DNA from: Candidatus Sericytochromatia bacterium | GTDB lineage: Bacteria > Cyanobacteriota > Sericytochromatia > S15B-MN24 > JAQBPE01 | Direction: 5' to 3' | Assembly (NCBI GenBank): GCA_036675505.1 | Contig: JAKFEW010000047.1 | Coordinates: 8,821 to 72,820 of the forward strand | DNA: 64,000 nt | The notes under the pieces: generated by a model | The model's input: the letters and a program-made list of their open reading frames with translations, nothing else | What the model was told of the DNA's origin: nothing | Databases searched by the model: none | Made by a program: the position numbers and the translations under genes | Shown: in pieces, positions 1 to 64,000 of the stretch | How positions within the stretch are numbered: the first letter of the stretch is position 1 | Layout: the number at the start of each line of letters is the position of its first letter

Positions 1-720
1 GGCCCCGGCGTCCCGCTTCCAGCTGTCGCCGGCCTTGTCCTCGGAGAGCGCGGCCATGAGCCGTTCGACATGAGCTTCCGTCAGGCGGTGGCGCTTCCAC
101 ACCTCGAACGCCTTGGCCTTCGCCTTCTTGCGCTCGCTCGACGGGTAGGCTTCCCAGAACGCGAGGAACGCGGCCGTGTAGGACGGCGGCTTGCCGGGGT
201 CGTCGGGCTCGCGGCGATCGCCGTCCGGAAGTGCATATGCACGAGAGGCGATCGAGAAAACCTCTCCCCCTCCGGGGGGCATGGGGGGATCCATGTTCCT
301 GTTCCTGTTCCTGTTCCTGTTATCCAGGGACGTCCCGGCGACGGGACCGGGACGTCCCGGTGACAGGTCGTCGCCCACGTGTGAACCGCGGTTCACATCG
401 GGTCGGTCAACGCCCTCGGGCTTTTCCCCGCTCCGTTGCCGGGCCTTCTTCTCCCTCGCCTTTCGACGCTGCTCCATGAGGCGGCCGACGTACTCGTCCC
501 AGTCGTGCATGCGCCAGCCCGCGCTGTGCGGGTCGAGCCAGCCGGCCTCCGTCATCGCACTTGCGAAGCTGGCCGGGTCTCCCGCCCAATCCGCTGCTCG
601 GGCGAGGGCGGGCAGGCGGGCAGGCTCAATGATGCCGTCCTCGGTGAAGTCGACCGCCCAGGCGATCGCCATCGCCACATGGCCGACAACCGTCGCGCGG
701 CCGATGCCGGCAACGTCCAT
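1..720 (-). CDS. Hypothetical integrated-element protein. Start ATG at 718-720; the 3' end lies beyond the window edge. Possibly replication-related.
   Basis: Hand translation of the minus strand gives an uninterrupted frame from ATG(720) to position 1 (MDVAGIGRATVVGH...WRMHDWDEYVGRL...FLAFWEAYPSSERKKAKAKAFEVWKRH...). It is co-oriented with the excisionase and integrase. It is absent from the ORF track because no stop lies in the window. Confidence 0.45.
   Translation of the reverse strand, partial: MDVAGIGRATVVGHVAMAIAWAVDFTEDGIIEPARLPALARAADWAGDPASFASAMTEAGWLDPHSAGWRMHDWDEYVGRLMEQRRKAREKKARQRSGEKPEGVDRPDVNRGSHVGDDLSPGRPGPVAGTSLDNRNRNRNRNMDPPMPPGGGEVFSIASRAYALPDGDRREPDDPGKPPSYTAAFLAFWEAYPSSERKKAKAKAFEVWKRHRLTEAHVERLMAALSEDKAGDSWKRDAGA
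295..318. repeat. (GTTCCT)x4 hexanucleotide microsatellite encoding NRNRNRNR inside the 1-720 ORF
   Basis: gttcctgttcctgttcctgttcct read directly in the sequence. The unit is 6 nt, so slippage would change repeat number without breaking the frame. Confidence 0.8.
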
Positions 721-792
721 CAGGCGATCGGTCTTAGGATGGCGCGGCAGGCTCGTGTGGAACTCGAACCAGACGCCGGGGTCGCGCACGGC

Positions 793-981
793 CTACGCTC
801 CGGTGCGGGTAGCCGTGCGATCGGCCAGCCACGCCTCTACCTGGGCCGGGACGTACATCCGGCGCCTGCCGACTTTCACGAACGGAAGATTGTACCGGCC
901 GGTGCACGCCCAGATATCGAGTGTGGCGCGTTTCACGCCGATCGCCTGAGCCGTCTCCTCTGCGCTCATCATTTTGAGCAT
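793..981 (-). CDS. AlpA/Xis-family excisionase-like HTH DNA-binding protein (62 aa)
   Basis: MLKMMSAEETAQAIGVKRATLDIWACTGRYNLPFVKVGRRRMYVPAQVEAWLADR resembles the prophage AlpA/excisionase HTH (MerR-like) domain. AGGAGG lies 6-8 nt upstream of the ATG at 981. The ORF-track upstream extension looks spurious. Confidence 0.7.
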   Translation of the reverse strand: MLKMMSAEETAQAIGVKRATLDIWACTGRYNLPFVKVGRRRMYVPAQVEAWLADRTATRTGA

Positions 982-1201
982 GGCTACTCCTCCTTGAAGC
1001 CGCGTGGGGCGGCGTGTACCGCACCTGCTTACGCCACCCTTAATGGGTTTGGGGTAATGCTGGTGGACAACAAGAAGGATAGGTAAAGCTGACTCACATA
1101 GGGAGGCTACCCCCTTAACTCTAGGGACAGGGCATTGGGGCCGCAAAAGCAAGACCCCACCCCGAAAATAAGGGGTGGGGTGCTTGCGAGGGCTTAACTT
1201 T

Positions 1202-1897
1202 TCAGTGCTCGAGTCGCTTCCGCCTCCTGTTCTTGTTCGGCTCTTTCTTGTAAACAACTCTCCAAAGGCGCTCCACATCGTGGGTCGCAGGCGCGCCCCC
1301 CGTTAAGGCCAGCAGGCGCTCGCGAAGAAACGCTTCTGTGTCGGACCTCTCGTGGTCCTCGTGGCTGGCTCGCCGGGCTATCGCTTCTGCGATCACGATC
1401 TCCTCGGGGGTCAGGGTAGGGCGCGGCGGTGGCGCGGCGGGCTGTTCAAATGTCGTCGCCTTGACGACCGGCCGGGCGCAAGGAAGGTACTTAGCCAGGG
1501 GCGCCGGGAACGGCGTGATCCCGATCGCCTCCACCCAGCGTGCGAGGTTGAGGCGGCTCACGTCCTCGTCCTCCTCGTCCCAGCCGGGCCGAGCTGCGCG
1601 CAGCGCAACGGCCGCGGGCGGGTCGCTCGACACGTACCCGTCGCGCACAGCTTCCCGGAGGTCGTCCCAAATGGGGCCGACGGCATCAGGAGCGGGGACG
1701 GTTGGTGCGTCGACCCGCTCCTCTACACCTTGGCATAGAAACAGGGCTTCGAAGAATGGAAGCCTGTCACCGGTCTCGTCGCGTGAACTGCGCATCGTCT
1801 CGAGGGCCGGCGCGATGCCAGCACGGTCGCCGCGCGCAAAGCGCCCCCAGCCGCGCGCGGCGCTGCTGTATTCCGCGGCTTGCTGCTCGCTGTCCAC
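1202..1897 (-). CDS. Hypothetical protein of the integrated element
   Basis: 231-aa ORF between the integrase and excisionase on the same strand. High GC3. No recognisable domain. Confidence 0.45.
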   Translation of the reverse strand: MDSEQQAAEYSSAARGWGRFARGDRAGIAPALETMRSSRDETGDRLPFFEALFLCQGVEERVDAPTVPAPDAVGPIWDDLREAVRDGYVSSDPPAAVALRAARPGWDEEDEDVSRLNLARWVEAIGITPFPAPLAKYLPCARPVVKATTFEQPAAPPPRPTLTPEEIVIAEAIARRASHEDHERSDTEAFLRERLLALTGGAPATHDVERLWRVVYKKEPNKNRRRKRLEH

Positions 1898-1900
1898 GTG

Positions 1901-3142
1901 CTACCTCCCCGCCTTGGCGCGCGGCCTGCCTGCCGCGGCCTTGGACACCGCGGCGGCAGCTACCGGGAGGGCGGCGATCTTGGCGGCGGCCAGATGGAGG
2001 GCCTGGTGAGCATCGCGCTTCGCGTCGCGCACCGGGTCGAGAGAGAGGCGCGCGTATACCGCCGTGGTGGCCTGGCTCTTGTGGTTCAGGGCCTTGCCTA
2101 CGACCGCCATGCTCGCGCCGCTGTCAACCATGAAACTGGCGAGCGAGCGGCGAAGGTCGTGGATGCGAAGGTCAGCGATGCCGGCTCGGTCAAGGATGCG
2201 CTGCCAGCCCGCCTTGGGGTCGGCCAGGTGGCCGGCGGCCCCGGTTCCCGGGAACACCCACGGAGAGGTGGAGGTGGCCTGCCGGCGCTGGAGGATGTCG
2301 AGCTCGGCGTTCTCCAGCGGGATGGTCTGGGCGGTGCCGTTCTTCGTGAGCGGGATGCGCCACGTGCGCCCCTCGATGTCGATCTCGTCCCAGCGCATCG
2401 CGAGCACGTTCGCCTTGCGCGCGCCGGTGTAGAGGCTCAGGAGCACGTAGTCGCGCATCGCCTCGCTGGGGTCCTCGGTCACGGCGGCCAGGAAGCGGGC
2501 GACTTCGTGCGGCATCAGCCGGCGCTCGCGGCTCTGCTCGGCGAACGCTTCGACGCCAGCCGCCGGGTTGGGGCCCTTCATCTGGCCCTTCTTGATCGCC
2601 TTGTTGAACACGGCGCGCACCAGCGCCAGCATCCGGTTGGCCGCGTACCGGCCGTGCTCCTCACCGACGCGCTGGTGAAGGGCCTCGACGTCGCGCCCGG
2701 CGATCTGGGAGGGCTTCCGGTTCACGAGCGGGCCCAGGTACGAGCGCACGAGCTTGCGGTACTCGATGATGGTCCGCTCGCCGCGGTCGCCGGACTTCTT
2801 CGGCTGGGCGAGGTACCATTCGCATAGCTCGCCGAAGGTCTTGGCTTGCCGCTCCTCGCGCCGCTGAGCGTTCGGGTCCTCGCCCTCTGCGATCTGATTG
2901 TTGAGCCCTTCGGCCTTCTTGCGGGCCTGCTCGATGGTCAGGTCGGGGTAGGTGCCCAGGCGGATCTGCTGCGGCCGGTCGTTGTACCACCGGTAGATGT
3001 AGAAGGACTTGGCGCCTCGGTCGGTCACGCGGATCGCGAGGCCCCGCACCTTGGCGTCGTACACGAAGTACCGCTTGCCGGCCTCGGCCGGCGGCAGGGT
3101 GTCGATGATCGCTTTGGTGAGGCTGCGTCGGTCCTGCGCCAT
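1901..3142 (-). CDS. int: P4-type tyrosine recombinase/integrase
   Basis: The N-terminal arm-binding region (KRYFVYDAKVRGLAIRVTDRGAKSFYIYRW) is DUF4102-like. The C-terminal catalytic region contains ...RIHDLRRS...HKSQATTAVYARL (conserved R..H..R..Y). The likely true start is M31 (MAQDRRS), which has a GGAGG RBS. The ORF-track start at 3232 has none. Confidence 0.85.
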   Translation of the reverse strand: MAQDRRSLTKAIIDTLPPAEAGKRYFVYDAKVRGLAIRVTDRGAKSFYIYRWYNDRPQQIRLGTYPDLTIEQARKKAEGLNNQIAEGEDPNAQRREERQAKTFGELCEWYLAQPKKSGDRGERTIIEYRKLVRSYLGPLVNRKPSQIAGRDVEALHQRVGEEHGRYAANRMLALVRAVFNKAIKKGQMKGPNPAAGVEAFAEQSRERRLMPHEVARFLAAVTEDPSEAMRDYVLLSLYTGARKANVLAMRWDEIDIEGRTWRIPLTKNGTAQTIPLENAELDILQRRQATSTSPWVFPGTGAAGHLADPKAGWQRILDRAGIADLRIHDLRRSLASFMVDSGASMAVVGKALNHKSQATTAVYARLSLDPVRDAKRDAHQALHLAAAKIAALPVAAAAVSKAAAGRPRAKAGR

Positions 3143-3320
3143 CTGAGACCTCCATTTCATATGCCCGGGGTTCGGGCATAGGCCGGGCATAGAAGATAGG
3201 TATATATGCGCAGTTTTACGAAACCCTGTCAACCTAGATAATTACTGCATATGCACTTTCTAGCAACCCTTCCCGGCATAGACTGAACTATACGATTCTA
3301 GGTGCGCCCACACACTTTTA

Positions 3321-3356
3321 ATCTGCGGGTCCCGGGTTCAAGTCCCGGCGCGCTCA
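3321..3356 (+). other. tRNA 3' fragment (variable-loop remnant, T-arm and acceptor 3' strand) = att core at the element junction (attR)
   Basis: The fragment reads ...ggtcccgggttcaagtcccggcgcgctcA. The T-stem is ccggg/cccgg, the T-loop is ttcaagt, the acceptor 3' strand is cgcgctc, and the discriminator is A. No matching 5' acceptor strand (gagcgcg) lies within 100 nt upstream, so this is a fragment and not a gene. Confidence 0.6.
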
Positions 3357-3367
3357 TAAGTGAAGAA

Positions 3368-3402
3368 GCCGCTTTCCAGGATTGCTGGAAGGCGGCCTTT
3401 TT
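3368..3402 (+). terminator. Rho-independent terminator immediately after the tRNA 3' fragment
   Basis: gccgctttcc-aggattgct-ggaaggcggc stem-loop with one G-U pair, followed by cTTTTTg. Confidence 0.6.
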
Positions 3403-3474
3403 GTTGGGGCATACACCGGGCATACAACGGGCGAGAGGTCTCGGCGCGCCGTCGTGGCCCGGAACATCACCTCA

Positions 3475-4035
3475 TCACGGATTCCAGAGGATTAGACGAT
3501 CTGGAAGACTCGTGAAAGCCACTTGGCCTTCACGGCCGATCGTGAGGTTGGCGATCCACCATGGGGCGGGCTGATTGGGCGTGGGGCACAACATCATCAG
3601 CTTGAAGCCGCTGGAACTGCCCACGTCCGGCTCTGACGCAATCAACGAATGGCGGGAGCCATCGGCCTGGAACCGCACGATAGCCGTCGCGTATGGGTTG
3701 CTCTCGCCGTGAGCGCCGTCGAGTGGGCCGGCTTCGGCGACGATTACTGGTCCACCGGGAACGCCGGAGAGCGCCATCGGGTTCGTCACCCGACGGCCGT
3801 GCTCCCATGGGCGGGGCGCTTGGTCTGGCACCACATACCAGAGCGCGTCGACTCGTGTTTCGACCCGCGCCTCGGATTCAGTCGTCGGCTCGGCCTCGCG
3901 GTGCTCGTCCTCCTCGATGGCCGCATCCTCGTCAGCTTTTTCCGGCTCCTCCCACTCGTCGAAGTAATTGAACCCGGAATCGACCAGTCCCACGACGAAT
4001 GCGGCTGTCGGCACATAGATCGTGACTGCATTCAT
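3475..4035 (-). CDS. Hypothetical protein
   Basis: 186-aa ORF with an acidic middle region. No recognisable domain. Confidence 0.4.
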   Translation of the reverse strand: MNAVTIYVPTAAFVVGLVDSGFNYFDEWEEPEKADEDAAIEEDEHREAEPTTESEARVETRVDALWYVVPDQAPRPWEHGRRVTNPMALSGVPGGPVIVAEAGPLDGAHGESNPYATAIVRFQADGSRHSLIASEPDVGSSSGFKLMMLCPTPNQPAPWWIANLTIGREGQVAFTSLPDRLILWNP

Positions 4036-4140
4036 GAAATTCTGAACGATTGAATTCGGCTCTATCGATTCACTCTAGCAGGCTTGCGCGGGAGTACCTC
4101 GAAGAGGACGCGGGCATGCAGGTCCAGAGCGCGTGAGCTC

Positions 4141-4695
4141 TCAGCGGGAAGCCGGTTGAATCACGGAAGGCTCGCCAACGTTCTCCCACGTCCGCCCGTC
4201 GAAGCGCTGAGCCTGCCGCAGGTAGCGGCCGTCGTCGGCCAGGTACTGGAATTCCCGTTCGCCACCGGCCGGCCCGGGCACGGAGAACGCCTGGGGCTCC
4301 ACCTGGGTGGCGGCGACCGGCGCCGGCCTGGCGACCGCGGGCTTCGCGGGCGGCGGCGCGACGACGCGCGCGACTTTCGGCGCCTGGAGCGCGGTGAGCG
4401 CACGGGCCAGGGCGCCGCGCGTTTCGGGGCCCACGATGCCGTCCACCGCCAGGCCGTTGGCCCGCTGGAAGGCCACGAGCTCGATCAGCGTCTCGGCGCC
4501 GAACCGGCCATCTACCTGGAGCTGGGCGCCGCACGCGGCCAGGACGCGTTGGATGTTGGCCACGGCCGGTCCCCGCTGCCCGGTATGGACCAGGCCCTGT
4601 GGCGGCAGCTTGGTGTAAGCGCCTGTCTGTGCGGACGCCGGGGAGGCGGCCATACCCACCAGGATCACCGCTGCCAGGAAACGTGAAGCCATCAT
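4141..4695 (-). CDS. Secreted peptidoglycan-binding-domain protein
   Basis: The signal peptide is [25 protein letters not shown]_binding_1-like segment follows ([49 protein letters not shown]). I placed the start at the MM codon pair (4695). Confidence 0.65.
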
Positions 4696-4832
4696 CGTCC
4701 TACCCTTTTCACCCCCGCGAACCGCCATCGGAACGCGAGCCGAGCAATCGTTGTACCCTACCGACAGGCGTGTCAGGCGTTCGCATGGTATCTTCCGTGG
4801 CGACGTTCGTTCACCCAGGAGGAGGATCAACC

Positions 4833-5198
4833 ATGGCAGACCAGGCAGCACCGGAAGTCACGACCGCGTCGGGACTCGGCTACACCGTACTGAAAGCCGC
4901 CGATGAAGGCGCCCGCACGGCCGCAGCCGGCGATCAGGTCGCCGTCCATTACACGGGCTGGCTGACCAACGGCACGAAGTTCGACTCGTCGCTCGACCGC
5001 AACAGCCCGTTCGGCTTCAGGGTCGGCGGAGGCAACGTGATCAAGGGCTGGGACGAAGGCGTGGCCGGCATGAAGGTCGGCGAGAAGCGCAAGCTCACGA
5101 TCCCCGCCTCCCTGGGCTATGGGGCGAGTGGCGCCGGTGGCGTGATTCCGCCGAACGCCACGCTGATCTTCGACGTCGAGCTGCTCGAGATCAAGTAG
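4833..5198 (+). CDS. FKBP-type peptidyl-prolyl cis-trans isomerase
   Basis: [81 protein letters not shown] is the canonical FKBP domain. AGGAGGAGG lies upstream of the ATG at 4833. Confidence 0.9.
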
Positions 5199-5230
5199 GC
5201 GAGCGTTCGGCTGTCATTCGCCCGAGAAGC

Positions 5231-5262
5231 GGGTCGTCCCGGTTGCGGACGGCCCGATTTTC
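5231..5262 (+). terminator. Putative intrinsic terminator after the FKBP gene
   Basis: gggtcgtccc-ggttgc-ggacggccc hairpin followed by gaTTTTc. Confidence 0.4.
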
Positions 5263-5272
5263 ACGTGCACCC

Positions 5273-5300
5273 TTGACGTATTCCCATATGGGAATATGAT
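5273..5300 (+). promoter_or_regulatory. Candidate ArsR operator/promoter: the perfect 18-bp palindrome TATTCCCATATGGGAATA lies between a TTGACG -35 element and a TATGAT -10-like element
   Basis: ccTTGACGtattcccatatgggaaTATGATgg sits 10-30 nt upstream of the ArsR start at 5307. Palindromes that overlap the promoter spacer are typical of ArsR/SmtB autoregulation. Confidence 0.5.
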
Positions 5301-5306
5301 GGACTC

Positions 5307-5663
5307 ATGGCACGGTCAGCAACGACATCGGACGTCTTCAACGCGGTGGCAGAGCCTCGGCGCCGCCAGATCCTCGAGCTGCTCGCGCCGCGCGAGCGAT
5401 CCGTGAACGACGTCGCGCGGCTGCTGTGCCTGGCCCAGCCGACAGCTTCCAAGCACCTCAAGGTCTTGAAGGAGGTCGGGCTCGTGAGCGTGCGCGAGGA
5501 CGGCCCGCACCGGCTGTACAGCCTGAACGGCGGCGCGCTCAAGTCCATTTACGATTGGGCCGGGCAATTCGAGGCACTCTGGACCGCGCGCTTCGCGCGC
5601 ATGGACGAGCTCCTCGAGGAGCTGAAAGCCCAGGAACGCGACAGCGAAGGAGGAGAAAAATGA
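5307..5663 (+). CDS. ArsR/SmtB-family transcriptional regulator
   Basis: EPRRRQILELLAPRERSVNDVARLLCLAQPTASKHLKVLKEVGLVSVREDGPHRLYSL is a winged-HTH ArsR signature. Confidence 0.85.
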   Translation: MARSATTSDVFNAVAEPRRRQILELLAPRERSVNDVARLLCLAQPTASKHLKVLKEVGLVSVREDGPHRLYSLNGGALKSIYDWAGQFEALWTARFARMDELLEELKAQERDSEGGEK

Positions 5664-6160
5664 CCACCACCAACCGCGCCCGCCACGAGCTCACGATCGT
5701 GTCGGACACCGAGATCCGCATCACGCGCGACTTCGACGCCCCGGCACGGCTCGTCTTCAAGGCCACCACCACGCCCGAATACATGAAGCGCTGGTATGGC
5801 TGCAGCGAGATGGAAATGACCACTTGCGAGATCGACCTGCGGCCCGGTGGCGCATTTCTCTGGGTGCTGCGCGACCAGGACGGCTCGGAGTACAAGTTCA
5901 AGGGCGAGTACCGTGAGGTCGACCCGCCCCACAAGGTGGTCTTCACCGAATCATTCCTGATGGGTGACACCTGGACCAACGGCGCGCTGAACACGGTCGC
6001 GATGAACGAGCATGACGGCAAGACCACGGTCACGATCGGGATCGTGTACGCCTCGAAGGCGGACCGCGACGGCCACCTGGGCGCAGGCATGGAGACCGGC
6101 ATGGCCCAGGCCCACACCCGCCTCGACGCACTGCTCGCCGAACTGGTCCAGGCCGCCTAG
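5660..6160 (+). CDS. SRPBCC-superfamily protein (Aha1/AHSA1-like)
   Basis: ELTIVSDTEIRITRDFDAPARLVFKATTTPEYMKRWYGCSEMEMTTCEIDLRPGGAF... matches the SRPBCC/AHSA1 family. Its ATG overlaps the ArsR stop (ATGA). The ArsR-SRPBCC pairing is recurrent. Confidence 0.75.
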   Translation: MTTTNRARHELTIVSDTEIRITRDFDAPARLVFKATTTPEYMKRWYGCSEMEMTTCEIDLRPGGAFLWVLRDQDGSEYKFKGEYREVDPPHKVVFTESFLMGDTWTNGALNTVAMNEHDGKTTVTIGIVYASKADRDGHLGAGMETGMAQAHTRLDALLAELVQAA

Positions 6161-6273
6161 GCGGCCTGGAGGGAATTTTACGGAAGGTTAACGCCAGCAA
6201 TGGCGACCGCGAGCCGACAACTCCTTCCAGTTGGAGTCGGTCGGCCGCGGGTGCGGCGGCCTGGGAGGTCACC

Positions 6274-7440
6274 GTGGGATCCTGGAGCTTGCCGCCCGCG
6301 TTCGCGGGCCTGGTGCGCATGTTCGCGGCGGAGCAGCCCGCTGCTTCGCCGCCGCCCGTGGCGGCGGAGCCTTCGCGCGTGGCCGCGGCGCCCGCCGTCT
6401 CGGAGGTGATGGGCCATGACCGCTGGGCGCCCACCGCCCGCCCGACCCCGAAGCGGCTTGCGCCTCCGCCGCCGCCCGGCGCGGCTGCGGGCCGCATCAA
6501 GCTCGACACGGTCTCCTCGCCCTTCGTGAAGGACCCGGCGTTCGCCAACGAGGGCGCGCCGATCGGCGGCAAGCGCTACATGGTCTTCGGCGATCTCACG
6601 CGCTTCTACCTCAAGGGCTTCGACGTCGCCGCCACGGCGGAAGGCAAGCCCGGCCTGCGGTTCGGCGCGGGCGAGGTCCCGATCGACGTGAAGGGCCTGC
6701 CGGCCGGCGTGAACGGCCTGTGGGCGCCCGAGGTCGTGGTGCGCGGCGATCGCGTCCTACTGCTCTATGCCGGCGGCGCGCAGGGCTTCGGCGGCATCGA
6801 CTGGCCGAGCTTCCGGCTGCGGCTCGCCGAGGTACCGCTCAGGGACTTCGAGGCGGCGGTGCGGGCGGGCAAGCCGGTGCCGTTCGAGGACAAGGGCGCG
6901 CTCTTCCCGGACCAGGCCACCTTCGGCGACGATCCGAGCTTCGCGATGATCGACCCCGCGCTCCACGTCGCGCCGGATGGCACGGCGCACGTCACCTACA
7001 CCGTGGTGAAGCACGGCATCCCCGGCCAGCGGCCCCACGAGGAGTTCGTGCGCTCGCGCCGGGTCGATCCGGAGAACCCGCTGGTGGCCCTCGGCCCCGA
7101 TACGCCGATGATCGACGGCCTGGCCGGTGGCCGCCACGACGGCGTGGCCGAGGCGCAGGACGTGGTCACGATCGATGGCAAGCAGGTGCTCTTCGTCTCC
7201 AGCCGCGCCGGCGACAAGGACCAGCGCGTCTACGCCGCCCCCGTGGACCCGGGCCTCGGGCGGGTGGCCGAGGCGGCGTTGAAGCCTGTGCTCGAGCCCG
7301 GTGGCGAGGATTGGAGCGCGAAGGCGGTCGGCTCGACCGGCGCCGCGGTGATCGACGGGCAGCTCTTCGTGGTGCACCAGGGCATGGGCGCGGACGGCAA
7401 GTTCTCGCTGGGGTTCCGGACGCTGGCGAAGCCCGTCTGA
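6274..7440 (+). CDS. Hypothetical protein, possibly a five-bladed beta-propeller (GH43/DUF377-like). Start uncertain.
   Basis: 388-aa high-GC3 ORF. It has weak resemblance to glycoside hydrolase family 43 beta-propellers (segments with D..G..Y..Y). The N-terminal ~80 aa are Pro/Ala-rich, so the true start may lie downstream. Confidence 0.4.
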   Translation: MGSWSLPPAFAGLVRMFAAEQPAASPPPVAAEPSRVAAAPAVSEVMGHDRWAPTARPTPKRLAPPPPPGAAAGRIKLDTVSSPFVKDPAFANEGAPIGGKRYMVFGDLTRFYLKGFDVAATAEGKPGLRFGAGEVPIDVKGLPAGVNGLWAPEVVVRGDRVLLLYAGGAQGFGGIDWPSFRLRLAEVPLRDFEAAVRAGKPVPFEDKGALFPDQATFGDDPSFAMIDPALHVAPDGTAHVTYTVVKHGIPGQRPHEEFVRSRRVDPENPLVALGPDTPMIDGLAGGRHDGVAEAQDVVTIDGKQVLFVSSRAGDKDQRVYAAPVDPGLGRVAEAALKPVLEPGGEDWSAKAVGSTGAAVIDGQLFVVHQGMGADGKFSLGFRTLAKPV

Positions 7441-7455
7441 TCAGAACCCGTCTGA

Positions 7456-10200
7456 TCAGAGGCGTTCCTTCGGGATCCGCCGCACCTGGCGGCGCGGAAC
7501 GTCGCGCACGTAGAGGTTGCCCGCGGCATCGAAGCGCAGGTCCTCGGCCCAGCCGATCGAGTCGTCGAGCGACGTCCCGCCGAGCAGCGCGCTGCCCTGG
7601 CCGGCGACGACCTGGGGCTGGCCGTCGGCCGTGCGGCGGCGGATGTGGCGATCGCCGTAGTTGCCCAGCGTGTACGTCGGCGCGTCGCCCTCGTAGAGCC
7701 GCCCCTCGCCGTCCTTCGCCTCCGGCGCCAGCGCGTCGGCGGGCGCCTCGGTGATCGTGCCGTCGTCCGCGATGGCGAAACGGCCCGGCTTCGCGCCGAG
7801 GCCCTTGCGGGCCCGCATCCAGAGCGTGCCGTCGGGCGCGAAGGTCAGCTTCGCGATGTCGTCGAAGCCCGCCGAAGCGGGCACGAGGGTCTCGGCGACG
7901 GCCACGCCCGGCTTCCGGCGCACCACCTCGGCCGTCGTCCCGAAGCCATCGCTCACGGGCACATGCTTCGACGCGACGACCGTGCCGTCAGGCGCCGCGT
8001 CCCAGGCGTGCATCGCGATGTTCCAGGGATTGCCCCAGCTCTCGGCCTGCGTGAGCGCGACCTCCCAGGCGCCGGCGGCGTCCTGGCGCAGGATCAGCTC
8101 GCGGTTCGCGCCGAGCGCGCGGGCCGCGAGCTTCCCCGAGGCGAGCCGCCGCACGCCTGTGAACTGGAGCGCCTCGAGCGCCGCGGGCACGTAGGTCCCC
8201 TTCGCGGCCACCAGCTTCGGCGTGCCGCCCGGCGGGACCTCGAGCAGCGCGCCCGCATCGGCCAGGAAGAGCGTGCCGTCGGGGGCGACGTCCAGGCCCT
8301 TCGGGTAGAGCAGCGAGATCCGGCCATCCGCCGTGAAGCCCATGGGCAGCCCGTCGATGCCCGCCACGATGGTGGACGTTCCGCCGGGCGCTTCGAGGCG
8401 CCGGACGATCGCCGCGCCGAGGTTGTCGCCCATGTCGCAGTCGCTGATGTAGATCTTGCCGTCGTGGCCGGTCCGCGCCCAGGCCAGGCCGTGGCGGAGC
8501 GCCGCGCGGTCGGCGATCGCCTCGTCGCGGCCGTCCGGAGCCAGGCGGTGGATCTTCCCGTCGGCCGCGGCGACGTAGAAGAAGTTGCCGAATACGTCCA
8601 TCGCGGGGTCGTGGCGCGTGCCGTTGACGCTCGCCGCGAGCCGCGGGTCGTCCGCCGCCACCACGTCTTTCGGCGCTTCGGTCGTCGAGACCGCGACGAC
8701 GTGCTCGAACGACCGCGCGAGCCAGCGCGTGCGGCCGGGCAGTTCCACGAGGCCCATCGAGGCGCGCACGCCGGGCGCGTCGGCGAGCTTGGCCTTCGCG
8801 CCGCCGGGCGCCAGGGCCCAGATGGCATCGTCCGTCAGCGTCACGAGCGTGCCGTCCGAGCGCAGGTAGACGCGCGCGTAGAAGCTCTTGCCGAAGGCCG
8901 CCTCGAGCGCCGCGAGGGAGAAGAGCTCGCTGATCGTGCCGTCCGGCTCGAGCCGCCAGACGCCATGCTTGTCCTCCGCCACGATCGGCCGGCCGAGGTC
9001 GTCCACCTGCAGGCTCCAGACGTGTTGAAGCGCGATCTCGGCCGCCTTGCGTCCGCCGCGGGAGGCGGGCTCTTCGGTCGGCGCGGCGACGCCTGACCCT
9101 GCGACGGGCGCGAGCCTGCCGTCGGGCGAAACCCGCCAGATGAGGCCGTCGTCCGAGGCGTAGGTGTAGAGGCTGCCGTCGGCGGCGATGTCGGTCTCGA
9201 AGAGCCGCCGCATGTAGACCTCGGTGGCGGGCAGGCCGGCGCCGAGGTTCGAGACGCCCGCGGCGATCAGGATCTTCTTGACCGTCTCCATCTGGGCGTC
9301 GAAGGCCTGGTCCGTGCGGCGCAGGGCGGTGGCGGCCGCCACGAGCGCCGTGTTCTCCAGCGAGACGGGCGGCGGCGCGGCCGCGAGGGCCGACGCCGCG
9401 AGCGCGACGGTGTCCGCCTCGATGCGCGCCGGCAGCTTGTCGAGCGTGGCCTGGCGGTCCGGCTGCGTGCTCACGTACTGGTCGAGCACGTAGGTCGCGA
9501 CCACCGACGAGGCCAGGTCCACGTCCGCGGCGCGCACGCCGGTGGCGACGAGGCGCGAGAGCGCGCCGGTGCCGCCGGGCGGCGTGGCCCGCAGGATCAC
9601 ATGGCGGCCGGGCAGGGTCGCTGTGAACGCGAAGGTGCCGTCGGCGGCCGTGGTGGCTGTGAGCGGTGCGCCGTCGGGCCCGGTGACGGCCGCGCCCGCG
9701 GCGTCGAGCACCTCGACGCGGGCGCCCGGAATGAAGAACTGCTCGGGGGCGGCTTGCGCGAGGCGGTAGCCGCCGCCGTTGTTGCTCACCAGCCCGCCGC
9801 CGTTGTTGGCGATGATCCCGCCGCCGTTGTTCGCGATGATGCCGGCGCCGCGGTCGGAGATTAGGCCCGAGCCGTTGTTCGACAGCAACGGCGCGGGCGC
9901 CTTGACCTTGCCGGTCAGCGTGGCGGCCGCGAGATCGACCGCGGGCGGCGGGATCGACGCGCCCGCGATGATCGGGGCGGAGGCGCTCGCGAGGGGCGCC
10001 GATGAGGCGGGCGCCCCGGCCGACGGCGCGGTGACAGGGCCGAGCGGCGCCGGTGTGCTCGGTCTACTCGCTGTGCCCGGCGACGTTGCCGACGACGTCC
10101 GCGGCCGGGGCGCGGCGGTGGGCGACGCGGGTGGCGCTGTGCACCCGGCGACCAGCGCGATCGAGGCGGCCAACGGGAGCCAGCGGGTGAAAGCGAGCAT
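7456..10200 (-). CDS. Lipoprotein with NNGGG octapeptide repeats, a carboxypeptidase-regulatory-like domain and a C-terminal NHL/SMP-30-like beta-propeller
   Basis: Lipobox MLAFTRWLPLAASIALVAGC. Pro/Ser/Ala-rich linker. IIANNGGGIIANNGGGLVSNNGGG repeats. ARVEVLDAAGAAVTGPDGAPLTATTAADGTFAFT matches CarbopepD_reg. The C-terminus has NHL-like repeats (...LYVRD..., ...YISDCD...). I trimmed the start to M168 of the ORF-track frame. Confidence 0.75.
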   Translation of the reverse strand: MLAFTRWLPLAASIALVAGCTAPPASPTAAPRPRTSSATSPGTASRPSTPAPLGPVTAPSAGAPASSAPLASASAPIIAGASIPPPAVDLAAATLTGKVKAPAPLLSNNGSGLISDRGAGIIANNGGGIIANNGGGLVSNNGGGYRLAQAAPEQFFIPGARVEVLDAAGAAVTGPDGAPLTATTAADGTFAFTATLPGRHVILRATPPGGTGALSRLVATGVRAADVDLASSVVATYVLDQYVSTQPDRQATLDKLPARIEADTVALAASALAAAPPPVSLENTALVAAATALRRTDQAFDAQMETVKKILIAAGVSNLGAGLPATEVYMRRLFETDIAADGSLYTYASDDGLIWRVSPDGRLAPVAGSGVAAPTEEPASRGGRKAAEIALQHVWSLQVDDLGRPIVAEDKHGVWRLEPDGTISELFSLAALEAAFGKSFYARVYLRSDGTLVTLTDDAIWALAPGGAKAKLADAPGVRASMGLVELPGRTRWLARSFEHVVAVSTTEAPKDVVAADDPRLAASVNGTRHDPAMDVFGNFFYVAAADGKIHRLAPDGRDEAIADRAALRHGLAWARTGHDGKIYISDCDMGDNLGAAIVRRLEAPGGTSTIVAGIDGLPMGFTADGRISLLYPKGLDVAPDGTLFLADAGALLEVPPGGTPKLVAAKGTYVPAALEALQFTGVRRLASGKLAARALGANRELILRQDAAGAWEVALTQAESWGNPWNIAMHAWDAAPDGTVVASKHVPVSDGFGTTAEVVRRKPGVAVAETLVPASAGFDDIAKLTFAPDGTLWMRARKGLGAKPGRFAIADDGTITEAPADALAPEAKDGEGRLYEGDAPTYTLGNYGDRHIRRRTADGQPQVVAGQGSALLGGTSLDDSIGWAEDLRFDAAGNLYVRDVPRRQVRRIPKERL
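9771..9890. repeat. 24-bp tandem repeats (~5 units, 3 well conserved) encoding the NNGGG octapeptide repeats
   Basis: The units gccgccgttgttgctcaccagccc / gccgccgttgttggcgatgatccc / gccgccgttgttcgcgatgatgcc are read directly in the sequence. Confidence 0.7.
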
Positions 10201-10371
10201 ATGTTGGTTGTACCCTATGCCGCCGTTCACGCTTCGGTGGGAGCTGTCCGGGCATCCTTCAGGGAGGCTTAGCGAAAACACAACCCGCGCCGGGCCTTTT
10301 TGTCGCCCCGCTGTCGCCGGCGCGCGCCGATGACCTTCTCGTGAGTGTGAGCGATTGCGAAGGAGCCACCG

Positions 10372-10728
10372 ATGCTGATCACCAAGACCCCGCCGGCCAC
10401 CATCCCCACGGCGCCCGTGGCGAGCGAGGCGCCCGCGTCGATCGGCACCCCTACGATCAAAGTGTCGCCGGACTCGCTCTTCCTGACGCCGCCTGCGACC
10501 CCCCAGGCCCCGGCCAAAGAGCCGATGAACCGGTACGAGGCCGCGGTGAAGAAGGCGGCCGTGGTCGGCACGATCGTCGGCGGCATCGCCATCACGTCGG
10601 CCGTGTGCATCGCGCTCGCGAGCTCCATGGGCTCGGTCGGCATCGCCGTCCTCGGCGTCGGCCTCGCGGCCGACGCCCTGATGGGCTTGCTGGCCTGGCA
10701 CCTCGTCAAGACGCCGCTGACCAGGTAA
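10372..10728 (+). CDS. Small membrane protein (two predicted TM helices), hypothetical
   Basis: 118 aa with very strong GC3 bias in the + frame. AAGGAG lies upstream. The C-terminal half is hydrophobic (AAVVGTIVGGIAITSAVCIALA...IAVLGVGLAADALMGLLAW). I preferred it over the overlapping antisense ORF 10269..10709. Confidence 0.5.
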   Translation: MLITKTPPATIPTAPVASEAPASIGTPTIKVSPDSLFLTPPATPQAPAKEPMNRYEAAVKKAAVVGTIVGGIAITSAVCIALASSMGSVGIAVLGVGLAADALMGLLAWHLVKTPLTR

Positions 10729-10750
10729 GCCCGCGGGCCGGGCTGGGGCG

Positions 10751-12016
10751 CTAGAAGCGCCCGTGTTCGACGAAGCGCTCGAAGGCGTCGCAGGCCGCTG
10801 TCACGCCGTCCTCGGCACGGAGCAGCCGCCCCAGCGCCGCGGCCCGCGCCTGCATCGCTTCCGAGCTCACCGCCTCTTGGATCGCGGCGCCCAGACCCGC
10901 GGCCGTCAGCGTCTGCTGCGGCACCGGCCGCGGCCCGACGCCGAGCGCGTGGACGCGCCGGCCCCAGAAGGGCTGGTCCGCGAAGTAGGGCGCGATCACC
11001 GAGGGCACGCCCGCGCGCAGGCCGGCGGCGGTGGTGCCGGCGCCGCCGTGGTGCACCACCGCCGCACAGCGCGGGAAGAGCCAGTCGTGCGGCACGTCAT
11101 GCACGACCTTCACGTGGTCGGGCACGTCGCCAGCGCCGAGCCCGGCCCAGCCCGAAAGCACGATGCCGCGCCGGCCGGCGAGCCGCAGCGCTTCGTAGAC
11201 GTTGTGCGCGAGCCGGACCGGGTCGCGGCCGATCATGCTGCCGAAGCCCACGTAGACGGGCGGCTCGCCGGCCGCGAGGAAGGCGGTCAGGTCGGGCGGC
11301 GGCGTCCAGTCGGCCTGGGCGTCGAGGAACCAGAACCCGGTGACACTCGCGTGCGCCGGCCAGTCCGCAGGCCTGGGGAGCACGTGCGGGCTGAAGCCGT
11401 ACATGGCCGACATCACCGCCTGCCGGCCGAGGCTGAGGCCGCCCAACGGCAGCACCTGCATCCCCAGGCGCCGGCGCCACCGATTCAAGGGCGCCATGAG
11501 GCCGACCGAGGCGACATGGAGCACCGCCTGGTGGCTGAGCCAGTTGAGGTCGCCGGGCAAGCTGAGCCAGTCCGGCGAGATCGGGAAGGGGAACTCGCGG
11601 GTCGCCGTGAGCGGCACCGGCCCGGCCATCAGCGCGGGGATCCCGCGCGCCTCGGCGAAGTCGAGGGCGGGAAACGCCAACGGCGCATAAATCACCGCCT
11701 CGGCATCGGCGACGGCCGCGTGCACGGTCTCGAAGATCGGCTCGAGAAGCGGCACCATCAGCGTGCGAAAGTGCCTCACGAAGGCCACCGGGTTGGCGGC
11801 TGACTCGAGCCAGGCGAGCCCCGCGTCGCCCGCGAGCATGGCCTGCGGGTCGCCGGCGATCGCGCGGAAGCCCAGGCCGTGGCGGCGCACGAAGCCCTCG
11901 AAGGGGGCATGGGTCGCGAGCGTCACGGCGTGACCGCGGGCCGCGAGGCCGCGCCCGAGCGCGACATAGGGTTGGACGTCGCCGCGCGAGCCTGCGGTGA
12001 TGATCGCGATGCGCAT
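10751..12016 (-). CDS. Family-1 glycosyltransferase (MGT/UDP-glycosyltransferase, sterol/macrolide GT-like)
   Basis: The N-terminus reads MRIAIITAGSRGDVQPYVALGRGLAARGHAVTLATHAPF. The C-terminal UDP-sugar-binding region is HHGGAGTTAAGLRAGVPSVIAPYFADQPFW. AGGAGG lies before the ATG at 12016. Confidence 0.85.
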   Translation of the reverse strand: MRIAIITAGSRGDVQPYVALGRGLAARGHAVTLATHAPFEGFVRRHGLGFRAIAGDPQAMLAGDAGLAWLESAANPVAFVRHFRTLMVPLLEPIFETVHAAVADAEAVIYAPLAFPALDFAEARGIPALMAGPVPLTATREFPFPISPDWLSLPGDLNWLSHQAVLHVASVGLMAPLNRWRRRLGMQVLPLGGLSLGRQAVMSAMYGFSPHVLPRPADWPAHASVTGFWFLDAQADWTPPPDLTAFLAAGEPPVYVGFGSMIGRDPVRLAHNVYEALRLAGRRGIVLSGWAGLGAGDVPDHVKVVHDVPHDWLFPRCAAVVHHGGAGTTAAGLRAGVPSVIAPYFADQPFWGRRVHALGVGPRPVPQQTLTAAGLGAAIQEAVSSEAMQARAAALGRLLRAEDGVTAACDAFERFVEHGRF

Positions 12017-12120
12017 GGAATGGGCCTCCTGGCGGTTGGCCCTGTTTCCATACCCGGCGGCTCGACAATCGACGCCGCGCTGGGGAATAAGGGCCGGACG
12101 ACCCAAGGAGGTGCCCGCCC

Positions 12121-13020
12121 ATGCCGACCACGCCAATCTCCGTCGCCGACTCCGAAGCCTTCGTGCGCGCCCACGCCCGCCCGCTCGACGTCGCGCTCTT
12201 CGACCACTGGTTCCGCGGCGGGCCGGGCGGCCCCGTCGAGGCCGCGCTGGTGCACTTCCAGAACCCGGACGGCGGTTTCGGCAACGCGCTCGAGCCGGAC
12301 TTCCGGCTGCCGGACTCCTCGGTGATGGCCACGACCGTGGCGCTGCAATACTTGAGGAAAATCGACGCGCCGGAAACGGCGCCGCTCGTGGCGGACGCGA
12401 TTCGCTACCTGAACGCCACCTTCGACCCGGCCGTCGGCGGCTGGGCCGGCGTGCCGCCCGAGGTGAACGACCACCCGCGCGCGTTCTGGTGGAACTGGGA
12501 GGGCCCGCCGGAAGGCTTCCCGGGCAACCCGTCGGCGGAAGCGCTGGGCTACCTCTACCGGTACGGGGCGCACGCGAACGCCGACGCGCTGGCCGCCGCC
12601 GAGCGCGCCGCGCTCGACTACTTCGCCGCCGCGACCGAGGTCGAGTGGCACGAGGTGCTGTGCTGGATCCGGCTCTACGAGCTGGCGCCGCCCGCGATCC
12701 AGGCGCAGCTGAAGCCGCGCCTGCGCGAGCACGTCGCAGCCAGCGTCTCGCTCGACCCGTCCAGCTGGGATGAGTACAGCCCGCGTCCGCTACAGTTCGC
12801 GCCGTCGCCCGACGCGCCCTTCTACGACGTGGTCGCGGCCGGCATCCCGGCGGACCTCGACCGCCTGGCTGGCGAACGCGAGGCCGACGGCGCCTGGAGC
12901 CCGCCCTGGACCTGGGGGCGCTACGAGGCCGACTGGCCGCAAGCCCGCGCCGACTGGCGGGGGTACCTGACGGTCCACAACCTGCGAACGCTCGCGCGGC
13001 ACGGGCGGGTGAGCGGGTAA
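12121..13020 (+). CDS. Prenyltransferase/squalene-oxidase-repeat (alpha/alpha-toroid) protein
   Basis: Two QW-like motifs (HFQNPDGGFG, DPAVGGWAG) of the kind seen in terpenoid cyclase/prenyltransferase beta-subunit repeats. Confidence 0.5.
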   Translation: MPTTPISVADSEAFVRAHARPLDVALFDHWFRGGPGGPVEAALVHFQNPDGGFGNALEPDFRLPDSSVMATTVALQYLRKIDAPETAPLVADAIRYLNATFDPAVGGWAGVPPEVNDHPRAFWWNWEGPPEGFPGNPSAEALGYLYRYGAHANADALAAAERAALDYFAAATEVEWHEVLCWIRLYELAPPAIQAQLKPRLREHVAASVSLDPSSWDEYSPRPLQFAPSPDAPFYDVVAAGIPADLDRLAGEREADGAWSPPWTWGRYEADWPQARADWRGYLTVHNLRTLARHGRVSG

Positions 13021-13034
13021 GTAAGGGTTATCGG

Positions 13035-13223
13035 TTAGCGCTCCGTCTCTTCTTCGGTGCGCGCGAGCAATTCTTCAAGCTTGGCGCGCACCTCGGGCGG
13101 CACGTTCGCGCGCTCTTCGGCCGTGAGGCTCTCCCAGGTCTTCACCATGAGCGCCGCGCTCGCTTCGACCAGCTCGGCCATCGCGTCCAGCGTCTTCTCG
13201 CGCATCGTCTCGTCCATCTTCAA
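13035..13223 (-). CDS. Small hypothetical protein (62 aa) translationally coupled to lspA
   Basis: High GC3. Its ATG overlaps the lspA stop (ATGA at 13220-13223). Confidence 0.5.
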   Translation of the reverse strand: MKMDETMREKTLDAMAELVEASAALMVKTWESLTAEERANVPPEVRAKLEELLARTEEETER

Positions 13224-13720
13224 GCCTCCACTCGCACGCGTTTCTCATACCCTTCGCGGAGCGCCTGCAGGCCGAGCAGGCCGACGCCCAGGTTGATCGC
13301 GATGTCGGCGACGTTGAAGATCGGGAAGACGTTGGCGCCATACCAGCGCAGGTCGAACATGTCGCGCACCTCGCCGACGAAGGCGCGGTCCAGGCCGTTG
13401 CCGAGCGCGCCGCCCAGCAGCAGGCCGAGCCCTATGACGATCAGCGGCGCGACCGGGCGCGTGGCATGGAGGTAGACGGCGATGCCGAGCGATACCGTCA
13501 GCGAGATGGCCGCCAGCACGCCGACGTGGCCGTAGAACAGGCTCCAGGCGGCGCCCTTGTTCAGCGCGGGCGTGAGGTGGAAGAAGCCGTCGATCAGCGG
13601 GCGCGAGTGGCCGACGGCGATCGCCGTGACGATCGCGAGCTTCGCGAGCTGGTCGAGCAGCAAGGCCGCGAGCGCGGTCAGGTAGAACGTGAGCGTCCGG
13701 TACAGGCGGTCGTGGGCCAC
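13220..13720 (-). CDS. lspA: Lipoprotein signal peptidase II
   Basis: The conserved SPase II blocks are present (...LTPALNKGAAWSLF..., ...FPIFNVADIAINLGVGLL...) and the protein has four TM segments. Confidence 0.9.
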   Translation of the reverse strand: MAHDRLYRTLTFYLTALAALLLDQLAKLAIVTAIAVGHSRPLIDGFFHLTPALNKGAAWSLFYGHVGVLAAISLTVSLGIAVYLHATRPVAPLIVIGLGLLLGGALGNGLDRAFVGEVRDMFDLRWYGANVFPIFNVADIAINLGVGLLGLQALREGYEKRVRVEA

Positions 13721-13814
13721 GGGCTTCCTCCTCGTCGACGGGAGCCGTCGGTCGCCCCCTGGCCGATAGACCGGCCGGTGCTACGCTGGGTTCCAGCAGA
13801 AGGAGGGTGACCCG

Positions 13815-13976
13815 ATGGCCCCCGACGACGACAAGAAACGTGCAGTTCCGCCCGGCTTCCCCACGCCCGGCGAGCCCGGCTGGCCCCAAGTGCCGCCCGA
13901 GATCTCGCCACCGCCCGGCTCTCCGGGTGGCGAGCCCGAGATTCCCATGCCGCCGGACCAGCCCGGGAAAGGCTAG
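13815..13976 (+). CDS. Possible small Pro-rich ORF (53 aa) upstream of prfC
   Basis: GAAGGAGGG RBS lies 6 nt before the ATG. The frame reads MAPDDDKKRAVPPGFPTPGEPGWPQVPPEISPPPGSPGGEPEIPMPPDQPGKG*. It is below the 60-aa cutoff of the ORF track. Confidence 0.25.
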   Translation: MAPDDDKKRAVPPGFPTPGEPGWPQVPPEISPPPGSPGGEPEIPMPPDQPGKG

Positions 13977-14088
13977 CTCCGCGCGCCTCGAAACGGCCTG
14001 GCCGGTTCCCCGGAAGCCGCTTGCCGCCTTGACGAAGGGACGGTGGGCGCGGTATCGTGGCGTGTTCCCCCGTCCTGACGAGCAAGCC

Positions 14089-15717
14089 ATGACCACGACG
14101 CTCAGCCCCCTGAATACCGAGATCGAAAAGCGCCGTACGTTCGCGATCATTTCGCACCCTGACGCCGGCAAGACGACCTTGACCGAGAAGCTGCTGCTGT
14201 ACGGCGGGGCGATCCACACGGCCGGCGCGGTCAAGGCGTCCAAGGCCGCCCGCCACGCGACGTCGGACTGGATGGAGCTTGAGAAGCAGCGCGGCATCTC
14301 GGTCACGACCTCGGTCATGCAGTTCCCATACAAAGGCCACGAGCTGAACCTGATCGACACGCCGGGCCACCAGGACTTCTCCGAGGACACCTACCGCACG
14401 CTGGCGGCCGTCGACGCGGCGGTCATGCTGATCGATTGCGTGAAGGGCGTCGAGGCGCAGACCAAGAAGCTCTTCGCGGTCTGCCGCATGCGCGGCATCC
14501 CGATCTTCACCTTCATCAACAAGCTCGACCGCAACGGCCAGGACCCGCTCGAGCTGATGGAGGAGATCGAGCGCGTGCTCGGCATCCGCACCACGCCGAT
14601 GAACTGGCCGATCGGGATGGGCTCGGACTTCAAGGGCATCTACGAGCGCCGCACCGAGGAGGTCGTGCTCTTCACGGACACCCGCCATGGCACCAAGGAG
14701 GGCACGGTCCGCCGCATCAAGATCGACGATGCCGGCCTGACGGCGGCGATCGGTGAGGCGGCGCATGCCAAGCTGCTCGAGGACATCGAGATGCTCGACA
14801 TCGCGGGCGATCCGTTCGACGCCGAGCGCGTCACGAACGGTGAGCTCTCGCCGATGTACTTCGGCTCGGCGATGACGAACTTCGGCGTCGAGCCCTTCCT
14901 CGACTCGTTCATCGGCCTCGCGCCGATGCCCACGTCGAAGCCCACCACCGACGGCGTACGTGAGCCCGCCGACGAGCGGTTCAGCGGCTTCATCTTCAAG
15001 ATCCAGGCCAACATGAACCCGGCCCACCGGGACTGCGTGGCCTTCATGCGCATCGTGTCGGGCAAGTTCACGCGCGGCATGAGCGTCCGCCACGTGCGGC
15101 TGGGCCGCGACATCCGGCTCGCGAAATCCCTGCAGTTCATGGCCCAGGACCGCGTGCTCGTGGAGGACGCCTACCCGGGCGACGTGGTCGGCCTCTTCGA
15201 CCCCGGCATCCTGCGCATCGGCGACACGCTGTGCGAGGGCGAGGCGATCGCCTTCCGCGGGATCCCGCGCTTCACGCCGGAGATCTTCGCGACCATCCAG
15301 CTCAAGGACCCGGGCAAGCGCAAGCAGTTCAAGAAGGGCCTCGACCAGCTGATCGAGGAGGGCGCCGTCCAGATGTTCTACCGGCCGAGCGTGGGCGAGC
15401 AGGAGCCCATTCTGGGGGCCGTCGGCCGCCTGCAGTTCGACGTCTTCCAGCACCGCCTCAGGAGCGAGTACGGCGTGGACGTGATCTTCCGCGAGCTGCC
15501 CTTCGAGACGGCCCGCTGGGTCGTCGGCGAGGCGCTCGACGTCCCCAAGCTCGAACACTTCGGCGACAACATGTTCCTCAACGACCGCGACGGCCGCGCG
15601 ATGCTGCTCTTCCGCAACTCCCTGGCGCTGCGCTGGGAAGGTGAGCGGCACCCGCACCTGCAGTTCCTCGAGAACCTCGACGACGCGATCGCCGGGCCGC
15701 GGCTGCCCACCGCCTAG
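14089..15717 (+). CDS. prfC: Peptide chain release factor 3 (translational GTPase)
   Basis: G1-G4 motifs are present (AIISHPDAGKTTLTEKLL, DTPGH, NKLD). The C-terminus is RF3-type. I trimmed the start to MTTTLSPL. Confidence 0.92.
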   Translation: MTTTLSPLNTEIEKRRTFAIISHPDAGKTTLTEKLLLYGGAIHTAGAVKASKAARHATSDWMELEKQRGISVTTSVMQFPYKGHELNLIDTPGHQDFSEDTYRTLAAVDAAVMLIDCVKGVEAQTKKLFAVCRMRGIPIFTFINKLDRNGQDPLELMEEIERVLGIRTTPMNWPIGMGSDFKGIYERRTEEVVLFTDTRHGTKEGTVRRIKIDDAGLTAAIGEAAHAKLLEDIEMLDIAGDPFDAERVTNGELSPMYFGSAMTNFGVEPFLDSFIGLAPMPTSKPTTDGVREPADERFSGFIFKIQANMNPAHRDCVAFMRIVSGKFTRGMSVRHVRLGRDIRLAKSLQFMAQDRVLVEDAYPGDVVGLFDPGILRIGDTLCEGEAIAFRGIPRFTPEIFATIQLKDPGKRKQFKKGLDQLIEEGAVQMFYRPSVGEQEPILGAVGRLQFDVFQHRLRSEYGVDVIFRELPFETARWVVGEALDVPKLEHFGDNMFLNDRDGRAMLLFRNSLALRWEGERHPHLQFLENLDDAIAGPRLPTA

Positions 15718-15719
15718 CG

Positions 15720-16223
15720 GTGCGACTGCTCAACGTCCGCGCGCGCCGACACGACCGACTCAAGCTCAGCGTTGGCTGGCCCTGGGACCAGCTCGGGCTG
15801 GGCGTGGCGCTCGTGCTGGTCGGGCTCGGGCTCATGTGGCCGGCGCTCGCCACCGATTTCGTCGCCTTCCTGAGCCGCCTGATCCTGGGGGGCGTCGTCG
15901 CCTGCGGCGGCATGCTGATGCTCTACTTCGCGGCGGAGGTGATGAGCGAGGCGGTGGTCTTCGACCGTCGCACGGGCGATTTCCTGACGATCGCGCTGGC
16001 GCGCGGCCGGCGGCGGGTGACGCGCCGGCCGATCCACATGCTGCGGCAGGTGACGGTCCGGCCGAACGGCCTTGCGCCCGGCGGCTACGGGCTGGTCTTC
16101 GAGTTCCGTGGCGAGCCCGCGATCACCTTCCCGCTCGACGCGAACGCGCAGGACCCGGGCGAGGGCGAGGCGATCGTGCGGCAGGTGTGGGCGTTCATCC
16201 AGCGAAAGGGTGCCGCGGGTTAG
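15720..16223 (+). CDS. Hypothetical membrane protein
   Basis: Two hydrophobic helices (LGVALVLVGLGLMWPALA, ILGGVVACGGMLMLYFAA). A GTG start abuts the prfC stop. Confidence 0.45.
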   Translation: MRLLNVRARRHDRLKLSVGWPWDQLGLGVALVLVGLGLMWPALATDFVAFLSRLILGGVVACGGMLMLYFAAEVMSEAVVFDRRTGDFLTIALARGRRRVTRRPIHMLRQVTVRPNGLAPGGYGLVFEFRGEPAITFPLDANAQDPGEGEAIVRQVWAFIQRKGAAG

Positions 16224-16858
16224 CCCACGTCGCCGAAGCGGCGGACCATCAGCTGGCCGAGCAGCCGGTCGAGCTCGGCGCGGTCGAGCGCGAAATCGCG
16301 GTTCAGGTCGCCCGCCTTCACCCAGGCCGCGATCGGCTCGCTGTCGAGGTAGAGCGACGCGCGCACGTGCCCGGGCAGCCAGCCCACGAACAGGCCGACC
16401 TCGTCGGCCGTCAGCTTCTCCGACGCATCCAGGTCCACCCGCAAGAACCCGTCCGCGATGTCCACCGCCGCGAACGGCGCGTCCTTGAAGCGCACCAGCG
16501 CGAAGGCCGTCCACTCGTTTTCGACGATGCGGCCGTCGCCGTTCTTGTCCGCCGTGGCGTGCGGCGTCGCGCCGCGCAGGATCGCGGCCTCGTCGTAGGG
16601 CCACTCGGCGTTGGTCACCGCGCCGTCGGCGTCCGCGTCGATCACGCGGAACATGAGCGCCGCGTTCGCGGGCAGGGGCGAGGCCGGCTTCTTCGTCACC
16701 AGCTTGCCGGCGTCGCGCTTGCCGCCGCCGGCCTTGCCGCCGCTGAGCTTGCCCGCGGCCGCGAAGCCGCCCGCCGCGCGGTCCACCGCCGAGAGCGGCG
16801 CGGCTCCGCAGGCGGTGAGCAAAAAGGTGAGGCCGAGGACGAGGCAGGTCTTGTGCAT
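16220..16858 (-). CDS. EF-hand calcium-binding lipoprotein
   Basis: Lipobox LLTACGAA. Two EF-hand loops (DADADGAVTNAEW, DKNGDGRIVENEW). Confidence 0.7.
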   Translation of the reverse strand: MHKTCLVLGLTFLLTACGAAPLSAVDRAAGGFAAAGKLSGGKAGGGKRDAGKLVTKKPASPLPANAALMFRVIDADADGAVTNAEWPYDEAAILRGATPHATADKNGDGRIVENEWTAFALVRFKDAPFAAVDIADGFLRVDLDASEKLTADEVGLFVGWLPGHVRASLYLDSEPIAAWVKAGDLNRDFALDRAELDRLLGQLMVRRFGDVG

Positions 16859-17021
16859 ACGGGGTTATCGCCCGCACTGGCACGCCACGCGCTCAAGGAC
16901 TGATTAAGGTGAGGCAAAACTTCAGCTGGTTCGGCTGTAACAAAAACGGCTTGACGACCGTTACACGGATCACATAGAATCATAACCTGGACTTAACCTT
17001 AATTGAACAGGGAGAGAACGC

Positions 17022-18329
17022 ATGCGGACGACGACGACGCGGCGCAAGGTGATCGGGATCGGCCTCACGGCCGCCCTCGCGGCCACGATGGCCGGCTGTG
17101 GCGCGGGACCCCGCATGGCCGGCAGCGTCGCCGCCGGCGACCTGGTGACCCAGGGCGCGCGCGATCCCGGCCGCGACGAGGGGCCCACCCAGTCCCTGTT
17201 GCAGCCGGCGCATGCGCTGCGCGGCCCGAACCCCGTGCGCAGCGGCAACTTCGCGCGCCTGCACGCCTCGGCGTCGCAGACCCTGCCCGCGCTGCGCGCG
17301 CTGATCGGCTCGGCGAAGCGGTCGCTCTGGTTCGAGACCTTCAACTTCGGCAACGATTCGATGGGCCAGCAGATTTACCCGCTGCTGATCGAGAAGGCCA
17401 GGGCCGGCGTCGAGGTGAAGGTGATCATGGACTACGTCGGCAGCCGCTTCCTGCCGAAGCACGGCGAGATGGTCCGCGCGATGCGTCAGGCCGGCGTCGA
17501 GGTGCGGATGTACAAGCCGCGCTGGATCGTCAAGGACGACAAGCAGCGCGGCATCAACATCCAGCACCGCAAGGTCTACCTCGCGGACGGCGAGCGCGGC
17601 CTCACCGGCGGCGTGAACCTCATGCAGCCCTTCGACACCCACACCGAAGACGTGCTGGTGGAGTACCGCGGCCCGATCATCCGCGACCTCGCGGCCGAGT
17701 ACGCGTTCGACTGGAAGGCGAGCGGCGGCGATACGCTGGCGCTGCCGCCCCAGGCGCCGCCGCAGCCGGATGGCGACGTGGAGGCCCGCGTGGTCGTGAC
17801 CAGCCCGGCCGAAGGCCGCTTCGAGGGCCGCGACGCCATCTACGCCGGCCTCGCCGCCGCCCGGCGCCAGATCGAGATCGCGAACCAGTATCTCTGGGAC
17901 GACGGCATCATCAAGCGCCTGCACGCGGCGCTCGCGCGCGGCGTGAAGGTGCGCGTGATCGTGCCCGGCGACGAGGACCACGGGCCGTTCAAGGCGCTGC
18001 ACGGCGAGGAGCTCAAGAAGCTCACTGAGCACGGCGCGGAGGCGCGGTTGTTCACCGGCACGCACGCCGAGGCGCACCTGCACACGAAGTTCTTCGGCGC
18101 GGACGACGCCTGGGTGGCGATCGGCTCGACCAACGGCGACACGCGCGCGCTGATGGACAACCAGGAGCTCGACACGATCATCACGGACCCCTGGCTCGCC
18201 AAGGATTTCCGCGACCGCATGTTCCAGCGCCTCTGGACGAGCGAGTCGAAGCCGTTCGTCTACAAGCCGGGCGGCCCGATGACGAAGCCGTTCCGGACCC
18301 TGCTCGAGATCATCGACTACTACCTGTAG
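17022..18329 (+). CDS. Phospholipase D-family (HKD) lipoprotein, paralog A
   Basis: Lipobox LAATMAGCGAG. Two HKD motifs (NIQHRKVYLADGERGLTGGVNL, HLHTKFFGADDAWVAIGSTNGDTRAL). Confidence 0.85.
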   Translation: MRTTTTRRKVIGIGLTAALAATMAGCGAGPRMAGSVAAGDLVTQGARDPGRDEGPTQSLLQPAHALRGPNPVRSGNFARLHASASQTLPALRALIGSAKRSLWFETFNFGNDSMGQQIYPLLIEKARAGVEVKVIMDYVGSRFLPKHGEMVRAMRQAGVEVRMYKPRWIVKDDKQRGINIQHRKVYLADGERGLTGGVNLMQPFDTHTEDVLVEYRGPIIRDLAAEYAFDWKASGGDTLALPPQAPPQPDGDVEARVVVTSPAEGRFEGRDAIYAGLAAARRQIEIANQYLWDDGIIKRLHAALARGVKVRVIVPGDEDHGPFKALHGEELKKLTEHGAEARLFTGTHAEAHLHTKFFGADDAWVAIGSTNGDTRALMDNQELDTIITDPWLAKDFRDRMFQRLWTSESKPFVYKPGGPMTKPFRTLLEIIDYYL

Positions 18330-18333
18330 CCAG

Positions 18334-19701
18334 TTAGAACAGGAAGTCCACCGACTCCAGGATACTGAACAGCCACTTCTTCCAGAAGGGCAGCGCCTCG
18401 ATGGTCGCGAGCGCGATCGGCTTCGCCGTCTTCCAGTCGCGCTCGAGCTGCTCGTCGATGAACTTCTTCGCCGCGGCCTTGTCGTAGATGATGCTGTTCA
18501 GCTCGTGGTTCTGCGACAGCGTGCGCGCGTCGCCGTTCGCCGAGCCGATCGAGAGCACCTTGCCGTCGACGACCATCGCCTTGAAGTGCGAGAAGCTCTC
18601 GACCTGCTCGTTGCCGACCTTGAAGTTGCTCAGGAAGCGGACCTCGATGCCGGCCGCGAGCAGCTGGCGGGCCGACTCCATGTTGAGGTTGCCGTACAGG
18701 AAGCCCGGGATCCCGCGCTCGCCCTTGCCGGGCATCATCACCTTGATCGAGAGCTTGGGGTTGCGCTTCTTGGCCTTGATCAGCTCGTCGATCATCGCGT
18801 CGTCCGAGAAGTACGGGTAAACGATGCGGATCTCCGAGGTGGCGTAGCGGATCAGCTTGAGCTGGGTCTCGCGCAGCTCGGTCTTCTTGGCGTGCGGGTC
18901 GGTCACGACCGACTGCACCCAGGCCGCGCCGCCCTTGGCGGGCTTCACTTGCGGGATGTGGGCGGGCACCTTGCCGCCGGCCTTGACCCAGTTCTTGAGG
19001 AACTCGCGCTGGATGCGGGCGGTCTCGTCGCCCTCGACCGTGTACATCAGGTCGTGCCAGGCCTTCTCGGTGCCCTGGCCGGGGTTGAAGAAGGTGGGCT
19101 TGAGGTACTCGTCGCCGATGTTGCGGCCGCCCGAGAGGAACTTCGTGCCGTCCTGGATGAAGAGCTTGCGGTGGGTGATCGGCGTGGCGCCCGTGGCGGT
19201 GGGGTCGACGCTGCCGCGGTTGAACTCGCGGACCTCGATCCCGTTGTCGCGCAGGAACTTCACGATCTCCGTGTCCTTGGTCGGGTTCGTGGCGTCGCGC
19301 AGGCCGGACCAGTCGATCAGGACCTTCATGTCGAAGGGCTCGCCCTTCTCGTCGGCGAGGCGCTTGCGGTCGATCAGGGCCTGGGCGATCTCGCGGCCGG
19401 ACTCGTCGTTGTGCCAGATGAAGATCTCGAGCCAGAAGGCTTCCTTCGAGGTCTTGATCGCGTCGAGGATGGCGAGGCGCGATTCGTCGGGCGAGACGTG
19501 CAGGGTGACCTTGTTGTGGAAGGTGGGCTGGTTGAGGGCCAGGCGCTCGACGCCGAGCGTGCCGTTGCGCGCGAGCACCCGGTTGGCCGTCACGTCCTTG
19601 GGGGGCGCGATCTTGGCCTCCAGCTTGGGCAGCCGGCGGTCCTGGAACTTCAAGATCTTTTCGCGAATGTTCGTCGGCATCGTCAGATCGGCTCTCAACA
19701 A
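18334..19701 (-). CDS. Phospholipase D-family (HKD) protein, divergent paralog B (no obvious signal peptide)
   Basis: Two HKD motifs (THRKLFIQDGTKFLSGGRNIGDEY, SHFKAMVVDGKVLSIGSANGDARTL). The protein is Lys-rich and its codon usage has lower GC than the flanking genes. Confidence 0.85.
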   Translation of the reverse strand: MLRADLTMPTNIREKILKFQDRRLPKLEAKIAPPKDVTANRVLARNGTLGVERLALNQPTFHNKVTLHVSPDESRLAILDAIKTSKEAFWLEIFIWHNDESGREIAQALIDRKRLADEKGEPFDMKVLIDWSGLRDATNPTKDTEIVKFLRDNGIEVREFNRGSVDPTATGATPITHRKLFIQDGTKFLSGGRNIGDEYLKPTFFNPGQGTEKAWHDLMYTVEGDETARIQREFLKNWVKAGGKVPAHIPQVKPAKGGAAWVQSVVTDPHAKKTELRETQLKLIRYATSEIRIVYPYFSDDAMIDELIKAKKRNPKLSIKVMMPGKGERGIPGFLYGNLNMESARQLLAAGIEVRFLSNFKVGNEQVESFSHFKAMVVDGKVLSIGSANGDARTLSQNHELNSIIYDKAAAKKFIDEQLERDWKTAKPIALATIEALPFWKKWLFSILESVDFLF

Positions 19702-19902
19702 GGCGGCAGGCGCCTGTGGATCTTGTCCCGCATGATCGGGCCGAATCTTCTTATGCTGGGGTTAACCGGGGGGCGTCGAAAGGTTAAGGAGTTGAGTTTT
19801 TCGATACAGCCTGTTGACGAATCGCCTAACAAGGTTTAGGATAGGTTAAGGGGATAACTTGGAGTTAACCACGGCGCACTGGCTCGGGAGGTTGGACGTT
19901 CG

Positions 19903-21201
19903 ATGAAGAGCGGAACCCGGATCGTCTTCACGGTTGCGATGGCAGCGCTGCTCGGCGCGTGCACCACCTTGTCGACTCCGCCCAGCGCCGGCACGAAGGC
20001 CGGCGCCCTCCAGGCCCTCGACGCCGTCGACGGCCCCGAGCCGCGCCTCGACCAGTACCCGACGCTGACGATCGACGTGCCGGCGCGGCCCACGCGCACC
20101 GCGCCGCGGCCCACCGGCGGCAACGTCGTCACGCCGTACGTGTCGCCCGCCGAGACCCTCCCGGCGCTGCTCGCGCTGATCGACGGCGCGAAGTCGTCGA
20201 TCTACCTCGAGACCTTCAACTTCGGCAGCCAGTCCTATGGCGAGCGGCTCGTGCCGCGCCTGATCGCGAAGGCCCGCGCGGGCGTCGAGGTGAAGGTGGT
20301 CATGGACTACTGCGGCAGCCGCTTCCTGCCGGGCCACAAGGAGATGCTGCGCGACCTGCGCGCGGCCGGCGTGGACGTGCGCCGCTACCTGCCGCGCGGG
20401 ATCCGCAAGGACGACCGGCAGATCGGCATCAACATCCAGCACCGCAAGGTCTACCTCGCGGACGGCGAGCGCGCGCTGGTGGGCGGCGTGAACCTCATGA
20501 AGGGGTTCGACACGATTCACCAGGACATCCTCGTGGCGTTCAGCGGGCCGGTGGTGGCGGACCTCTACAAGGAGTTCGCCCACGACTTCAAGGCCGCCGG
20601 CGGCAAAGCCGCGGTGCGCCTCCCGGCGCCGGTCTCGGCGGGCGGCTCGGCCACCACGCAGGTCTGCGTGACCAGCCCGGCCGAGGGCCGCTTCGAGGGC
20701 CGCGACATGATCTATGCGGGCATCGACGCCGCCAGCCGCTCGATCGTGATCGAGAACCAGTACCTCTGGGACGATCGCCTGATCGGGAAGCTCTACGCGG
20801 CGCTCGAGCGCGGCGTGCGGGTGCGCGTGATGGTGCCCGGCGAGGAAGCCAAAAAGGTGTGGCAGCACGTGCACGCCGAGGAGCTCAAGCGCCTCGTCGA
20901 TCGCGGCGCCGAAGCGCGCGTCTACCACGGCGATCCCTTCGAGGCCCACCTGCACGTGAAGTACTACTCGGTGGACGACCGCTGGACGGCGATCGGCTCG
21001 ACCAACGGCGACACGCGCGCGCTGCTCGACAACCAGGAAGTCCAGATCGCCGTCACCGACCCCGGATTCGCGGTGGAGCTGCGTCAGCGGCTCTTCGAGC
21101 GCGACTGGAACGAGCGCTCGCAGCCGTTCGTTTACAAGCCGGGGACCTTCATCAGCCGCCCCTTCCGGAGCCTGATGGAGATCATCGACTACTACTTGTA
21201 G
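19903..21201 (+). CDS. Phospholipase D-family (HKD) lipoprotein, paralog C (close paralog of A)
   Basis: Lipobox LLGACTT. HKD motifs (NIQHRKVYLADGERALVGGVNL, HLHVKYYSVDDRWTAIGSTNGDTRAL). It is collinear with paralog A over its whole length. Confidence 0.85.
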   Translation: MKSGTRIVFTVAMAALLGACTTLSTPPSAGTKAGALQALDAVDGPEPRLDQYPTLTIDVPARPTRTAPRPTGGNVVTPYVSPAETLPALLALIDGAKSSIYLETFNFGSQSYGERLVPRLIAKARAGVEVKVVMDYCGSRFLPGHKEMLRDLRAAGVDVRRYLPRGIRKDDRQIGINIQHRKVYLADGERALVGGVNLMKGFDTIHQDILVAFSGPVVADLYKEFAHDFKAAGGKAAVRLPAPVSAGGSATTQVCVTSPAEGRFEGRDMIYAGIDAASRSIVIENQYLWDDRLIGKLYAALERGVRVRVMVPGEEAKKVWQHVHAEELKRLVDRGAEARVYHGDPFEAHLHVKYYSVDDRWTAIGSTNGDTRALLDNQEVQIAVTDPGFAVELRQRLFERDWNERSQPFVYKPGTFISRPFRSLMEIIDYYL

Positions 21202-21301
21202 CTTTTAGAGCGGCGGGCGCTCGAGAATCAACGGTGAGAGAGAGGGCAACGGGTCGTCGGGGAAATCCCGATGGCCCGTTCGCCTTTGCAGGGCCAGGCG
21301 C

Positions 21302-21670
21302 TCAGGCCACGACCGGCGAGAGGTGCTTGCCGATCACGCGGAAGAGGCGGTCATCGGCGAGCGGGTTGGCGATGAAGTCCAGCGCGCCGGCCCGCTTGGC
21401 CTCGAGCACGGGCGTGTGGTGGTGCACAGGGCCGGTCAGGATCACGCCGGCGCAGGGATCGGCCACGCGCAGCGCCTTGAGCGCCGTCACGCCGTCCATG
21501 TCGGGCAGGTGGTGGTGCATGACCACCACGTCGGGGTCGGTCTGGCCGTAGATGGCGATCGCCGCCATCCCCGAGCCGACCTCGACCACCTGGTAGCCGT
21601 GCGCCTCGAGGGCGCGCGCCAACAGGCGGCGTTTGAAGACCCCAGGCTCGACGAGCAGCACGGTCCGCAT
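21302..21670 (-). CDS. Single-domain response-regulator receiver (CheY-like)
   Basis: MRTVLLVEPGVFKRRLLARALEAHGYQVVEVGSGMAAIAIY...DVVVMHHHLPDMDGVTALKAL has the receiver-domain fold. There is no output domain. Confidence 0.7.
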   Translation of the reverse strand: MRTVLLVEPGVFKRRLLARALEAHGYQVVEVGSGMAAIAIYGQTDPDVVVMHHHLPDMDGVTALKALRVADPCAGVILTGPVHHHTPVLEAKRAGALDFIANPLADDRLFRVIGKHLSPVVA

Positions 21671-21812
21671 GGCGCACCTCCAGGGCCCCAGCCTAAGCGG
21701 GATCCGGGAGGACGTCCTCGGCCGGCGCTACGACGGTCTTCGTGCGTTTCGGCAAAGGAGCGCCGCCCCCGCACGAACATGGGCGGAGGCGGCACGGGAA
21801 GCGCGTTGCGAG

Positions 21813-22826
21813 CTACGCGGCGGTAGCGGTGGCCTCGTCGTCGTCGTCGACGCCCGTCGCGTCATCGTCGTCGTCGGCCTCGTCGTCTTCACCGTCATCG
21901 TACGGATCGGCCGAGGGCAAAGGCGCGGGGTTGTGGGCCGGGGCGATCTTCGAGACCTCGACGTTGACCTTGCCGTCCGCGTCGCGGGTGCCGGTGATCT
22001 CGGTGCGGTTGCCGTCGCGGTGGGTGATGTAGCCGTCGATCTTCTCGGTGCCGTCCGCATTGACCGTCTTGGTCCACTCGGCGTACTCCTGGCGGCCGTC
22101 CTTGTAGATCACGGTGCGCTTGGTGACGACCTGGTAGGCGCCGTTGTCGCCGACCAGCGTGCGGATGCGCTCGAGGTCGATGCGCAGGTCCTTGTTGTTC
22201 TGGCCGGTCTGGTGGACCGACAGCGTCTGGGTCGTGCCCTCGTCGTCGACGACGCGGCGGGTCTCGACTTCCCAGGTGCCCTTGTTGGTGGAGGTCCAGG
22301 TCGTGACGATTTCCTTGCCGCCGCCGCCGAGGTCGTTGATCGTGGTGACGGGCGCCGTCCGGTTCTTGCGGATGCTGTCGATCTCGCCTTCGTGGAGCTC
22401 GAACGCGAGCTCGCGCTTGTGCTTGAGGGCGGCCTTCACTTCACGCTTGAGCTTGAAGCGCTGCCAGGCGCGCTTGAGCTTGTCCTTGAGGTCCTGGAAC
22501 CAGCCCTGCAGCTGGTAGGTCGGGCCGTCGTCGGCGAGCAGCTCGAGCGCTTCGAGCTCGGCGTCGGCCGTGATCACGTCGGCGGTGACTTCCTGCGCGG
22601 CGACGGCGAGCGCGGCGGGGGCGGCGCCGGCCGTCACCACGACGGTCGGGGCGGGACCCTTGAAGCCGGGGACCGTGCGAATCAGCGGGGCGGCCGCGGG
22701 CGCCAGCGGAGCCGGGGCGACGGGCACCGAGACCGACGTCGCGAGACGGGCCGAGGGCGCGGACGTGCAGCCTGCCAGCAGGGCGGCGGCGAGGGTCACG
22801 AGGATCGCGGTACGGCGAGCGGCCAT
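21813..22826 (-). CDS. Hypothetical lipoprotein with an acidic C-terminal tail
   Basis: Lipobox LLAGCTSA. GAAGGAG RBS. The C-terminus is a D/E-rich tract. Confidence 0.55.
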   Translation of the reverse strand: MAARRTAILVTLAAALLAGCTSAPSARLATSVSVPVAPAPLAPAAAPLIRTVPGFKGPAPTVVVTAGAAPAALAVAAQEVTADVITADAELEALELLADDGPTYQLQGWFQDLKDKLKRAWQRFKLKREVKAALKHKRELAFELHEGEIDSIRKNRTAPVTTINDLGGGGKEIVTTWTSTNKGTWEVETRRVVDDEGTTQTLSVHQTGQNNKDLRIDLERIRTLVGDNGAYQVVTKRTVIYKDGRQEYAEWTKTVNADGTEKIDGYITHRDGNRTEITGTRDADGKVNVEVSKIAPAHNPAPLPSADPYDDGEDDEADDDDDATGVDDDDEATATAA

Positions 22827-22991
22827 CGGTCTATCTCCTTCGGTGGGGGCTTTGTACTTGAATGAGCTGTTAGCTCTGCACGGGATCTTTGTCGCCAGGC
22901 TTTTGGTGATCCTCGATAAAGACGAGGTAAAGGCGTGTTGAAAACTGGCGAAAGAAGTTTTCCCAGAGTGAAGGTGCTCCGGGAAACCGCG

Positions 22992-24167
22992 CTACTTGCC
23001 CTTGCCCTTGCCCTTGTCGCCCGACGCGTCGCCCGCAGGGCCATCGTCGTCCCCGTCGTCGTCGTCGCCGTCGTCGTCGCCCGAGCCGCTGCCGTGCCCA
23101 GCGCCGCCCGACGGGGTGTCACCCGCCGGCGCGTTGCCGGCACCCGCGCCACTGCTGCCACCGCCTGCGGCGCCGCTGCCACTCTGGTCGCCGCCGCCGT
23201 GTTCGGTCGGGGCGGCCGGCGTGGCGGGCTGCGCCGGTTGCGCGGCGTTGCCCGGCTCAGCAGGCTGCGCGGGCGTCGCGGGTTGGGCCGGCGTCGCGCC
23301 GTTGTCGCGCGGGGCTTCCTGCGGCGCCGCGGCGGCCGCCTTCTTCGCTTCATCGGCAGCCGCCTGCTTCTCCACTTCGGCGGCCTGCTTCGCCTCGGCG
23401 ACGGCGGCCAGGGCGGCCTGGGCGGCTTCGGGCCGCTTCTCGAGTGCCTTCTCGAGCGCCTTGTCGGCCGAGCCGCCCGGCTTGAGATCGATCTGGATCT
23501 CGCCGGCGTCGGAGGCGGCCTTTACGGCGTCTTCGAGGGCCTTCAGCTTGTCGGGCTTGATCTGGGCGAGCTCCTTGGGATCCTTGAGCTTCGCGCGCAC
23601 GCCGTCGGAGACCGCCGTCGAGACCGGGTCGACGCGCAGCTCTTCGGCCGCGTTGGCCTTCATCAGGCGGCCGAGCCGGAAGCCCTTGCCGCGAATCTCG
23701 ATGAAGGCGACGGTTCCTTCGGGCACGCCCGCGAGCGAGAATTTGCCCAGGGTGTCGGTCTTGGCCGGCGCCACGCCGGGGAAGGGCCGGCCGTCTGCGG
23801 CCAAAAGCACGACCTCGGCATCCGGCACAGGCGCGAGCGCCTCGGCGGCGAGCAGGCCGAATCGCGGGACGCTCAGCGAGCCGCCGCCATTCGCGACGAT
23901 CGAGCTGCCGCCGTTCGTGACGATCGAGCCGCCGCCATTCGCGACGATCGAGCCGCCGCCGTTCGCAATCACCGAGCCGCCGCCGTTTGCGATGACGCTC
24001 GCGGGGGCCTGGGCCACGCCGCCAATCATGATCTTGGGGGCGATCCGGGCCGCGGGGCCACTGACGCGGTTTTCTACGAGGCCGCCGTCGGGTTTGGTCA
24101 GGCTCGGCGGCTGACACGCGGTCAGCACCAGGGCGAGCGGAAGAGCCAACGGCCAGGCACGCAACAT
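22992..24167 (-). CDS. Lipoprotein with ANGGGS octapeptide repeats and a carboxypeptidase-regulatory-like domain (paralog of 7456-10200 and 36629-38296)
   Basis: Lipobox LALVLTAC. VIANGGGSVIANGGGSIVANGGGSIVTNGGSSIVANGGGS repeats. AEVVLLAADGRPFPGVAPAKTDTLGKFSLAGVPEGTVAFIEIRGKG matches CarbopepD_reg. The C-terminus has an Ala/Lys/Glu coiled-coil-like region and a Gly/Asp-rich tail. I took the start at the second ATG (24167), which has a GAAAGGGGG RBS. Confidence 0.7.
   Translation of the reverse strand: MLRAWPLALPLALVLTACQPPSLTKPDGGLVENRVSGPAARIAPKIMIGGVAQAPASVIANGGGSVIANGGGSIVANGGGSIVTNGGSSIVANGGGSLSVPRFGLLAAEALAPVPDAEVVLLAADGRPFPGVAPAKTDTLGKFSLAGVPEGTVAFIEIRGKGFRLGRLMKANAAEELRVDPVSTAVSDGVRAKLKDPKELAQIKPDKLKALEDAVKAASDAGEIQIDLKPGGSADKALEKALEKRPEAAQAALAAVAEAKQAAEVEKQAAADEAKKAAAAAPQEAPRDNGATPAQPATPAQPAEPGNAAQPAQPATPAAPTEHGGGDQSGSGAAGGGSSGAGAGNAPAGDTPSGGAGHGSGSGDDDGDDDDGDDDGPAGDASGDKGKGKGK
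23877..23996. repeat. 24-bp tandem repeat x5 encoding the ANGGGS repeats
   Basis: The units gagccgccgccattcgcgacgatc / gagctgccgccgttcgtgacgatc / gagccgccgccattcgcgacgatc / gagccgccgccgttcgcaatcacc / gagccgccgccgtttgcgatgacg are read directly in the sequence. Confidence 0.8.
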
Positions 24168-24252
24168 CAGGATCCCCCTTTCCATACGGAAGTCCTATAC
24201 CCGAACCCTTGCCTGGTTGACACAGCGGGGCGCGGTCCGTCCGGTCATCGCC

Positions 24253-25248
24253 TCAATGCCCGTGGTGGTGGTCGTGGTGATGATCGTGGCCGTCGTCGTG
24301 GTGGTGGTGGTCGTGCCCGTGATGGGGTGGCTGCACCATGCCGAGGTTGCAGGCCGGCGAATCCGGCGAGCAGTGCTCCGCCTCGGCCTGGATCGTGGTG
24401 TGGATGATGCCGTACTTGTCGGCGAGCAGCTGGGTGCAGGCGGCGACGACGCCGACGCTGCGCGGCACGAGTTCGTCCTCGATGAGGACGTGGCACGAGA
24501 GGCTCGGCATGTTGCGGGCGATGCTCCAGACGTGCAGGTCGTGGACCTCGCGAACGCCCGCGATCGCCTTCAAGTCGCCCACCAGGCCCTCGACGTCGAG
24601 GTCCGGCGGCGCGCCTTCCATGAGGATCGCGATGCTCTCATCCACGACCTGCCAGGCCCCGTAGGCGATGAAGACGGCGATCGCCACCGACAGCAGCGGG
24701 TCGACCGCGTGCCAGCCCGTCACAGCGATCACGATCGCGCCGACGATCACGCCGCCGGACGCCGCCGCGTCGCCCATCACGTGCAGGAAAGCGCTGCGCA
24801 CGTTGAGGTTGTGCTCGGACTCGCCCTTGAGGCCCAGGCCGATCGCGAGGTTGATCACCAGGCCGATCGCCGCGGCGGCGAGCATCGTCATCGGCTGCAC
24901 GGCGACCGGTGCGCCCAGGCGCCCGTACGCCTCGTAGCCGATCCACAAGGCGATCAAGATCAGGCTCACGGCGTTCGCGAGCGCGGCGAGGATGCCGGTG
25001 CGGTGGTAACCGAAGGTGCGCTTCCGATCCGCCGGGCGCGTGGCTTGCCAGGTGGCGTACCACGAGAGGCCGAGGGCCGCGATGTCGGTGACGACATGGC
25101 CGGCGTCGGCGAGCAGGGCCAGGGACTTCGAGAGCCAGCCACCCACCAGCAGCACGGCGAGAACGCCGAAAGACAGGAAGAACGCGATCGCGAGCTTCCG
25201 CCCCGTCAGGTGGGCGTGGTGGTGATGGTGGTGGGCGTGGCCGATCAC
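24253..25248 (-). CDS. czcD: Cation diffusion facilitator (CDF) family metal exporter, CzcD-like, with His-rich termini
   Basis: The TM core follows the CDF signature (FFLSFGVLAVLLVGGWLSKSLALLADAGHVVTDIAAL...HVMGDAAASGGVIVGAIVI). Both termini are His-rich (HAHHHHHHAH at the N-terminus, HHGHDHHHHDDGHDHHHDHHHGH at the C-terminus). The GTG start overlaps the stop of the upstream small ORF (GTGA). Confidence 0.85.
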   Translation of the reverse strand: MIGHAHHHHHHAHLTGRKLAIAFFLSFGVLAVLLVGGWLSKSLALLADAGHVVTDIAALGLSWYATWQATRPADRKRTFGYHRTGILAALANAVSLILIALWIGYEAYGRLGAPVAVQPMTMLAAAAIGLVINLAIGLGLKGESEHNLNVRSAFLHVMGDAAASGGVIVGAIVIAVTGWHAVDPLLSVAIAVFIAYGAWQVVDESIAILMEGAPPDLDVEGLVGDLKAIAGVREVHDLHVWSIARNMPSLSCHVLIEDELVPRSVGVVAACTQLLADKYGIIHTTIQAEAEHCSPDSPACNLGMVQPPHHGHDHHHHDDGHDHHHDHHHGH

Positions 25249-25448
25249 GCTTCCGGGGTGATCTTCGCGATGCGCTCGCGCACGCTCTGGATCGTGCCCA
25301 GCGGCGCCGGCGTAGCGGGCACGTCGGCCGTAGGCGCCTGCGCCGCGGGCTCGATCGGGCCCAGCAAGGGCCCGGTCGCCACCTTCTTGGCGCGGCGGGC
25401 GACCGCGCGCGAGAGCTTGAGCTGATCGTTTGGCTGCTTGTCGGCCAT
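25245..25448 (-). CDS. Small hypothetical protein (67 aa) translationally coupled to the CDF exporter
   Basis: GAAGGAGG lies 6 nt before the ATG. High GC3. Its stop overlaps the CDF start. Confidence 0.55.
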   Translation of the reverse strand: MADKQPNDQLKLSRAVARRAKKVATGPLLGPIEPAAQAPTADVPATPAPLGTIQSVRERIAKITPEA

Positions 25449-25882
25449 GCGGGCCTCCTTCGGGCGGGCAGGGATCGCCCTCAGTATACCCCGCGTCGTG
25501 GCCGCCGGTGACGCGGCTCACGGCCCGCTAGGCGGCTTCCGGCGGACCATACCGGTGGGGAAAGCCCCCGCGATCCGGGTATACGGATCACGACGCCGAA
25601 GCCCCCAGCGGGAAAAGGCGCCGAGCGGGGGGCCGACCACCCGAGCGGGTGGAAGGTCCCCAGGCGAGGACCCCTCCGTATGATGTCTCTGGAAGCCCTG
25701 GCGATGGTACTGTGCGCCGCGATCGCGGTTTACCTGGCCTTCACCAAATGCCCCTGTAGCGTCGTTTCCGACGACTTGCAAGCGAGCTACGATCCATCTG
25801 AGCAGCCGTCCCGCTAGAGCGGGTCTGGACGCGCCCCGCGCGCTCATGTTAGGATGACCAGACTCCCGGCGATGCCGGGCGC

Positions 25883-25954
25883 GCCCCGATGGTCTAGTGG
25901 TTAGGACACCACCCTTTCAAGGTGGTAACACGGGTTCAATTCCCGTTCGGGGTA
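25883..25954 (+). tRNA. tRNA-Glu (anticodon TTC)
   Basis: Cloverleaf folded by hand. The acceptor pairs gccccga with tcggggt (G1-U72 wobble). The D-arm is gtct/agtggttaggac. The anticodon stem is ccacc/ggtgg and the loop is cTTTCaa. The T-arm is acggg/ttcaatt/cccgt. The discriminator is A and there is no encoded CCA. It resembles the E. coli tRNA-Glu architecture. Confidence 0.85.
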
Positions 25955-25966
25955 CTCGCTTTCTGG

Positions 25967-26000
25967 CCCCGCCTGCGATAGCAGGCGGGGTCTTGCTTTG
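25967..26000 (+). terminator. Rho-independent terminator after tRNA-Glu
   Basis: ccccgcctgc-gata-gcaggcgggg perfect 10-bp stem, followed by tcTTgcTTTg. Confidence 0.65.
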
Positions 26001-26287
26001 AGGGCCGGTGCCGAATTTGGACCAACAGCCGCGTCGCCGGAGAAGATTCGAAGAGCGAGGCTATCGGCTCATCTTCAAGTTCGAATCCCGTCGGGTCGGT
26101 GGGTGCCTGTCAGCGAAGATGACGTCGATCGGCCGTTACAAGGCCCGGCGCAAAGGCGGCGGCACCTGAGGGTCGGCGTGCCGCGCCCGGCGCCCCCCGG
26201 CCTGTCTGGCGGGGAGCGGAAGTCGATGCCATTTGGCTCACGGGAGCGTGGGCGACGGCCTCGCCGGAACAGTCGGCACTGCTCCCC

Positions 26288-26878
26288 TTACCTGGGCACG
26301 CGCGCGACGATCGTGCCCCGCAGCTTGAATGTGCCCGTGGACCTGGCTTCAGCCACGGTGTCCGGGCTGTCGTCCGGCTCAAACATCAGGTCGAGGTTCA
26401 GGTCGATCCGATCGTCTTCCAAATCGTCGACCTCGACCGTCCCCGACGTCGCATGCCAGCGCCACCCATTGGTCGCGGTCGACTGGTCGAACTGCACGTT
26501 GGCCGTGCCGGGCGGGTCGTCCTTGCCGACCCGCCGTACGGTGTAGGTCCGCCCGCTTGCCGGTTTGCCCCAGATGGACACCGCAATCGAGCCAACCTTG
26601 CCCGTGTCGGCCTTTGGCCGCAGCGAGAAGTTCGGGCCCCAGAAGTTCGAGCCCATCTTCCCCAGGCCCTGCTCGTGGACGACGTCGGCGATCGGGCTCG
26701 CATCGAAGTTGCCTGGCGTAATGGCGGAGAACCACAGCTTCGCCCGCGTGCCTCCTTCGTCTTCGAGGGACACGAGCGTCACCTCGCCCGGCCGCTTTTC
26801 GTCGAGGCCCGCGAGCAGGTAGCACCCGGCAAGCGTCGAGGCCGTGCCGAACACGGCGACGGCCAGCGTTTGGGCCAT
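26288..26878 (-). CDS. Hypothetical lipoprotein
   Basis: MAQTLAVAVFGTASTLAGC lipobox at the trimmed start (26878). The longer ORF-track N-terminus overlaps repeat copy 1 and looks spurious. Confidence 0.5.
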   Translation of the reverse strand: MAQTLAVAVFGTASTLAGCYLLAGLDEKRPGEVTLVSLEDEGGTRAKLWFSAITPGNFDASPIADVVHEQGLGKMGSNFWGPNFSLRPKADTGKVGSIAVSIWGKPASGRTYTVRRVGKDDPPGTANVQFDQSTATNGWRWHATSGTVEVDDLEDDRIDLNLDLMFEPDDSPDTVAEARSTGTFKLRGTIVARVPR

Positions 26879-27095
26879 GCAGTTGCGAATGAAGCTCAAC
26901 TCAACCTCCTTGGAGCAGGCGAGCACTTTGGGCCGCCCAGGCAGCCCACATTGTACATCGGGAGGCGTGGCGCTGAACCTGATCACGATTTCGAACATTT
27001 GCACCGCCGCCTGTCCGAATTGGCCCGCGTCATGCGGCACCCGGTACAAGCGTCCGGACCTCCGGGGTGACCATGGCTCGGCAAAGCTCGCCAGC

Positions 27096-27144
27096 GAAAG
27101 TTCTAACATCGTTCCGTTGGGGGTACAAGCGAGCAAGGGTTCCG
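27096..27144 (+). repeat. Island direct repeat, copy 1 (GAAAGTTCTAACATCGTTCCGTTGGGGGTAC-aagcgag-CAAGGGTTCCG)
   Basis: It shares a 16/16 core with copies 2 and 3. Its 3' half (CCGTTGGGGGTAC) resembles the tRNA-Glu 3' end (CCGTTCGGGGTAC). Confidence 0.7.
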
Positions 27145-27168
27145 TCGATCAGTCGATGGGACCCTTCT

Positions 27169-27687
27169 TCATTCGGATGCCGTCTCGGGCTGCGGGCGTG
27201 GCGTTACTTCTCGCCCCCACTTCATGAATTCGGCCCGATCCATGGTCTTCTGCTTGTCCTCGGCCAACATATCGAACGCCTCGTCCGTCCGGCCGCCCAG
27301 CATCGCCTCGAGGTACCGCTGGCCGCCCTTCACGTAGATCGCCGTGTCGGTCGGCACGCGCGTGACGGCGTCGGCGATTTCAACGCCCACAGGGTCGTGT
27401 ACGATGAGCGTTGAGAGTTGATCGCCGAGAAAGCCGACGATCATCGACAGCTCGCGCTTCTCGAACACGAACAAGCCCTTGAACTGGCGAGACCGGCGGG
27501 ACCCGTTGAGGTTGTCGCTGAACTCGTCCGACTTGATCGACTCGAGCGCTCCGAAGCGCGTCGCGATCTCCTTGACGAACGCCGCGAATAGCTCCGGATC
27601 GACCGCCTTGGCCTTGAGCTCGGGCGCGAGCTGCGCCTCGATCTGGGCCAGGCTGGCGCCACGCGTGGCCTCGAAGAATTGTTTGGT
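27169..27687 (-). CDS. Hypothetical protein. Only the C-terminal 172 codons are convincing. The 5' part is probably frameshifted or truncated (pseudogene candidate).
   Basis: The well-formed coding part is TKQFFEATRGASLAQIEAQLAPELKAKAVD...MKWGREVTPRPQPETASE. The upstream part of the 439-aa ORF is Cys/Arg-rich junk. A different frame (ORF 27441..27950) carries a plausible continuation ...PLVRIEFDVPVP. Confidence 0.35.
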   Translation of the reverse strand, partial: TKQFFEATRGASLAQIEAQLAPELKAKAVDPELFAAFVKEIATRFGALESIKSDEFSDNLNGSRRSRQFKGLFVFEKRELSMIVGFLGDQLSTLIVHDPVGVEIADAVTRVPTDTAIYVKGGQRYLEAMLGGRTDEAFDMLAEDKQKTMDRAEFMKWGREVTPRPQPETASE

Positions 27688-27922
27688 GTCGGCACCGGAA
27701 CGTCGAACTCGATGCGCACGAGCGGGCTCACCGTCGGCGCTCTTGCAAGCGGCTTGACCTGGCCCACGGCAACGCCGGTCAGTCGTCCGGTAGACGAGAC
27801 AAGCGTAAGCGTCGTCGTCGCACGGGGGCTGGCCGAGCTGTCCGTCCAATTCCGATGGCGGGAGGGTATGCAAGTCCCAAGGGCATGAATTCCATCGGCG
27901 GTAGCTGCGGCAGTGTGACTCG

Positions 27923-28357
27923 ATGCGTTGGACCAAGCTAGCGAGCGCATGGGCGCTGGTGGTGGTAGCCGGGCTGTATTCGGCGAGCTTGGTGCCGAGC
28001 TGGCACCTGGGCACGATGCTGTGGCCTTGGGCCGCGATCGGGAGCTTCCTGGCGTTGGCTCTCCTTCTTTGGCAGACGCCGGATGACGTCGATTTCGACG
28101 TGTGGCGGCGCTTCCCGACGTGGACCGTTGTTGGCTGCGCGTTCTTCGCGATCAGCGTGATGGGGAACACCATATACCTCGGCGACGAGATCGCGGTCCG
28201 CGACGGTCGACTTGCGATGCGGCAAGACTCCAGGTGGACTTCCATTTCGGAAGACGAACCGGCTCGCCAAATGGACATGAAGCTCAGGCTGGGCCTGGGC
28301 TTGGTGCTGCCGGGCTTCCTCTTCCTCGTCCTGGCCAATCGCCGTCGAGGCGGCTGA
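27923..28357 (+). CDS. Hypothetical membrane protein (3-4 TM helices)
   Basis: Hydrophobic segments (LASAWALVVVAGLYSASLV, AAIGSFLALALLLW, VVGCAFFAISVMG, LGLGLVLPGFLFLVLA). Coding-like GC3. Confidence 0.5.
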   Translation: MRWTKLASAWALVVVAGLYSASLVPSWHLGTMLWPWAAIGSFLALALLLWQTPDDVDFDVWRRFPTWTVVGCAFFAISVMGNTIYLGDEIAVRDGRLAMRQDSRWTSISEDEPARQMDMKLRLGLGLVLPGFLFLVLANRRRGG

Positions 28358-28488
28358 CGTTCGAGCGGCGTCGCCCAGCTGCAAGGGGGCAAGCCACTGC
28401 GATATGCTTCCGAGGTCAAGACAGCCACAGCGGTGTCTACCGGCCAGTGGAGAAGTTCTTGGGTTGCAAGCGCGGCAGCAAAGCTCAC

Positions 28489-28540
28489 GAAAGAAGTTCT
28501 AACATCGCCCCGTTGGGGGTACTATCATGCAAGGGTCCCG
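28489..28540 (+). repeat. Island direct repeat, copy 2 (GAAAGaagTTCTAACATCGCCCCGTTGGGGGTAC-tatcatg-CAAGGGTCCCG)
   Basis: Read directly in the sequence. It has a 3-nt insertion relative to copy 1. Confidence 0.7.
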
Positions 28541-28832
28541 CCTGGATGCAGGCGGGACCTTCATTTTGAGGGCAGCCGCTACTCCATCTCCATCACGTCG
28601 ACGAACCGCCCGTCGATGCCCTGGCCGTTCGCGAAGTTTCGACCCGTTGACACGGGTGTCGAGGCCGTTCGCGGGCTGTCGTCGAATACGATGCGGTTCC
28701 AAGCGCCCCGACTTGAATCAGAAGCCGGACCGTCTCCTCGTCGAAGCACGCGAAGGACCGATTCCCGGTTTCGCAAATGTGTTGACAATTCCGTGTGATA
28801 AGGCTACCTTGGGGACAGGGAAAAAGGTCCGA

Positions 28833-29111
28833 ATGCCCTTTTGGAACCGGAAGCGAAATGGCATCACCTTTGTCTTCAAGTCGGACCCGGTTGACGACAC
28901 GATGGCGCATATCTTCGCCCGGCACCGCAAGACTGAGGCGCAGGCGATGGCCATCTGGTTCGGCTTCACAAAGGAGCGGTAGAACGACGAGCACCAGCGG
29001 TTCGAGTCCTACACAGACGCGGAAGGCCTATTCTGGAAGTGGCATGACAAGGACACCGACAACACCCTTGTCCTGGTCATCAGCTGCTTCGATCGTCGCG
29101 AAGGCGAGTAA
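28833..29111 (+). pseudogene. brnT: BrnT-like (DUF497) ribonuclease toxin gene interrupted by an in-frame TAG at 28980-28982
   Basis: The N-terminal half (...ITFVFKSDPVDDTMAHIFARHRKTEAQAMAIWFGFTKER*) resembles BrnT FEWD..K...N..KHGVSFEEA..VF. Reading through the TAG in the same frame gives NDEHQRFESYTDAEGLFWKWHDKDTDNTLVLVISCFDRREGE*, which matches the BrnT C-terminal block (ER....G...LLVVV.T.R...IRIISAR). Confidence 0.55.
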
Positions 29112-29122
29112 GGGAGGCTGTT

Positions 29123-29473
29123 ATGTCGACCAACACCAACCCACGCCCCCGGCGCGTAGCGCCTGAACCTGGTCTGACGGCGTCTCAGGCCGAGATGAGC
29201 GAGCGTGAGCCGTGCACGTTCGACGATCCGGCATCGGAGGCTCATGCCGAGGCCGCGATCGCCCAGGCGGACGCGGAATTGGCCGCCCGAAAGCCCAACG
29301 TCAACTTTCGTTGGGAAGCCGCGCCGCTTGACGTGGTTCGGCTCGCGGCCGAACTCGCGGGCGTCCCCTATCAGACCTGGATGAAGCAGGTGCTATACAA
29401 GGAGGCCGTCGCGGCCATCACGGCCGCCCGCGAGGTGGACCCCCGCGCCCGCAAGCTCGCCGGCGGCGGCTAA
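29123..29473 (+). CDS. brnA: BrnA-like antitoxin (DUF4415/RHH-like)
   Basis: RKPNVNFRWEAAPLDVVRLAAELAGVPYQTWMKQVLYKEAV matches the BrnA C-terminal signature (...isiRLpe.lle.lk.lA...gvpYQtlin..L.e...). GGGAGG RBS. It lies 12 nt after the brnT stop. Confidence 0.65.
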   Translation: MSTNTNPRPRRVAPEPGLTASQAEMSEREPCTFDDPASEAHAEAAIAQADAELAARKPNVNFRWEAAPLDVVRLAAELAGVPYQTWMKQVLYKEAVAAITAAREVDPRARKLAGGG

Positions 29474-29528
29474 CCACTTCGCCGATGTCAGCCACGACGG
29501 GCATCCGGTTCATGGGTGTGGGATTCTC

Positions 29529-30296
29529 ATGTCCCCCATGATCATGCGAAGCGGATGGGTCTACTGCGACTGCTGGCGTGCCGGCCGGATCGGCGCGCTG
29601 CCGTTCCCGCGAGAATGGGTCAAGGTGGACCCCGAGTCGGGCGGGACGTGGGTCGAGAACCCGGCTTGGCCTCACCCTCCCGCCGACGGGACGCCGGCTC
29701 GCGAGGCGTTGGATGCCTCCAACGAGGCGCTCCGGCAGGCCTGTCCGCATGGCTTCAACGACGAGATGCTCACCAACGTGGACGGCGTCGACGGGCTCGC
29801 GAGGCGCCTGAAGGCCAATGGCGCCCCACACCTCTCGCACCTCATGGCCTTGTTGGAGGACCCCGGCCCGTACACGTCGCCGGCCGTCGCAGAGTCCGCA
29901 CTGCCGGAGCTGACGGTGGCGGAGGCTACGCTCGTCACGGAACGGGGCCTGGCGATCGTGGATGCGGACACCGGGGAGACCCTCGCAGGGCCACTACCGC
30001 CCGAGCTTCACCAGCAGCTCTACTTACCTCTGGATCACGAGCGAATCTTGTACCTGGAGGGCCGCGAACTGGTTCTGAAGCGCCACTTTCGGGTCGTCGA
30101 GGTGCGCCGCTTCAGGGCGCGTGACGTCCGGCTGCGGACCCGGAAGGTCGAGGATCTAGGAAGAGGTCCGGGGATCACCGCAGGGCGACGTTTCCGCGTC
30201 GAGGAGCGGCCGTATCGGCCCTATGCGGACCTGGTGAGCAGCCTGCGGGCGTTGTGCCTGGAGTCCGTGCGCTTCCGGAACCCGATCGTGTGGTAG
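29529..30296 (+). CDS. Hypothetical protein (255 aa), unknown function
   Basis: Strong GC3 bias. No recognisable domain. It lies immediately upstream of, and co-oriented with, the HTH antitoxin-like gene. Confidence 0.5.
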   Translation: MSPMIMRSGWVYCDCWRAGRIGALPFPREWVKVDPESGGTWVENPAWPHPPADGTPAREALDASNEALRQACPHGFNDEMLTNVDGVDGLARRLKANGAPHLSHLMALLEDPGPYTSPAVAESALPELTVAEATLVTERGLAIVDADTGETLAGPLPPELHQQLYLPLDHERILYLEGRELVLKRHFRVVEVRRFRARDVRLRTRKVEDLGRGPGITAGRRFRVEERPYRPYADLVSSLRALCLESVRFRNPIVW

Positions 30297-30430
30297 CCCG
30301 GCCATCTTGGTCAGGCCGGCATCCAGCCGTGCACGGTCCTCCGCGATCGCCCGGGATCCACACGACCTGTTCGCCTGGCCATTTGGGCCGCTCAAGCCGC
30401 ACCGGGCAGCAGTTCCTGAACTTCGGGCTC

Positions 30431-30694
30431 ATGGAGGGCCGATATGAAGACGCAGATGAGCTGGCGATCAAAGCCGAGCTGGCTTCGAGCATCCACGCGA
30501 TGGTCGAGGCGCGCGAGTTCACTCAGGAGCAGGCTGCCAAGGTCCTTGGGATGCCAAGACCCGAGGTGAGCCACCTGATGCGCGGGCGGCTCGCGCGCTT
30601 CACGATCGACCGGCTCGTGCGGGCCCACAACGCCCTCGCCCCCGACATCAGGATCGGGATCTCGTCTCAGCCTCGAAAGGCTGTACAGATGTAG
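30431..30694 (+). CDS. XRE/HTH_37-type antitoxin-like DNA-binding protein (HigA-family-like)
   Basis: AREFTQEQAAKVLGMPRPEVSHLMRGRLARFTIDRLVRAHNALAPDIRIGI matches the HTH_37/HigA2-like antitoxin pattern (..tQ.eaA..lg..q..vS.l.rGk...fsldrL...l.aLg..v.i). No RelE/HigB-like toxin lies adjacent. Confidence 0.6.
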   Translation: MEGRYEDADELAIKAELASSIHAMVEAREFTQEQAAKVLGMPRPEVSHLMRGRLARFTIDRLVRAHNALAPDIRIGISSQPRKAVQM

Positions 30695-31189
30695 ATGATG
30701 GCGACCGAAGGAGACGCGGTCGTGCCCCTGATGAGCTACGACGACTTCTTGAAGCTCGAGATTCCGGGCGAGGTGATCGAGGGCGTGCTCTATCTGGGAG
30801 GCCGGCGCGTCAAGGATTGGCGCAAGCTTGCGGAGTTGCTTGACGACGGCGACGAGGATGGCTAGGTCGTCGTTAGTCGGGTCAGGCCCTCAGCCAGGCG
30901 TGGATCAGGATGCTCAGGTCCAGATAGGTGCGGAGCTTCACTTCCCTTGATCATCTCAATCAGCGCCACCAGTTCAGGTGTTGAATTATGCGCGCAGCGG
31001 GCAGGTCACGATGTCCGAAGGGACGTGACCGCCCGACTGTGATCCAAGTGGTGTGGCCATCCTGGCGGTTCGATCCCCGTTGGCAGGGACACGCCCGAGG
31101 CAGACGCGTGTGCTGCGCGCCTGACGGCACCCTTCGGCAACCGCCTGCATTTCAACGAGCGGGCGGCGGGCGGCAGCCAAGCAGGGCCG

Positions 31190-31945
31190 TCAGCGGCCGC
31201 CGGCGACGTCCCACCAAGGCACGCCCTGGCTATCGTAGATGCCCACGGCGTAGTCGCGCACGGCCACCAAGTGGCCATTCGAGGTGGCCCTCAGGGCCCG
31301 CCAGGGCCCCTTGGGGCCGGCCGAAATGGGCATGTAGAGCAACGCGCCGGCCCGGCGCGGATCCACGCCGACGCCCGCCGAGTCGCCGCCCTCCGACGTC
31401 GCCGAGGTGCGATCGCCCACCATGGGCGCGAGCGCCACGGTCCCGGCCAGCACGTCCGGCCCGAGCTTCCCGCCCCACGGGCTGCGGTCGTAGTCATCCG
31501 CCGATTTCGCCTGCCACATCGCCACGAACTCCGCGCCAGTCGGCAGACGGTGCGCGCTGCCACGGTACGCCTCCACCATGGCCACAGCGTTACGGATGCG
31601 GTCCTGCGCGTAGCGATCCTGGGCCATGCGGACGACCACGCCGCGTGGGACCACGCTGCAGAGCAGGAGCAACGAAAGCAGGCCCGCCCCCGCAAGGCCG
31701 CCGGGCGTGCCGGGCAGGCGGCTCGCCTTGCCGGCCGCCTTGAACCCGGCGACCACGAGCATGGCCACGGACACGCTCGCGCAAGCCGCCGCCAGCCGAT
31801 CGAGGACTTCGGTCTCGCCCCGGATCAAGTCGAAGAAGACCGCCGGCTGGAGAGCTGCGGGCCCGTTCCAGATCGTGACGGCGCTGCAGGTGAAAACGTA
31901 GAGCACCACCAGGGCATAGGGGATGCCGATGAGCCACTTCAACAC
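31190..31945 (-). CDS. Hypothetical membrane protein
   Basis: The N-terminus has TM segments (LIGIPYALVVLYVFTCSAVTIW, VSVAMLVVAGFKAAG...LLSLLLLCSVV). Coding-like GC3. Confidence 0.5.
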   Translation of the reverse strand: MLKWLIGIPYALVVLYVFTCSAVTIWNGPAALQPAVFFDLIRGETEVLDRLAAACASVSVAMLVVAGFKAAGKASRLPGTPGGLAGAGLLSLLLLCSVVPRGVVVRMAQDRYAQDRIRNAVAMVEAYRGSAHRLPTGAEFVAMWQAKSADDYDRSPWGGKLGPDVLAGTVALAPMVGDRTSATSEGGDSAGVGVDPRRAGALLYMPISAGPKGPWRALRATSNGHLVAVRDYAVGIYDSQGVPWWDVAGGR

Positions 31946-32248
31946 GTCCGGGCCTCCTTCATGGCACCTGTGTACCCGGCGTCACCGGAGGCCGTGATTT
32001 CGTGGCTGCCCTGGCGCGTCCGGATTCGAGCCGCCGCGCCCCGAAGCGATGCCCCGCCGGCCGCCAGCGCCAAGTACATCCTTGGTGCGACCCCCGTCCT
32101 GCGCGTCGAGTTCAAGCGGTTCATCGCCGAGCATGGGGACGTGGCCCAGCCGGTGCCCGGGAGGGCGGCGAACCAGAACACGATGCTCTGATCAAGCTGG
32201 TACCGCTTCGCACGCCAGGCCGGTCATCGCTACGCTGAAGTGGTGGAC

Positions 32249-32278
32249 GAAAGTTCTAACATTGTCCCGTTGGGGGTC
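32249..32278 (+). repeat. Island direct repeat, copy 3 (GAAAGTTCTAACATTGTCCCGTTGGGGGTC)
   Basis: Read directly in the sequence. It lacks the CAAGGGTYCCG tail. Confidence 0.65.
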
Positions 32279-32307
32279 TCACATTCCGGCCCCTCCAGCG
32301 CCTCGAC

Positions 32308-32859
32308 TCAAGTCACTTGAGTTGGGGCTTCTTGCTTCGCGTCGTTTCGACGCTGCGCCCGTGCCCGGATCAGCGCGATGGCGGCCTGGCAGGTGTCTTC
32401 GAGCGTGTCCTGGATCGCGACCGCCGGGCATTCCTGCGCGAAGCGGTGGCGGATGTAGCGCGCTCCGGTGAAGCCTTCTTCGATCCCAACCGCGAGGGCC
32501 ACGCCGTCTCGCCGGTGGTTCTCCTTCCACTCCGCGAGCTCGAAGCGCGTGGTCTGGGCGTAGGCGCGCTCGCAGCGGTGGAAGCGCTCGGCGGCGAGCC
32601 AGAACAGCACCACGCCGTCAGTCCCCGCCCGCCGCAGGTACGCCGTCTCCCAGTCGACTTGTTCCTCGTACATCGCCTGGTCGAAATCGCGATCGACGTC
32701 CACCGGCCGGCGCGGGTTGGCGATGTGGACGTCGGGCGCGTGGCGCAGGAGGTAGGCGATTGCCTCGTCTTGCCAGGCCGAGGTCCAGGTCGGACCGGCC
32801 AGGAAGACCAGCGGACCTTCGATGACAGGATGCGCCGGGGCTACGATGAGCTTGCCCAT
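32308..32859 (-). CDS. Nucleoside 2-deoxyribosyltransferase-like (SLOG-superfamily) protein
   Basis: MGKLIVAPAHPVIEGPLVFLAGPTW... carries the 'FLAGP' Rossmann-like signature of Ndt-like and DUF4406 proteins. GGAGGA RBS. I trimmed the start to M12. Confidence 0.5.
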   Translation of the reverse strand: MGKLIVAPAHPVIEGPLVFLAGPTWTSAWQDEAIAYLLRHAPDVHIANPRRPVDVDRDFDQAMYEEQVDWETAYLRRAGTDGVVLFWLAAERFHRCERAYAQTTRFELAEWKENHRRDGVALAVGIEEGFTGARYIRHRFAQECPAVAIQDTLEDTCQAAIALIRARAQRRNDAKQEAPTQVT

Positions 32860-33026
32860 GGATCGGTCCTCCACAAAGTGTAAAGTGTACAATAAGCAGT
32901 GTAGGCGAGATGGGAACGGCTGGTCAAGCCTTCGGTGCTCGAATCATCAAGCTCCCAGGGCTCGGCTTCGCCGGCGGTCTGCCAGATCCCCGCGTTCCCA
33001 GTCAGGATTGCGCGGAGGGTCTCGAC

Positions 33027-33914
33027 TCAGCGCCGCAGCTGTTGGGCCGTAAAGGCCGAGTAGTCCTCGGATGGCGAAGCGACGTCCGAGGACGTGAGGC
33101 CCGCGGACGCCAAGACGCGGCCGAGCTGGCCCGCGAAGGCGTATTCCCGATCGGTGGTCAGCGGCGCGACCGGCGCGCCTTCGACCTCGAATAGCTCGGC
33201 CGGACGGCCCTGTGCGTCGCGCACCGCGTGCCGGCGCAGAATCAGCCGGGTACCGTCGTCCGCGGATGTCGTGGCCCAGGTCTGCGTCTGCTTCATCGAT
33301 GACGGCAGATAGGGCTCGCGCGTCAACATGCCGCCGCTCAGGCGCCGCAGCACGTCGCCGTTCAGCTCGCGCCAGATCCGGTCTACAACGTCTCCCTGCC
33401 GGCGCAGCGGCTCCCCGCCGTTCTCGAGCAAGCCGAAGAAGGTCCGAGTCGCGCCGATCAGGCCCGCGGCGGGCTTCAGGTCGTCACGCCAGACCCAGCG
33501 CGTGTCCAGGTTGATCGGCACGCCGCCGTCCGGCACGATCAAGCGGAGACTGTAGTGACTGAGCTGCCAGGCGGCGGCGTCCCCGCTGAGCTGCAGCGTA
33601 AGCGTGGGGCGCTGCTTGTCGTCGAAGCTGTAGTTCCTGGAGAAGGACGCGACCCACCACTGCTCGAGCTCCACCTCGGCGCTCTCGGGCCGCGTGGTCC
33701 AGGTGAAGGCCCGCTGAAGGCGCGAGAAGCCCTCGGCGGTCAGCGTTGCGTGGTAGGCGACGGAGAGGTGGGCCTCGGGCGTCAGTCCGGCGGCACGCAC
33801 ACCGAGCGGGGCGCGCGCCGTCAAGGCCACGGTCGGCGAGCCCGGGCGGGCGGTGGCGCATCCGGCGAGGGTGACCAGCGCGAGGGTCGCGAGGAGCAAG
33901 GGACGACAAGACAT
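33027..33914 (-). CDS. Hypothetical lipoprotein
   Basis: MSCRPLLLATLALVTLAGC lipobox at the trimmed start (33914). Confidence 0.5.
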   Translation of the reverse strand: MSCRPLLLATLALVTLAGCATARPGSPTVALTARAPLGVRAAGLTPEAHLSVAYHATLTAEGFSRLQRAFTWTTRPESAEVELEQWWVASFSRNYSFDDKQRPTLTLQLSGDAAAWQLSHYSLRLIVPDGGVPINLDTRWVWRDDLKPAAGLIGATRTFFGLLENGGEPLRRQGDVVDRIWRELNGDVLRRLSGGMLTREPYLPSSMKQTQTWATTSADDGTRLILRRHAVRDAQGRPAELFEVEGAPVAPLTTDREYAFAGQLGRVLASAGLTSSDVASPSEDYSAFTAQQLRR

Positions 33915-34037
33915 GCCATGCCTTCTCGGGCGGTCGATCCTGGAACATACGTCCGCGGAAAAATCCTTAACTCGTGCTTGCTCGCGCTGCGATTCGGCGT
34001 AAGTCGTCGACTTCGGGCGAGGCCTGGTTTGCGACGA

Positions 34038-34068
34038 AGCGTGCCCCGAAGGTTCAATAACCGTCCAG
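34038..34068 (+). repeat. Island direct repeat, copy 4 (most diverged: GAAGGTTCAATAACCGTCCAGTTGGGGGTAC)
   Basis: It shares GTTGGGGGTAC and GGTTCAAT with the T-loop/acceptor region of tRNA-Glu. A CAAGG sequence follows ~25 nt downstream. Confidence 0.5.
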
Positions 34069-34086
34069 TTGGGGGTACTGGCAAGT

Positions 34087-35445
34087 TCAATCTCGCGCGA
34101 TGGGCAAGGTGAACCAGAAGGTGGCGCCACGGCCTTCCTGGGAATCCACGCCGATTTGCCCACTATGCGCCTCGACGAGATGCTTCGCGAGCACGAGCCC
34201 AATGCCTGCGCCGCCGACATCGCGCGTCGCGCTCATGTCGACCTGGGAGAACACCTGAAAGAGCTTCCCGAGCTCCTGCTCCGCGATGCCGACGCCCGTA
34301 TCCCGGACGTGAAACCGCACCATGTCGCCCTCGAGCGTCGCCCCGACGGTGATGGTCCCCGTCTCGAAGCTGAACTTGATGGCGTTGTCGACGAGGATCG
34401 CCAGCACCTGGGCGAGCCGCATCTCGTCGGCGAGCACCGGCGGCAGGTCCACAGGAACCTCGTTCTCGATGACGCGCCGCTGGGCCGCCTCCGCCACCTC
34501 GTCGAGCACCCGCTCCACGACCGGTACGACGACGACGGGCCGGGGGTCGACCGTGAACCGACCCGCCTGGACGCGCGAGAGGTCGAGCAGGTTCCCGACC
34601 AGGGCGAGCAGGCGCTCGCTGCTCGCGGCGGCCTTGGCGAGGAACTCCTGCTGCTTCGGCAGGAGCGGCCCCGCAATCTCGTCTTGGAGGATGCTGATGA
34701 ACCCCATGATGCCGTTGAGGGGCGTCCGCAGCTCGTGGGAGAGGACGCCCAGGAACTCGGTCTTCATCCGGTCCGCCTGCTGGAGCTCGGCGAGCTGCCG
34801 GAGGATGTCCGCCTCCATCTTCTTGCGCTGCGAGATGTCCGAGAAGGTGATGGCGAGACCGTTCGCCACCCGGATCACGAGCACGCGGAACCAGCGGGCG
34901 CTGTCCTCCCGCTCGTAGCGGTACTCGCCTTCGAAGGGCTCGCCGGTCCTCAACACGTGCAGGTACTCGGACCAGAGCCCCGCGTCGTGGATGTCGGGGT
35001 GGAGCTCGAGCAGGCGCTTCCCGGCGAGGCTGTCGAGCGCGTACAGGCGCTGGGCCGCCGGGTTCGTGAGCACGCACTCGAAGTCGACGACCTCGCCATC
35101 CGGGCCGGGGACCGAGCGGTAAACAAGCACGCCGTCGACCGAGGACTCCAGGACCCAGGCCAGGAGCATCTCCTTCTCATGCAACTCCAGCGTCTGTTGG
35201 TAGATGTCGAGCTGGAGGCGATCCACCCGGTCATCCGAGGCGTCCCGCTCGCCCTTCAGCCTCGCGATCGAGACGCGCTGGCCCGCCAGGGAGCCCGCCT
35301 GGCGCTCGATCGTCGCCTCCGCCGCGCCAAGGTCCGCGGCGCCCTGCTCCGCGGCCGCGATCAGACCATCACGCTCCCCTTCGAGGGAGTGGAGCGCGGC
35401 CTCGGTCGAAGGATCGGGGTTCCCGTCGGGCTCGAGGGTGGTCAT
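34087..35445 (-). CDS. PAS-domain sensor histidine kinase (orphan)
   Basis: H-box FLGVLSHELRTPLNGIMGF. N/G1/G2 ATPase motifs (LVDNAIKFS, DTGVGI, GGAGIGLVLAKHLV). A PAS-like segment and an N-terminal coiled coil. Its ATG overlaps the stop of the upstream GNAT remnant (ATGA). Confidence 0.85.
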   Translation of the reverse strand: MTTLEPDGNPDPSTEAALHSLEGERDGLIAAAEQGAADLGAAEATIERQAGSLAGQRVSIARLKGERDASDDRVDRLQLDIYQQTLELHEKEMLLAWVLESSVDGVLVYRSVPGPDGEVVDFECVLTNPAAQRLYALDSLAGKRLLELHPDIHDAGLWSEYLHVLRTGEPFEGEYRYEREDSARWFRVLVIRVANGLAITFSDISQRKKMEADILRQLAELQQADRMKTEFLGVLSHELRTPLNGIMGFISILQDEIAGPLLPKQQEFLAKAAASSERLLALVGNLLDLSRVQAGRFTVDPRPVVVVPVVERVLDEVAEAAQRRVIENEVPVDLPPVLADEMRLAQVLAILVDNAIKFSFETGTITVGATLEGDMVRFHVRDTGVGIAEQELGKLFQVFSQVDMSATRDVGGAGIGLVLAKHLVEAHSGQIGVDSQEGRGATFWFTLPIARD

Positions 35446-35852
35446 GCGGGCATCGTAGCATGAGGCCAACCCCGCCCAAACCCTCTGTTCGCCGCTGGGC
35501 CTGGAGCCGGCCGGTTGTGCCCACGCCCGTGGCGGAGCGGTCGCGGCCGGGCGGCCGACTCGCCTTCCAGGGCGGGCAGCGGGAAGAACCCGTAGCGGTC
35601 ATACCAGGCCACCGCCGGAGGCTTGGCGTCGACGACGATGCCCACGCATCCCACTGCGTCGGCCTGCGTCAACGCGAGATGGATCACCGCATGCAGCAAC
35701 GTACTACCGATCCCTCGCCCTTGGGCGGCCTTGCCGATATGGTGGCGAAACTGGTTCTGGCCGGCGTATTTGAGGAAGAAGCGGTCGAGATCGGCATCGC
35801 CGCTCGTGAAGGCGGTGCGGTGGTCCTGTTCTCGGAGTGCCCTAACTTCCAT
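35442..35852 (-). pseudogene. TacT/AtaT-like GNAT toxin remnant with a ~50-aa internal deletion and a run-on C-terminus
   Basis: It aligns to Salmonella TacT in two blocks. HRTAFTSGDADLDRFFLKYAGQN matches [23 protein letters not shown], and HAVIHLALTQADAVGCVGIVVDAKPPAVAWYDRYGFFPL matches [40 protein letters not shown]. The ~50 residues between them, which span the central beta-strands, are missing. The last ~45 codons read through into the HK promoter region. Confidence 0.5.
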
Positions 35853-35958
35853 GCCGCTTCATCAAGGCTCGCAACGCCGGCGTCGGCTGCGGCGCTTCCA
35901 TCTGCTGCAACATCGCTTCCGCCGCCTCCGAAACACGGGCGTTGATTTGCACAGCCAT
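35842..35958 (-). CDS. Truncated RHH/DUF1778-like (TacA-like) antitoxin remnant (38 aa)
   Basis: MAVQINARVSEAAEAMLQQ... matches the TacA N-terminus (VQLNLRAKESQRALIDAAAE). GAGGTGA RBS. It overlaps the toxin ATG by 11 nt. It is below the ORF-track size cutoff. Confidence 0.4.
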   Translation of the reverse strand: MAVQINARVSEAAEAMLQQMEAPQPTPALRALMKRHGS

Positions 35959-36065
35959 CGCCAATCACCTCACCAGGAGGGCGAGCACGCCTCATAGCCC
36001 TGGCGATGATGATGGGTGTTCATGGTAACGTGGGGCCGTCGCCCCCGCATCCAGGAGCCTTCAGC

Positions 36066-36560
36066 ATGTCACCCGACGACACCCTCACCACGCCCGTCCA
36101 GTCCTCCCTCGCCCGCCTGATCGGGGAGTGGGTCGGCACGACAAGCACCCGCTTCATGCCCACGGACGCGTTCGAAACCTGCGAGGTGAAGGCGAGCATG
36201 CGCTGGGTGGCGAACGGCACGTTCGTCCTCCACGAGTACGACGGGCGCTTCAACGGTGAGGAAGCTCAAGGCGCGGCCTTCTACGGCATCGACCCCGAGA
36301 GCGGGGAAGGCTCGGCGGCCTGGGTCGACAGCTTCCACTCGAGCGCCGCCCCGATGCTCTCGAAGGGCCAGGCCGCGCCCGGCGAGATCCTGAACGTGAC
36401 GACGACCTACGGGGACCCGGCCGAGCCGTGGGGCTGGCAGACCGTCATCACCGAGCAGGGGCCGGACGCGATCATGATCGAGGCCTACAACATCCCGTTC
36501 GGCCGCGAGCGCTACGTCGCGATCGAAACCAAGCTCCGGCGCGCGTCCGCGCGGGCCTGA
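36066..36560 (+). CDS. DUF1579-like hypothetical protein
   Basis: 164 aa. The pattern (GEWVGTTSTRF...FETCEVKASMRWVANGTFVLHEYDG...) matches DUF1579-family proteins by recollection only. Confidence 0.4.
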   Translation: MSPDDTLTTPVQSSLARLIGEWVGTTSTRFMPTDAFETCEVKASMRWVANGTFVLHEYDGRFNGEEAQGAAFYGIDPESGEGSAAWVDSFHSSAAPMLSKGQAAPGEILNVTTTYGDPAEPWGWQTVITEQGPDAIMIEAYNIPFGRERYVAIETKLRRASARA

Positions 36561-36628
36561 AGCCGTCGCCGCCGGGACCGCCGCCGCCGGCCTGTGATCC
36601 GCTCCACCGCGCCGTGAGGAGGACCGCC

Positions 36629-38296
36629 GTGTCGCGTCCGATCGCCCCTGGAATCGCTCTGGTGCTCGCGCTCTCGGGCCCGCTCGGCGGCTGCGCCGGC
36701 GGCGGCCAGCCGCCCGCGCCGGCGCCGCGAGCCAGCGGGAAGCCGGCGATCGCGAGGCCCGGGGCCTCCCTGGTCGAGCTGGAAGGGCGCGTGCTCGCCA
36801 CGGCCACGCTGATTTCGGACAAGGGCGGCGCCATCCTGTCGAACAACGGCGCGGGCATCGTCTCCAACAACGGCGGCGCGCTCACGGCCAAGGTGAAGCT
36901 GGCGCTGGCGCAGGCCGCGGAGCCGTGGCAGCTGGTCGAGAAGGCCGAGGTCGAGCTGGTGGACGCGGCCGACCGGCCCGCGCCGGGCGTCGCGCCCGTG
37001 CGCACGGACGGCACCGGACGCTACCGCCTCCAGGCCCCGCCCGGCACCTGGTTGGTGCGCGTGAAGGCCAACGGCGTGCGGCTCAGCGCCTTCGTCCGCA
37101 TCGGCGCGGCGGCCACGAAGGCGGACGTCTCGCCGGCCACGACCGTGGTCGCCGAGTACGTCCGCGAGCAAGCGAAGGCCAGCCAGGCCGCGTTGGAATC
37201 GGTCGCCGAGGCCTCGGTCGCGGCGCTGGTCGCGCGCGTGGAGCCCGTGCTGCGGTCCGGCGCGGTGGCGCTGGAGCTGGCGTCCCCGGCGGCGGCGGTG
37301 AAGGTGCTGGAGCGTGCCGCGGCGGCCGAGCCGCTGGTGAAGACCCAGGCCGCGGCGGTCGCGGCCGAGCTGGGCGTCGCCTTGGCCGGCGCCGGCGCGC
37401 GGCCCTCGACGGCGCCGACCAGCGTGCCCGGGGAACCCTCGCCCAAGCCGGCCTCGACCCCCACGCCGGGCGCGACCCCCACCCCCGACCCGCTGCTCGG
37501 CACCATCATCGCCGGGCAGGCCCAGCTGGATCCGAAGCCGGCGTCAGCGGCGGACGCGGCCGACGCCGTCGGCGTGGACCTCGGCGTGCCGGACAGCCTG
37601 GCCGTCGCCGCCGACGGCACCGTGTTCTTCACCAGCCCGGCCGGCACGCTGCGGGCCATCACCCCCGCCGGGGCCTACGTCGCGGCGCCGCTGGCCGCGC
37701 CGATCGGCTCCCGGCTCGCCACCTTGAACGGCGACGCGCTGTTCGTCGACGCCGCCCGCACGGGCATCGTCGCCGTCGCATCCGGCGCCGGCCCGTTGCA
37801 GGTCCGCCGGCTCGTGGCGGTGAAGGGGGCGCCGCTGCCCGCCGGGGCGCCGCTCGCGGCGGCGGGGGACGGCACCTTCCTCGTCGGGCACACGCGCATC
37901 GGCGTCGACGGCGTCCAGGCGGATCTCCTGGCCACCTCCGCGAGCCTGGCGGGCAAGGCGGAGCCCCAGGCGGGCACGTTGCCGTCGGCCCTGGCGTACG
38001 GCGTGGGCGGCCGGCTCTTCGCCGGGTACGGCGCGAAGGACGCCAGCGGGAACGTCTACGAGGTGCTGTCCGGCGGGCAGATCCTCGCCACCTACGGGTC
38101 CTCGACGACGTGGACCCTCGCCACGGACCGGGCGGGGCGGCTGGTCATGTCGCAGGGGGGCCGGGTCTCGCGCCGCGACGGGCCGGGGGCGAGCGTCGAG
38201 CTCGCGCGGGGGCTGGCTTGCGGGGCGATCGCCTTCGCGCCCGACGGTACGCTCTACTACGTCGACGTCGGCGCCATCCGGCGGCTCAAGCCGTAG
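36629..38296 (+). CDS. Lipoprotein with SNNGAG repeats, a carboxypeptidase-regulatory-like domain and a C-terminal beta-propeller-like region (third paralog)
   Basis: GAGGAGG RBS before the GTG at 36629. Lipobox LALSGPLGGCAG. ILSNNGAGIVSNNGGAL repeats. AEVELVDAADRPAPGVAPVRTDGTGRYRLQAPPGTWLVRVKANG matches CarbopepD_reg. Confidence 0.7.
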   Translation: MSRPIAPGIALVLALSGPLGGCAGGGQPPAPAPRASGKPAIARPGASLVELEGRVLATATLISDKGGAILSNNGAGIVSNNGGALTAKVKLALAQAAEPWQLVEKAEVELVDAADRPAPGVAPVRTDGTGRYRLQAPPGTWLVRVKANGVRLSAFVRIGAAATKADVSPATTVVAEYVREQAKASQAALESVAEASVAALVARVEPVLRSGAVALELASPAAAVKVLERAAAAEPLVKTQAAAVAAELGVALAGAGARPSTAPTSVPGEPSPKPASTPTPGATPTPDPLLGTIIAGQAQLDPKPASAADAADAVGVDLGVPDSLAVAADGTVFFTSPAGTLRAITPAGAYVAAPLAAPIGSRLATLNGDALFVDAARTGIVAVASGAGPLQVRRLVAVKGAPLPAGAPLAAAGDGTFLVGHTRIGVDGVQADLLATSASLAGKAEPQAGTLPSALAYGVGGRLFAGYGAKDASGNVYEVLSGGQILATYGSSTTWTLATDRAGRLVMSQGGRVSRRDGPGASVELARGLACGAIAFAPDGTLYYVDVGAIRRLKP

Positions 38297-38655
38297 CCGG
38301 CAGGGCGTAACGAGCCGAGTTGGTCCGCATGTTCAAGATGCCCGTCTCGTGGCGATGTTCCGGCACGTTCTGGCCGATCGACCAGGGGCCGTACTCGTCC
38401 GCGTAGGCCAGGTGCGAGAACAACGTGTAGCCAAGGTCGGTAGAGCCCGCACGAGCAACGCGAACCCCGAGAGGGCAGCCGCCAACGCGCCTCGCGTGAT
38501 CCGGTCCGCCGGTCCGCCGGTCCGCCAACTCGATCAGATCGGACCATTTTTCCGGAGCGTGTGTCAATAATGGCTGGAGATCCAGTCGTGGAGCCGATTT
38601 TATTGAATCCGGCATTCGCGTTATAGTGGCGCCCTTCGACAAAGGGGGTGACCAG

Positions 38656-39609
38656 ATGAACGCCTACGTGCTCGGTTTTCGGGAAATCGACAAGACGAGC
38701 GCCACAGTGGTTGGGGGTAAAGGCGCCAACCTGGCCGAGATTTCCAGGCTTGAAGGGATATGCGTGCCAGATGGCTTTTGTGTTTCGGTGGAGGCCTTCA
38801 AACGGGTCTTCGGGGCATCCTCGGCGGTAGTTGGGCTGCTCGACCGGTTGTCGCGCTTGACCATGACAGACCGGAATGAACTCAGGGAGCTTTGCGGCGA
38901 GATCCGCCGGGTCATCGAGGGGATCGCCATTCCTGGCGAAATCGAGGCCGCGATCACCCGCCATCTCGCCAGGCTTGGTGCGGAGAATGCCTATGCCGTC
39001 CGCTCCAGCGCAACCGCAGAGGATTCGCCGACGGCCTCTTTTGCGGGCCAGCAGGATACCTACCTGAACGTGATCGGCAAGGAAGCCGTCCTTGCGCATA
39101 TCAGCAAGTGCTGGGCTTCGCTGTTCACGGAACGCGCGGTCGTCTACCGCCTTCAAAACGGCTTCGACCACCGCGACGTTCACCTGGCCGTGGTCGTCCA
39201 GCGGATGATCTCGGCGCAGGCGGCCGGCGTCTTGTTCACGGCCGATCCCCTCACGTCCGACAGGAAGGTGGCGTCCATCGATGCCGGCTTCGGGCTCGGT
39301 GAAGACATGGTCGCCGGCCTGGTGAATGTGGACGCCTACAAGGTGCGTGACGGCGAGGTCATCGCCAAGAAGGTCGCCACCGACACGCCCGCGCTGACGG
39401 ATGGGCAGATCCGCCGGCTCGAGCACATCGGCCGGAAGCTCGAGGCGCACTTCGGCTGCCCCCAGGACATCGAGTGGTGCCTGGCCGACGACACGCTCCA
39501 CCTCGTCCAGAGCCGGCCCATCACCACCTTGTTTCCCATCCCCGAGGCCAGCGATGGGCAACGCATTCGCGTGGATGGTACCGAAGGGTATGTCGAAATC
39601 CTTGCCTGA
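38656..39609 (+). CDS. PEP-utilising enzyme N-terminal ATP-binding domain protein (PPDK_N/rifampicin-phosphotransferase-like N-domain only)
   Basis: GGKGANLAEISRLEGICVPDGFCVS...VRSSATAEDSPTASFAGQQDTYLNV...LAVVVQRMISAQAAGVLFTADPLT are conserved ATP-grasp blocks of pyruvate phosphate dikinase / PEP synthase N-terminal domains. The gene ends after ~320 aa with no phospho-His or PEP-binding domains. Confidence 0.65.
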   Translation: MNAYVLGFREIDKTSATVVGGKGANLAEISRLEGICVPDGFCVSVEAFKRVFGASSAVVGLLDRLSRLTMTDRNELRELCGEIRRVIEGIAIPGEIEAAITRHLARLGAENAYAVRSSATAEDSPTASFAGQQDTYLNVIGKEAVLAHISKCWASLFTERAVVYRLQNGFDHRDVHLAVVVQRMISAQAAGVLFTADPLTSDRKVASIDAGFGLGEDMVAGLVNVDAYKVRDGEVIAKKVATDTPALTDGQIRRLEHIGRKLEAHFGCPQDIEWCLADDTLHLVQSRPITTLFPIPEASDGQRIRVDGTEGYVEILA

Positions 39610-39816
39610 ATGGAATGTGGCCGCCTCACCAGGGCACGATCTACGAGTTCACGACCGACGGCGCGCGTGCAGCTGGACGACGCGTCTTTCGCCGGCAACC
39701 TGCGGTGTCGCTGCTGTAGTTCAGCCCGACTGGTAAGGACGGGCTTGACGCTCGACTGCGGCGACCGCCAGGCGGCGCAGAGCGAAGTCTCGAAGCTCTG
39801 CTGAGGGTAGTTCCGC

Positions 39817-41166
39817 TCACAGCGGACAGCCGAAGGCGGCGGCGACGTCCGCGCCCGCGCGGATCGCGTCCTCATGGAAGCCGTTGCCGAAGTAGCTGCC
39901 GCAGAAGTAGGTGCGCCGCCCGCCGTTCGCCGCGGCCAGGGCGGCGCGCGAGGCCACCGCGGCGGGCCCGTAGCACGGGTGGGTGAAGCGGAACGTGCGC
40001 AGCACGCGGGCCGGGTCGATCGCCCGGCGCGCGTTGAGCGTCAGGAAGTACTGTTCGGCGGTGTCGCGGTGCCCCTGGAGCCGGTTCAGGTGGTAGGTCA
40101 GCGAGGGCGCCCCGGCGGCGTCCGCCTCGCCGCAGTAGTTCCATGAGGCCCACACCGCCCGGTTCTCGGGCATGACCCCTGCATCGGTGTGGAGCACGGC
40201 TTCGTTGGCCTGGTAGCGCCACGCGCCCAGCCACGCGGCCTCGTCGGGCGACGGGTCCGCCAGGAGCGCGAGCGCCTGGTCGGCGTGGGTCGCCACGACC
40301 ACGTGATCGAAGGCCGCCGTCGAGCCGTCCGCGAGCGTCAGCCGCACCCCGTCCTCCCCGCGCGCGACGTGCGCCACGCCGGTGCCAAGGCGCAGCGCGC
40401 CACGGAGCTCGCGGGCGATGGCGTCGACGTACGTGCGGGCGCCGCCCTCCAGGTAGAGCCACTGCGGGCCGGCCTCGACGCTGAGCAGGCCGTGGTTGCG
40501 GAAGAACCCCAGCACGAAGGCCGCCGGCGCCGCCGGGAGGTCGGCGGGCGACGCCGACCAGATCGCCGCGCCCATGGGCACGAGGTAGTCGCGCAGCAGC
40601 CCTTCGGAGAGCCCGAGCGAGCGGACGTAGTCGCCGAGGCTGGCATCGCCGAGGGCGCCGGCCTCCAGGTCGCGCGAGGCGCGGCGGAACAGCCGCAGGA
40701 CGTCGCCCATCATCGGCACGAGCCCGCTTTGGGCGGCCGCGGCACCCCCCGGCACGAGGTTGAGCCGCTGGGCGAACGCGCCCGCCGGATCCCAGTTGAG
40801 GGCGTACTGCACGGCCCCGTCCGCCGAGGTGTAGCCGAAGGACATCTCGCTGGGGCTGATCACCATGCCGCCGAGGCGCTCGAGCAAGCGGTGCATGTGC
40901 GGGTAGTTCCGGTCGTTGAAGACCATGAAGCCGACGTCCAGCGCGGTGCCTGCGTCCGGCCCGTCCGGGACGACGAAGGTGTGGGCGTGGCCCCCCGCGA
41001 AGGGCGCGGCCTCGAAGAGCGTCACCGTATGCCGCTCCCGCATCAAGTACGCGGCCGTGAGGCCCGCCGCACCGGCGCCCACGATGGCCACGCGGGCGCC
41101 AGGGGCGATGGGGCCCACCGGACCGAGGGCGCTCGCGTCGGCGCGTTGCTCCTCGACCTCGTCCAT
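39817..41166 (-). CDS. FAD-dependent amine-oxidase-family oxidoreductase
   Basis: N-terminal dinucleotide-binding motif RVAIVGAGAAGLTAAYLM followed by a long amino-oxidase-type fold. Confidence 0.7.
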   Translation of the reverse strand: MDEVEEQRADASALGPVGPIAPGARVAIVGAGAAGLTAAYLMRERHTVTLFEAAPFAGGHAHTFVVPDGPDAGTALDVGFMVFNDRNYPHMHRLLERLGGMVISPSEMSFGYTSADGAVQYALNWDPAGAFAQRLNLVPGGAAAAQSGLVPMMGDVLRLFRRASRDLEAGALGDASLGDYVRSLGLSEGLLRDYLVPMGAAIWSASPADLPAAPAAFVLGFFRNHGLLSVEAGPQWLYLEGGARTYVDAIARELRGALRLGTGVAHVARGEDGVRLTLADGSTAAFDHVVVATHADQALALLADPSPDEAAWLGAWRYQANEAVLHTDAGVMPENRAVWASWNYCGEADAAGAPSLTYHLNRLQGHRDTAEQYFLTLNARRAIDPARVLRTFRFTHPCYGPAAVASRAALAAANGGRRTYFCGSYFGNGFHEDAIRAGADVAAAFGCPL

Positions 41167-41329
41167 GGGGCTCCCTGTCTTTTTCGACACCTCCCAGCGG
41201 GTTACATCTTAGTCGAGCCAGCGTCCGCCGTACAACCGAATGTCGAGGGCCGCCGGTTTGGAAATGTTATGATGTCCCGTCAGATTTTGCAGGCCGTAAA
41301 TGCCATTTCCCGAGCCAGGAGCTTATGCC

Positions 41330-41980
41330 ATGCGCCGTTTTGCCATCCCTGTCGCCATGATCGCGCTCGCCGCCGGATGTGGCCCTACCGGCGTCCCGTC
41401 GCCCGGCGCTTCGCCGTCGTCCCCTTCGCCGGCGCCCAGCGCGTCCGGCAAGGCCTCCGCGGCGCCCGGTGCGTCGGCCTCGACGGTGGCAACGCCGACG
41501 CCGGCCCCCACCGCAGTGCCGGTTACGCTCAAGCTGACCATCGACGGCAAGCCGGCCCAAGTCGAACCGCTCGCCTACTTGCTGCCCGTGGTCGTCACGG
41601 GCAACACCTCGTTCTTCTGGAACGTCGGCACCTTCGCCAAGAGCGGCGAAGCGAACATCGGCCAGGGCTACGGCATCCTGAAAGAGGGCGAGGGGAACGT
41701 GACGCTGCACATGAAGTACGTCGGCGAGTCGACCGGCGCCGCGGCGCTGCGCACGATGACGGACGCGGAGTTCAAGTCGGGCGTGAACATGACCTACAAG
41801 GAAGGCCCCAAGACCTTGACCTGGTACGCGAACGCGCAAAACTACTCGACCGGATCGTTGACGGTCGAGGGGGGTGTCGTGACCTTCAAGCTGACCGCCA
41901 CGATCGCGGGTGACGCGAAGGCCAACGACGGGACCACGCGGAAGTTCGACATCGAGATCGTCGGGTTGCCCAAGCCCTAG
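41330..41980 (+). CDS. Hypothetical lipoprotein
   Basis: Lipobox MRRFAIPVAMIALAAGC at the trimmed start. Pro/Ser/Ala linker. Confidence 0.5.
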   Translation: MRRFAIPVAMIALAAGCGPTGVPSPGASPSSPSPAPSASGKASAAPGASASTVATPTPAPTAVPVTLKLTIDGKPAQVEPLAYLLPVVVTGNTSFFWNVGTFAKSGEANIGQGYGILKEGEGNVTLHMKYVGESTGAAALRTMTDAEFKSGVNMTYKEGPKTLTWYANAQNYSTGSLTVEGGVVTFKLTATIAGDAKANDGTTRKFDIEIVGLPKP

Positions 41981-43438
41981 CTAGCCTCCAGCGACGCCCC
42001 TTCGCCATCCCCCGCCCAGGGCCTGGTAGAGGTTGACCACGGCCTGTTGCAGCAGCTTCCGGCGCTCGATCACCTCCATCTCGGCCTCCAGCAGGTCGCG
42101 CCGGACCAGCAGGACCTCGACGTAGTCCGCGCGCGCCGCCTTGAAGAGCACGGTCGACATCTCGACGGACCGCTTCAGCTTCTCCACCTGCTTCACCCGC
42201 AAGGCGTAGCCGGCCTGGACGTTCTCGAGGTTCGCGAGCTGGTTCGTGACGTCCGTGAACGCCTGCAGCACCGCCCGCTCGTAGCCGATCACCGCCGACA
42301 CCTGGCGCGCGTCGGCCGAGCGGTACTCGGCCTCGATCGCCGCCCGGTTCAGCACCGGCGCGATCAGGTTGCCGCCCAGTGCTGCCGCCAACGACTCCGG
42401 GATCGCCAGCAGGTGCGCAGGGTTGAAGGCCTTGAAGCCGGCTTTCGCGTCGATGGTCAGCGCCGGGAAGAAGGCCGCGCGCGCGGCCGCCACCTCCAGC
42501 TTCGCCGCGCCCAGCGCCAGCTCGGCTTGCCGCACGTCCGGCCGGTTCGCGAGCAGCGCCGACGGCACGCCGGCGCGCAGCAGCGGCGGCAGGGGGGCGT
42601 CGAGCTCGCGCACCTGCCGCGCGACGGCCTGCGGGTAGCGGCCCACCAGGAAGTTGATGCGGTTCTGGACCTGCACCTGCTCTTGCTCGAACTCCGGGCG
42701 CAGCGAGCGATTCTTGAGCACCTCGGCTTCGAAGCGCTGCACGGCGAGCTCCGTCACGCGCGCGGCCTGCTTCTCGATCTTGATCAGCGCCAGCGCCCGG
42801 GCCTGGATCGCGATGTTGCGGTCCAGCACCGCGAACTTCGCGTCGAGCGCCAGGAGGTCGTAGTACGACCGCGCGATCTCCGCAACCAGCTGCGTCACGA
42901 CGAAGTTCCGGCCCTCGAGGCCGGCCGCGTAGCGCGCGTCCGCCGCCGCGGCGTCGGCGCGCAGCTTGCCCCAGACGTCGACCTCCCACGAGGCCACGAG
43001 CCCGAAGCCGAAGTCGCCGAGCGGGTTCGACAGCTCATGCGCCTCGTCGCTCGTGCCCTGGCTGGTGTACCTCCCGACCCGGTCGGCCCCGAGGCCCGCG
43101 TCCGCGCGCACCTTGGGCCGGTACTCGCCGTGCTTCGCGGAGGCTTCGTTCTGGAGGATCACCAGCTCCTGGATGCGGAGGTTCAGCTCCTGGTTCTTGC
43201 CCAGCGCCTCATCGATCAGCGTGCGCAGCGCCGGGCTCGGGAAGACGTCGCGCCAGCTGCGGGTGGCGAGCCCTTCACCCATGGCCGCCGAGGGCTGGGG
43301 CGCGGGGTAAGAGGCCGGCAACTGGGCGGCAGGCTCCGCCTCGCGGTTGCGCACCAGCGCCGGGACGCAGGCGGTCGCGAGCAGGCACGCTGCCGCCAGT
43401 ACGGCCAGGGCGGCGGCGCGGCGTAGCTTACGCGGCAT
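41981..43438 (-). CDS. RND efflux outer-membrane factor (TolC/NodT-family lipoprotein)
   Basis: Lipobox LLATACVP. Paired coiled-coil/beta-barrel repeats typical of the OEP family. It overlaps the upstream RND gene. Confidence 0.8.
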   Translation of the reverse strand: MPRKLRRAAALAVLAAACLLATACVPALVRNREAEPAAQLPASYPAPQPSAAMGEGLATRSWRDVFPSPALRTLIDEALGKNQELNLRIQELVILQNEASAKHGEYRPKVRADAGLGADRVGRYTSQGTSDEAHELSNPLGDFGFGLVASWEVDVWGKLRADAAAADARYAAGLEGRNFVVTQLVAEIARSYYDLLALDAKFAVLDRNIAIQARALALIKIEKQAARVTELAVQRFEAEVLKNRSLRPEFEQEQVQVQNRINFLVGRYPQAVARQVRELDAPLPPLLRAGVPSALLANRPDVRQAELALGAAKLEVAAARAAFFPALTIDAKAGFKAFNPAHLLAIPESLAAALGGNLIAPVLNRAAIEAEYRSADARQVSAVIGYERAVLQAFTDVTNQLANLENVQAGYALRVKQVEKLKRSVEMSTVLFKAARADYVEVLLVRRDLLEAEMEVIERRKLLQQAVVNLYQALGGGWRRGVAGG

Positions 43439-46400
43439 GCACGAGCACCTCGGTCACGGGCTCTTCATCCTCGTCGCTGACGAGCTTCTTGCGCTCCGCC
43501 AGGCTGCCGAAGATGTAGTAGAGGCCGGGGATGAGGATCGCCCCGATGATGGTGCCAAGCACCATCCCGCCCAGGGCCGAGGAGCCGATCGTGCGGTTGC
43601 CGATGGCGCCCGGGCCGGTCGCGACGACCAGCGGCAGCAGGCCCGCGATGAAGGCCAGCGAGGTCATCAGGATCGGGCGGAAGCGGACCCTGGCGCCTTC
43701 GATCGCCGCCTCGGCGACCGACAGGCCCTGGTGGTGCTTCTGGACGGCGAACTCGACGATCAGGACGGCGTTCTTGCCGAGCAGGCCGATCAGCATGATC
43801 ACGCCGATCTGCGCGTAGACGTCGTTGGCGAGTCCCATGTACTTGAGCAACGCGTACGACCCGAGCACCCCGGGCGGCAACGAGAGGATCACGGCGAACG
43901 GCAGCAAGAAGCTCTCGTACTGGCCCGCGAGCACCAGGTAGACGAAGCCGACCACGACCAGCATCAGGACGATCGACTCGTTGCCCTTCTGCGCCTCCTG
44001 GAACGACAAGCCTTCCCAGCCGATGCCGTAGCCGCGCGGCAGGGTCGTAGCTGCCACCTCCTTGACCGCGGCGATCGCGTCGCCGCTGGAGTAGCCCTTG
44101 GCGGCATCGCCGCGGATGGTCGCCGCGTTGTACAAGTTGTAGCGCGTGACCTCGTTCGGGCCGACCGTCTTGCGCAGCTTCATGAACGCGGCGTAGGGCA
44201 CCATGTCGCCGCGATCGTTCTTGACGAAGTAGTTCATGAGGTCCGACGGCACGCGCCGGAACTCCGGCGAGGCCTGCACGTACACCTTGAAGAAGTTGCT
44301 GAACCGGATGAAGCCTTGCTCGTAGGTCGAGCCGATCAGGATGTCCAGGTTCTCCATCAGGTCCTTGATCGTCAAGCCCTTCTGCATCGCCGCCTCGTTG
44401 TCGATTTGCAGCTCGTACTGCGGGTAGTTGGCGGCGTAAAAGGAGAACAGGCCGGTCAGCTCCTGGCGCTTGCCCAGGTTCGCCATGAACTCCTTGTTGA
44501 CCTCGTCGAACGAGAAGTAGTCGCCGGTGTTGGTCTTGTCGAGCAGGCGCAGCGAGAAGCCGCCCGCCTCGCCGTAGCCCGGCACCGCGGGGGGCTCGAA
44601 GAACTCGATGTTCGCGCCGAGGCCCCTGGATTTCTCCTCGAGCTCCTCGATGATCTGGCGGATGCCCTGCTTGCGCTCGGACCAGTCCGTGAGGTCGATC
44701 ATGCAGGTGCCGGCGTTCGAGCCGCGGCCCTCCGTGAGCACCTCGTAGCCGGCCAACGAGGTGACCGAGGCGACGCCCTCGACCTTCTTCGCGATCACCT
44801 GGAGCTGGCGCGAGACGTCGTTGGTCTGCTCGAGCGTCGTGCCCGGCGGCGTCTGGATGATGCCGTAGATCATGCCCTGGTCCTCGCTCGGCACGAAGCC
44901 GTCGGGCAGGACACGGCCCAGGTAGACGGTGCCGGCCACGGCGATCGCCAGCATGCCGACCGTGAGCACGCGCCTGGTCACGATCCGCCGCAGCAGCGCG
45001 ACGTACAGGTCCGTGAGGCGCTCGAAGCTGCGGTTGAACCAGCCGAGGAACAGGCTGAGCGGCGTGCGCCGCCTCGCCCGCCCATGGAGCGGGCGCAGGA
45101 TCATGGCGCACAGGACCGGCGTGAGCGTGAGCGCCACGATGCCGGAGAGGATGATCGACGAGGCCATCGTGAGCGAGAACTGGCGGTAGAACTCGCCGAT
45201 CGGCCCGTCGATGAAGCACAGCGGCACGAACACGGCCGTCATGACGAGCGTGATGGCGACGATGGCGCCACTGATCTCGCCTAGCACCATCTTCACGGCG
45301 TCGGCCGGCGAGACGTACGCCTGCTCCATCTTCGCATGCACCGCCTCGACCACGACGATCGCGTTGTCGACGACGATGCCGATCGCGAGCACCAGGGCGA
45401 AGAGCGTGATCAGGTTGATCGTGGCGCCGAAGCCGCGCATCACCGTGAAGGCGCCGATCAGCGACACCGGCACGGCCAGGGTCGGGATCAAGGTCGATCG
45501 CCAGTCGCCCAGGAAGATGAAGACGACGAGCGCCACCAGCACGAAGGCCTCGCCCAGCGTGTGCAGCACCTGCGCGATCGAAGCGTCGAGGAAGCGCGAG
45601 ACGTCGTAGCTGAGCTCGAAGTCCATCCCCGGCGGGAAGGATTCCTTCCGCAACTCCTCGAGCTTCGCCTTGACGTCCTGGATCACCTGGCGCGCGTTGC
45701 TGCCGTAGGACTGCTTGAGCACGATCGAGGCGGACGGGTGGCCGTCGATGTTCGAGTAGATGTCGAAGAACTCGCTGCCGAGCTCGACCTTCGCGAGATC
45801 CTTGAGCCGCAAGAACTCGCCGTTGGGGTTGGCGCGGACGATGATGTTCTCGTACTCCTCGGGCTTGTTGTAGCGCCCCTTGTACGTCAGGCAGTATTCG
45901 GTCGCGTTGGACGTCATGCCCGTCGCCTGGCCCAGCCGGCCCGGCCGGCCGATCACGCTCTGCTCCTCCAGCGCCTTCATGACTTCGTTGGTCGCGACGT
46001 TGTAGGCGCGCATGCGGTCGGGGTTCAGCCAGACGCGCATGGCGTAGGTGCGCGAGCCGAGGATGCGGGTCTGGGCGATGCCTGGGACGCGGCTCAGCTC
46101 GGGCAGCAAATTCACGCTGGCGAAGTTGAACAGGAACTTCTGGTCGGCGGCCTTGTCCTTGCTGTACAAGTTGATGTTCATCAACATGCTCGGCCGCACC
46201 GGGTTGACGATCACGCCTTCGAGCTGGACGAGCGGCGGCAGCTTGTTGGCGACCTGGTCCACGCGGTTCTTGACCTGGACCAGCGCGTCGTTCGGGTCGG
46301 TGCCCAGGTCGAAGATGACCTGAATCGTCGCCTCGCCGGCGCTGGTCGCGTCGGACATGATGTAGCTCATGCCTGGCACGCCATTGATCGACCGCTCCAG

Positions 46401-46592
46401 GGTGATCAGCGACGACTGGATCAGCACGTCCGCGCTGGCGCCGGGGTAGGCCAGCGAGACCATGACGCGCGGCGGGGCGATCTCGGGGAACTGCGAGACC
46501 GGCAGCGCGCCGAGCGAGAGCAGGCCCACGAAGACGACCAGGACCGACAGGACGATCGCGAGGACCGGTCGGCGGAGGAACTTCTCAAACAC
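43428..46592 (-). CDS. RND-family (HAE1, AcrB-like) efflux permease
   Basis: 1054 aa with 12 TM helices and large periplasmic loops. AcrB-like conserved blocks are present (e.g. GIVVDNAIVVVE). Confidence 0.92.
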   Translation of the reverse strand: MFEKFLRRPVLAIVLSVLVVFVGLLSLGALPVSQFPEIAPPRVMVSLAYPGASADVLIQSSLITLERSINGVPGMSYIMSDATSAGEATIQVIFDLGTDPNDALVQVKNRVDQVANKLPPLVQLEGVIVNPVRPSMLMNINLYSKDKAADQKFLFNFASVNLLPELSRVPGIAQTRILGSRTYAMRVWLNPDRMRAYNVATNEVMKALEEQSVIGRPGRLGQATGMTSNATEYCLTYKGRYNKPEEYENIIVRANPNGEFLRLKDLAKVELGSEFFDIYSNIDGHPSASIVLKQSYGSNARQVIQDVKAKLEELRKESFPPGMDFELSYDVSRFLDASIAQVLHTLGEAFVLVALVVFIFLGDWRSTLIPTLAVPVSLIGAFTVMRGFGATINLITLFALVLAIGIVVDNAIVVVEAVHAKMEQAYVSPADAVKMVLGEISGAIVAITLVMTAVFVPLCFIDGPIGEFYRQFSLTMASSIILSGIVALTLTPVLCAMILRPLHGRARRRTPLSLFLGWFNRSFERLTDLYVALLRRIVTRRVLTVGMLAIAVAGTVYLGRVLPDGFVPSEDQGMIYGIIQTPPGTTLEQTNDVSRQLQVIAKKVEGVASVTSLAGYEVLTEGRGSNAGTCMIDLTDWSERKQGIRQIIEELEEKSRGLGANIEFFEPPAVPGYGEAGGFSLRLLDKTNTGDYFSFDEVNKEFMANLGKRQELTGLFSFYAANYPQYELQIDNEAAMQKGLTIKDLMENLDILIGSTYEQGFIRFSNFFKVYVQASPEFRRVPSDLMNYFVKNDRGDMVPYAAFMKLRKTVGPNEVTRYNLYNAATIRGDAAKGYSSGDAIAAVKEVAATTLPRGYGIGWEGLSFQEAQKGNESIVLMLVVVGFVYLVLAGQYESFLLPFAVILSLPPGVLGSYALLKYMGLANDVYAQIGVIMLIGLLGKNAVLIVEFAVQKHHQGLSVAEAAIEGARVRFRPILMTSLAFIAGLLPLVVATGPGAIGNRTIGSSALGGMVLGTIIGAILIPGLYYIFGSLAERKKLVSDEDEEPVTEVLVHAA

Positions 46593-46598
46593 GGCGAA

Positions 46599-47681
46599 TC
46601 ACTCCACGGGCACGTCGAGGTGCGCGAGCACCTCTTCGGGCTTCTGGTAGGCGGGCGCGATCTCGCTGCCGTCCTGCACCTTGCGCAGCCCCTCGAAGAG
46701 GATCCGGTCCTGCTCGCTCAGGCCGCTCGCGACCAGGAAGGTCTCGGTCGTCTCCGCCGCGGTCGTGATCAGGCGCGACCTGATGACGTTCTTCTCGTCC
46801 ACGACGTAGACGTACTTCTTGTCGAGCACGTCGAAGGTCGCCTTCTTCGGGATGAGCAGGGCATCGTTGACCGGTAGCTTCATGAGCACCTTGCCGGTCT
46901 CGCCGTGCCTGAGCAGGCCCTCGGGGTTCGGGAAGGTCGCCCGGAAGGGGATGGTGCCGTTCTCGACGTTGAAGTCGGCGATGATCGTCTCGATTTTGCC
47001 GGGCCGGCTGTAGGTCTTGCCGTTCGCCATGAGGAGCTGCACCGCCGAGGGGTTCTGCTTCGACGACCGCGATTTGAGGTCGAGGTACTCGGCCTCCGAG
47101 ACGTTGAAGTACACCCAAATCTTGCTGTTGTCGGACAGCGTGGTCAGCGTGTCGCCTTCGGCGAGCAGGCTGCCGCGCCGCACTTGCAGCTGGCCCATGA
47201 TCCCGTCGAACGGGGCGCGGATCAGCGTGAAGTCCTTGTGTGCGTCGGCGAGCGAGAGCTCGGCCTTGGCCTTGTCGTAGTTGGCCTTGGCGAGCGCGAA
47301 CTCGTTCGGCGATACGATCTGCTTGTCGGCGAGCATCTTCGCGTTCGCGAGCTCGACCCGCGCGCGCGCAAGCTCCGCCTTCGCCTTCTGGGCCTCGGCC
47401 TGGTAGATGAGGGGCTGGATCTGGAACATCTTGGCGCCGCGCCGGACCGCCTGGCCCTCGTCGACGAAGGTGTCCTGGAGGTAGCCCCGCTCGAGCGCAC
47501 GGAGATCGACGTGCTGGATGGCGCGGATCCTCGCCACATACTCCTTCGTGAGCTCCGTCGATTTCCGCAGCGGGTGGGTGACGGGGAACTTCACAGGTTC
47601 CTCGGCGTGGTGGCCCTCGGAATGGCATCCCTGCACCCAGAGCGCAGCCAACGCGGTGGCGACAATGGCGAAGCGGTTCAA
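46599..47681 (-). CDS. RND efflux membrane fusion protein (periplasmic adaptor, AcrA/HlyD-like)
   Basis: Signal peptide, then coiled-coil hairpin, lipoyl and beta-barrel segments typical of MFPs. It is the first gene of the MFP-RND-OMP operon. Confidence 0.85.
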   Translation of the reverse strand: MNRFAIVATALAALWVQGCHSEGHHAEEPVKFPVTHPLRKSTELTKEYVARIRAIQHVDLRALERGYLQDTFVDEGQAVRRGAKMFQIQPLIYQAEAQKAKAELARARVELANAKMLADKQIVSPNEFALAKANYDKAKAELSLADAHKDFTLIRAPFDGIMGQLQVRRGSLLAEGDTLTTLSDNSKIWVYFNVSEAEYLDLKSRSSKQNPSAVQLLMANGKTYSRPGKIETIIADFNVENGTIPFRATFPNPEGLLRHGETGKVLMKLPVNDALLIPKKATFDVLDKKYVYVVDEKNVIRSRLITTAAETTETFLVASGLSEQDRILFEGLRKVQDGSEIAPAYQKPEEVLAHLDVPVE

Positions 47682-47913
47682 TGGTTCCCTCTTTCACGCG
47701 AGCGCGATCTCTCGAACAGTCTGCATCACGGCCCGGAGAGGAACCGAAGAGTACGACGAGAATTTGCAGAGAACGGGCAGGCGCCGCGCCGGGCCGCGCA
47801 CAACCAGGCGACCCCGGATGATCGACCCGACCTTGCCGCTGGTTCTCGCTGAACTCTAAGGATCCCGCGTTAGCCTCGGCGGAGGTCTTCCGACGAGGCC
47901 AGCACGGTGTACC

Positions 47914-48615
47914 ATGACGAGCGTGACGACCGATCCCTCAAACAAGCTGCGGATCCTCGTGGTGGAGGACGAGGCGGCCATCGCGGAGTTCCTCGCCACC
48001 GAGCTGCGCTTCGAGGGCTTCGAGGTGCGCGTGGAGCGAGACGGGATGCGGGGCATGATCGCAGCCCGGCAAAACCCGCCGGACCTGATTTTGCTGGATC
48101 GGATGCTGCCTGGCGTCGACGGCCTGGAGTTCTGCCGTCGGATTCGCAGCAGCTCCGACGTGCCGATCATTATGCTGACCGCGAAGGGCGACCTCCTCGA
48201 CCGGGTCGAAGGGCTGAACACGGGGGCGAACGACTACGTGGCGAAGCCCTTCCACTTCGAGGAGCTGCTCGCCCGCGTCAACGCCCAGCTCCGGGCGTCG
48301 CGGCCCGCCCCCAAGGCCGTTTACCGCGTGGGCGACCTGTCGCTCGACCCGGCCACGCGGGAAGTGCGGCGGGGAGACAGCCTCATCGAGTTGACGCCCC
48401 GCGAGTTCGGGCTCCTGGCGTACATGATCCGCCATCCGCGCCAGGTGCTCACGCGCGACCAGATCCTCGAGGCCGTGTGGGGCTTCGATTTCGGCGGCGA
48501 GGGCGGCGTCGTCGAGGTGTACGTGCGCTACCTGCGCGCGAAGCTCGAGCGCGACGGGTTGCCGCGCCTCTTCCACACCGTGCGCGGGGTCGGCTACATC
48601 TTGAAGGAGCGCTAG
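47914..48615 (+). CDS. OmpR-family response regulator
   Basis: Receiver domain (LRILVVEDE...DLILLDRMLPGVDGL) and winged-helix trans_reg_C domain (...VEVYVRYLRAKLE...VRGVGY). It is divergent from the RND operon. Confidence 0.9.
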   Translation: MTSVTTDPSNKLRILVVEDEAAIAEFLATELRFEGFEVRVERDGMRGMIAARQNPPDLILLDRMLPGVDGLEFCRRIRSSSDVPIIMLTAKGDLLDRVEGLNTGANDYVAKPFHFEELLARVNAQLRASRPAPKAVYRVGDLSLDPATREVRRGDSLIELTPREFGLLAYMIRHPRQVLTRDQILEAVWGFDFGGEGGVVEVYVRYLRAKLERDGLPRLFHTVRGVGYILKER

Positions 48616-48620
48616 CCGAG

Positions 48621-50024
48621 GTGACCATCCGGCTACGGCTCACGTTCTTGATCACCGCGTTGCTCGGGGCGGTGGGGCTTTTGTGGGGCGTCGCGCTCGT
48701 CGGCGGGCTGTGGCTGACGCTCGGTCGCATCGCCGAGACCGACGTGCGCGACAAGGTCCATGTGATCGAGGATTACCTCGTCGACCTCGACCGCGAGCTG
48801 CGGCGCGATGGACGGCAGCTCGCGCTCACGTCGTTCGACGCCCTGCCCCGGGCATTCTCGGACGACGGCATGTTCCTGCAGCTCACCGCGCCCGACGGGG
48901 CACCGCTCAACCGCAGCCCCAACCTCGGTGACCGCCGGCTGCCGTTGCCGACGAGCGCTGAGCTCACCCAGATCGACCTCGACGTCGGCCGGCCCGGCGG
49001 CCCCCGCGAGGCGTTGATGGCGGCCCGCCCCCTTGTGCTGCCGGGACGCGGGAACGTCGGTTGGGTCCTGGCGGCCTACCCCCTGGAGCGGCATGAGCGC
49101 ACGGTGTCGCGCTTCGCGGCCATGGCCGGCGCCAGCTGGCTGCTCTTCGTGAGCGTCGCGGTCATGCTCGGCTACTACTTCGCCGGCCGGGCGCTCGCAC
49201 CCGTGGTCGCCATGACGGAGGGCGTCGAGCGCTTGAGCTCGACCGAGCTCCCGTGGCGGGTGCCGATCAACCACCCGCCCCAGGACGAGATCGATCGGCT
49301 CGGCTCGACGTTCAATGCGCTTTTCGAGCGCCTCGAGTCCACGTTCGAGGCGAAGCGCCGCTTCGTCGCCGACGCCTCACACGAGCTGAAGACGCCGCTC
49401 ACCGCGATCCTGGGCAACCTCAGGCTGATCCGGGCGCGGGGACCCGCTCACCCGACCGAGATCCCCGCCTGGGCCGATGCAGCCAGCCGTGAGGCGGAGC
49501 GGCTGGAGCGACTCGTCGAGAGCCTCCTGGTGCTGGCTCGGTCGGGCGAGGGCAGGCTCGCGCTCGAGCGGCTGCCGGTCGACCTCGCGGAGGTCGCGCG
49601 CGAGGTCGTCGCCGAGTTCCGGACCCTGGCATCGCGCGTCACGTTCGTCGGCGATGAGCGCGCCTGGGTGATCGGCGACCGCGACCGGCTCAAGCAGGTC
49701 GCGATCAACCTCGTGGACAACGCCTTGCGCGCCACGCGCGAGGCGGGCGAGGTGGAGGTGCGCGTCGAGCCTGGTCGCGAGGTCGTGCGGCTAATCGTCA
49801 AGGACACCGGCATCGGCATGCCGCCCGAGGCGCTCCCGCGGATCTTCAACCGCTTCTACCGGGTCGATGAGGCCCGTGATCGCGCCTACGGCGGCTCGGG
49901 GCTCGGCCTCGCGATCACGGCCGCGCTGGTCGAAGACCACGAGGGCAGCATCGACGTGGAGAGCACGGAGGGCGTGGGCACCCGCTTCGAGGTGCGCTTG
50001 CCCGCGGCCCACGCCGATATCTGA
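48621..50024 (+). CDS. Sensor histidine kinase (two TM helices, HAMP, HisKA, HATPase_c)
   Basis: H-box ADASHELKTPLTAILG. N/G boxes (LVDNALRAT, DTGIGM, GGSGLGLAI). A GTG start lies 5 nt after the RR stop. Confidence 0.85.
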   Translation: MTIRLRLTFLITALLGAVGLLWGVALVGGLWLTLGRIAETDVRDKVHVIEDYLVDLDRELRRDGRQLALTSFDALPRAFSDDGMFLQLTAPDGAPLNRSPNLGDRRLPLPTSAELTQIDLDVGRPGGPREALMAARPLVLPGRGNVGWVLAAYPLERHERTVSRFAAMAGASWLLFVSVAVMLGYYFAGRALAPVVAMTEGVERLSSTELPWRVPINHPPQDEIDRLGSTFNALFERLESTFEAKRRFVADASHELKTPLTAILGNLRLIRARGPAHPTEIPAWADAASREAERLERLVESLLVLARSGEGRLALERLPVDLAEVAREVVAEFRTLASRVTFVGDERAWVIGDRDRLKQVAINLVDNALRATREAGEVEVRVEPGREVVRLIVKDTGIGMPPEALPRIFNRFYRVDEARDRAYGGSGLGLAITAALVEDHEGSIDVESTEGVGTRFEVRLPAAHADI

Positions 50025-50056
50025 GGCCACCGGCGCGCCTGGGGGGCTTTGCGCGG

Positions 50057-50554
50057 TCAACGGTCGTTGCAGATGATACAGCCTTCGGCGTGCTGGAAGA
50101 CGCCGTGCACCGGACACCGGATGACCGCGGCCGGCCATCCGAGCCACGGCGTCCGATCCTCCTCCCAGGCCACGTCCGCAGGCTCCAGGGCCTCGATCAG
50201 CGTCGCGAAGCCGTCCAGGTTGGCGTCCACCCGGTCGGGCGGGGGGGCGTAACTCAATCGGTCCCAGCCCGTCCGCGCCTTCGCTGCTTCAACGGCCGTG
50301 AGCAGGAACGCGCGGTCGGCCGCGAACGTGGCTGGCTCCCACGGAAGGTCGGACAGCGCGAACCCCGCCACGCCCCGGCCCATCAGCGCCTGGTCCTGGC
50401 TGGCGAGCCAGATCAGCAGGCGTTCCTGCGGGGCCGTCCGGGCCAGCGCCGCGCCGGCCAGGCACAGGACCGCGAGCAGCGCGTCCGTGCCGCCGTTGGT
50501 GATGCGGAACTCACCCTCACGTTTGGCGGGGCTCGTGGCGAACCGGTTGGACAT
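50057..50554 (-). CDS. Hypothetical protein with a C-terminal Cys/His cluster
   Basis: 165 aa ending with ...CPVHGVFQHAEGCIICNDR. Confidence 0.4.
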   Translation of the reverse strand: MSNRFATSPAKREGEFRITNGGTDALLAVLCLAGAALARTAPQERLLIWLASQDQALMGRGVAGFALSDLPWEPATFAADRAFLLTAVEAAKARTGWDRLSYAPPPDRVDANLDGFATLIEALEPADVAWEEDRTPWLGWPAAVIRCPVHGVFQHAEGCIICNDR

Positions 50555-50691
50555 CTCGGACCTCGTCGAACTTGTTGCCCGCTGCGCCGGCGACTATGAT
50601 TATCCTATGCATACGACTCCCCCTGCCAGGATGCTCAAATCCCGGATAGGAGCCGCCTTGACGGAGTCTACCTTGCTCGAGGCGGTGGCGT

Positions 50692-51261
50692 TTGGCTGAG
50701 ACCAAGCCCGGCCGGGGTTGCGGTTGCCTGTCGATCTATGTCGTCTTGTTCGCCGCATTCGTGATCCAACTCCAGTGGAAGTTTCACCAGCGCGACGTGC
50801 GCAACGCGGCCTTCGTCCAGGAGGCCGGCCAGGTGGCCGACGCCCTCGAAGCCTATTCCCGCGACCATGGAGGCGTCTTCCCGGAAGCCGCCGAGGTCCA
50901 GACGGCGGTGGCCCCACGCCTGCCCGACCACCGCTGGCCCGCCCAGCGCTGGAACCGCCACGGCCGACCAGCCGTGCCGGTCCCGCTCATGACGCCAGAC
51001 GAGATGATGACCTTTCGCGATGCGTCGGGAAACCACCCGCTCGTCGGCTCCGCAGCGGCGGGCCCGCTGCCTTCGTTCGCGCCCGGCGGGCACGCTTCCC
51101 TCGCCTACGGGTCCATGCCGCTCGGGTCCCTGATTTACGTGACGGACCCGCCGCGTCGCCACTACGTGCTGTACGCCGTCGGCGGCTACGCCCTCACGGA
51201 CTCACCCGACGGCGGCGTCGAGCTGCCCGCGATCCGGCTCGTGCGCACGAATCGAAGGTGA
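50692..51261 (+). CDS. Hypothetical membrane-anchored protein
   Basis: N-terminal TM helix LSIYVVLFAAFVIQL. Coding-like GC3. Confidence 0.4.
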   Translation: MAETKPGRGCGCLSIYVVLFAAFVIQLQWKFHQRDVRNAAFVQEAGQVADALEAYSRDHGGVFPEAAEVQTAVAPRLPDHRWPAQRWNRHGRPAVPVPLMTPDEMMTFRDASGNHPLVGSAAAGPLPSFAPGGHASLAYGSMPLGSLIYVTDPPRRHYVLYAVGGYALTDSPDGGVELPAIRLVRTNRR

Positions 51262-51305
51262 AGGATTCAGGCCCGAATCGGTATGATGGTGTTCCAGGAG
51301 AAGCA

Positions 51306-51881
51306 ATGCCACACGTCGTCCCCCCCGAGGCCCAACCCCCCTTCCCTCCTCTGCGTTCCGCCCGACTCGTCCTGCGCCGGCTGGAGCATCGGGACGTCGA
51401 CGCGTTCACGGCCTACCGCAACGATCCCGAGGTCGCGCGGTACCAGAGCTGGGACGGCATGACGAGCGACGAGGCCGATGCCTTCATCCGCGACCAGCAC
51501 ACGGTCGTGCCGGGCCAACCGGGCCGCTGGGTCCAGTACGCCATCGAGCTCGAGGCGACAGGGGCGTTGTGCGGCGACGCCGCCATCGGCCTCTCGGAGG
51601 ACGGCCGCCAGGCGGAGATCGGCTTCACCCTGGCCCGCAGCCGCCAGGGCCGGGGCATCGCCACCGAAGCCGTGGCGACGATGCTCGATCACGCGTTCGC
51701 CGCCTGGGGGCTGCATCGCGTCTCGGCGACCACCGATTGCCTCAACGCGGGCTCGATCGCCCTGCTCGAGCGACTCGGCTTCCGGCGAGAGGCCCACCAC
51801 GTCCAGAACGTGTGGTTCAAAGGCGGGTGGGGCAGTGAGTACGTGTACGCGATGCTCGCGCGGGATTGGGCCCAGCGTTAG
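51306..51881 (+). CDS. GNAT-family N-acetyltransferase (RimJ/RimL-like)
   Basis: LRSARLVLRRLEHRDVDAFTAYRNDPEVARYQSW...ARSRQGRGIATEAVATMLDHAF...ALLERLGF has the acetyl-CoA-binding motif Q/RxxGxG/A. Confidence 0.8.
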   Translation: MPHVVPPEAQPPFPPLRSARLVLRRLEHRDVDAFTAYRNDPEVARYQSWDGMTSDEADAFIRDQHTVVPGQPGRWVQYAIELEATGALCGDAAIGLSEDGRQAEIGFTLARSRQGRGIATEAVATMLDHAFAAWGLHRVSATTDCLNAGSIALLERLGFRREAHHVQNVWFKGGWGSEYVYAMLARDWAQR

Positions 51882-52003
51882 GCGCGGTCAAGGACGAACA
51901 GCTGACCCTTTGCGTCGCCCGCCGGAGCCAGCCCGCCGCCAATCCTTAACGCCGCCGGCCGGGTTTGTCGCCGGCCTGTCGCCCGCGCGCCCGATGAAAC
52001 GGT

Positions 52004-53653
52004 ATGACCGCCCGTAGCCCTTTGTTCGCCGCCCTGCGCCGCGCCGTCCGCGATGCGGAGCGCGCGGCGACGCTGCCGCTCGACGAGGTGATGGACCGCC
52101 GCGCGTTTCTGCGCGGCCTGGGTGCGGTGGGGGCCGGCACGCTGCTCTCCGCCTGCGGCATCGGGCCGGCCCGCGCGCAGGGCGCAGGCCTCGGCACGCT
52201 GGCCGCACACGCGGCCGGGCAGGGCGCGCGGGTGGCGATCGTGGGCGCCGGGATGGCCGGCCTCGGCGCAGGCCGCGCGCTCGCGAAGGCGGGCGTCGCT
52301 TACACGATCTACGAGGGCAACACCCGCGTGGGCGGCCGGATCCGCTCGGCCGGCGGCCTGATGGGGCCCGGGCTCACGACGGAGGTCGGGGCCGAGTTCA
52401 TCGACAGCTCGCACGCCCGCATGCTCGGCCTTGTGCGCGAGTTCGGCTTCCGGCTGATCGACGTGGCGCAGGACCACTCGCCCGTGGCGAGCGTCTACAG
52501 CTTCGGCGGCCAGCGCTACACGGAGCAGGACATCGCGACCGCGATCCGCCCGTACCTGGCGCGGTTCAAGGCCGACCAGGCGAAACTCGGCGACGCCCCG
52601 AGCTATCACGCGCCAGGCGCCTGGGCCGCGCTCGACCGGCTCAGCCTGGCCGACTACCTCGACCGGCTCGGCGTGAGCGGCTGGCTGCGCGCCTTCCTCG
52701 AGGCGGCCTACCTCTCGGAGTGCGGGCTCGACCCGGCCGAGCAGAGCGCCGTGAACTTCGTCGGGCTGGTCGGCACCGCGCTCCAGGGGGGCCTCTTCCC
52801 GATCATCGGCGACAGCGACGAGCGCTACAAGGTGGTCGGCGGCAACGAGCGCATCCCCCGCCGGCTCGCCGAACTGCAGGGCGAGCGCCTCCAGCTCGGC
52901 CACAAGCTCGTGGCGTTGGAGGCGGCGGGGGCCGGCTACCGCCTGACTTTCGCCCAGGCCGACGGGCCCACGCGCGAGGTGGCGGCGGACTTCGTGGTGC
53001 TCACGCTGCCCTTCTCGACCCTGCGGCAGGTCGCGCTGCGCGTCGAGCTGCCGCAGGCGAAGCGGCGGGCGATCGCCGAGCTCGGCTACGGCACCAACGC
53101 CAAGCTGTTCCTGGGCTTCCGCTCGCGCGTCTGGCGCGAGCAGGGCTGCTTCGGCGCCTTCCTCGCCGACGGCCTGCTGCCGAACGGCTGGGACAACACC
53201 TACGCCCAGCCAGGCCTGGCCGGCTCGCTGACGATCTACGCGGGCGGCCGCGGCGGCGTGGAACTCGCGCGGGGCACGGCCGCCGACCAGGCCGCGGCGC
53301 GCCTGCCCGGTCTCGAGGCGATCTTCCCCGGGGTGGCCGCGGCCTACACCGGCCAGGCCGAGCGCTTCGACTGGCCCGGCCACGTCTGGGCGCGTGGCAG
53401 CTACGGCTGCTACCGGCCCGGCCAGGCCGCGGCCTTCAAGGGCGCCGAAGGCGAGCCGGTCGGCCGCCTGTACTTCGCGGGCGAGCACTGCGCGGGCGAC
53501 AACCAGGGCTTCATGGAGGGGGCGCTCGAGACGGGCGAGGCGGCGGCGCGGGCGATCGTGCAGGCGCTGCGGGTGCCGGCCGCGCGTCAGGGTTCGCGGG
53601 CCGAAGCGGGTCCGGCTCGTGATCGCCTTCACCGGTATTTAGCCAATCGTTAA
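52004..53653 (+). CDS. Tat-exported flavin-containing amine oxidase
   Basis: Twin-arginine signal DRRAFLRGLGAVGAGTLLSA. Dinucleotide-binding motif RVAIVGAGMAGLGAGRAL. The C-terminal FAGEH motif is typical of the amino-oxidase family. Confidence 0.85.
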   Translation: MTARSPLFAALRRAVRDAERAATLPLDEVMDRRAFLRGLGAVGAGTLLSACGIGPARAQGAGLGTLAAHAAGQGARVAIVGAGMAGLGAGRALAKAGVAYTIYEGNTRVGGRIRSAGGLMGPGLTTEVGAEFIDSSHARMLGLVREFGFRLIDVAQDHSPVASVYSFGGQRYTEQDIATAIRPYLARFKADQAKLGDAPSYHAPGAWAALDRLSLADYLDRLGVSGWLRAFLEAAYLSECGLDPAEQSAVNFVGLVGTALQGGLFPIIGDSDERYKVVGGNERIPRRLAELQGERLQLGHKLVALEAAGAGYRLTFAQADGPTREVAADFVVLTLPFSTLRQVALRVELPQAKRRAIAELGYGTNAKLFLGFRSRVWREQGCFGAFLADGLLPNGWDNTYAQPGLAGSLTIYAGGRGGVELARGTAADQAAARLPGLEAIFPGVAAAYTGQAERFDWPGHVWARGSYGCYRPGQAAAFKGAEGEPVGRLYFAGEHCAGDNQGFMEGALETGEAAARAIVQALRVPAARQGSRAEAGPARDRLHRYLANR

Positions 53654-53731
53654 GCTATCGTTACCGCAAGTTCGACCGCCCGTCGGGGGATGGATCGGGT
53701 GGGGACGGGTGTCCCTGGAGTGGAGTCGGTG

Positions 53732-54784
53732 ATGAACTACGATGCCGGTGCCTACCGGCTGCTCGCTTACGCGGGTAGCCGGCCATCGACGGCGAAAGCC
53801 GAGCTTGCGGAGGTGCGTCAGCACGCGCGGGCGCTGAAGCGGGTGGCGCTGCTCGCGCGGCGGCCGGCGCCAGCCGCCCCGATCTCACTGCCGGGCCTGT
53901 TCCAGGCGATCCAGGGCATCCTCGCGACCATGGCCGGCTGGCTCTCGTCGTTCGTGTCCGTGCCCGTGCCACCCGCGCCCTTGCCGCCCCCGCCGGTACC
54001 ACCCTCGCCCCTGCCGCCAGCGGGCCCGGCGCCGTCCGGCCGCGCGGCGCGTTTCACGGTGAGCTCCTACAACATCCTCGGCAGCGACCACACGAAGCCT
54101 GGGGCCGACGCGGAGGAGTACGCCGCGGGGCCGACGCGCATCCGCTGGGCCGTCCAGCTACTCGAGGCGAAGGGCGTGGATGTGGTTGGCTTCCAGGAGA
54201 TGGCCCGGGACCAGGCGGCGGCGTTCCTGCAGGCCGCCGGCGGCACCTACGGGCTCTTCCCCGGCAACGGGAAGAAAGCTCCTTTCTCGTCGCACAACTC
54301 CATCGCCTGGCGCAAAGACACCTGGGACATGGTCAAGGCCTCCATGGTCGACATGGTCGGCCACAAGGGCCGGACCCAGCCGAGCCCGGTCGTGCGGCTG
54401 CGGCACAAGACCACCGGCGAGGAGGTCCTCTTCCTGAACTTCCACAACGCGCCTGGCTACCGCACCGGAACCCAGCAGCACAACCGCGACCAGGCCCGCG
54501 CGGCGCAGGTCGAGCTCGTGAGCCGCCTCCAGCGCGAGACCGGCCTGCCAGTCGTCGTGACCGGCGACATGAACGAGAAGGACGTCTACTTCCGCGACAT
54601 GACCCAGCAGGCCGGCATGCACGCCGCCAACCAGGGCCCGGGCGGCAAGGCGCCTCGCCAGATGGGCATCGACTGGATCTTCGGCTCGGCCGCTGTGAAG
54701 TTCTCGCGGTTTCTGCGCGAGCGCGGGCCGCTCGGGAAGAAGGTCTCGGACCACGCGATGCTCGTGACCGAGGTCAGCATCTGA
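53732..54784 (+). CDS. Endonuclease/exonuclease/phosphatase (EEP)-family protein
   Basis: ARFTVSSYNILG...VDVVGFQE...LPVVVTGDMN...SDHAMLVTEV are EEP catalytic motifs. Start uncertain (MNYD at 53732, or upstream at 53690). Confidence 0.7.
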   Translation: MNYDAGAYRLLAYAGSRPSTAKAELAEVRQHARALKRVALLARRPAPAAPISLPGLFQAIQGILATMAGWLSSFVSVPVPPAPLPPPPVPPSPLPPAGPAPSGRAARFTVSSYNILGSDHTKPGADAEEYAAGPTRIRWAVQLLEAKGVDVVGFQEMARDQAAAFLQAAGGTYGLFPGNGKKAPFSSHNSIAWRKDTWDMVKASMVDMVGHKGRTQPSPVVRLRHKTTGEEVLFLNFHNAPGYRTGTQQHNRDQARAAQVELVSRLQRETGLPVVVTGDMNEKDVYFRDMTQQAGMHAANQGPGGKAPRQMGIDWIFGSAAVKFSRFLRERGPLGKKVSDHAMLVTEVSI

Positions 54785-54788
54785 GCCC

Positions 54789-55598
54789 TCAGGGCTCGCG
54801 GAACTGGCCGTAATCCGGTGGGCGCTTTTCCATGAAGGCGTGTTGCCCCTCCATCGCCTCCTCCGTCCCGTAGTACAGGCTCAGGCCGCCGACGCCGAGG
54901 TTCGTGATCCCGGCCACGCCGTCCGTTTCGGCGTGGAAGGCGTACTTGAGCATCTTCAGCGCCGTCGGGCTCTTGGCGAGCAGCTCCTGGCACCACTTCG
55001 CCACCTCCTCATCGAGCTTCTCGGCGGGGACGACGGCGTTGACGAGGCCCATCTGGTGCGCCTCCGCGGCGGTGTAGCGGCGGCAGAGGTACCAGATCTC
55101 CTTGGCGCGCTTCATGCCGACCAGCCGGGCGAGGTCGCCGGTGCCGAAGCCCGGGTCGAAGCTGCCGACGCGCGGACCGGCCTGGCCGAACTGCGCGTGC
55201 TCGGCGGCGATCGACAGGTCGCAGACGACGTGGAAGACGTGGCCGCCGCCGATCGCGAAGCCGTTCACGCGCGCGATCACGGGCTTGGGGAGGGTGCGGA
55301 TCAGGTTCGTGACCATCTGCCAGCCGACTTCCAGCGGCAGCGCGGCGATCGCCCGGCCGTCGGCCCCGCGGTAGCCGCCGGGCTCGCGCAGGCTCTGGTC
55401 GCCCCCGGTGCAGAACGCCTTCTCGCCAGCGCCCGTCAGCACCACCACGCCCACGCGGGTGTCCGCCCAACATTCCGTGAGCGCGTGGGTGAGCTCGTGG
55501 ATCGTCACAGGGGTGCAGGCGTTGTAGCGCTCGGGGCGGTTGATGGTGAGGGTCGCGACGCCGTCGCGCTTCTCGAACAGGATTTCCGAATAGGTCAT
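54789..55598 (-). CDS. menB: 1,4-dihydroxy-2-naphthoyl-CoA synthase (crotonase fold)
   Basis: MTYSEILFEKRDGVATLTINRPERYNA...KAFCTGGDQ...VNGFAIGGGHVFHVVCDLSIAAEHAQFGQ matches the MenB signature. Confidence 0.85.
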   Translation of the reverse strand: MTYSEILFEKRDGVATLTINRPERYNACTPVTIHELTHALTECWADTRVGVVVLTGAGEKAFCTGGDQSLREPGGYRGADGRAIAALPLEVGWQMVTNLIRTLPKPVIARVNGFAIGGGHVFHVVCDLSIAAEHAQFGQAGPRVGSFDPGFGTGDLARLVGMKRAKEIWYLCRRYTAAEAHQMGLVNAVVPAEKLDEEVAKWCQELLAKSPTALKMLKYAFHAETDGVAGITNLGVGGLSLYYGTEEAMEGQHAFMEKRPPDYGQFREP

Positions 55599-55782
55599 GT
55601 TCCGTCCTCCCGCGCCGGGCGCGGGCCGGCGACCTGACCTTTCTACCATGGGAGTCGAACTCTTAGAGCACACCTGAGCTGCGCTCAGCTGGATCTCGGC
55701 CTCGGCGGATCAAGTGCGCCTCATTCATGTTACTATATGGTGACATATGGACAGCCCCCCATCGACGCAGGAGAATGAGACT

Positions 55783-56271
55783 ATGCCCCAGACGCAAACC
55801 CCCACGCGCCGCCTCGTGCAGCACATCCGCTTGAAAGCGCCCGTGGCGCGCGTGTTCAAGGCGCTGACGGATGCCGACGAGCTTCGGAAGTGGTTTCCCG
55901 ACCAGGCGGCCACCGATCCGCGCGTGGGCGGCGGCTGGCGCTTCGAGTTCCAGAAGGCCGGCGCGCTCTTCGTGGCCGAAGGCAAGTACCTGGAGGTGGT
56001 GCCGGATCGGCTCGTTCGCTACAGCTGGATCTCGCCGCTCGACGCGTCCGGTGCCGAGCTGACGAACTTGACCGTGGTCTTCAAGCTGGAGGCTGACGGC
56101 GACGAGACCGACGTCTACCTGGAGGAGACCGGTTATGGCGAAGGCAGCCTCTACGATGCGTTGTTCGGCGACCGCTCGAACGGCTGGGGCTTCTTCATGG
56201 GCAACCTGGCCTCGATGCTCGCGGGCGGTGCGGACCTGCGCGAGCCCGGGAAGGCCCCTTGCGACGCCTGA
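55783..56271 (+). CDS. SRPBCC-superfamily protein (AHSA1-like)
   Basis: VQHIRLKAPVARVFKALTDADELRKWFPDQAATDPRVGGGWRFEF is SRPBCC-like. Confidence 0.65.
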   Translation: MPQTQTPTRRLVQHIRLKAPVARVFKALTDADELRKWFPDQAATDPRVGGGWRFEFQKAGALFVAEGKYLEVVPDRLVRYSWISPLDASGAELTNLTVVFKLEADGDETDVYLEETGYGEGSLYDALFGDRSNGWGFFMGNLASMLAGGADLREPGKAPCDA

Positions 56272-56678
56272 AACGAGGCGACGAGGCGGAGCGCGCGAGC
56301 GCCCCGCCTGACCCGCCGGAGGTGGACGCGGACGAGGACGACCTCGGTCCGGTCTGGAAGGCCCTGGCGGATCCGACCCGCCGGCGCTTGTTGGACGCGC
56401 TGCGCGCGGGCCCGCAAACCACCGGCGCGCTCTGCGCCCTGTTCCCTAAGCTGGCCCGCGTCACCGTGATCAAGCACCTCGGCGTCCTGGAGGATGCCGA
56501 CCTGGTGGTGGTGAGGGCCCGCGGACGCGAGCGCTGGAACTATCTGAACGCCGTGCCGATCCAGCGGATTGCCGAGCGCTGGATCGGGCCTTTCGAGGCC
56601 CACTGGGCTTCAGCGTTGTTGAGCCTGAAGTCGCACGTGGAGCGGCCGGCCGAATCCGACGCCGGGGGGCGTCCTTGA
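56259..56678 (+). CDS. ArsR/SmtB-family transcriptional regulator (second copy)
   Basis: LADPTRRRLLDALRAGPQTTGALCALFPKLARVTVIKHLGVLEDADLVVVRARGRERWNYL is a winged-HTH ArsR signature. Start uncertain; it overlaps the upstream gene by 13 nt. Confidence 0.75.
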   Translation: MRRLKRGDEAERASAPPDPPEVDADEDDLGPVWKALADPTRRRLLDALRAGPQTTGALCALFPKLARVTVIKHLGVLEDADLVVVRARGRERWNYLNAVPIQRIAERWIGPFEAHWASALLSLKSHVERPAESDAGGRP

Positions 56679-56742
56679 CCCCGGTGTTCAGGCCGGCATA
56701 TGATCCGCGCTCGCCCGGATGCCCGATCCTTCTGGAGGTTCG

Positions 56743-57222
56743 ATGACCACGACGATCTCCCAACCTATGGCCACGGCGGTCATGCTCATTCGCAGGCCGG
56801 TTGAAGAGGTCTTCGAGGCGTTCATCGATCCGGCGATCACCACCAAGTTTTGGTTCACCAAGAGCACGGGAAGGCTCGAGGTCGGCAAACAAGTCGAGTG
56901 GAGCTGGGAGATGTATGGCGTCTCCGCCCCCGTAGATGTGAAGGCGATCGCACCCAACGACAAGGTTGTCATCGAATGGGGCGCCGAGGGTAGCAAGACC
57001 ACCGTCGAATGGTCCTTTAGAAGCTTGGGCGAGAAGGGAACCTATGTCAGCATCGTCAATACGGGCTTCAAGGGCAGCCCCGATGAAATCGTCGCCCAGG
57101 TGAACGATTCGGCCGGAGGCTTCAACCTCCTACTGGCGGGCCTCAAGGCCTGGCTCGAGCACGGCCTCCAGCTCAACCTGGTGGGCGATCATGTTCCGGA
57201 AGAAATTCGCCAGGGTGGTTGA
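56743..57222 (+). CDS. SRPBCC-superfamily protein (AHSA1-like)
   Basis: AVMLIRRPVEEVFEAFIDPAITTKFWFTKSTGRLEVGKQVEWSWEMYGVS is SRPBCC-like. It lies downstream of the ArsR copy, as in the 5307-6160 module. Confidence 0.7.
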   Translation: MTTTISQPMATAVMLIRRPVEEVFEAFIDPAITTKFWFTKSTGRLEVGKQVEWSWEMYGVSAPVDVKAIAPNDKVVIEWGAEGSKTTVEWSFRSLGEKGTYVSIVNTGFKGSPDEIVAQVNDSAGGFNLLLAGLKAWLEHGLQLNLVGDHVPEEIRQGG

Positions 57223-57391
57223 CTGAATCAGGAGCCACCCTCCAGGAGCGTGCCCATCGGGAGTTGCAGGCGCGTCGGCAGCCGCGCGCCCTTGACGGTG
57301 AACGTCCAGTCCTCCGCCGTGCCTCGCGGGCGGGCGTCCAGCAGGAAGGGCCAGCCGGCGGCCTCGATGTGGCCGTCCCCCTCGAGCGTGA

Positions 57392-58888
57392 TCAGGGCGC
57401 CTGCGAAGGCAGCACCGGCGGCCCGTCGCCGCCGGCGGTCGGATCCGGCAGCGCGCCGGGATCGAAGACCCGGATGCGGTGGTTGGCCGTGTCGGCCACG
57501 TACACCTTGCCCGCCTTGCCATCGCCCACGTAGATCACGCCCAGCGGGTTGTGGAATCGTCCGCGGTCCTCGACCGGTCCTGCGAGGGTGGGCCCGTCGC
57601 GGAACAGCCCGGCCACGGCGGCGCCTTCCGCCCGCTCGCCGGCGCCTGCCAGCGTGCGGGAGCCCAGCGTGTCGGTGTGCAGGCGGATGCGCTGGTTGCC
57701 GCTCTCTGCGATGAACAGGTTCATGGTCGGCCCAACGCAGAGGCCACCGCCCGCCGCGCTGAAATCGTAGCGGCCTGCTCCCTGGCCGGCGTCCTCGTAG
57801 CCCGGGTCGATCGCCCCCGAGTAGCTCAAGACCTGGGCGGTGGCGGCCGTCCCTTCGTTGACCAGGACCTGCCGGATGCGGCCGTCGAGCCGGTCGATCA
57901 CGAAGAGCAAGAAGCCATCCCAGGCCACCGCCATCGGCTCGAAGAACGTCGCGGCGGTCCCTGTGCCGTCGGCATTGCCCGGCAGGCCGGTCCCCGCGAT
58001 GGTCGTGACCGTGTGGTCGGCGCCCTGGGTGTCGATCACGCGGATCCGCCGGTTGCCGGAATCGGCCACGTAGAGCAGCTTCTTGGTTTCATCGTACGCG
58101 AGCCCGCGGGGCGACTTGAACGCCGCGGCCGCGCCGGGGCCGTCGAGAAAGCCTTCCGCCGTCCCCGCGAGCGTCGAGACCGAGGTGACATTGCCGCCCG
58201 TGAGGCCCAGCTTGCGAATCCGGTGGTTGCCGGTGTCCGCGATGTAGATGGCGTCCGGCGCCACCGCCAGGCCCGCGGGGCGGTTGAAGGTGGCGGCCCG
58301 CGGGTCGGAGGCGTCGTCGGCGCCGATCCCGCCCTCGCCCGCGAGGGTCGAGACCATGCCCGCGCGCGTGACGTGACGCACCCGGTGGTTGCCGGTATCC
58401 ACGACCACGATCATGTCGGTCGCCTGGACGTAACCGATCGCGGCCGGCTCGCTGAAGCTCGCGGCCGCGCCCTGGCCGTCGTCGTCGCCCGCCGTGCCGC
58501 TGCCGGCCAGGGTGGTCAGCAGGGGCGGCGTCGGGGTCGGCGCCGGCGCCGTGGAGACGACCGGCGACGGGGAGGGTGAAGTGGTTTCGCCGGGCGAAGC
58601 CGAAGCCGAGGGCGAGCCCGTCGGCGTGGCGGACGCGCCCGTCGTGGGCGCCGTGCTCGCGTCGCTGCCGGGCGAGCCCGAGGGCTGCGGCGACGTCTCG
58701 GTGCCACCGTTCGGCGGCGCAACGGAAGCCGAGGCCGGGATCAGCGGCCCGCTGCCACCCGAAGACGGCGACGCACCGGTCGAGGTCTTGCGCGAGGTGG
58801 GTCGCTTCGCGACGGTCTCGTCGCCACCGTTCGTCGGCACCGTGGTGGGCGGTGCCGTGCAGGCCACCAGGCAGACGGCCAGCAGCAT
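57392..58888 (-). CDS. NHL-repeat beta-propeller lipoprotein
   Basis: Lipobox MLLAVCLVACTAPP. Long Ser/Pro/Thr linker. At least six NHL-like repeats with the YV/IADTGNHRIR motif. Confidence 0.8.
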   Translation of the reverse strand: MLLAVCLVACTAPPTTVPTNGGDETVAKRPTSRKTSTGASPSSGGSGPLIPASASVAPPNGGTETSPQPSGSPGSDASTAPTTGASATPTGSPSASASPGETTSPSPSPVVSTAPAPTPTPPLLTTLAGSGTAGDDDGQGAAASFSEPAAIGYVQATDMIVVVDTGNHRVRHVTRAGMVSTLAGEGGIGADDASDPRAATFNRPAGLAVAPDAIYIADTGNHRIRKLGLTGGNVTSVSTLAGTAEGFLDGPGAAAAFKSPRGLAYDETKKLLYVADSGNRRIRVIDTQGADHTVTTIAGTGLPGNADGTGTAATFFEPMAVAWDGFLLFVIDRLDGRIRQVLVNEGTAATAQVLSYSGAIDPGYEDAGQGAGRYDFSAAGGGLCVGPTMNLFIAESGNQRIRLHTDTLGSRTLAGAGERAEGAAVAGLFRDGPTLAGPVEDRGRFHNPLGVIYVGDGKAGKVYVADTANHRIRVFDPGALPDPTAGGDGPPVLPSQAP

Positions 58889-58978
58889 GGTCCCCACAAC
58901 CGCGCGCCGCGGAGGACCGTTTGGGGAGCGCTGCCAGCCGTTCGCCATGTTTATCCGTCTTCCGCCCGGTCGGCGCGC

Positions 58979-61507
58979 CTACTTGGGCGCCACGAACGAG
59001 GTCTTGAGGGTCACCGGGTAGGCGTAATCGCCGCCCCGGCTGATGTTCGCGAGCACCGGGTAGTTGAAGCTGCCGTCCTGCATCGTCAGGGAGTTCGCGA
59101 AGTCTTCGGTCATGATGCGCACGATTTCAAACTTATGCTTGTTGGGCACGCCCACCGGCTCCTCGACGGGGATGCTGACCGTGATCACGCCGGCGGCCGG
59201 CGCGGGCAGCTTCATGGTGCGTTCCAGCTTCACGCCGCTCGCGTCCGTGATGGTGTAGGCCATGACCAGGTCGGCGCCGGCCGTCCCATCCACCTGGATG
59301 CGGACGGTGGGCAGGTTGGCGTTGAGCGCGATCGCGACGTTGCGGCCGTCGATCTGGCCCGTGCCGCTGCCGGTCAGCCTGACGCCGTTGGCGCTGCGCT
59401 CGGCGGTGATCGTGGAGGTCGTGCCGCCGATGCCCCAGGTCGAGGCGCTGCCCACGTTGGAGAACGAGAGCGCCTCCGAGCGCGTCTTGCGCGTGTAGCC
59501 CGACTGCGCGTGAGCGAACGTGATCGAGGCGCCCGAGACGGCCTGGCCGGACCACTTGCTGGTCGGCCGCTGGTCGGTCGCCACCGAGGCGTCGTTGGAG
59601 CCGTAGCTCAACACGGCGCCGATCTTGCGCGACACCCAGATGTCCGCGGGGAGGGAATGCGTGCCGTTCCAGGTCGCGTTGACCGCCCCGGAGGTCACAT
59701 CGGCCCAGGTATCCGCGTTCGGCTGATAAGTGCCGTCGATCGCGAAGGACGCCGAGGCGCTCGCAAGCGGAATCGTCGGCTTGACGGTCGCCCGCGGCAG
59801 GCTCGCCAACTTGTACGTGCCCAGGTTGGTCGGCACGTCGAGGCTGCCGGGCCAATCGCCCCGCACGTTCGCGCTCACGTTCACGCGCGGCATCATCTTC
59901 ACGATGTTCAGCCCGACCGTGCGGCAGTCGACGTGGTAGTTCGCGGTCGTGCCGTAGGTGAAGCCGCCCTGGCTCGGATACGAGGCGGTCGCCGAGCCGT
60001 AGGAGCCGTTCACGCCGATCGTCGAGGCGTAGCCGTCGGAAGCCGTGTAGACCGACATCGGCACGTTGTTCCGCACCGGCGCCAGCGAGTGGCTGAAGTC
60101 CACGCGGGCGTTGGGCACGGTGCCGCTCACGCGCGGGTCATCCGAGAGCCAGGTGACCAGGGCGTTGATCGACTTGGAGGCCCAGGTCGTGTAGGTCGTC
60201 TGCCACGCGTAGCCGGGGTCCCGCACGTAGATGCGGCCGTTGTCGCAGTAGTACTGCTCCGGATCGAACTGGTAATAGACGCAACGCCCGCCGTTCACGT
60301 TCGGGTGGTGGGTCATGATCGTGATCCAGCTCGGGATCGAGCTGCCTGCCTGCATGCCCCAGCTGTTGTGCTCGTACTGCGCCGCGGTGCCCCCGCTGAC
60401 GCAGTGGCCGCCGGCGGACGGCGAGTAGCTGTTGATCCAGTTCGAGCTCACGTTGTTGCTGGTGCGGTAGCCGCCGCTCCAGATCGGCACCTCGATGCCC
60501 GGCTTGAGCGTGCCCCACTCGCGCTTGACCTGGAAGGTCTGCGACTGCTGATCGCTGTAGTTGTCGCACTTGGCCGCGAACAGCCGACGCTTGGCGGCCT
60601 CGCCCGACGCGGTCTGGGGGCCCACGTAGCGCATCGCCAGCCAGAAGTTGCCGTCGGCGTCGCGCGTGATCGCTTCCGAGGAATCCTCGAACTTGTCGCC
60701 GGCCTCGTGGCGCGCGCGCAGCAGCTCCGCCATCTTGCCTTCGGTGCGGAACTTGACGATCACCTCGGCGCCCGGGGCGACTTCGACGCCTTCACCCAGG
60801 TCGAGGCTGTAGTGGTACGTGCCGAGCGGCATGTTGTCGGCGAGCTTGTAGCCGGCATCCGCGAACGAGAGCGGGTTCGCGTTGTCCTTGTGGGCGCTCA
60901 CCGTGAAGGGGATCTCTTCGGGCAAGCGCTGCCCGGGCAGGCCGTTCTCGGCGTACAGGCGCGTGACGGCGACCTGGGAGTCGCCGGTCAGCGCGCCCGG
61001 CGGGAAGACGACCTCGAGGTTCCCGGCGCTGTTGCGGGCCGAGCCACCACCGCCGGCGGCGATCGCCGTGCGCTGCGCATCGAGCGGCGTCAACGCCACG
61101 GCGTGGCCGGGCGTGACGTCCATGACCTGGGGCGCAAAGCCCGCGGCGCGCACGACGGCGGCGCTCTTGCCCTCGGCGACGAGCTCGGCGGGAAGGGTCA
61201 CGACGCCCTTCTCGTCCGCGACGAGCATCGCCTGGCCGATCTGGAGCTGGGCGCCCGGCAACAAACGGCCTTCGACGTCCTTGATCTGGATCTGATCGCC
61301 GCGCACCGCCGAGTCGGCGAGCACCATGCCCAGGTTCCTCGCGAGCTCGGCGTTCGCACGGAGGACGGGCCCCATCGTGCTGCCGTTGATCACGGCTTCG
61401 CTCACCACGCCTTGCGGCGCCTTCCCGTTGCACGCGGCCAGCATCGCGAGGCCGAGCGTGGCGAACAGCAGAGGCGAGGCTCCCCGGTACGGACGCTTCA
61501 TCTTCAT
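58979..61507 (-). CDS. Large secreted lipoprotein (842 aa), hypothetical, with an N-terminal carboxypeptidase-regulatory-like domain
   Basis: Lipobox LGLAMLAAC. IQIKDVEGRLLPGAQLQIGQAMLVADEKGVVTLPAELVAEG is CarbopepD_reg-like. The remainder is Ser/Thr/Gly/Asn-rich beta-rich sequence with no recognised catalytic motif. Confidence 0.55.
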   Translation of the reverse strand: MKMKRPYRGASPLLFATLGLAMLAACNGKAPQGVVSEAVINGSTMGPVLRANAELARNLGMVLADSAVRGDQIQIKDVEGRLLPGAQLQIGQAMLVADEKGVVTLPAELVAEGKSAAVVRAAGFAPQVMDVTPGHAVALTPLDAQRTAIAAGGGGSARNSAGNLEVVFPPGALTGDSQVAVTRLYAENGLPGQRLPEEIPFTVSAHKDNANPLSFADAGYKLADNMPLGTYHYSLDLGEGVEVAPGAEVIVKFRTEGKMAELLRARHEAGDKFEDSSEAITRDADGNFWLAMRYVGPQTASGEAAKRRLFAAKCDNYSDQQSQTFQVKREWGTLKPGIEVPIWSGGYRTSNNVSSNWINSYSPSAGGHCVSGGTAAQYEHNSWGMQAGSSIPSWITIMTHHPNVNGGRCVYYQFDPEQYYCDNGRIYVRDPGYAWQTTYTTWASKSINALVTWLSDDPRVSGTVPNARVDFSHSLAPVRNNVPMSVYTASDGYASTIGVNGSYGSATASYPSQGGFTYGTTANYHVDCRTVGLNIVKMMPRVNVSANVRGDWPGSLDVPTNLGTYKLASLPRATVKPTIPLASASASFAIDGTYQPNADTWADVTSGAVNATWNGTHSLPADIWVSRKIGAVLSYGSNDASVATDQRPTSKWSGQAVSGASITFAHAQSGYTRKTRSEALSFSNVGSASTWGIGGTTSTITAERSANGVRLTGSGTGQIDGRNVAIALNANLPTVRIQVDGTAGADLVMAYTITDASGVKLERTMKLPAPAAGVITVSIPVEEPVGVPNKHKFEIVRIMTEDFANSLTMQDGSFNYPVLANISRGGDYAYPVTLKTSFVAPK

Positions 61508-61696
61508 CTCGATTCCTTCCCCTAGGCGGCTGGCGCCGCGTCATGCCATGACGCAGGTTCTTCCCCAGAACCCCTGGCTTCTTGTTCCACAGATTGACAG
61601 TAAGTTAACAGCTCCGACATAAACAGGCGGCCGATCAGCCCCGGCCAGCCGCCGGGCCCGGGTGGCGGGATCACTTCGCGGGGGCCATCGACGGGT

Positions 61697-62710
61697 ATGT
61701 GCTCATGGCCGCCGTCCAAGGAGCCCCCGTTGCCGTCCCTGCGCCTGCCTTGCTTCACCCTGTTCGTCGCCCTCATGGTCGTGGGCGCCGTTGCCCCCGC
61801 CTGGGCCCACCCTGCACACGCGCCCGCGGCGGCACCCGCCGTCGCCGGGCCGGCCGGCTGGCGCGAGCCGGTGGACCTGGCCGACGCCGTGGCGCGCCTG
61901 GCCGCGGCCCGCGCGCGGCTGGCGGCCACCGGGCGCGTGCCGCTGCGGTACACCGAGGCGCAGCTGCGGGCCATGGCCAAGGCCGGCGACCTGGGGAACA
62001 CGCGCTATCTGGTGCGCATCGTGCCGGCGGCGCCCGGTGAGAACGCCCTGTTGGGGTTCCCGCGGCCCTTCGGCAAGCTGCCGCTCTGGGTGGCGACCTT
62101 CGAGCAGCTCGAGGCCGCCGACACCGATCCTGAGGTCATCGCGCGCCTGTTGGGCCTGAACCTCGATCCCGCGGCCAGCTACCACGTCCTCGTGCTGCGC
62201 GACCTGGGGGCCGACGCGGCCCGGCGGCCGGAGCTCGTGTGCCCCACGCGCGCGAAGATAGCCGAGCTGGCGGCGCGTGACCTGACCAACGCGGCGTTCG
62301 GCGCCGCCGATTTCACGGCGGTGCTCGCCAAGGACTACCGCATTCCCTACCACCACCTGATGGACGATTTCTACAAGCGGGGCTTCAAGGAGTACATCCC
62401 AGACGACGTCGACCACTTCATCGCGACCACCCCGGCCTTGAAAGACGACGCCGCGGCGCAGAAGCGGTTTCGCGCCCGGATCCGCGTGCATGCGCAGTTC
62501 GGCGTTTCGGAGTGGTTCCGCGGCAACGGTGCGACCTTCATGACGGGCGGTGGGGCGCGCGAGCTGGGGGTCCACGAGATCTTCTTGCTCGATCCGGACC
62601 CCAAGCCGATCGGGACTTACGTGTCCCAGGGGAGGCTCGCGATCGTGCCCTGTAAGCCGCTGGTCAAGCCGGGGCCGCTGGTATTCTTGGAACCAGATGG
62701 CCGGCCCTGA
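61697..62710 (+). CDS. Hypothetical secreted protein
   Basis: Signal-like N-terminus (LPCFTLFVALMVVGAVAPAWA). Coding-like GC3. Confidence 0.45.
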   Translation: MCSWPPSKEPPLPSLRLPCFTLFVALMVVGAVAPAWAHPAHAPAAAPAVAGPAGWREPVDLADAVARLAAARARLAATGRVPLRYTEAQLRAMAKAGDLGNTRYLVRIVPAAPGENALLGFPRPFGKLPLWVATFEQLEAADTDPEVIARLLGLNLDPAASYHVLVLRDLGADAARRPELVCPTRAKIAELAARDLTNAAFGAADFTAVLAKDYRIPYHHLMDDFYKRGFKEYIPDDVDHFIATTPALKDDAAAQKRFRARIRVHAQFGVSEWFRGNGATFMTGGGARELGVHEIFLLDPDPKPIGTYVSQGRLAIVPCKPLVKPGPLVFLEPDGRP

Positions 62711-63155
62711 GGCGGGCGAAGTCCTGCTCGGCCAGGTCAGCGACCCGGTGACCCCGGACTGGCATACCTCGCTGTACCGCCGGGGCGACCAGCTGATCAT
62801 CCGCACCAGGCGGGAGAGCACCGGGTCGTCGGGCGAGCGTGCGGTGCCGCTGAGCGCCGCCGGCTGGATCCACCGGACGATCACGCAAGGGTTCTGGCGC
62901 GAGCCTGCGGACGGCGGCTTCGACCGCAAGACGACGCGTGCCGAGGCCGTGATCGCGGGCGAGCGCCTGGAACTGCGTCGCAGTTGGGGCCTGGGCGGGC
63001 CGGAGGGCCTGGGCTTCACACTGACGAACCACAGCCGGGTCTCCCAGGCGGGCTACCCCGAAGAGTACCCGATGACGGACGAGCTGCTGATCACGGGCGG
63101 CCTGCTGGCGCTCTTCGCGGGTATACCGATAGTAACCGAGAGGACCGACCTCTGA
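62697..63155 (+). CDS. Hypothetical protein (152 aa). Its start overlaps the upstream gene's stop by 14 nt.
   Basis: The trimmed start is MAGPEAGEV, inside a 201-aa ORF-track frame. Coding-like GC3. Confidence 0.35.
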   Translation: MAGPEAGEVLLGQVSDPVTPDWHTSLYRRGDQLIIRTRRESTGSSGERAVPLSAAGWIHRTITQGFWREPADGGFDRKTTRAEAVIAGERLELRRSWGLGGPEGLGFTLTNHSRVSQAGYPEEYPMTDELLITGGLLALFAGIPIVTERTDL

Positions 63156-63177
63156 CGTCTATGCTGGGAATCGCGCC

Positions 63178-64000
63178 ATGCAACAGGTTGCCGTCTTCGT
63201 AGACGCAGGCTATCTCTACGCCCAAGCCTCGGTCCTGCTCACCGGGCGCAAGCAGCCACGGCCGCTCATGTCGCTGGACGAGCCGGCGGTGGTGTCCGCG
63301 CTGACGCAGTTGGCGCTCGAGCGGAGCGATGGTGGCCGCTTGCTGCGCATTTACTGGTACGACGGCGCGCCCTACGGCAACCCGACCCCGGATCAGGCGC
63401 GGATCGCGGACCTCGCCTTCGTGCGGCTGCGGCTCGGCCTGCTGAACAGCGTCGGGGAGCAAAAGGGCGTGGATTCGCTCATCATGACCGACCTGATGGA
63501 GCTCGCCCGCAACCATGCCCTCTCGGACGCCCTGCTGTTGTCGGGCGACGAGGACGTGCGGATGGGCATGCACATGGCCCAGAGCTTCGGCGTGCGGGTC
63601 CACCTGCTCGGGATCGCGCCAATCCGGGAGTCGCAGTCCTACGGCCTGCGCCGCGACGCCGACACCGCCACGGAGTGGTCGGCCGACGTCGTGCGTCCCT
63701 TGATCGCGTTCCGGGAGACCGACCCGATGGCGGGCACGGGCCCGCTCGAGCCCATCTGCCCGCCTGCGGCGCCGGTCGAGGCGTCGCCCGCACCCGCGCA
63801 GGCCGCGGATGACCTGGCGCCCACGCCCATCGAGGTCGTGGTCCCGGTCGCGCCGGCCTCGCCCCCCCTGGATCCGATCCTCGCGATCCAGCGGGTCGCT
63901 GCCGACTTCGCGTCGCGACTCTCGGCTCCCGAGCGCGTCGAGGTGCTCGAGGACCTCGCGCACAACCGGGGCATCCCGCGCTTCTGGGACCGCAAGATGC
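63178..64000 (+). CDS. NYN-domain (LabA-like/PIN-like) protein; the 3' end lies beyond the window
   Basis: Hand translation gives MQQVAVFVDAGYLYAQASVLLTG...IYWYDGAPY...GEQKGVDSLIMTDLMELARNHALSDALLLSGDEDVRMGMHMAQSFGVRVHLLGI, which matches the NYN/LabA signature (VFIDggNl...D..l...). There is no stop before the window end, so the ORF is absent from the track. The antisense ORF 63091..63963 looks spurious. Confidence 0.65.
   Translation, partial: MQQVAVFVDAGYLYAQASVLLTGRKQPRPLMSLDEPAVVSALTQLALERSDGGRLLRIYWYDGAPYGNPTPDQARIADLAFVRLRLGLLNSVGEQKGVDSLIMTDLMELARNHALSDALLLSGDEDVRMGMHMAQSFGVRVHLLGIAPIRESQSYGLRRDADTATEWSADVVRPLIAFRETDPMAGTGPLEPICPPAAPVEASPAPAQAADDLAPTPIEVVVPVAPASPPLDPILAIQRVAADFASRLSAPERVEVLEDLAHNRGIPRFWDRKM

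What the first reader, a model, noticed from the sequence alone, without database searches (positions are those of the whole stretch)
29529..30694. Orphan HigA/HTH_37-type antitoxin-like gene preceded by an uncharacterised 255-aa ORF instead of a RelE/HigB toxin
The 88-aa protein (30431-30694) matches the C-terminal HTH pattern of HigA2/XRE antitoxins. Such antitoxins normally follow a ~95-aa RelE/HigB-type toxin. Here the co-oriented upstream gene, with a 134-nt gap, is a 255-aa protein with no recognisable domain and strong coding signal. Either the toxin was lost, or the 255-aa protein is a non-canonical partner such as a toxin or abortive-infection effector.
Basis: inference. Interest (0 to 1): 0.5.

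Follow-up and report, generated by a model that had tools for sequence, protein, structure and literature searches.

The report
Toxin-less antitoxin relic beside orphan gene
The small DNA-binding gene is the leftover half of an ordinary toxin-antitoxin pair that lost its toxin and its own toxin-binding tip, and the unknown 255-aa gene in front of it is an unrelated, very rare neighbour rather than a new kind of toxin.

Summary
Both ORFs are real. The 255-aa ORF (29529-30296) codes well and matches no library. The 87-aa ORF (30431-30694) is a clear HTH_37 protein. The proposed pairing fails.

HTH_37 gene:
- Its closest relatives (75-90% identical) are 95 aa.
- In 5 of 5 readable loci they sit directly behind a Gp49/HigB-type RelE toxin (PF05973).
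- In the window, similarity to those loci starts only at 30441-30443.
- The toxin gene and the first ~13 antitoxin codons (the SVFHQLG motif) are gone, and no toxin remnant is detectable.

255-aa protein:
- It belongs to a tiny family: about seven distinct members among roughly 15 billion proteins.
- Shared motifs are CxCW...CxH...GNPxxW.
- No member outside this genome lies beside an HTH gene.
- In the nearest relative (94.8% DNA identity), similarity ends at the 255-aa stop codon and a convergent PIN/Phd pair follows.

Context: both genes lie in a hypervariable island downstream of tRNA-Glu. The island consists of small cassettes bounded by repeats resembling the tRNA-Glu 3' end, and it holds many toxin-antitoxin modules, several decayed.

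Verdict: an ordinary orphan antitoxin created by a deletion, next to an uncharacterised ORFan-family gene. "Toxin lost" is supported. "Non-canonical partner" is not.

The parts
25883..25955 (+). tRNA-Glu(UUC). It is the left anchor of the variable island; a Cation_efflux gene (24253-25521, minus strand) lies to its left.
   Evidence: ARAGORN; Rfam RF00005 at 71 bits; Pfam. The same arrangement is seen in L001 and L009.
27098..27126 (+). Repeat R, copy 1. It has a conserved arm ending in a ~14-nt core like the tRNA-Glu 3' end, followed by a GC-rich hairpin and a T-run. It marks a cassette boundary.
28494..28522 (+). Repeat R, copy 2. It is the left boundary of the cassette that holds the finding. 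Relative to L001, the window carries an extra 2.5 kb (26006-28508) between the tRNA and this copy.
28824..29111 (+). Disrupted 95-aa gene. Its W53 codon is TGG->TAG at 28980-28982, and the codon matching L001's ATG start is AAG. It is intact in L001 (1685-1972). It is possibly the toxin half of a pair with the next gene.
   Evidence: Codon-by-codon comparison. GC3 stays at 0.88 past the stop codon. No library hit.
29123..29473 (+). 116-aa ribbon-helix-helix-like protein resembling CopG/BrnA antitoxins, with a strong Shine-Dalgarno sequence (AAGGGAGG).
   Evidence: PF12441 at E=3.7e-4, 21.6 bits, below the 28-bit cut-off. Weak Arc-repressor match over residues 55-92. dN/dS 0.075 against L001.
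29529..30296 (+). 255-aa gene of an uncharacterised, very rare family. Invariant residues include C13, C15, W16, C72, H74 and the C-terminal S-V-x-x-x-N-P-x-x-W.
   Evidence: AF2 model pLDDT 72. No fold match. dN/dS 0.435 against L001.
30297..30442 (.). Junction DNA of unknown origin. Similarity to L001 ends at 30296 and similarity to HTH_37 homolog loci starts at 30441-30443. It holds no toxin remnant, no att repeat, no promoter-like or terminator-like site, no palindrome and no significant fold.
30431..30694 (+). N-terminally truncated HTH_37 (HigA-type) antitoxin relic, 87 aa.
   Evidence: Pfam profile positions 8-79 of 80, whereas homologs match from position 1. Alignment with 95-aa homologs. 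dN/dS of the HTH core 0.10-0.14.
30695..30865 (+). 56-aa acidic ORF (pI 4.1) that abuts the HTH stop codon (TAGATG). Its first ~17 codons are shared with L005, where repeat R cuts it short.
31066..31082 (+). 16-nt fragment identical to the T-arm region of the tRNA-Glu in L009 and L008 (GGTTCGATCCCCGTTG). It is probably another degenerate att remnant.
32251..32279 (+). Repeat R, copy 3, a cassette boundary.
34050..34078 (+). Repeat R, copy 4, degenerate. The island ends near 36020, where similarity to L001 resumes at the DUF1579 gene.

Best explanation
The 87-aa gene is the surviving C-terminal part of the antitoxin of a Gp49/HigB-type toxin plus HTH_37 antitoxin operon (type II, toxin gene first).

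Inferred event: a deletion or illegitimate recombination inside a tRNA-Glu-associated island removed the toxin gene and the first ~13 antitoxin codons. That lost segment carries the conserved SVFHQLG motif. In the solved Vibrio cholerae HigA2, the equivalent N-terminal part is the toxin-neutralising segment. The deletion fused the remaining HTH core to unrelated DNA that happens to supply an in-frame ATG 10 nt upstream of the homology boundary.

The 255-aa gene upstream is not its partner. It is a stand-alone cargo gene of the neighbouring piece of the island. It belongs to a tiny family with a probable Cys2-Cys-His metal site, and its function is unknown.

Shown: the domain identities, the canonical partner in relatives, the truncation, the absence of a toxin, the breakpoints, and the lack of conserved linkage.

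Inferred: the deletion event itself, the metal site, and the idea that the relic now acts at most as a free DNA-binding protein.
For: 1. HTH_37 identity: E=2.6e-20.
2. Homologs at 75-90% identity are 95 aa and begin MTEEASVFHQLGYEDADEL. The window copy begins MEGRYEDADEL. It matches the Pfam profile from position 8, whereas P0004 and P0013 match from position 1.
3. A Gp49 (PF05973) gene lies immediately upstream of the homolog in 5 of 5 informative loci:
   - L004, E=2.7e-16;
   - L003, where only the last 41 aa of the toxin are on the contig. That fragment alone gave no Pfam hit and is assigned by its sequence similarity to the L004 toxin C-terminus;
   - L005, weak (E=0.0037, 17.7 bits, below the 23.9-bit cut-off) and internally deleted;
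   - L013;
   - L014.
4. DNA similarity to L003, L004 and L005 starts at window 30441-30443. tblastn with their toxins finds nothing in 30100-30440 or anywhere else in the 64 kb.
5. L001 is 94.8% identical over window 28509-30296. The similarity ends at the 255-aa stop codon, and a convergent PIN/Phd pair follows in L001.
6. The other 255-family members have no HTH neighbour.
7. In VcHigA2, N-terminal residues 1-36 are the toxin-neutralising segment (PMC5416850).
Against: - Only about six independent contexts of the 255-aa family exist, so absence of linkage rests on a small sample.
- The HTH core shows no relaxed selection: dN/dS is 0.10-0.14 against homologs, the same as between intact homologs. 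The relic may therefore still be in use, or the truncation may be recent.
- The origin of the 146-nt junction DNA is unknown, so the deletion is inferred rather than reconstructed.
- Physical interaction between the two proteins was not tested.
- The window's HTH_37 family is not a close sequence relative of VcHigA2. The best PDB hits are 2O38 and 2A6C. Transferring the N-terminal function from VcHigA2 is therefore by architecture, not by close homology.
Confidence: 0.8

Rival explanations
1. The 255-aa protein is a non-canonical toxin or abortive-infection effector kept in check by the HTH_37 protein.
For: The two genes are co-oriented and 134 nt apart. The 255-aa protein has no known function. 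The island is full of conflict-type genes: PIN/Phd, Fic, MNT and NDT-like genes in the window and in related loci.
Against: - The adjacency exists only in this one genome (L002 is the same sequence).
- Similarity to the closest relative breaks at the 255-aa stop codon.
- Five other family contexts lack any HTH gene.
- The antitoxin has lost the N-terminal segment that, in this architecture, binds the toxin.
- The HTH_37 homologs have a different, canonical partner.
Confidence: 0.04
2. The truncated HTH_37 protein is not junk. It has been retained as a free transcription factor, or as an 'anti-addiction' antitoxin against incoming Gp49-type toxins. This is compatible with the deletion history in the best explanation.
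For: The reading frame is intact, with an ATG. dN/dS of the HTH core is 0.10-0.14, no higher than between intact homologs. GC3 stays high through the gene and into the abutting 56-aa ORF. In VcHigA2 the C-terminal domain alone dimerises and binds DNA (PMC5416850).
Against: - By eye, no Shine-Dalgarno sequence is obvious before the ATG.
- The upstream 146 nt has no promoter-like site, no operator-like palindrome and no significant fold.
- The toxin-neutralising N-terminal motif is missing, which argues against an anti-addiction role.
- The low dN/dS may only reflect history before a recent truncation.
Confidence: 0.3
3. The 255-aa gene is the third component of the upstream 95-aa / CopG-like module, forming a three-gene toxin-antitoxin-like system.
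For: The three genes are co-oriented and kept together in both the window and L001, with gaps of 11 and 55 nt in the window.
Against: - The window and L001 are ~95% identical, so this is not independent conservation.
- The family members in L006/L007, L008, L009, L010 and L011 lack both upstream genes.
- In the window the 95-aa gene carries a nonsense mutation while the 255-aa gene stays open.
- Selection differs strongly: dN/dS 0.075 for the CopG-like gene against 0.435 for the 255-aa gene.
Confidence: 0.06
4. The HTH_37 gene and the abutting 56-aa ORF form a reversed pair, antitoxin first and small toxin second.
For: The stop and start codons abut (TAGATG). GC3 is 0.82 in the 56-aa frame. 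The first ~17 codons are shared with L005.
Against: - The 56-aa product is acidic (pI 4.1) and has no family hit.
- It is absent downstream of the HTH gene in L003 and L004, and is cut short by repeat R in L005.
- The homologs' partner is the upstream Gp49 toxin.
Confidence: 0.04

Closest known systems
HigB2-HigA2-type type II toxin-antitoxin modules: RelE-superfamily toxin gene first, then an antitoxin with an N-terminal neutralising segment and a C-terminal HTH (V. cholerae HigBA2, PMC5416850). Here the pair is Gp49 (PF05973) with HTH_37 (PF13744).
   Same: - The antitoxin domain is HTH_37.
- Relatives have the toxin-first operon with overlapping or abutting stop and start codons.
- A conserved N-terminal motif precedes the HTH.
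   Different: - The window copy has no toxin and lacks the first ~13 residues.
- It is not a close sequence relative of VcHigA2. The best solved relatives are the structural-genomics proteins 2O38 and 2A6C.
Orphan (solitary) antitoxins left by toxin-antitoxin decay, as catalogued in population surveys of Klebsiella and E. coli (PMC7192599 and PMC10790755, both seen as search listings only, not read in full).
   Same: An antitoxin-family gene without an adjacent toxin, in a variable genomic island where neighbouring modules are also decaying. Examples are the nonsense mutation in the 95-aa gene, the degraded toxins in L004 and L005, and a degraded Fic gene in L006 (judged from the translation by eye, since the Pfam scan of the called ORF found nothing).
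   Different: Here the antitoxin itself is also truncated at the end that, in this architecture, binds the toxin. It is therefore unlikely to serve as an anti-addiction antitoxin.
Tandem accretion of att-flanked, integrase-less elements at tRNA or tmRNA genes. Examples are cis-mobilizable elements (CIMEs; review PMC5704250) and the tandem ssrA islands of Dehalococcoides (PMC3146451). Both were seen as search listings only.
   Same: Same-orientation repeats containing the last ~14 nt of tRNA-Glu bound successive small gene blocks downstream of the tRNA. Each repeat is composed like an attR: a conserved element arm, then the core, then a variable older flank.
   Different: - The blocks are very small, 0.75-3.7 kb, and some hold a single gene.
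- No integrase lies in the array or within 10 kb of it.
- Mobility was not shown.
- This concerns the context of the finding, not the finding itself.

Membership tests
HigA2/HTH_37-type type II antitoxin (87-aa gene) | HTH_37 (PF13744) DNA-binding and dimerisation domain | tested here: met
   E=2.6e-20, 72.4 bits against a 27-bit cut-off, profile positions 8-79 of 80.
HigA2/HTH_37-type type II antitoxin (87-aa gene) | N-terminal toxin-neutralising segment preceding the HTH | tested here: not met
   The first ~13 residues of the 95-aa homologs (MTEEASVFHQLG) are absent. Profile positions 1-7 are not matched, unlike in P0004 and P0013. DNA homology starts at 30441-30443. The role of this segment is taken from VcHigA2.
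HigA2/HTH_37-type type II antitoxin (87-aa gene) | Adjacent cognate RelE/HigB/Gp49 toxin gene in the same operon | tested here: not met
   No such ORF is present. tblastn with the homologs' toxins finds nothing at the locus or anywhere in the window. Relatives have the toxin in 5 of 5 loci.
HigA2/HTH_37-type type II antitoxin (87-aa gene) | Neutralises a toxin and autorepresses its promoter | not testable with these tools
   This needs expression, binding and EMSA experiments. No operator-like palindrome lies upstream.
RelE/HigB/Gp49 toxin, or any type II toxin (255-aa gene) | Sequence or fold membership in a known toxin family | tested here: not met
RelE/HigB/Gp49 toxin, or any type II toxin (255-aa gene) | Conserved pairing with an antitoxin gene across homologs | tested here: not met
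   Neighbours differ in every context:
- L001: PIN/Phd, convergent;
- L006/L007: Fic remnant;
- L008: none;
- L009: DUF1963, convergent;
- L010: APH, convergent;
- L011: Macro-like.
RelE/HigB/Gp49 toxin, or any type II toxin (255-aa gene) | Toxicity on expression, relieved by the partner | not testable with these tools
   Requires an experiment.
BrnT/BrnA-type pair (95-aa gene with the CopG-like gene upstream) | BrnA-type CopG_antitoxin (PF12441) and BrnT (PF04365) domains | tested here: inconclusive
   PF12441 scores 21.6-22.4 bits, below the 28-bit cut-off. There is a weak Arc-repressor match. The 95-aa protein has no hit at all, including BrnT.
Integron gene-cassette array (context) | IntI integrase with attI, and attC sites with complementary R''/R' cores (RYYYAAC...GTTRRRY) | tested here: not met
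   No integrase is adjacent. By eye, the repeats are tRNA-3'-end-like with a terminator hairpin and do not have attC architecture.
Tandem att-flanked islands at a tRNA gene (context) | Same-orientation direct repeats of the tRNA 3' end bounding the blocks | tested here: met
   Five same-strand matches to the core (the tRNA end itself plus four repeat copies), against 0.25 expected by chance. The conserved arm plus variable flank is shown.
Tandem att-flanked islands at a tRNA gene (context) | Cognate site-specific recombinase and demonstrable excision or integration | not tested
   The only integrase in the window (1901-3232, P4-like) sits next to a different tRNA-like fragment at about 3300-3365, read by eye as tRNA-Lys-like.

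The most novel reading that the evidence does not exclude
The CxCW...CxH...GNPxxW family, to which the 255-aa protein belongs, could be the signature gene of an undescribed class of integrase-less mini-cassettes that pile up at tRNA-Glu. It might even be a maintenance or mobility factor for them. Each cassette would use a conserved ~45-nt arm plus a 14-nt tRNA-derived core, giving an integron-like cassette economy with a tRNA-derived attachment site. The smallest units (L008, L010) contain only this gene between two such sites.
Probability: 0.08. Interest if true: 0.7.

Novelty: new member of a known kind. Interest (0 to 1): 0.25.

Why it matters
As posed, the finding asked whether a new toxin or abortive-infection effector is paired with a HigA-type antitoxin. 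The answer is no, which saves a toxicity screen.

It is a clean example of how toxin-antitoxin modules decay. The toxin and the toxin-binding tip of the antitoxin were removed in one step, and the HTH core stayed open.

Two by-products may deserve a separate look:
- A protein family with about seven known members, a probable metal site, and no detectable sequence or fold relatives.
- An array of very small cassettes at tRNA-Glu, bounded by tRNA-derived repeats, which shuffles toxin-antitoxin and ORFan genes in a soil or compost lineage.

Tried and rejected
- **Toxin pseudogene in the gap or the 3' end of the 255-aa gene.** tblastn with the Gp49 toxins of L003, L004 and L005, plus a chimeric full-length toxin, found nothing. 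The one weak hit at about 59.6 kb (E=0.075) lies inside an unrelated large ORF and was dismissed.
- **Origin of the 146-nt junction.** No match in any fetched locus or elsewhere in the window.
- **Promoter, operator or structure in the gap.** No promoter-like site, no palindrome, and a fold z-score of -1.4.
- **Longer 146-aa reading of the HTH gene from GTG 30254.** No frame-specific GC3 signal upstream of 30431.
- **Function of the 255-aa protein by sequence.** Nothing in Pfam, NCBIfam, PADLOC, PHROGs or a PDB profile search.
- **Function of the 255-aa protein by structure.**
  - The single-sequence AF2 model was useless (pLDDT 34).
  - A 6-sequence alignment gave pLDDT 72.
  - The afdb50 library was unavailable.
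- **More family members.**
  - The exhaustive HMMER search of 1.84 billion representatives gave 4 hits, one of them spurious (the repeat protein P0029).
  - The profile search added 2.
  - The GTDB genome scan added one, Lentzea.
  - The metagenome scan only re-found L009, and the viral scan found nothing.
- **23-nt direct repeat flanking the HTH/56-aa block (30309-30331 and 30880-30902, 83%).** Treated as chance, because the difference between the window and L001 extends far beyond it.
- **Minus-strand coding in the conserved left arm of repeat R.** Rejected, because in L010 the arm sits in a 45-nt gap after a plus-strand gene.
- **Integron attC reading of the repeats.** Rejected by eye: the R''/R' cores are not complementary and no IntI is present.
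- **Source organism.** It could not be named. The exact proteins are in NCBI without names. An outer-membrane efflux protein (OEP) gene suggests a diderm host.
Full report
**1. Observation**

The two ORFs exist as described.
- ORF 29529-30296 (+) encodes 255 aa. Its GC3 is 0.84 against GC2 0.50, and a frame-specific GC3 signal runs along the whole ORF. The genome averages about 68-70% GC.
- It has no hit in Pfam, NCBIfam, PADLOC or PHROGs, and none in PDB by sequence.
- ORF 30431-30694 (+) is 87 aa, not 88. It matches PF13744 HTH_37 at E=2.6e-20.
- The gap between the two ORFs is 134 nt. No RelE-sized ORF precedes the HTH gene.

**2. The canonical partner of this HTH_37 protein**

Its closest relatives (P0003-P0010, 75-90% identical) are 95 aa. 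They start MTEEASVFHQLGYEDADEL, whereas the window protein starts MEGRYEDADEL.

Every homolog whose contig shows the upstream DNA has a Gp49/HigB-type RelE-superfamily toxin directly upstream, with overlapping or abutting stop and start codons.
- L004: PF05973 at E=2.7e-16.
- L003: only the last 41 aa of the toxin are on the contig. That fragment alone gave no Pfam hit and is assigned by its similarity to the L004 toxin C-terminus.
- L005: a weak, sub-threshold hit (E=0.0037), with an internal deletion.
- L013 and L014: more distant homologs (52-53% identical), both with a Gp49 gene.

The toxins in L004 and L005 are themselves damaged: an N-terminal stop codon in L004 and an internal deletion in L005. 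This module family is therefore decaying in several relatives.

**3. What happened in the window**

- DNA similarity between the window and L003, L004 and L005 starts at 30441-30443. That is 10 nt after the present ATG.
- The Pfam match starts at profile position 8. Full-length homologs match from position 1.
- tblastn with the homologs' toxins finds nothing in 30100-30440, and nothing credible anywhere in the 64 kb.
- The toxin gene and the first ~13 antitoxin codons are therefore gone. The present start codon lies in unrelated DNA.
- In the solved V. cholerae HigB2-HigA2 system, the antitoxin's N-terminal residues 1-36 are the toxin-neutralising segment, and the C-terminal HTH domain dimerises and binds DNA (PMC5416850). 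By that architecture, the window protein has lost part of its toxin-binding end.
- The window family is not a close sequence relative of VcHigA2. The best solved relatives are 2O38 and 2A6C. This transfer is by architecture only.
- The HTH core shows dN/dS of 0.10-0.14 against homologs, the same as between intact homologs. The relic is either recent or still used as a DNA-binding protein.
- By eye, no Shine-Dalgarno sequence is obvious upstream of the ATG. The scans found no promoter-like site, no palindrome and no significant fold there.

**4. The 255-aa protein**

It is close to an ORFan.
- A word-seeded search of 5.8 billion clusters found one relative (P0001, 94% identical).
- An exhaustive HMMER pass over 1.84 billion representatives added P0027 (39%) and P0028. 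P0029 is a spurious repeat protein.
- A profile search added P0030 and P0031.
- A scan of GTDB species genomes added one Lentzea protein at 27% identity.
- The metagenome and viral scans added nothing.

The family has long forms (241-292 aa) and short forms (181-190 aa). The short forms lack the basic beta-rich middle part.

Invariant residues include V11, C13, C15, W16, G19, C72, H74, N83, E127 and the extreme C-terminal S-V-x-x-x-N-P-x-x-W. The CxC...CxH arrangement suggests a metal site; this is an inference.

Against L001, dN/dS is 0.435 (15 synonymous and 19 non-synonymous changes). This indicates a real gene under loose constraint. The upstream CopG-like gene gives 0.075.

**5. Linkage test**

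- L001 is 94.8% identical to the window over 28509-30296. Similarity ends at the 255-aa stop codon, and a convergent PIN/PhdYeFM pair and a Fic gene follow in L001.
- Similarity resumes only at window 36021, in the DUF1579 gene.

The other family contexts:

| Locus | Neighbours of the family gene |
|---|---|
| L006/L007 | Divergent 137-aa gene with weak, sub-threshold EF-hand matches upstream; apparent Fic remnant (by eye), then convergent PIN/Phd downstream |
| L008 | tRNA-Glu on the left, repeat R on the right, nothing else |
| L009 | tRNA-Glu upstream; convergent DUF1963 downstream |
| L010 | Repeat R on both sides; convergent APH kinase further right |
| L011 (Lentzea) | Overlapping Macro-like gene (sub-threshold Pfam hit) |

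None has an HTH gene. The only other copy of the 255/HTH_37 adjacency is L002, which is 100% identical to the window and so is the same sequence.

**6. Why the two genes are neighbours**

Both lie in a variable island between tRNA-Glu (25883-25955) and about 36020. The conserved flanks are a Cation_efflux gene on the left and a DUF1579 gene on the right.

Island genes have GC3 of 0.80-0.84, whereas flanking core genes have 0.90-0.97.

The island is punctuated by same-orientation repeats (R) at 27098, 28494, 32251 and 34050, plus a tRNA-like fragment at 31066-31082. Each R has three parts.
- A conserved ~45-nt arm.
- A ~14-nt core matching the tRNA-Glu 3' end (CCCGTTsGGGGTAC).
- A variable GC-rich hairpin with a T-run.

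In L010, the right part of one R equals the DNA downstream of the true tRNA-Glu in L009. That is how an attR would be composed.

The same repeat follows the Gp49/HTH_37 modules in L003, L004 and L005, and bounds the 255-family gene in L006-L010.

There is no R between the 255-aa gene and the HTH gene. The simplest history is a deletion that fused two neighbouring blocks. It would have removed the toxin, the antitoxin's 5' end, and probably an intervening repeat.

**7. Upstream pair**

- A 95-aa gene is intact in L001. In the window it carries W53 TGG->TAG at 28980-28982 and has lost its first ATG.
- It is followed by a 116-aa ribbon-helix-helix-like protein: PF12441 is sub-threshold and there is a weak Arc-repressor match.
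- It looks like another toxin-antitoxin-like pair whose first gene has just been inactivated.
- It is linked to the 255-aa gene only in the two near-identical sequences, so a three-gene system is unlikely.

**8. Verdict**

The finding is an ordinary orphan antitoxin that is itself truncated. It sits next to an uncharacterised cargo gene of a rare family.
- The 'non-canonical toxin partner' reading has about 4% support.
- The most novel reading not excluded concerns the context. The cassette array at tRNA-Glu may be a distinct integrase-less cassette system, with the 255-family gene as its recurrent or sole cargo. I put this at about 8%.

Noticed in passing
window 25883-36020; repeats at 27098-27126, 28494-28522, 32251-32279 and 34050-34078; fragment at 31066-31082: The island downstream of tRNA-Glu is an array of small blocks (about 1.1-3.7 kb, no integrase). 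The blocks are bounded by same-orientation repeats. Each repeat has a conserved ~45-nt arm, a ~14-nt tRNA-Glu 3'-end core, and a variable terminator-like hairpin (at least four hairpin sequences). The same repeat bounds cassettes in L003-L010. The smallest cassettes (L008; L010 1386-2132) hold only the 255-family gene.
   Followed up: partly
window 26006-28508: This 2.5-kb segment (two cassettes: a 282-aa gene on the minus strand and a 144-aa gene on the plus strand, both without family hits) is absent from the 95%-identical relative L001. It is flanked by copies of the tRNA-Glu 3' end and terminator region (25941-26005 and 28509-28573).
   Followed up: partly
window 28824-29111 (TAG at 28980-28982): The 95-aa gene upstream of the CopG-like gene has a TGG->TAG nonsense change at codon 53 and ATG->AAG at its first codon, relative to L001. 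Coding-type GC3 continues past the stop codon, so the inactivation looks recent.
   Followed up: yes
L004 41-310; L005 2-268: The Gp49 toxins next to the closest HTH_37 homologs are themselves damaged: an in-frame stop near the N-terminus in L004 and an internal deletion in L005. This toxin-antitoxin family is decaying in several related populations.
   Followed up: partly
L011 7839-9037 (Lentzea sp. NPDC051838): The only family member found in the GTDB species-genome scan overlaps by 10 nt a 160-aa gene with a weak Macro-domain match (PF01661, E=0.0048, below threshold). This is a possible functional lead for the family (ADP-ribose biology) that is seen nowhere else.
   Followed up: no
window 1901-3232 (-) and about 3300-3365: A P4-type tyrosine integrase (Phage_integrase plus Arm-DNA-bind_3) lies next to a tRNA 3'-half-like fragment (...CTTTTAATCTGCGGGTCCCGGGTTCAAGTCCCGGCGCGCTCA). 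By eye it looks tRNA-Lys-like, and ARAGORN does not call it. This is the end of a different integrated element, and local GC drops to 0.61.
   Followed up: no
window 17022-21201: Three adjacent PLD-like (PLDc_2) paralogs of 432-455 aa in alternating orientation (17022-18329 plus, 18334-19701 minus, 19903-21201 plus).
   Followed up: no
L006 389-1061 and 2521-2875: The island of a relative carries an NTP_transf_2 (MNT-like) gene followed by two small ORFs. It also has what looks like a frameshifted, internally deleted Fic gene: by eye, the Fic_N-like motif EAVLSSKIEGT sits in a second frame. The Pfam scan of the called ORF found nothing. These are more decayed conflict modules in the same kind of array.
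   Followed up: no
window 32308-32892 (-): A gene resembling nucleoside 2-deoxyribosyltransferase (PF15891, E=3.6e-8) forms part of the next cassette. Its 3' end runs into the hairpin part of repeat R at 32251-32335.
   Followed up: no

Follow-up and report, generated by a model that had tools for sequence, protein, structure and literature searches.

The window analysed here, a 64,000-nt stretch of DNA, carries two short overlapping open reading frames in the spacer between a histidine-kinase gene and a divergent DUF1579 gene. They resemble the antitoxin and the toxin of a TacAT-like pair, and the question is whether they form a working toxin-antitoxin (TA) module, a compact variant of one, or the debris of a cassette. 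We conclude, at a probability of about 0.88, that the locus no longer functions and represents a recently eroded chromosomal type II TA cassette of the GNAT-toxin/RHH-antitoxin kind (TacAT, AtaRT, KacAT). Compared with its family it shows four lesions: an internal deletion in the antitoxin, an internal deletion in the toxin, loss of the toxin 3′ end, and loss of the promoter and operator. The locus is laid out as follows.

34087..35445, minus strand: flanking gene, PAS/HisKA/HATPase histidine kinase, 452 aa
35442..35852, minus strand: toxin remnant, 136-aa frame from the ORF list
35842..35958, minus strand: antitoxin remnant, 38 aa from the ATG at 35958, stop codon TAG at 35842-35844
36066..36560, plus strand: flanking gene, DUF1579 protein, 164 aa, divergent from the remnant

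These coordinates confirm the predicted 11-nt overlap of the upstream 38-aa frame with the start of the 136-aa frame, and the intact cassettes L003, L089 and L091 also overlap by 11 nt. An in-frame TTG at 35964, as an alternative start, would lengthen the antitoxin to 40 aa (35842..35964).

Relationship to GNAT toxins and RHH antitoxins

The original prediction was of a TacAT-like GNAT/RHH pair with internal deletions in the two genes, and alignment to intact relatives bears this out. There were 1669 toxin homologues at E<=1e-3, and the best 119 of them are 166-230 aa long; the antitoxin homologues are 86-94 aa in 32 of 32 cases. Listed intact homologues are thus well above the 136 and 38 aa that a naturally compact pair would share with its relatives. 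In L003, the closest intact pair, the RHH antitoxin has 88-90 aa and the GNAT toxin 171 aa; this toxin aligns to the window by tblastn with E=1.8e-49 (35535-35852).

Similarity to GNAT toxins is significant, as the prediction supposed. In phmmer searches an intact relative matched TacT3 at 1.5e-21, KacT at 1.8e-11, AtaT at 2e-9 and TacT at 8e-9. In the AlphaFold2 model of the intact relative (pLDDT 89.8), the top 38 PDB fold matches were all TA GNAT toxins, namely TacT1-3, AtaT, AtaT2, KacT, GmvT and one entry titled 'bacterial toxin'. TacT3 led the Foldseek ranking (E=3.5e-15, TM ~0.8, 34% identity), and generic GNATs followed after a jump to 3e-7. By sequence and predicted fold, the toxin is related specifically to the tRNA-acetylating GNAT toxins, beyond generic GNATs. 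GNAT/DUF1778 pairs have been described as a single TA clade (PMC9177977).

The remnants themselves can be divided into retained blocks and deletion junctions, all on the minus strand.

35535..35732, minus strand: toxin C-terminal block, codons 41-106, placed by alignment
35727..35741, minus strand: toxin deletion junction CAT ATC GGC AAG GCC (HIG/KA), 153 bp or 51 codons gone
35733..35852, minus strand: toxin N-terminal block, codons 1-40 (β1, α1, α2), placed by alignment, TacT3 match and model
35845..35922, minus strand: antitoxin C-terminal block, codons 13-38 (AEAMLQQMEAPQPTPALRALMKRHGS)
35908..35928, minus strand: antitoxin deletion junction TCG GAG GCG GCG GAA GCG ATG TTG, 150 bp gone
35926..35958, minus strand: antitoxin N-terminal block MAVQINARVSE, codons 1-11, identical to the family consensus
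35968..35974, minus strand: Shine-Dalgarno-like remnant GGTGAGG, about where homology to intact cassettes begins

In the toxin, about 50 central residues had been predicted to be missing between two TacT-like blocks. Alignment to the toxin's own subfamily shows that exactly 51 residues are missing; the gap is in frame, falls between G40 and K41, and spans β2-β4. The same two blocks are visible in a phmmer search of the PDB, where the 136-aa frame matches TacT3 (6g96) at 3.2e-6, with query residues 6-35 on TacT3 12-41, residues 38-92 on TacT3 97-152, and 55 TacT3 residues skipped. Pfam Acetyltransf_10 matches at 4.5e-6 over residues 39-91 only. The C-terminal block retains the acetyl-CoA loop, α3, β5, α4, the Tyr of AWY (Y84) and PALEGESAARPRPL. 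Both elements of the motif set that we looked for are present, since the acetyl-CoA pyrophosphate loop (Q/R-x-x-G-x-G/A) occurs as QGRGIG (residues 44-49) and the Tyr as Y84 in AWYDRYGF, each aligned with its counterpart in AtaT, KacT and TacT3. They correspond to the loop and the Tyr of the AtaT Y144F and KacT Y145F mutant entries in the PDB, and we take the aligned Tyr to be the catalytic one. Homology continues for 14 residues past 'FFPL' (PALEGESAARPRPL) and ends at L106, the subfamily alignment diverging after ARPRPL. The final ~14 residues of the toxin are gone, including the near-invariant MFLPL strand. A frameshift was considered here and rejected: neither of the other two frames of 35442-35540 contains MFLPL..IRAA, so the toxin end is truly lost. 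A complete GNAT core (β1-β7 with α1-α4) is accordingly absent, β2-β4 having gone with the deletion and β7 and α5 with the 3′ end, as mapped onto strands and helices of the AlphaFold2 model of the intact relative. The structure predicted for the remnant toxin is poor (pLDDT 63, pTM 0.43), and on this modelling the toxin fold is destroyed.

The antitoxin had been thought to match its family at the N-terminal ~20 residues only. This proved incorrect, as both termini are kept: the 38-aa frame joins the first 11 residues (MAVQINARVSE), which form the β-strand of the ribbon-helix-helix, to the last 26 (AEAML...KRHGS) of an 88-aa antitoxin, with 50 residues absent in frame. The C-terminal block is 85% identical to the L003 antitoxin (tblastn E=2e-10) and corresponds to the toxin-binding tail of TacA-type antitoxins. 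The RHH domain is not intact, since the deletion takes TK.LLERESRATGIKKEFLVEEALLHHFQAL... (α1, α2 and the linker) and leaves the β-strand alone. The predicted DUF1778 assignment holds in part. The remnant matches Pfam TacA1 (PF08681) at E=0.031 and 14.7 bits, below the cut-off of 21, over profile positions 53-79 of 80, and 22 of 32 intact relatives match the same profile (best E=2.9e-6), most of them below the Pfam threshold. A profile of the antitoxin family run against the PDB returned no TacA, AtaR or KacA, but generic RHH proteins alone at E>=0.06, and an NCBIfam search gave no informative match. By sequence the family's link to DUF1778/TacA is weak, and for the remnant it rests on the intact relatives.

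Two lesions go beyond the original prediction, the loss of the toxin 3′ end and the loss of the promoter and operator. The intact cassettes L003, L089 and L091 have a TTGACA-17-AATAAT promoter with a TCTAGA-N4-TCTAGA palindrome over the -10. Upstream of the antitoxin in the window there is neither the TTGACA -35 nor TCTAGA-N4-TCTAGA, so that the autoregulated promoter and palindromic operator of the intact relatives are missing. A scan of 35300-36200 for sigma-70-type consensus promoters found no site; a read-through transcript from an unrecognised promoter may nevertheless cover the remnant.

Among characterized systems, Salmonella TacAT3 (6g96, 7ak9) is the best match in sequence and structure and has the same arrangement of a small antitoxin upstream of a GNAT toxin. 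In contrast to TacAT3, the window toxin has no equivalent of TacT3 residues 42-96 or of the C-terminal strand, the window antitoxin lacks the RHH helices as well as a promoter and operator, and the antitoxins of the subfamily are weakly DUF1778-like. Escherichia coli AtaRT and Klebsiella KacAT (6ajm, 6gts, 5zgn, 5xun) share the fold class and the TA architecture, but at 22-29% identity; unlike the fragmentary copy in the window, they are intact, with toxicity shown by experiment.

The read-through tail and the probable insertion site

Beyond L106 the toxin frame continues into unrelated DNA, which is resolved into the following parts.

35442..35534, minus strand: non-homologous tail of 30 codons and a stop, in place of the last ~14 toxin codons
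35497..35534, minus strand: 38 nt that separate the last toxin-homologous codon from the native spacer
35445..35496, minus strand: spacer native to the histidine-kinase upstream region, with homology to the spacer at the L084 empty site
35452..35460, minus strand: extended -10-like element TGCTACGAT, 6 nt upstream of the kinase ATG

The frame had been predicted to run into the promoter of the next gene for ~45 codons; it does enter the kinase promoter, but the tail after L106 is 30 codons long. The GC content of the tail by codon position is 0.74/0.74/0.61, as against 0.73/0.40/0.92 in the kinase gene. Its composition is not coding-like, and the tail is translated kinase promoter region. The toxin stop codon TGA is formed by the kinase start itself (ATG-ACC, read as ATGACC), and the scarcity of stop codons at 69% GC is the sole reason why the 136-aa frame stays open. 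The kinase spacer is ~75% identical to that of L084, with a perfect match over the 18-mer at its end, TGCTACGATGCCCGCATG. Five kinase orthologue loci were compared: in four of them (L084-L087), TGCTACGAT lies 6-8 nt before the kinase ATG although the upstream genes differ, and the fifth, L088, has a weaker TGTTATGAT in the same place. Conservation of the element across such different surroundings indicates that it belongs to the kinase gene and not to the remnant. Compared with cassette 3′ ends, with the flanks and with the L084 spacer, the 38 nt at 35497-35534 aligned no better than shuffled controls.

The closest relative found, L084 (kinase 82% identical), has the DUF1579 and kinase genes adjacent across a 90-bp spacer, that is, an empty site. 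With this one relative as the guide, we infer by parsimony that the cassette was inserted in the lineage of the window rather than lost from L084. The kinase orthologues L085-L088 (65-77% identity) were uninformative on polarity, being non-syntenic and without TA genes, and a scan of GTDB genomes with the kinase as query for synteny gave a best match of 47% identity (Cyanobacteria bacterium UBA8530), too distant to be of use. As a target-site duplication the lone candidate was a 10-nt direct repeat, CCACGCCCGT, at 35521 and 36088. It was rejected, since one copy falls within the conserved coding sequence of DUF1579 and chance alone would give ~0.9 repeats of this kind.

It had further been proposed that the surrounding island once carried several addiction modules, including a brnTA remnant. 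Such an island is not established by our data: the remnant stands alone in the DUF1579-kinase spacer, the two flanking genes being adjacent in L084. At the putative brnTA site, 6 kb away, we found a sub-threshold BrnA-like (CopG_antitoxin) match alone and detected no BrnT (DUF497).

Probable route of erosion and alternative readings

The deletion junctions suggest how the cassette may have decayed. The L003 toxin has the 8-mer CGTCGGCA at both breakpoints of the window's toxin deletion; intact antitoxins have an imperfect direct repeat at both of theirs (SE-TK-AML-E and AE-TAE-AML-Q), and in the L089 antitoxin CTGCTCGAG occurs on both sides of the deleted part. Short direct repeats at both junctions in intact relatives point to slippage, and we infer that the signatures fit replication slippage or illegitimate recombination, the ancestral repeats of the window itself being deduced from L003, which is only 83% identical in protein. 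In the ancestor, an 88-aa antitoxin gene would have shared an 11-nt overlap with a gene for a ~171-aa toxin, and a palindrome would have covered the -10 of the TTGACA/-10 promoter. By analogy with the family, its toxin would have acetylated aminoacyl-tRNA and blocked translation, and its antitoxin would have plugged the toxin with its C-terminal tail while the RHH domain, acting at the palindrome, kept the operon repressed. Either the whole cassette or a part of it presumably entered the ~90-bp spacer between the DUF1579 and histidine-kinase genes. The toxin lost β2-β4 through an in-frame deletion of 153 bp flanked by a short direct repeat, and the antitoxin lost the RHH α1-α2 and linker through one of 150 bp flanked by imperfect intragenic direct repeats; gone as well are β7 and the terminal helix of the toxin, with its last ~14 codons, and the promoter and operator. 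The toxin was probably inactivated before the antitoxin, as suggested by TA logic and by two sister loci (P0274 and P0367) in which a deleted toxin is accompanied by an antitoxin of intact length. Toxin truncation and two-step decay are reported to be common in chromosomes in a survey of Photorhabdus (PMC13617665).

Retained positions that are >=90% conserved in the family match the consensus in 41 of 41 cases, and comparison with L003 gives a dN/dS of 0.10 in the toxin and of 0.14 in the antitoxin. Since the retained parts are undamaged at conserved positions, inactivation appears to have been recent. The in-frame deletions, open frames, 11-nt overlap, Shine-Dalgarno-like motif and undamaged residues could also be read as continued selection; recency explains them equally well.

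In one alternative reading the antitoxin remnant is still useful, its 38-aa peptide neutralising a related TacT-like toxin that is encoded at another place in the genome or brought in by a mobile element. We consider such an anti-addiction or orphan role unlikely. In its favour, the 26 C-terminal residues are undamaged and agree with the family consensus, the reading frame survives the deletion and the Shine-Dalgarno-like motif is retained, and the PDB entries 7ak8, 7ak9, 6gtq, 6gtr and 9ils pair toxins with antitoxin C-terminal fragments alone, according to their titles, which shows that a fragment of this kind is able to bind; anti-addiction roles have also been discussed (PMC13617665). On the other hand, the cassette's promoter and operator are gone and no sigma-70-like promoter was detected, a second TacT-like gene was not found in the 64-kb window, GC3 is 0.73 versus ~0.92 in host genes, and the lack of substitutions is explained by recency. 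Nor has the same junction been found elsewhere, degenerate searches of JGI metagenomes for both junction peptides giving zero matches. More doubtful still is the specific version in which the peptide, an RHH β-strand with a toxin-binding tail, is expressed, for example by read-through from the divergent promoter region, and serves as a minimal unregulated orphan antitoxin against incoming TacT-like cassettes; if true, the in-frame deletions would have been selected and not accidental.

That the pair is instead a naturally compact, functional GNAT/RHH variant, a 136-aa enzyme with a 38-aa partner, is largely refuted and very improbable. Open frames that overlap as in functional pairs, together with the retained QGRGIG loop and conserved Tyr, would suit such a variant, but three central β-strands and β7 are absent, the model is poor, the 30 C-terminal residues are translated promoter DNA of non-coding composition, and no antitoxin homologue is shorter than 86 aa. 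Several more short toxin homologues do occur in a library of 1.84 billion proteins; their breakpoints differ in each, which reveals no conserved compact architecture and argues for recurrent decay. Least probable of all is an artefact of assembly or binning in a genome whose genes are in fact intact. The source is metagenomic or uncultured, and both missing pieces are ~150 bp, near a common read length. However, the sequence is 100% identical in Logan assemblies of two separate runs (SRR17380409 and SRR17380414), by which we reject an assembly accident, and an NCBI source also has a record of the 136-aa protein. Junction repeats of <=9 nt are, moreover, too short for collapse of a de Bruijn graph, and repeat collapse cannot yield the loss of the promoter or of the toxin 3′ end.

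Meaning for annotation and toxin-antitoxin decay

An eroded cassette therefore remains the preferred reading, and its closest parallel is the eroded TA loci of Photorhabdus (PMC13617665). These likewise show large toxin truncations and deletions, TA 'islets' without mobile-element genes, and loss by deletion or pseudogenisation with the toxin inactivated before the antitoxin is lost. The window differs in coming from a high-GC bacterium that is uncultured and has, as its nearest named relatives, entries labelled unclassified Cyanobacteriota, and in that in-frame, repeat-flanked deletions of ~150 bp in both genes have left two tidy frames that a gene caller accepts.

The main value of the finding lies in annotation. 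The 136-aa frame has been recorded as a protein and has GNAT Pfam matches, but it is a pseudogene. Its last 30 codons are the kinase promoter region, and counts of acetyltransferases or of functional TA systems should leave it out. The locus raises no new question. It is a clean, datable snapshot of late-stage TA erosion, with repeat-flanked deletions, promoter loss, no decay by point mutation and an empty site for comparison. Together with the sister loci in which the toxin alone is deleted, it illustrates a model of decay in which the toxin goes first and the antitoxin later, and it is an ordinary case of the erosion of selfish modules in bacterial chromosomes.

Layout of the locus and the empty site

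The original prediction of a TacAT-like toxin-antitoxin (TA) pair with internal deletions in both genes is supported here, with corrections. Its coordinates and ORFs were correct, and the 38-aa and 136-aa ORFs were located on the minus strand between a DUF1579 gene and a histidine-kinase gene. NCBI and Logan sources both list the 136-aa ORF among their proteins, with GNAT Pfam hits, and it is probably annotated as an acetyltransferase though a pseudogene.

Features of the locus and of related loci (window coordinates unless a locus is named)
35958 to 35842, minus: antitoxin remnant ORF, 38 aa (ATG at 35958, stop at 35842-35844; in-frame TTG at 35964 gives 40 aa)
35852 down to 35442, minus: toxin remnant ORF, 136 aa, overlapping the 38-aa ORF by 11 nt
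35908-35928: antitoxin junction, 150 bp missing, in frame
35727-35741: toxin junction CAT ATC GGC AAG, 153 bp missing, in frame
36066-36560, plus: DUF1579 gene
35445-34087, minus: PAS/HisKA/HATPase histidine-kinase gene
35452-35460, minus: kinase -10-like element, inside the remnant ORF tail
29123-29473, plus: BrnA/CopG_antitoxin-like C-terminus (NVNFRWEAAPLDVVRLAAELAGVPYQTWMKQVL), E = 3.7e-4, below the Pfam cut-off
L084 (closest relative found), 1991-3955: empty site, DUF1579 and kinase genes directly adjacent, 90-bp spacer
L084, 2573-2581: kinase -10-like element, just upstream of the kinase ATG
L003 (closest intact pair) 311-344, L089 about 3700-3735 and L091 about 1075-1105 (further intact cassettes): TTGACA -35 and perfect palindrome TCTAGA-N4-TCTAGA overlapping the -10

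No TA sequence was found in the spacer of L084, whose kinase is 82% identical and which was the closest relative found, and the genes beyond the DUF1579/kinase pair differ from those of the window (BlaI/BlaR-like genes in L084). With this one relative as basis, insertion of the cassette in the window's lineage would be the parsimonious reading. The window has a G+C content of 69%, and GC3 is lower in the remnant (toxin, 0.78; antitoxin, 0.73) than in the kinase gene (0.92), which fits a foreign origin. Intact cassettes of the subfamily occur in unrelated contexts and, like the TA "islets" described previously (PMC13617665), lack mobile-element genes. In L003, a convergent HEPN-domain gene (847-1515, minus) follows the intact pair, so that a second TA-type module adjoins it. 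We found no evidence that the remnant belongs to a larger island, as had been proposed; DUF497/BrnT was not detected in the three ORFs upstream of the BrnA-like ORF. The region from 26000 to 33000 has a lower GC content (0.59-0.66) and holds several ORFs without a Pfam match.

Internal deletions in the toxin and antitoxin genes

The 136-aa ORF has 1669 database homologues, the best 119 of which, its own exact copy aside, are 166-230 aa long (mostly 171-175). In the family alignment, G40 and K41 are separated by a clean gap of 51 residues that keeps the frame, and homology runs on to L106 (…ARPRPL) and ends there. The final ~14 family residues, including the near-invariant MFLPL strand, are swapped for 30 unrelated codons, and the missing end was recovered in neither of the other two frames. 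The proposed two-block toxin match was borne out by a PDB sequence search, in which residues 6-35 and 38-92 aligned with 12-41 and 97-152 of Salmonella TacT3 (6g96). The closest intact relative of the toxin, P0002 on L003, is 83% identical over the retained parts and matches TacT3 (1.5e-21), KacT, TacT and AtaT. The best 38 PDB neighbours of its AlphaFold2 model (pLDDT 89.8) were TA-type GNAT toxins only, with generic GNATs appearing past an E-value jump of three orders of magnitude. Together, these sequence matches and model neighbours show that the family truly belongs among the tRNA-acetylating GNAT toxins described previously (PMC9177977). When mapped on the P0002 model, the 51-residue deletion takes out β2 (41-47), β3 (50-62) and β4 (80-90), and the 3′ loss takes out β7 (157-162) and the last helix. 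The acetyl-CoA loop QGRGIG, α3-β5-α4 and the conserved Tyr are kept in the 136-aa ORF, but its sheet would be unable to form; the ORF itself modelled poorly (pLDDT 63, pTM 0.43).

In L003 the antitoxin is 90 aa long, with the 11-nt overlap into its toxin also seen in the window. All 32 of its homologues are 86-94 aa, and 22 match Pfam TacA1/DUF1778 (best 2.9e-6). The 38-aa ORF joins family residues 1-11 (MAVQINARVSE, the RHH β-strand) through a single alanine to the C-terminal 26 residues (AEAMLQQMEAPQPTPALRALMKRHGS); the 50 missing residues span both helices (α1 and α2) and the linker. The original prediction had matched only the N-terminal ~20 residues; the last 26 match as well (tblastn E = 2e-10), and the weak Pfam match of the remnant falls on the C-terminal part of the profile. 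The peptide keeps the toxin-binding tail, but a remaining function as an orphan antitoxin is very improbable.

Replication slippage and illegitimate recombination classically leave deletions between short direct repeats. In L003, the 153 bp absent from the window are bordered on each side by the 8-mer CGTCGGCA (…CAC GTC GGC ACG… and …GCC GTC GGC AAG…). The edges in the antitoxin gene carry an imperfect direct repeat encoding SE-TK-AML-E and AE-TAE-AML-Q, with CTGCTCGAG on both sides in L089. Because of these repeats, both deletions may have arisen by slippage or illegitimate recombination between copies 150 and 153 bp apart. The two deletions are nearly equal in size and both in frame, for which repeat spacing and chance were the only explanations found.

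Regulatory sequences and the tail of the toxin ORF

The intact cassettes of L003, L089 and L091 have in common the TTGACA -35, an AGGAGG ribosome-binding site and the TCTAGA-N4-TCTAGA palindrome over the -10, which is likely the RHH antitoxin's operator. An SD-like GGTGAGG (35968-35974) marks the first point of cassette homology in the window, which has neither the promoter nor the operator; a scan of 35300-36200 for sigma-70-like sites was negative. At the other end, positions 35445-35496 align with the nearest relative's native spacer; for the 38 nt between toxin homology and this spacer (35497-35534, minus), no match was found in cassette flanks or in the empty-site spacer. GC by codon position in the tail is non-coding-like, and from base composition we estimate a chance of roughly 50% for a stop-free run of 30 codons at 69% GC. 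The TGA stop is formed by the kinase ATG-ACC; the same place in L084 reads ATG-GCC. A -10-like element lies 6-8 nt before the kinase ATG in all five orthologue loci examined (TGYTACGAT in L084-L087, a weaker TGTTATGAT in L088), with differing upstream genes, and may represent an extended -10 promoter driving a leaderless kinase mRNA.

Age of the remnant and other shortened toxins

Two alternatives are a compact natural variant and an assembly artefact. When 1.84 billion representative proteins were scanned in full, many independent short toxin homologues with internal deletions, spanning both blocks, were found (P0274, P0295, P0306, P0323, P0327, P0329, P0367 and others); each has its own breakpoints and none has the window's junction peptide HHIG|KAAQG, which argues against a compact variant. 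Degenerate DNA searches of JGI metagenomes for both junctions returned zero matches. Deleted variants are over-represented among cluster representatives, and their share there is therefore not a frequency. An artefact is opposed by two separate Logan run assemblies, which match the window at 100% identity throughout the locus, by the record of the 136-aa protein from an NCBI source, and by the junction repeats, which at ≤9 nt are too short for assembly-graph collapse. One deleted toxin, P0295 (108 aa), recurs unchanged in many samples, on at least 23 contigs (L092 1774-2827, also L093). In place of an 88-aa antitoxin, a 252-aa ORF comes before it; the C-terminus of this ORF (…LIDEAPGPNEAMLELFR) is similar to the antitoxin tail motif, and the ORF may represent an antitoxin that was fused or replaced.

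In the toxin family, 65 alignment columns are at least 90% conserved. The internal deletion takes away 21 of them and the replacement of the C-terminal end another 3 (the MFL motif); the consensus residue is kept in all 41 others, no worse than in intact members. Since conserved positions are undamaged and dN/dS against L003 is low (toxin, 0.10; antitoxin, 0.14; dS about 0.7-0.8), inactivation appears recent relative to divergence. At two checked loci (P0274 and P0367/L094), a deleted toxin lies beside an antitoxin of intact length. These loci show the same decay at an earlier stage and agree with the reported order, in which the toxin is inactivated before the antitoxin is lost (PMC13617665). 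We conclude that the window locus is an ordinary TacAT-like TA remnant whose erosion is recent.
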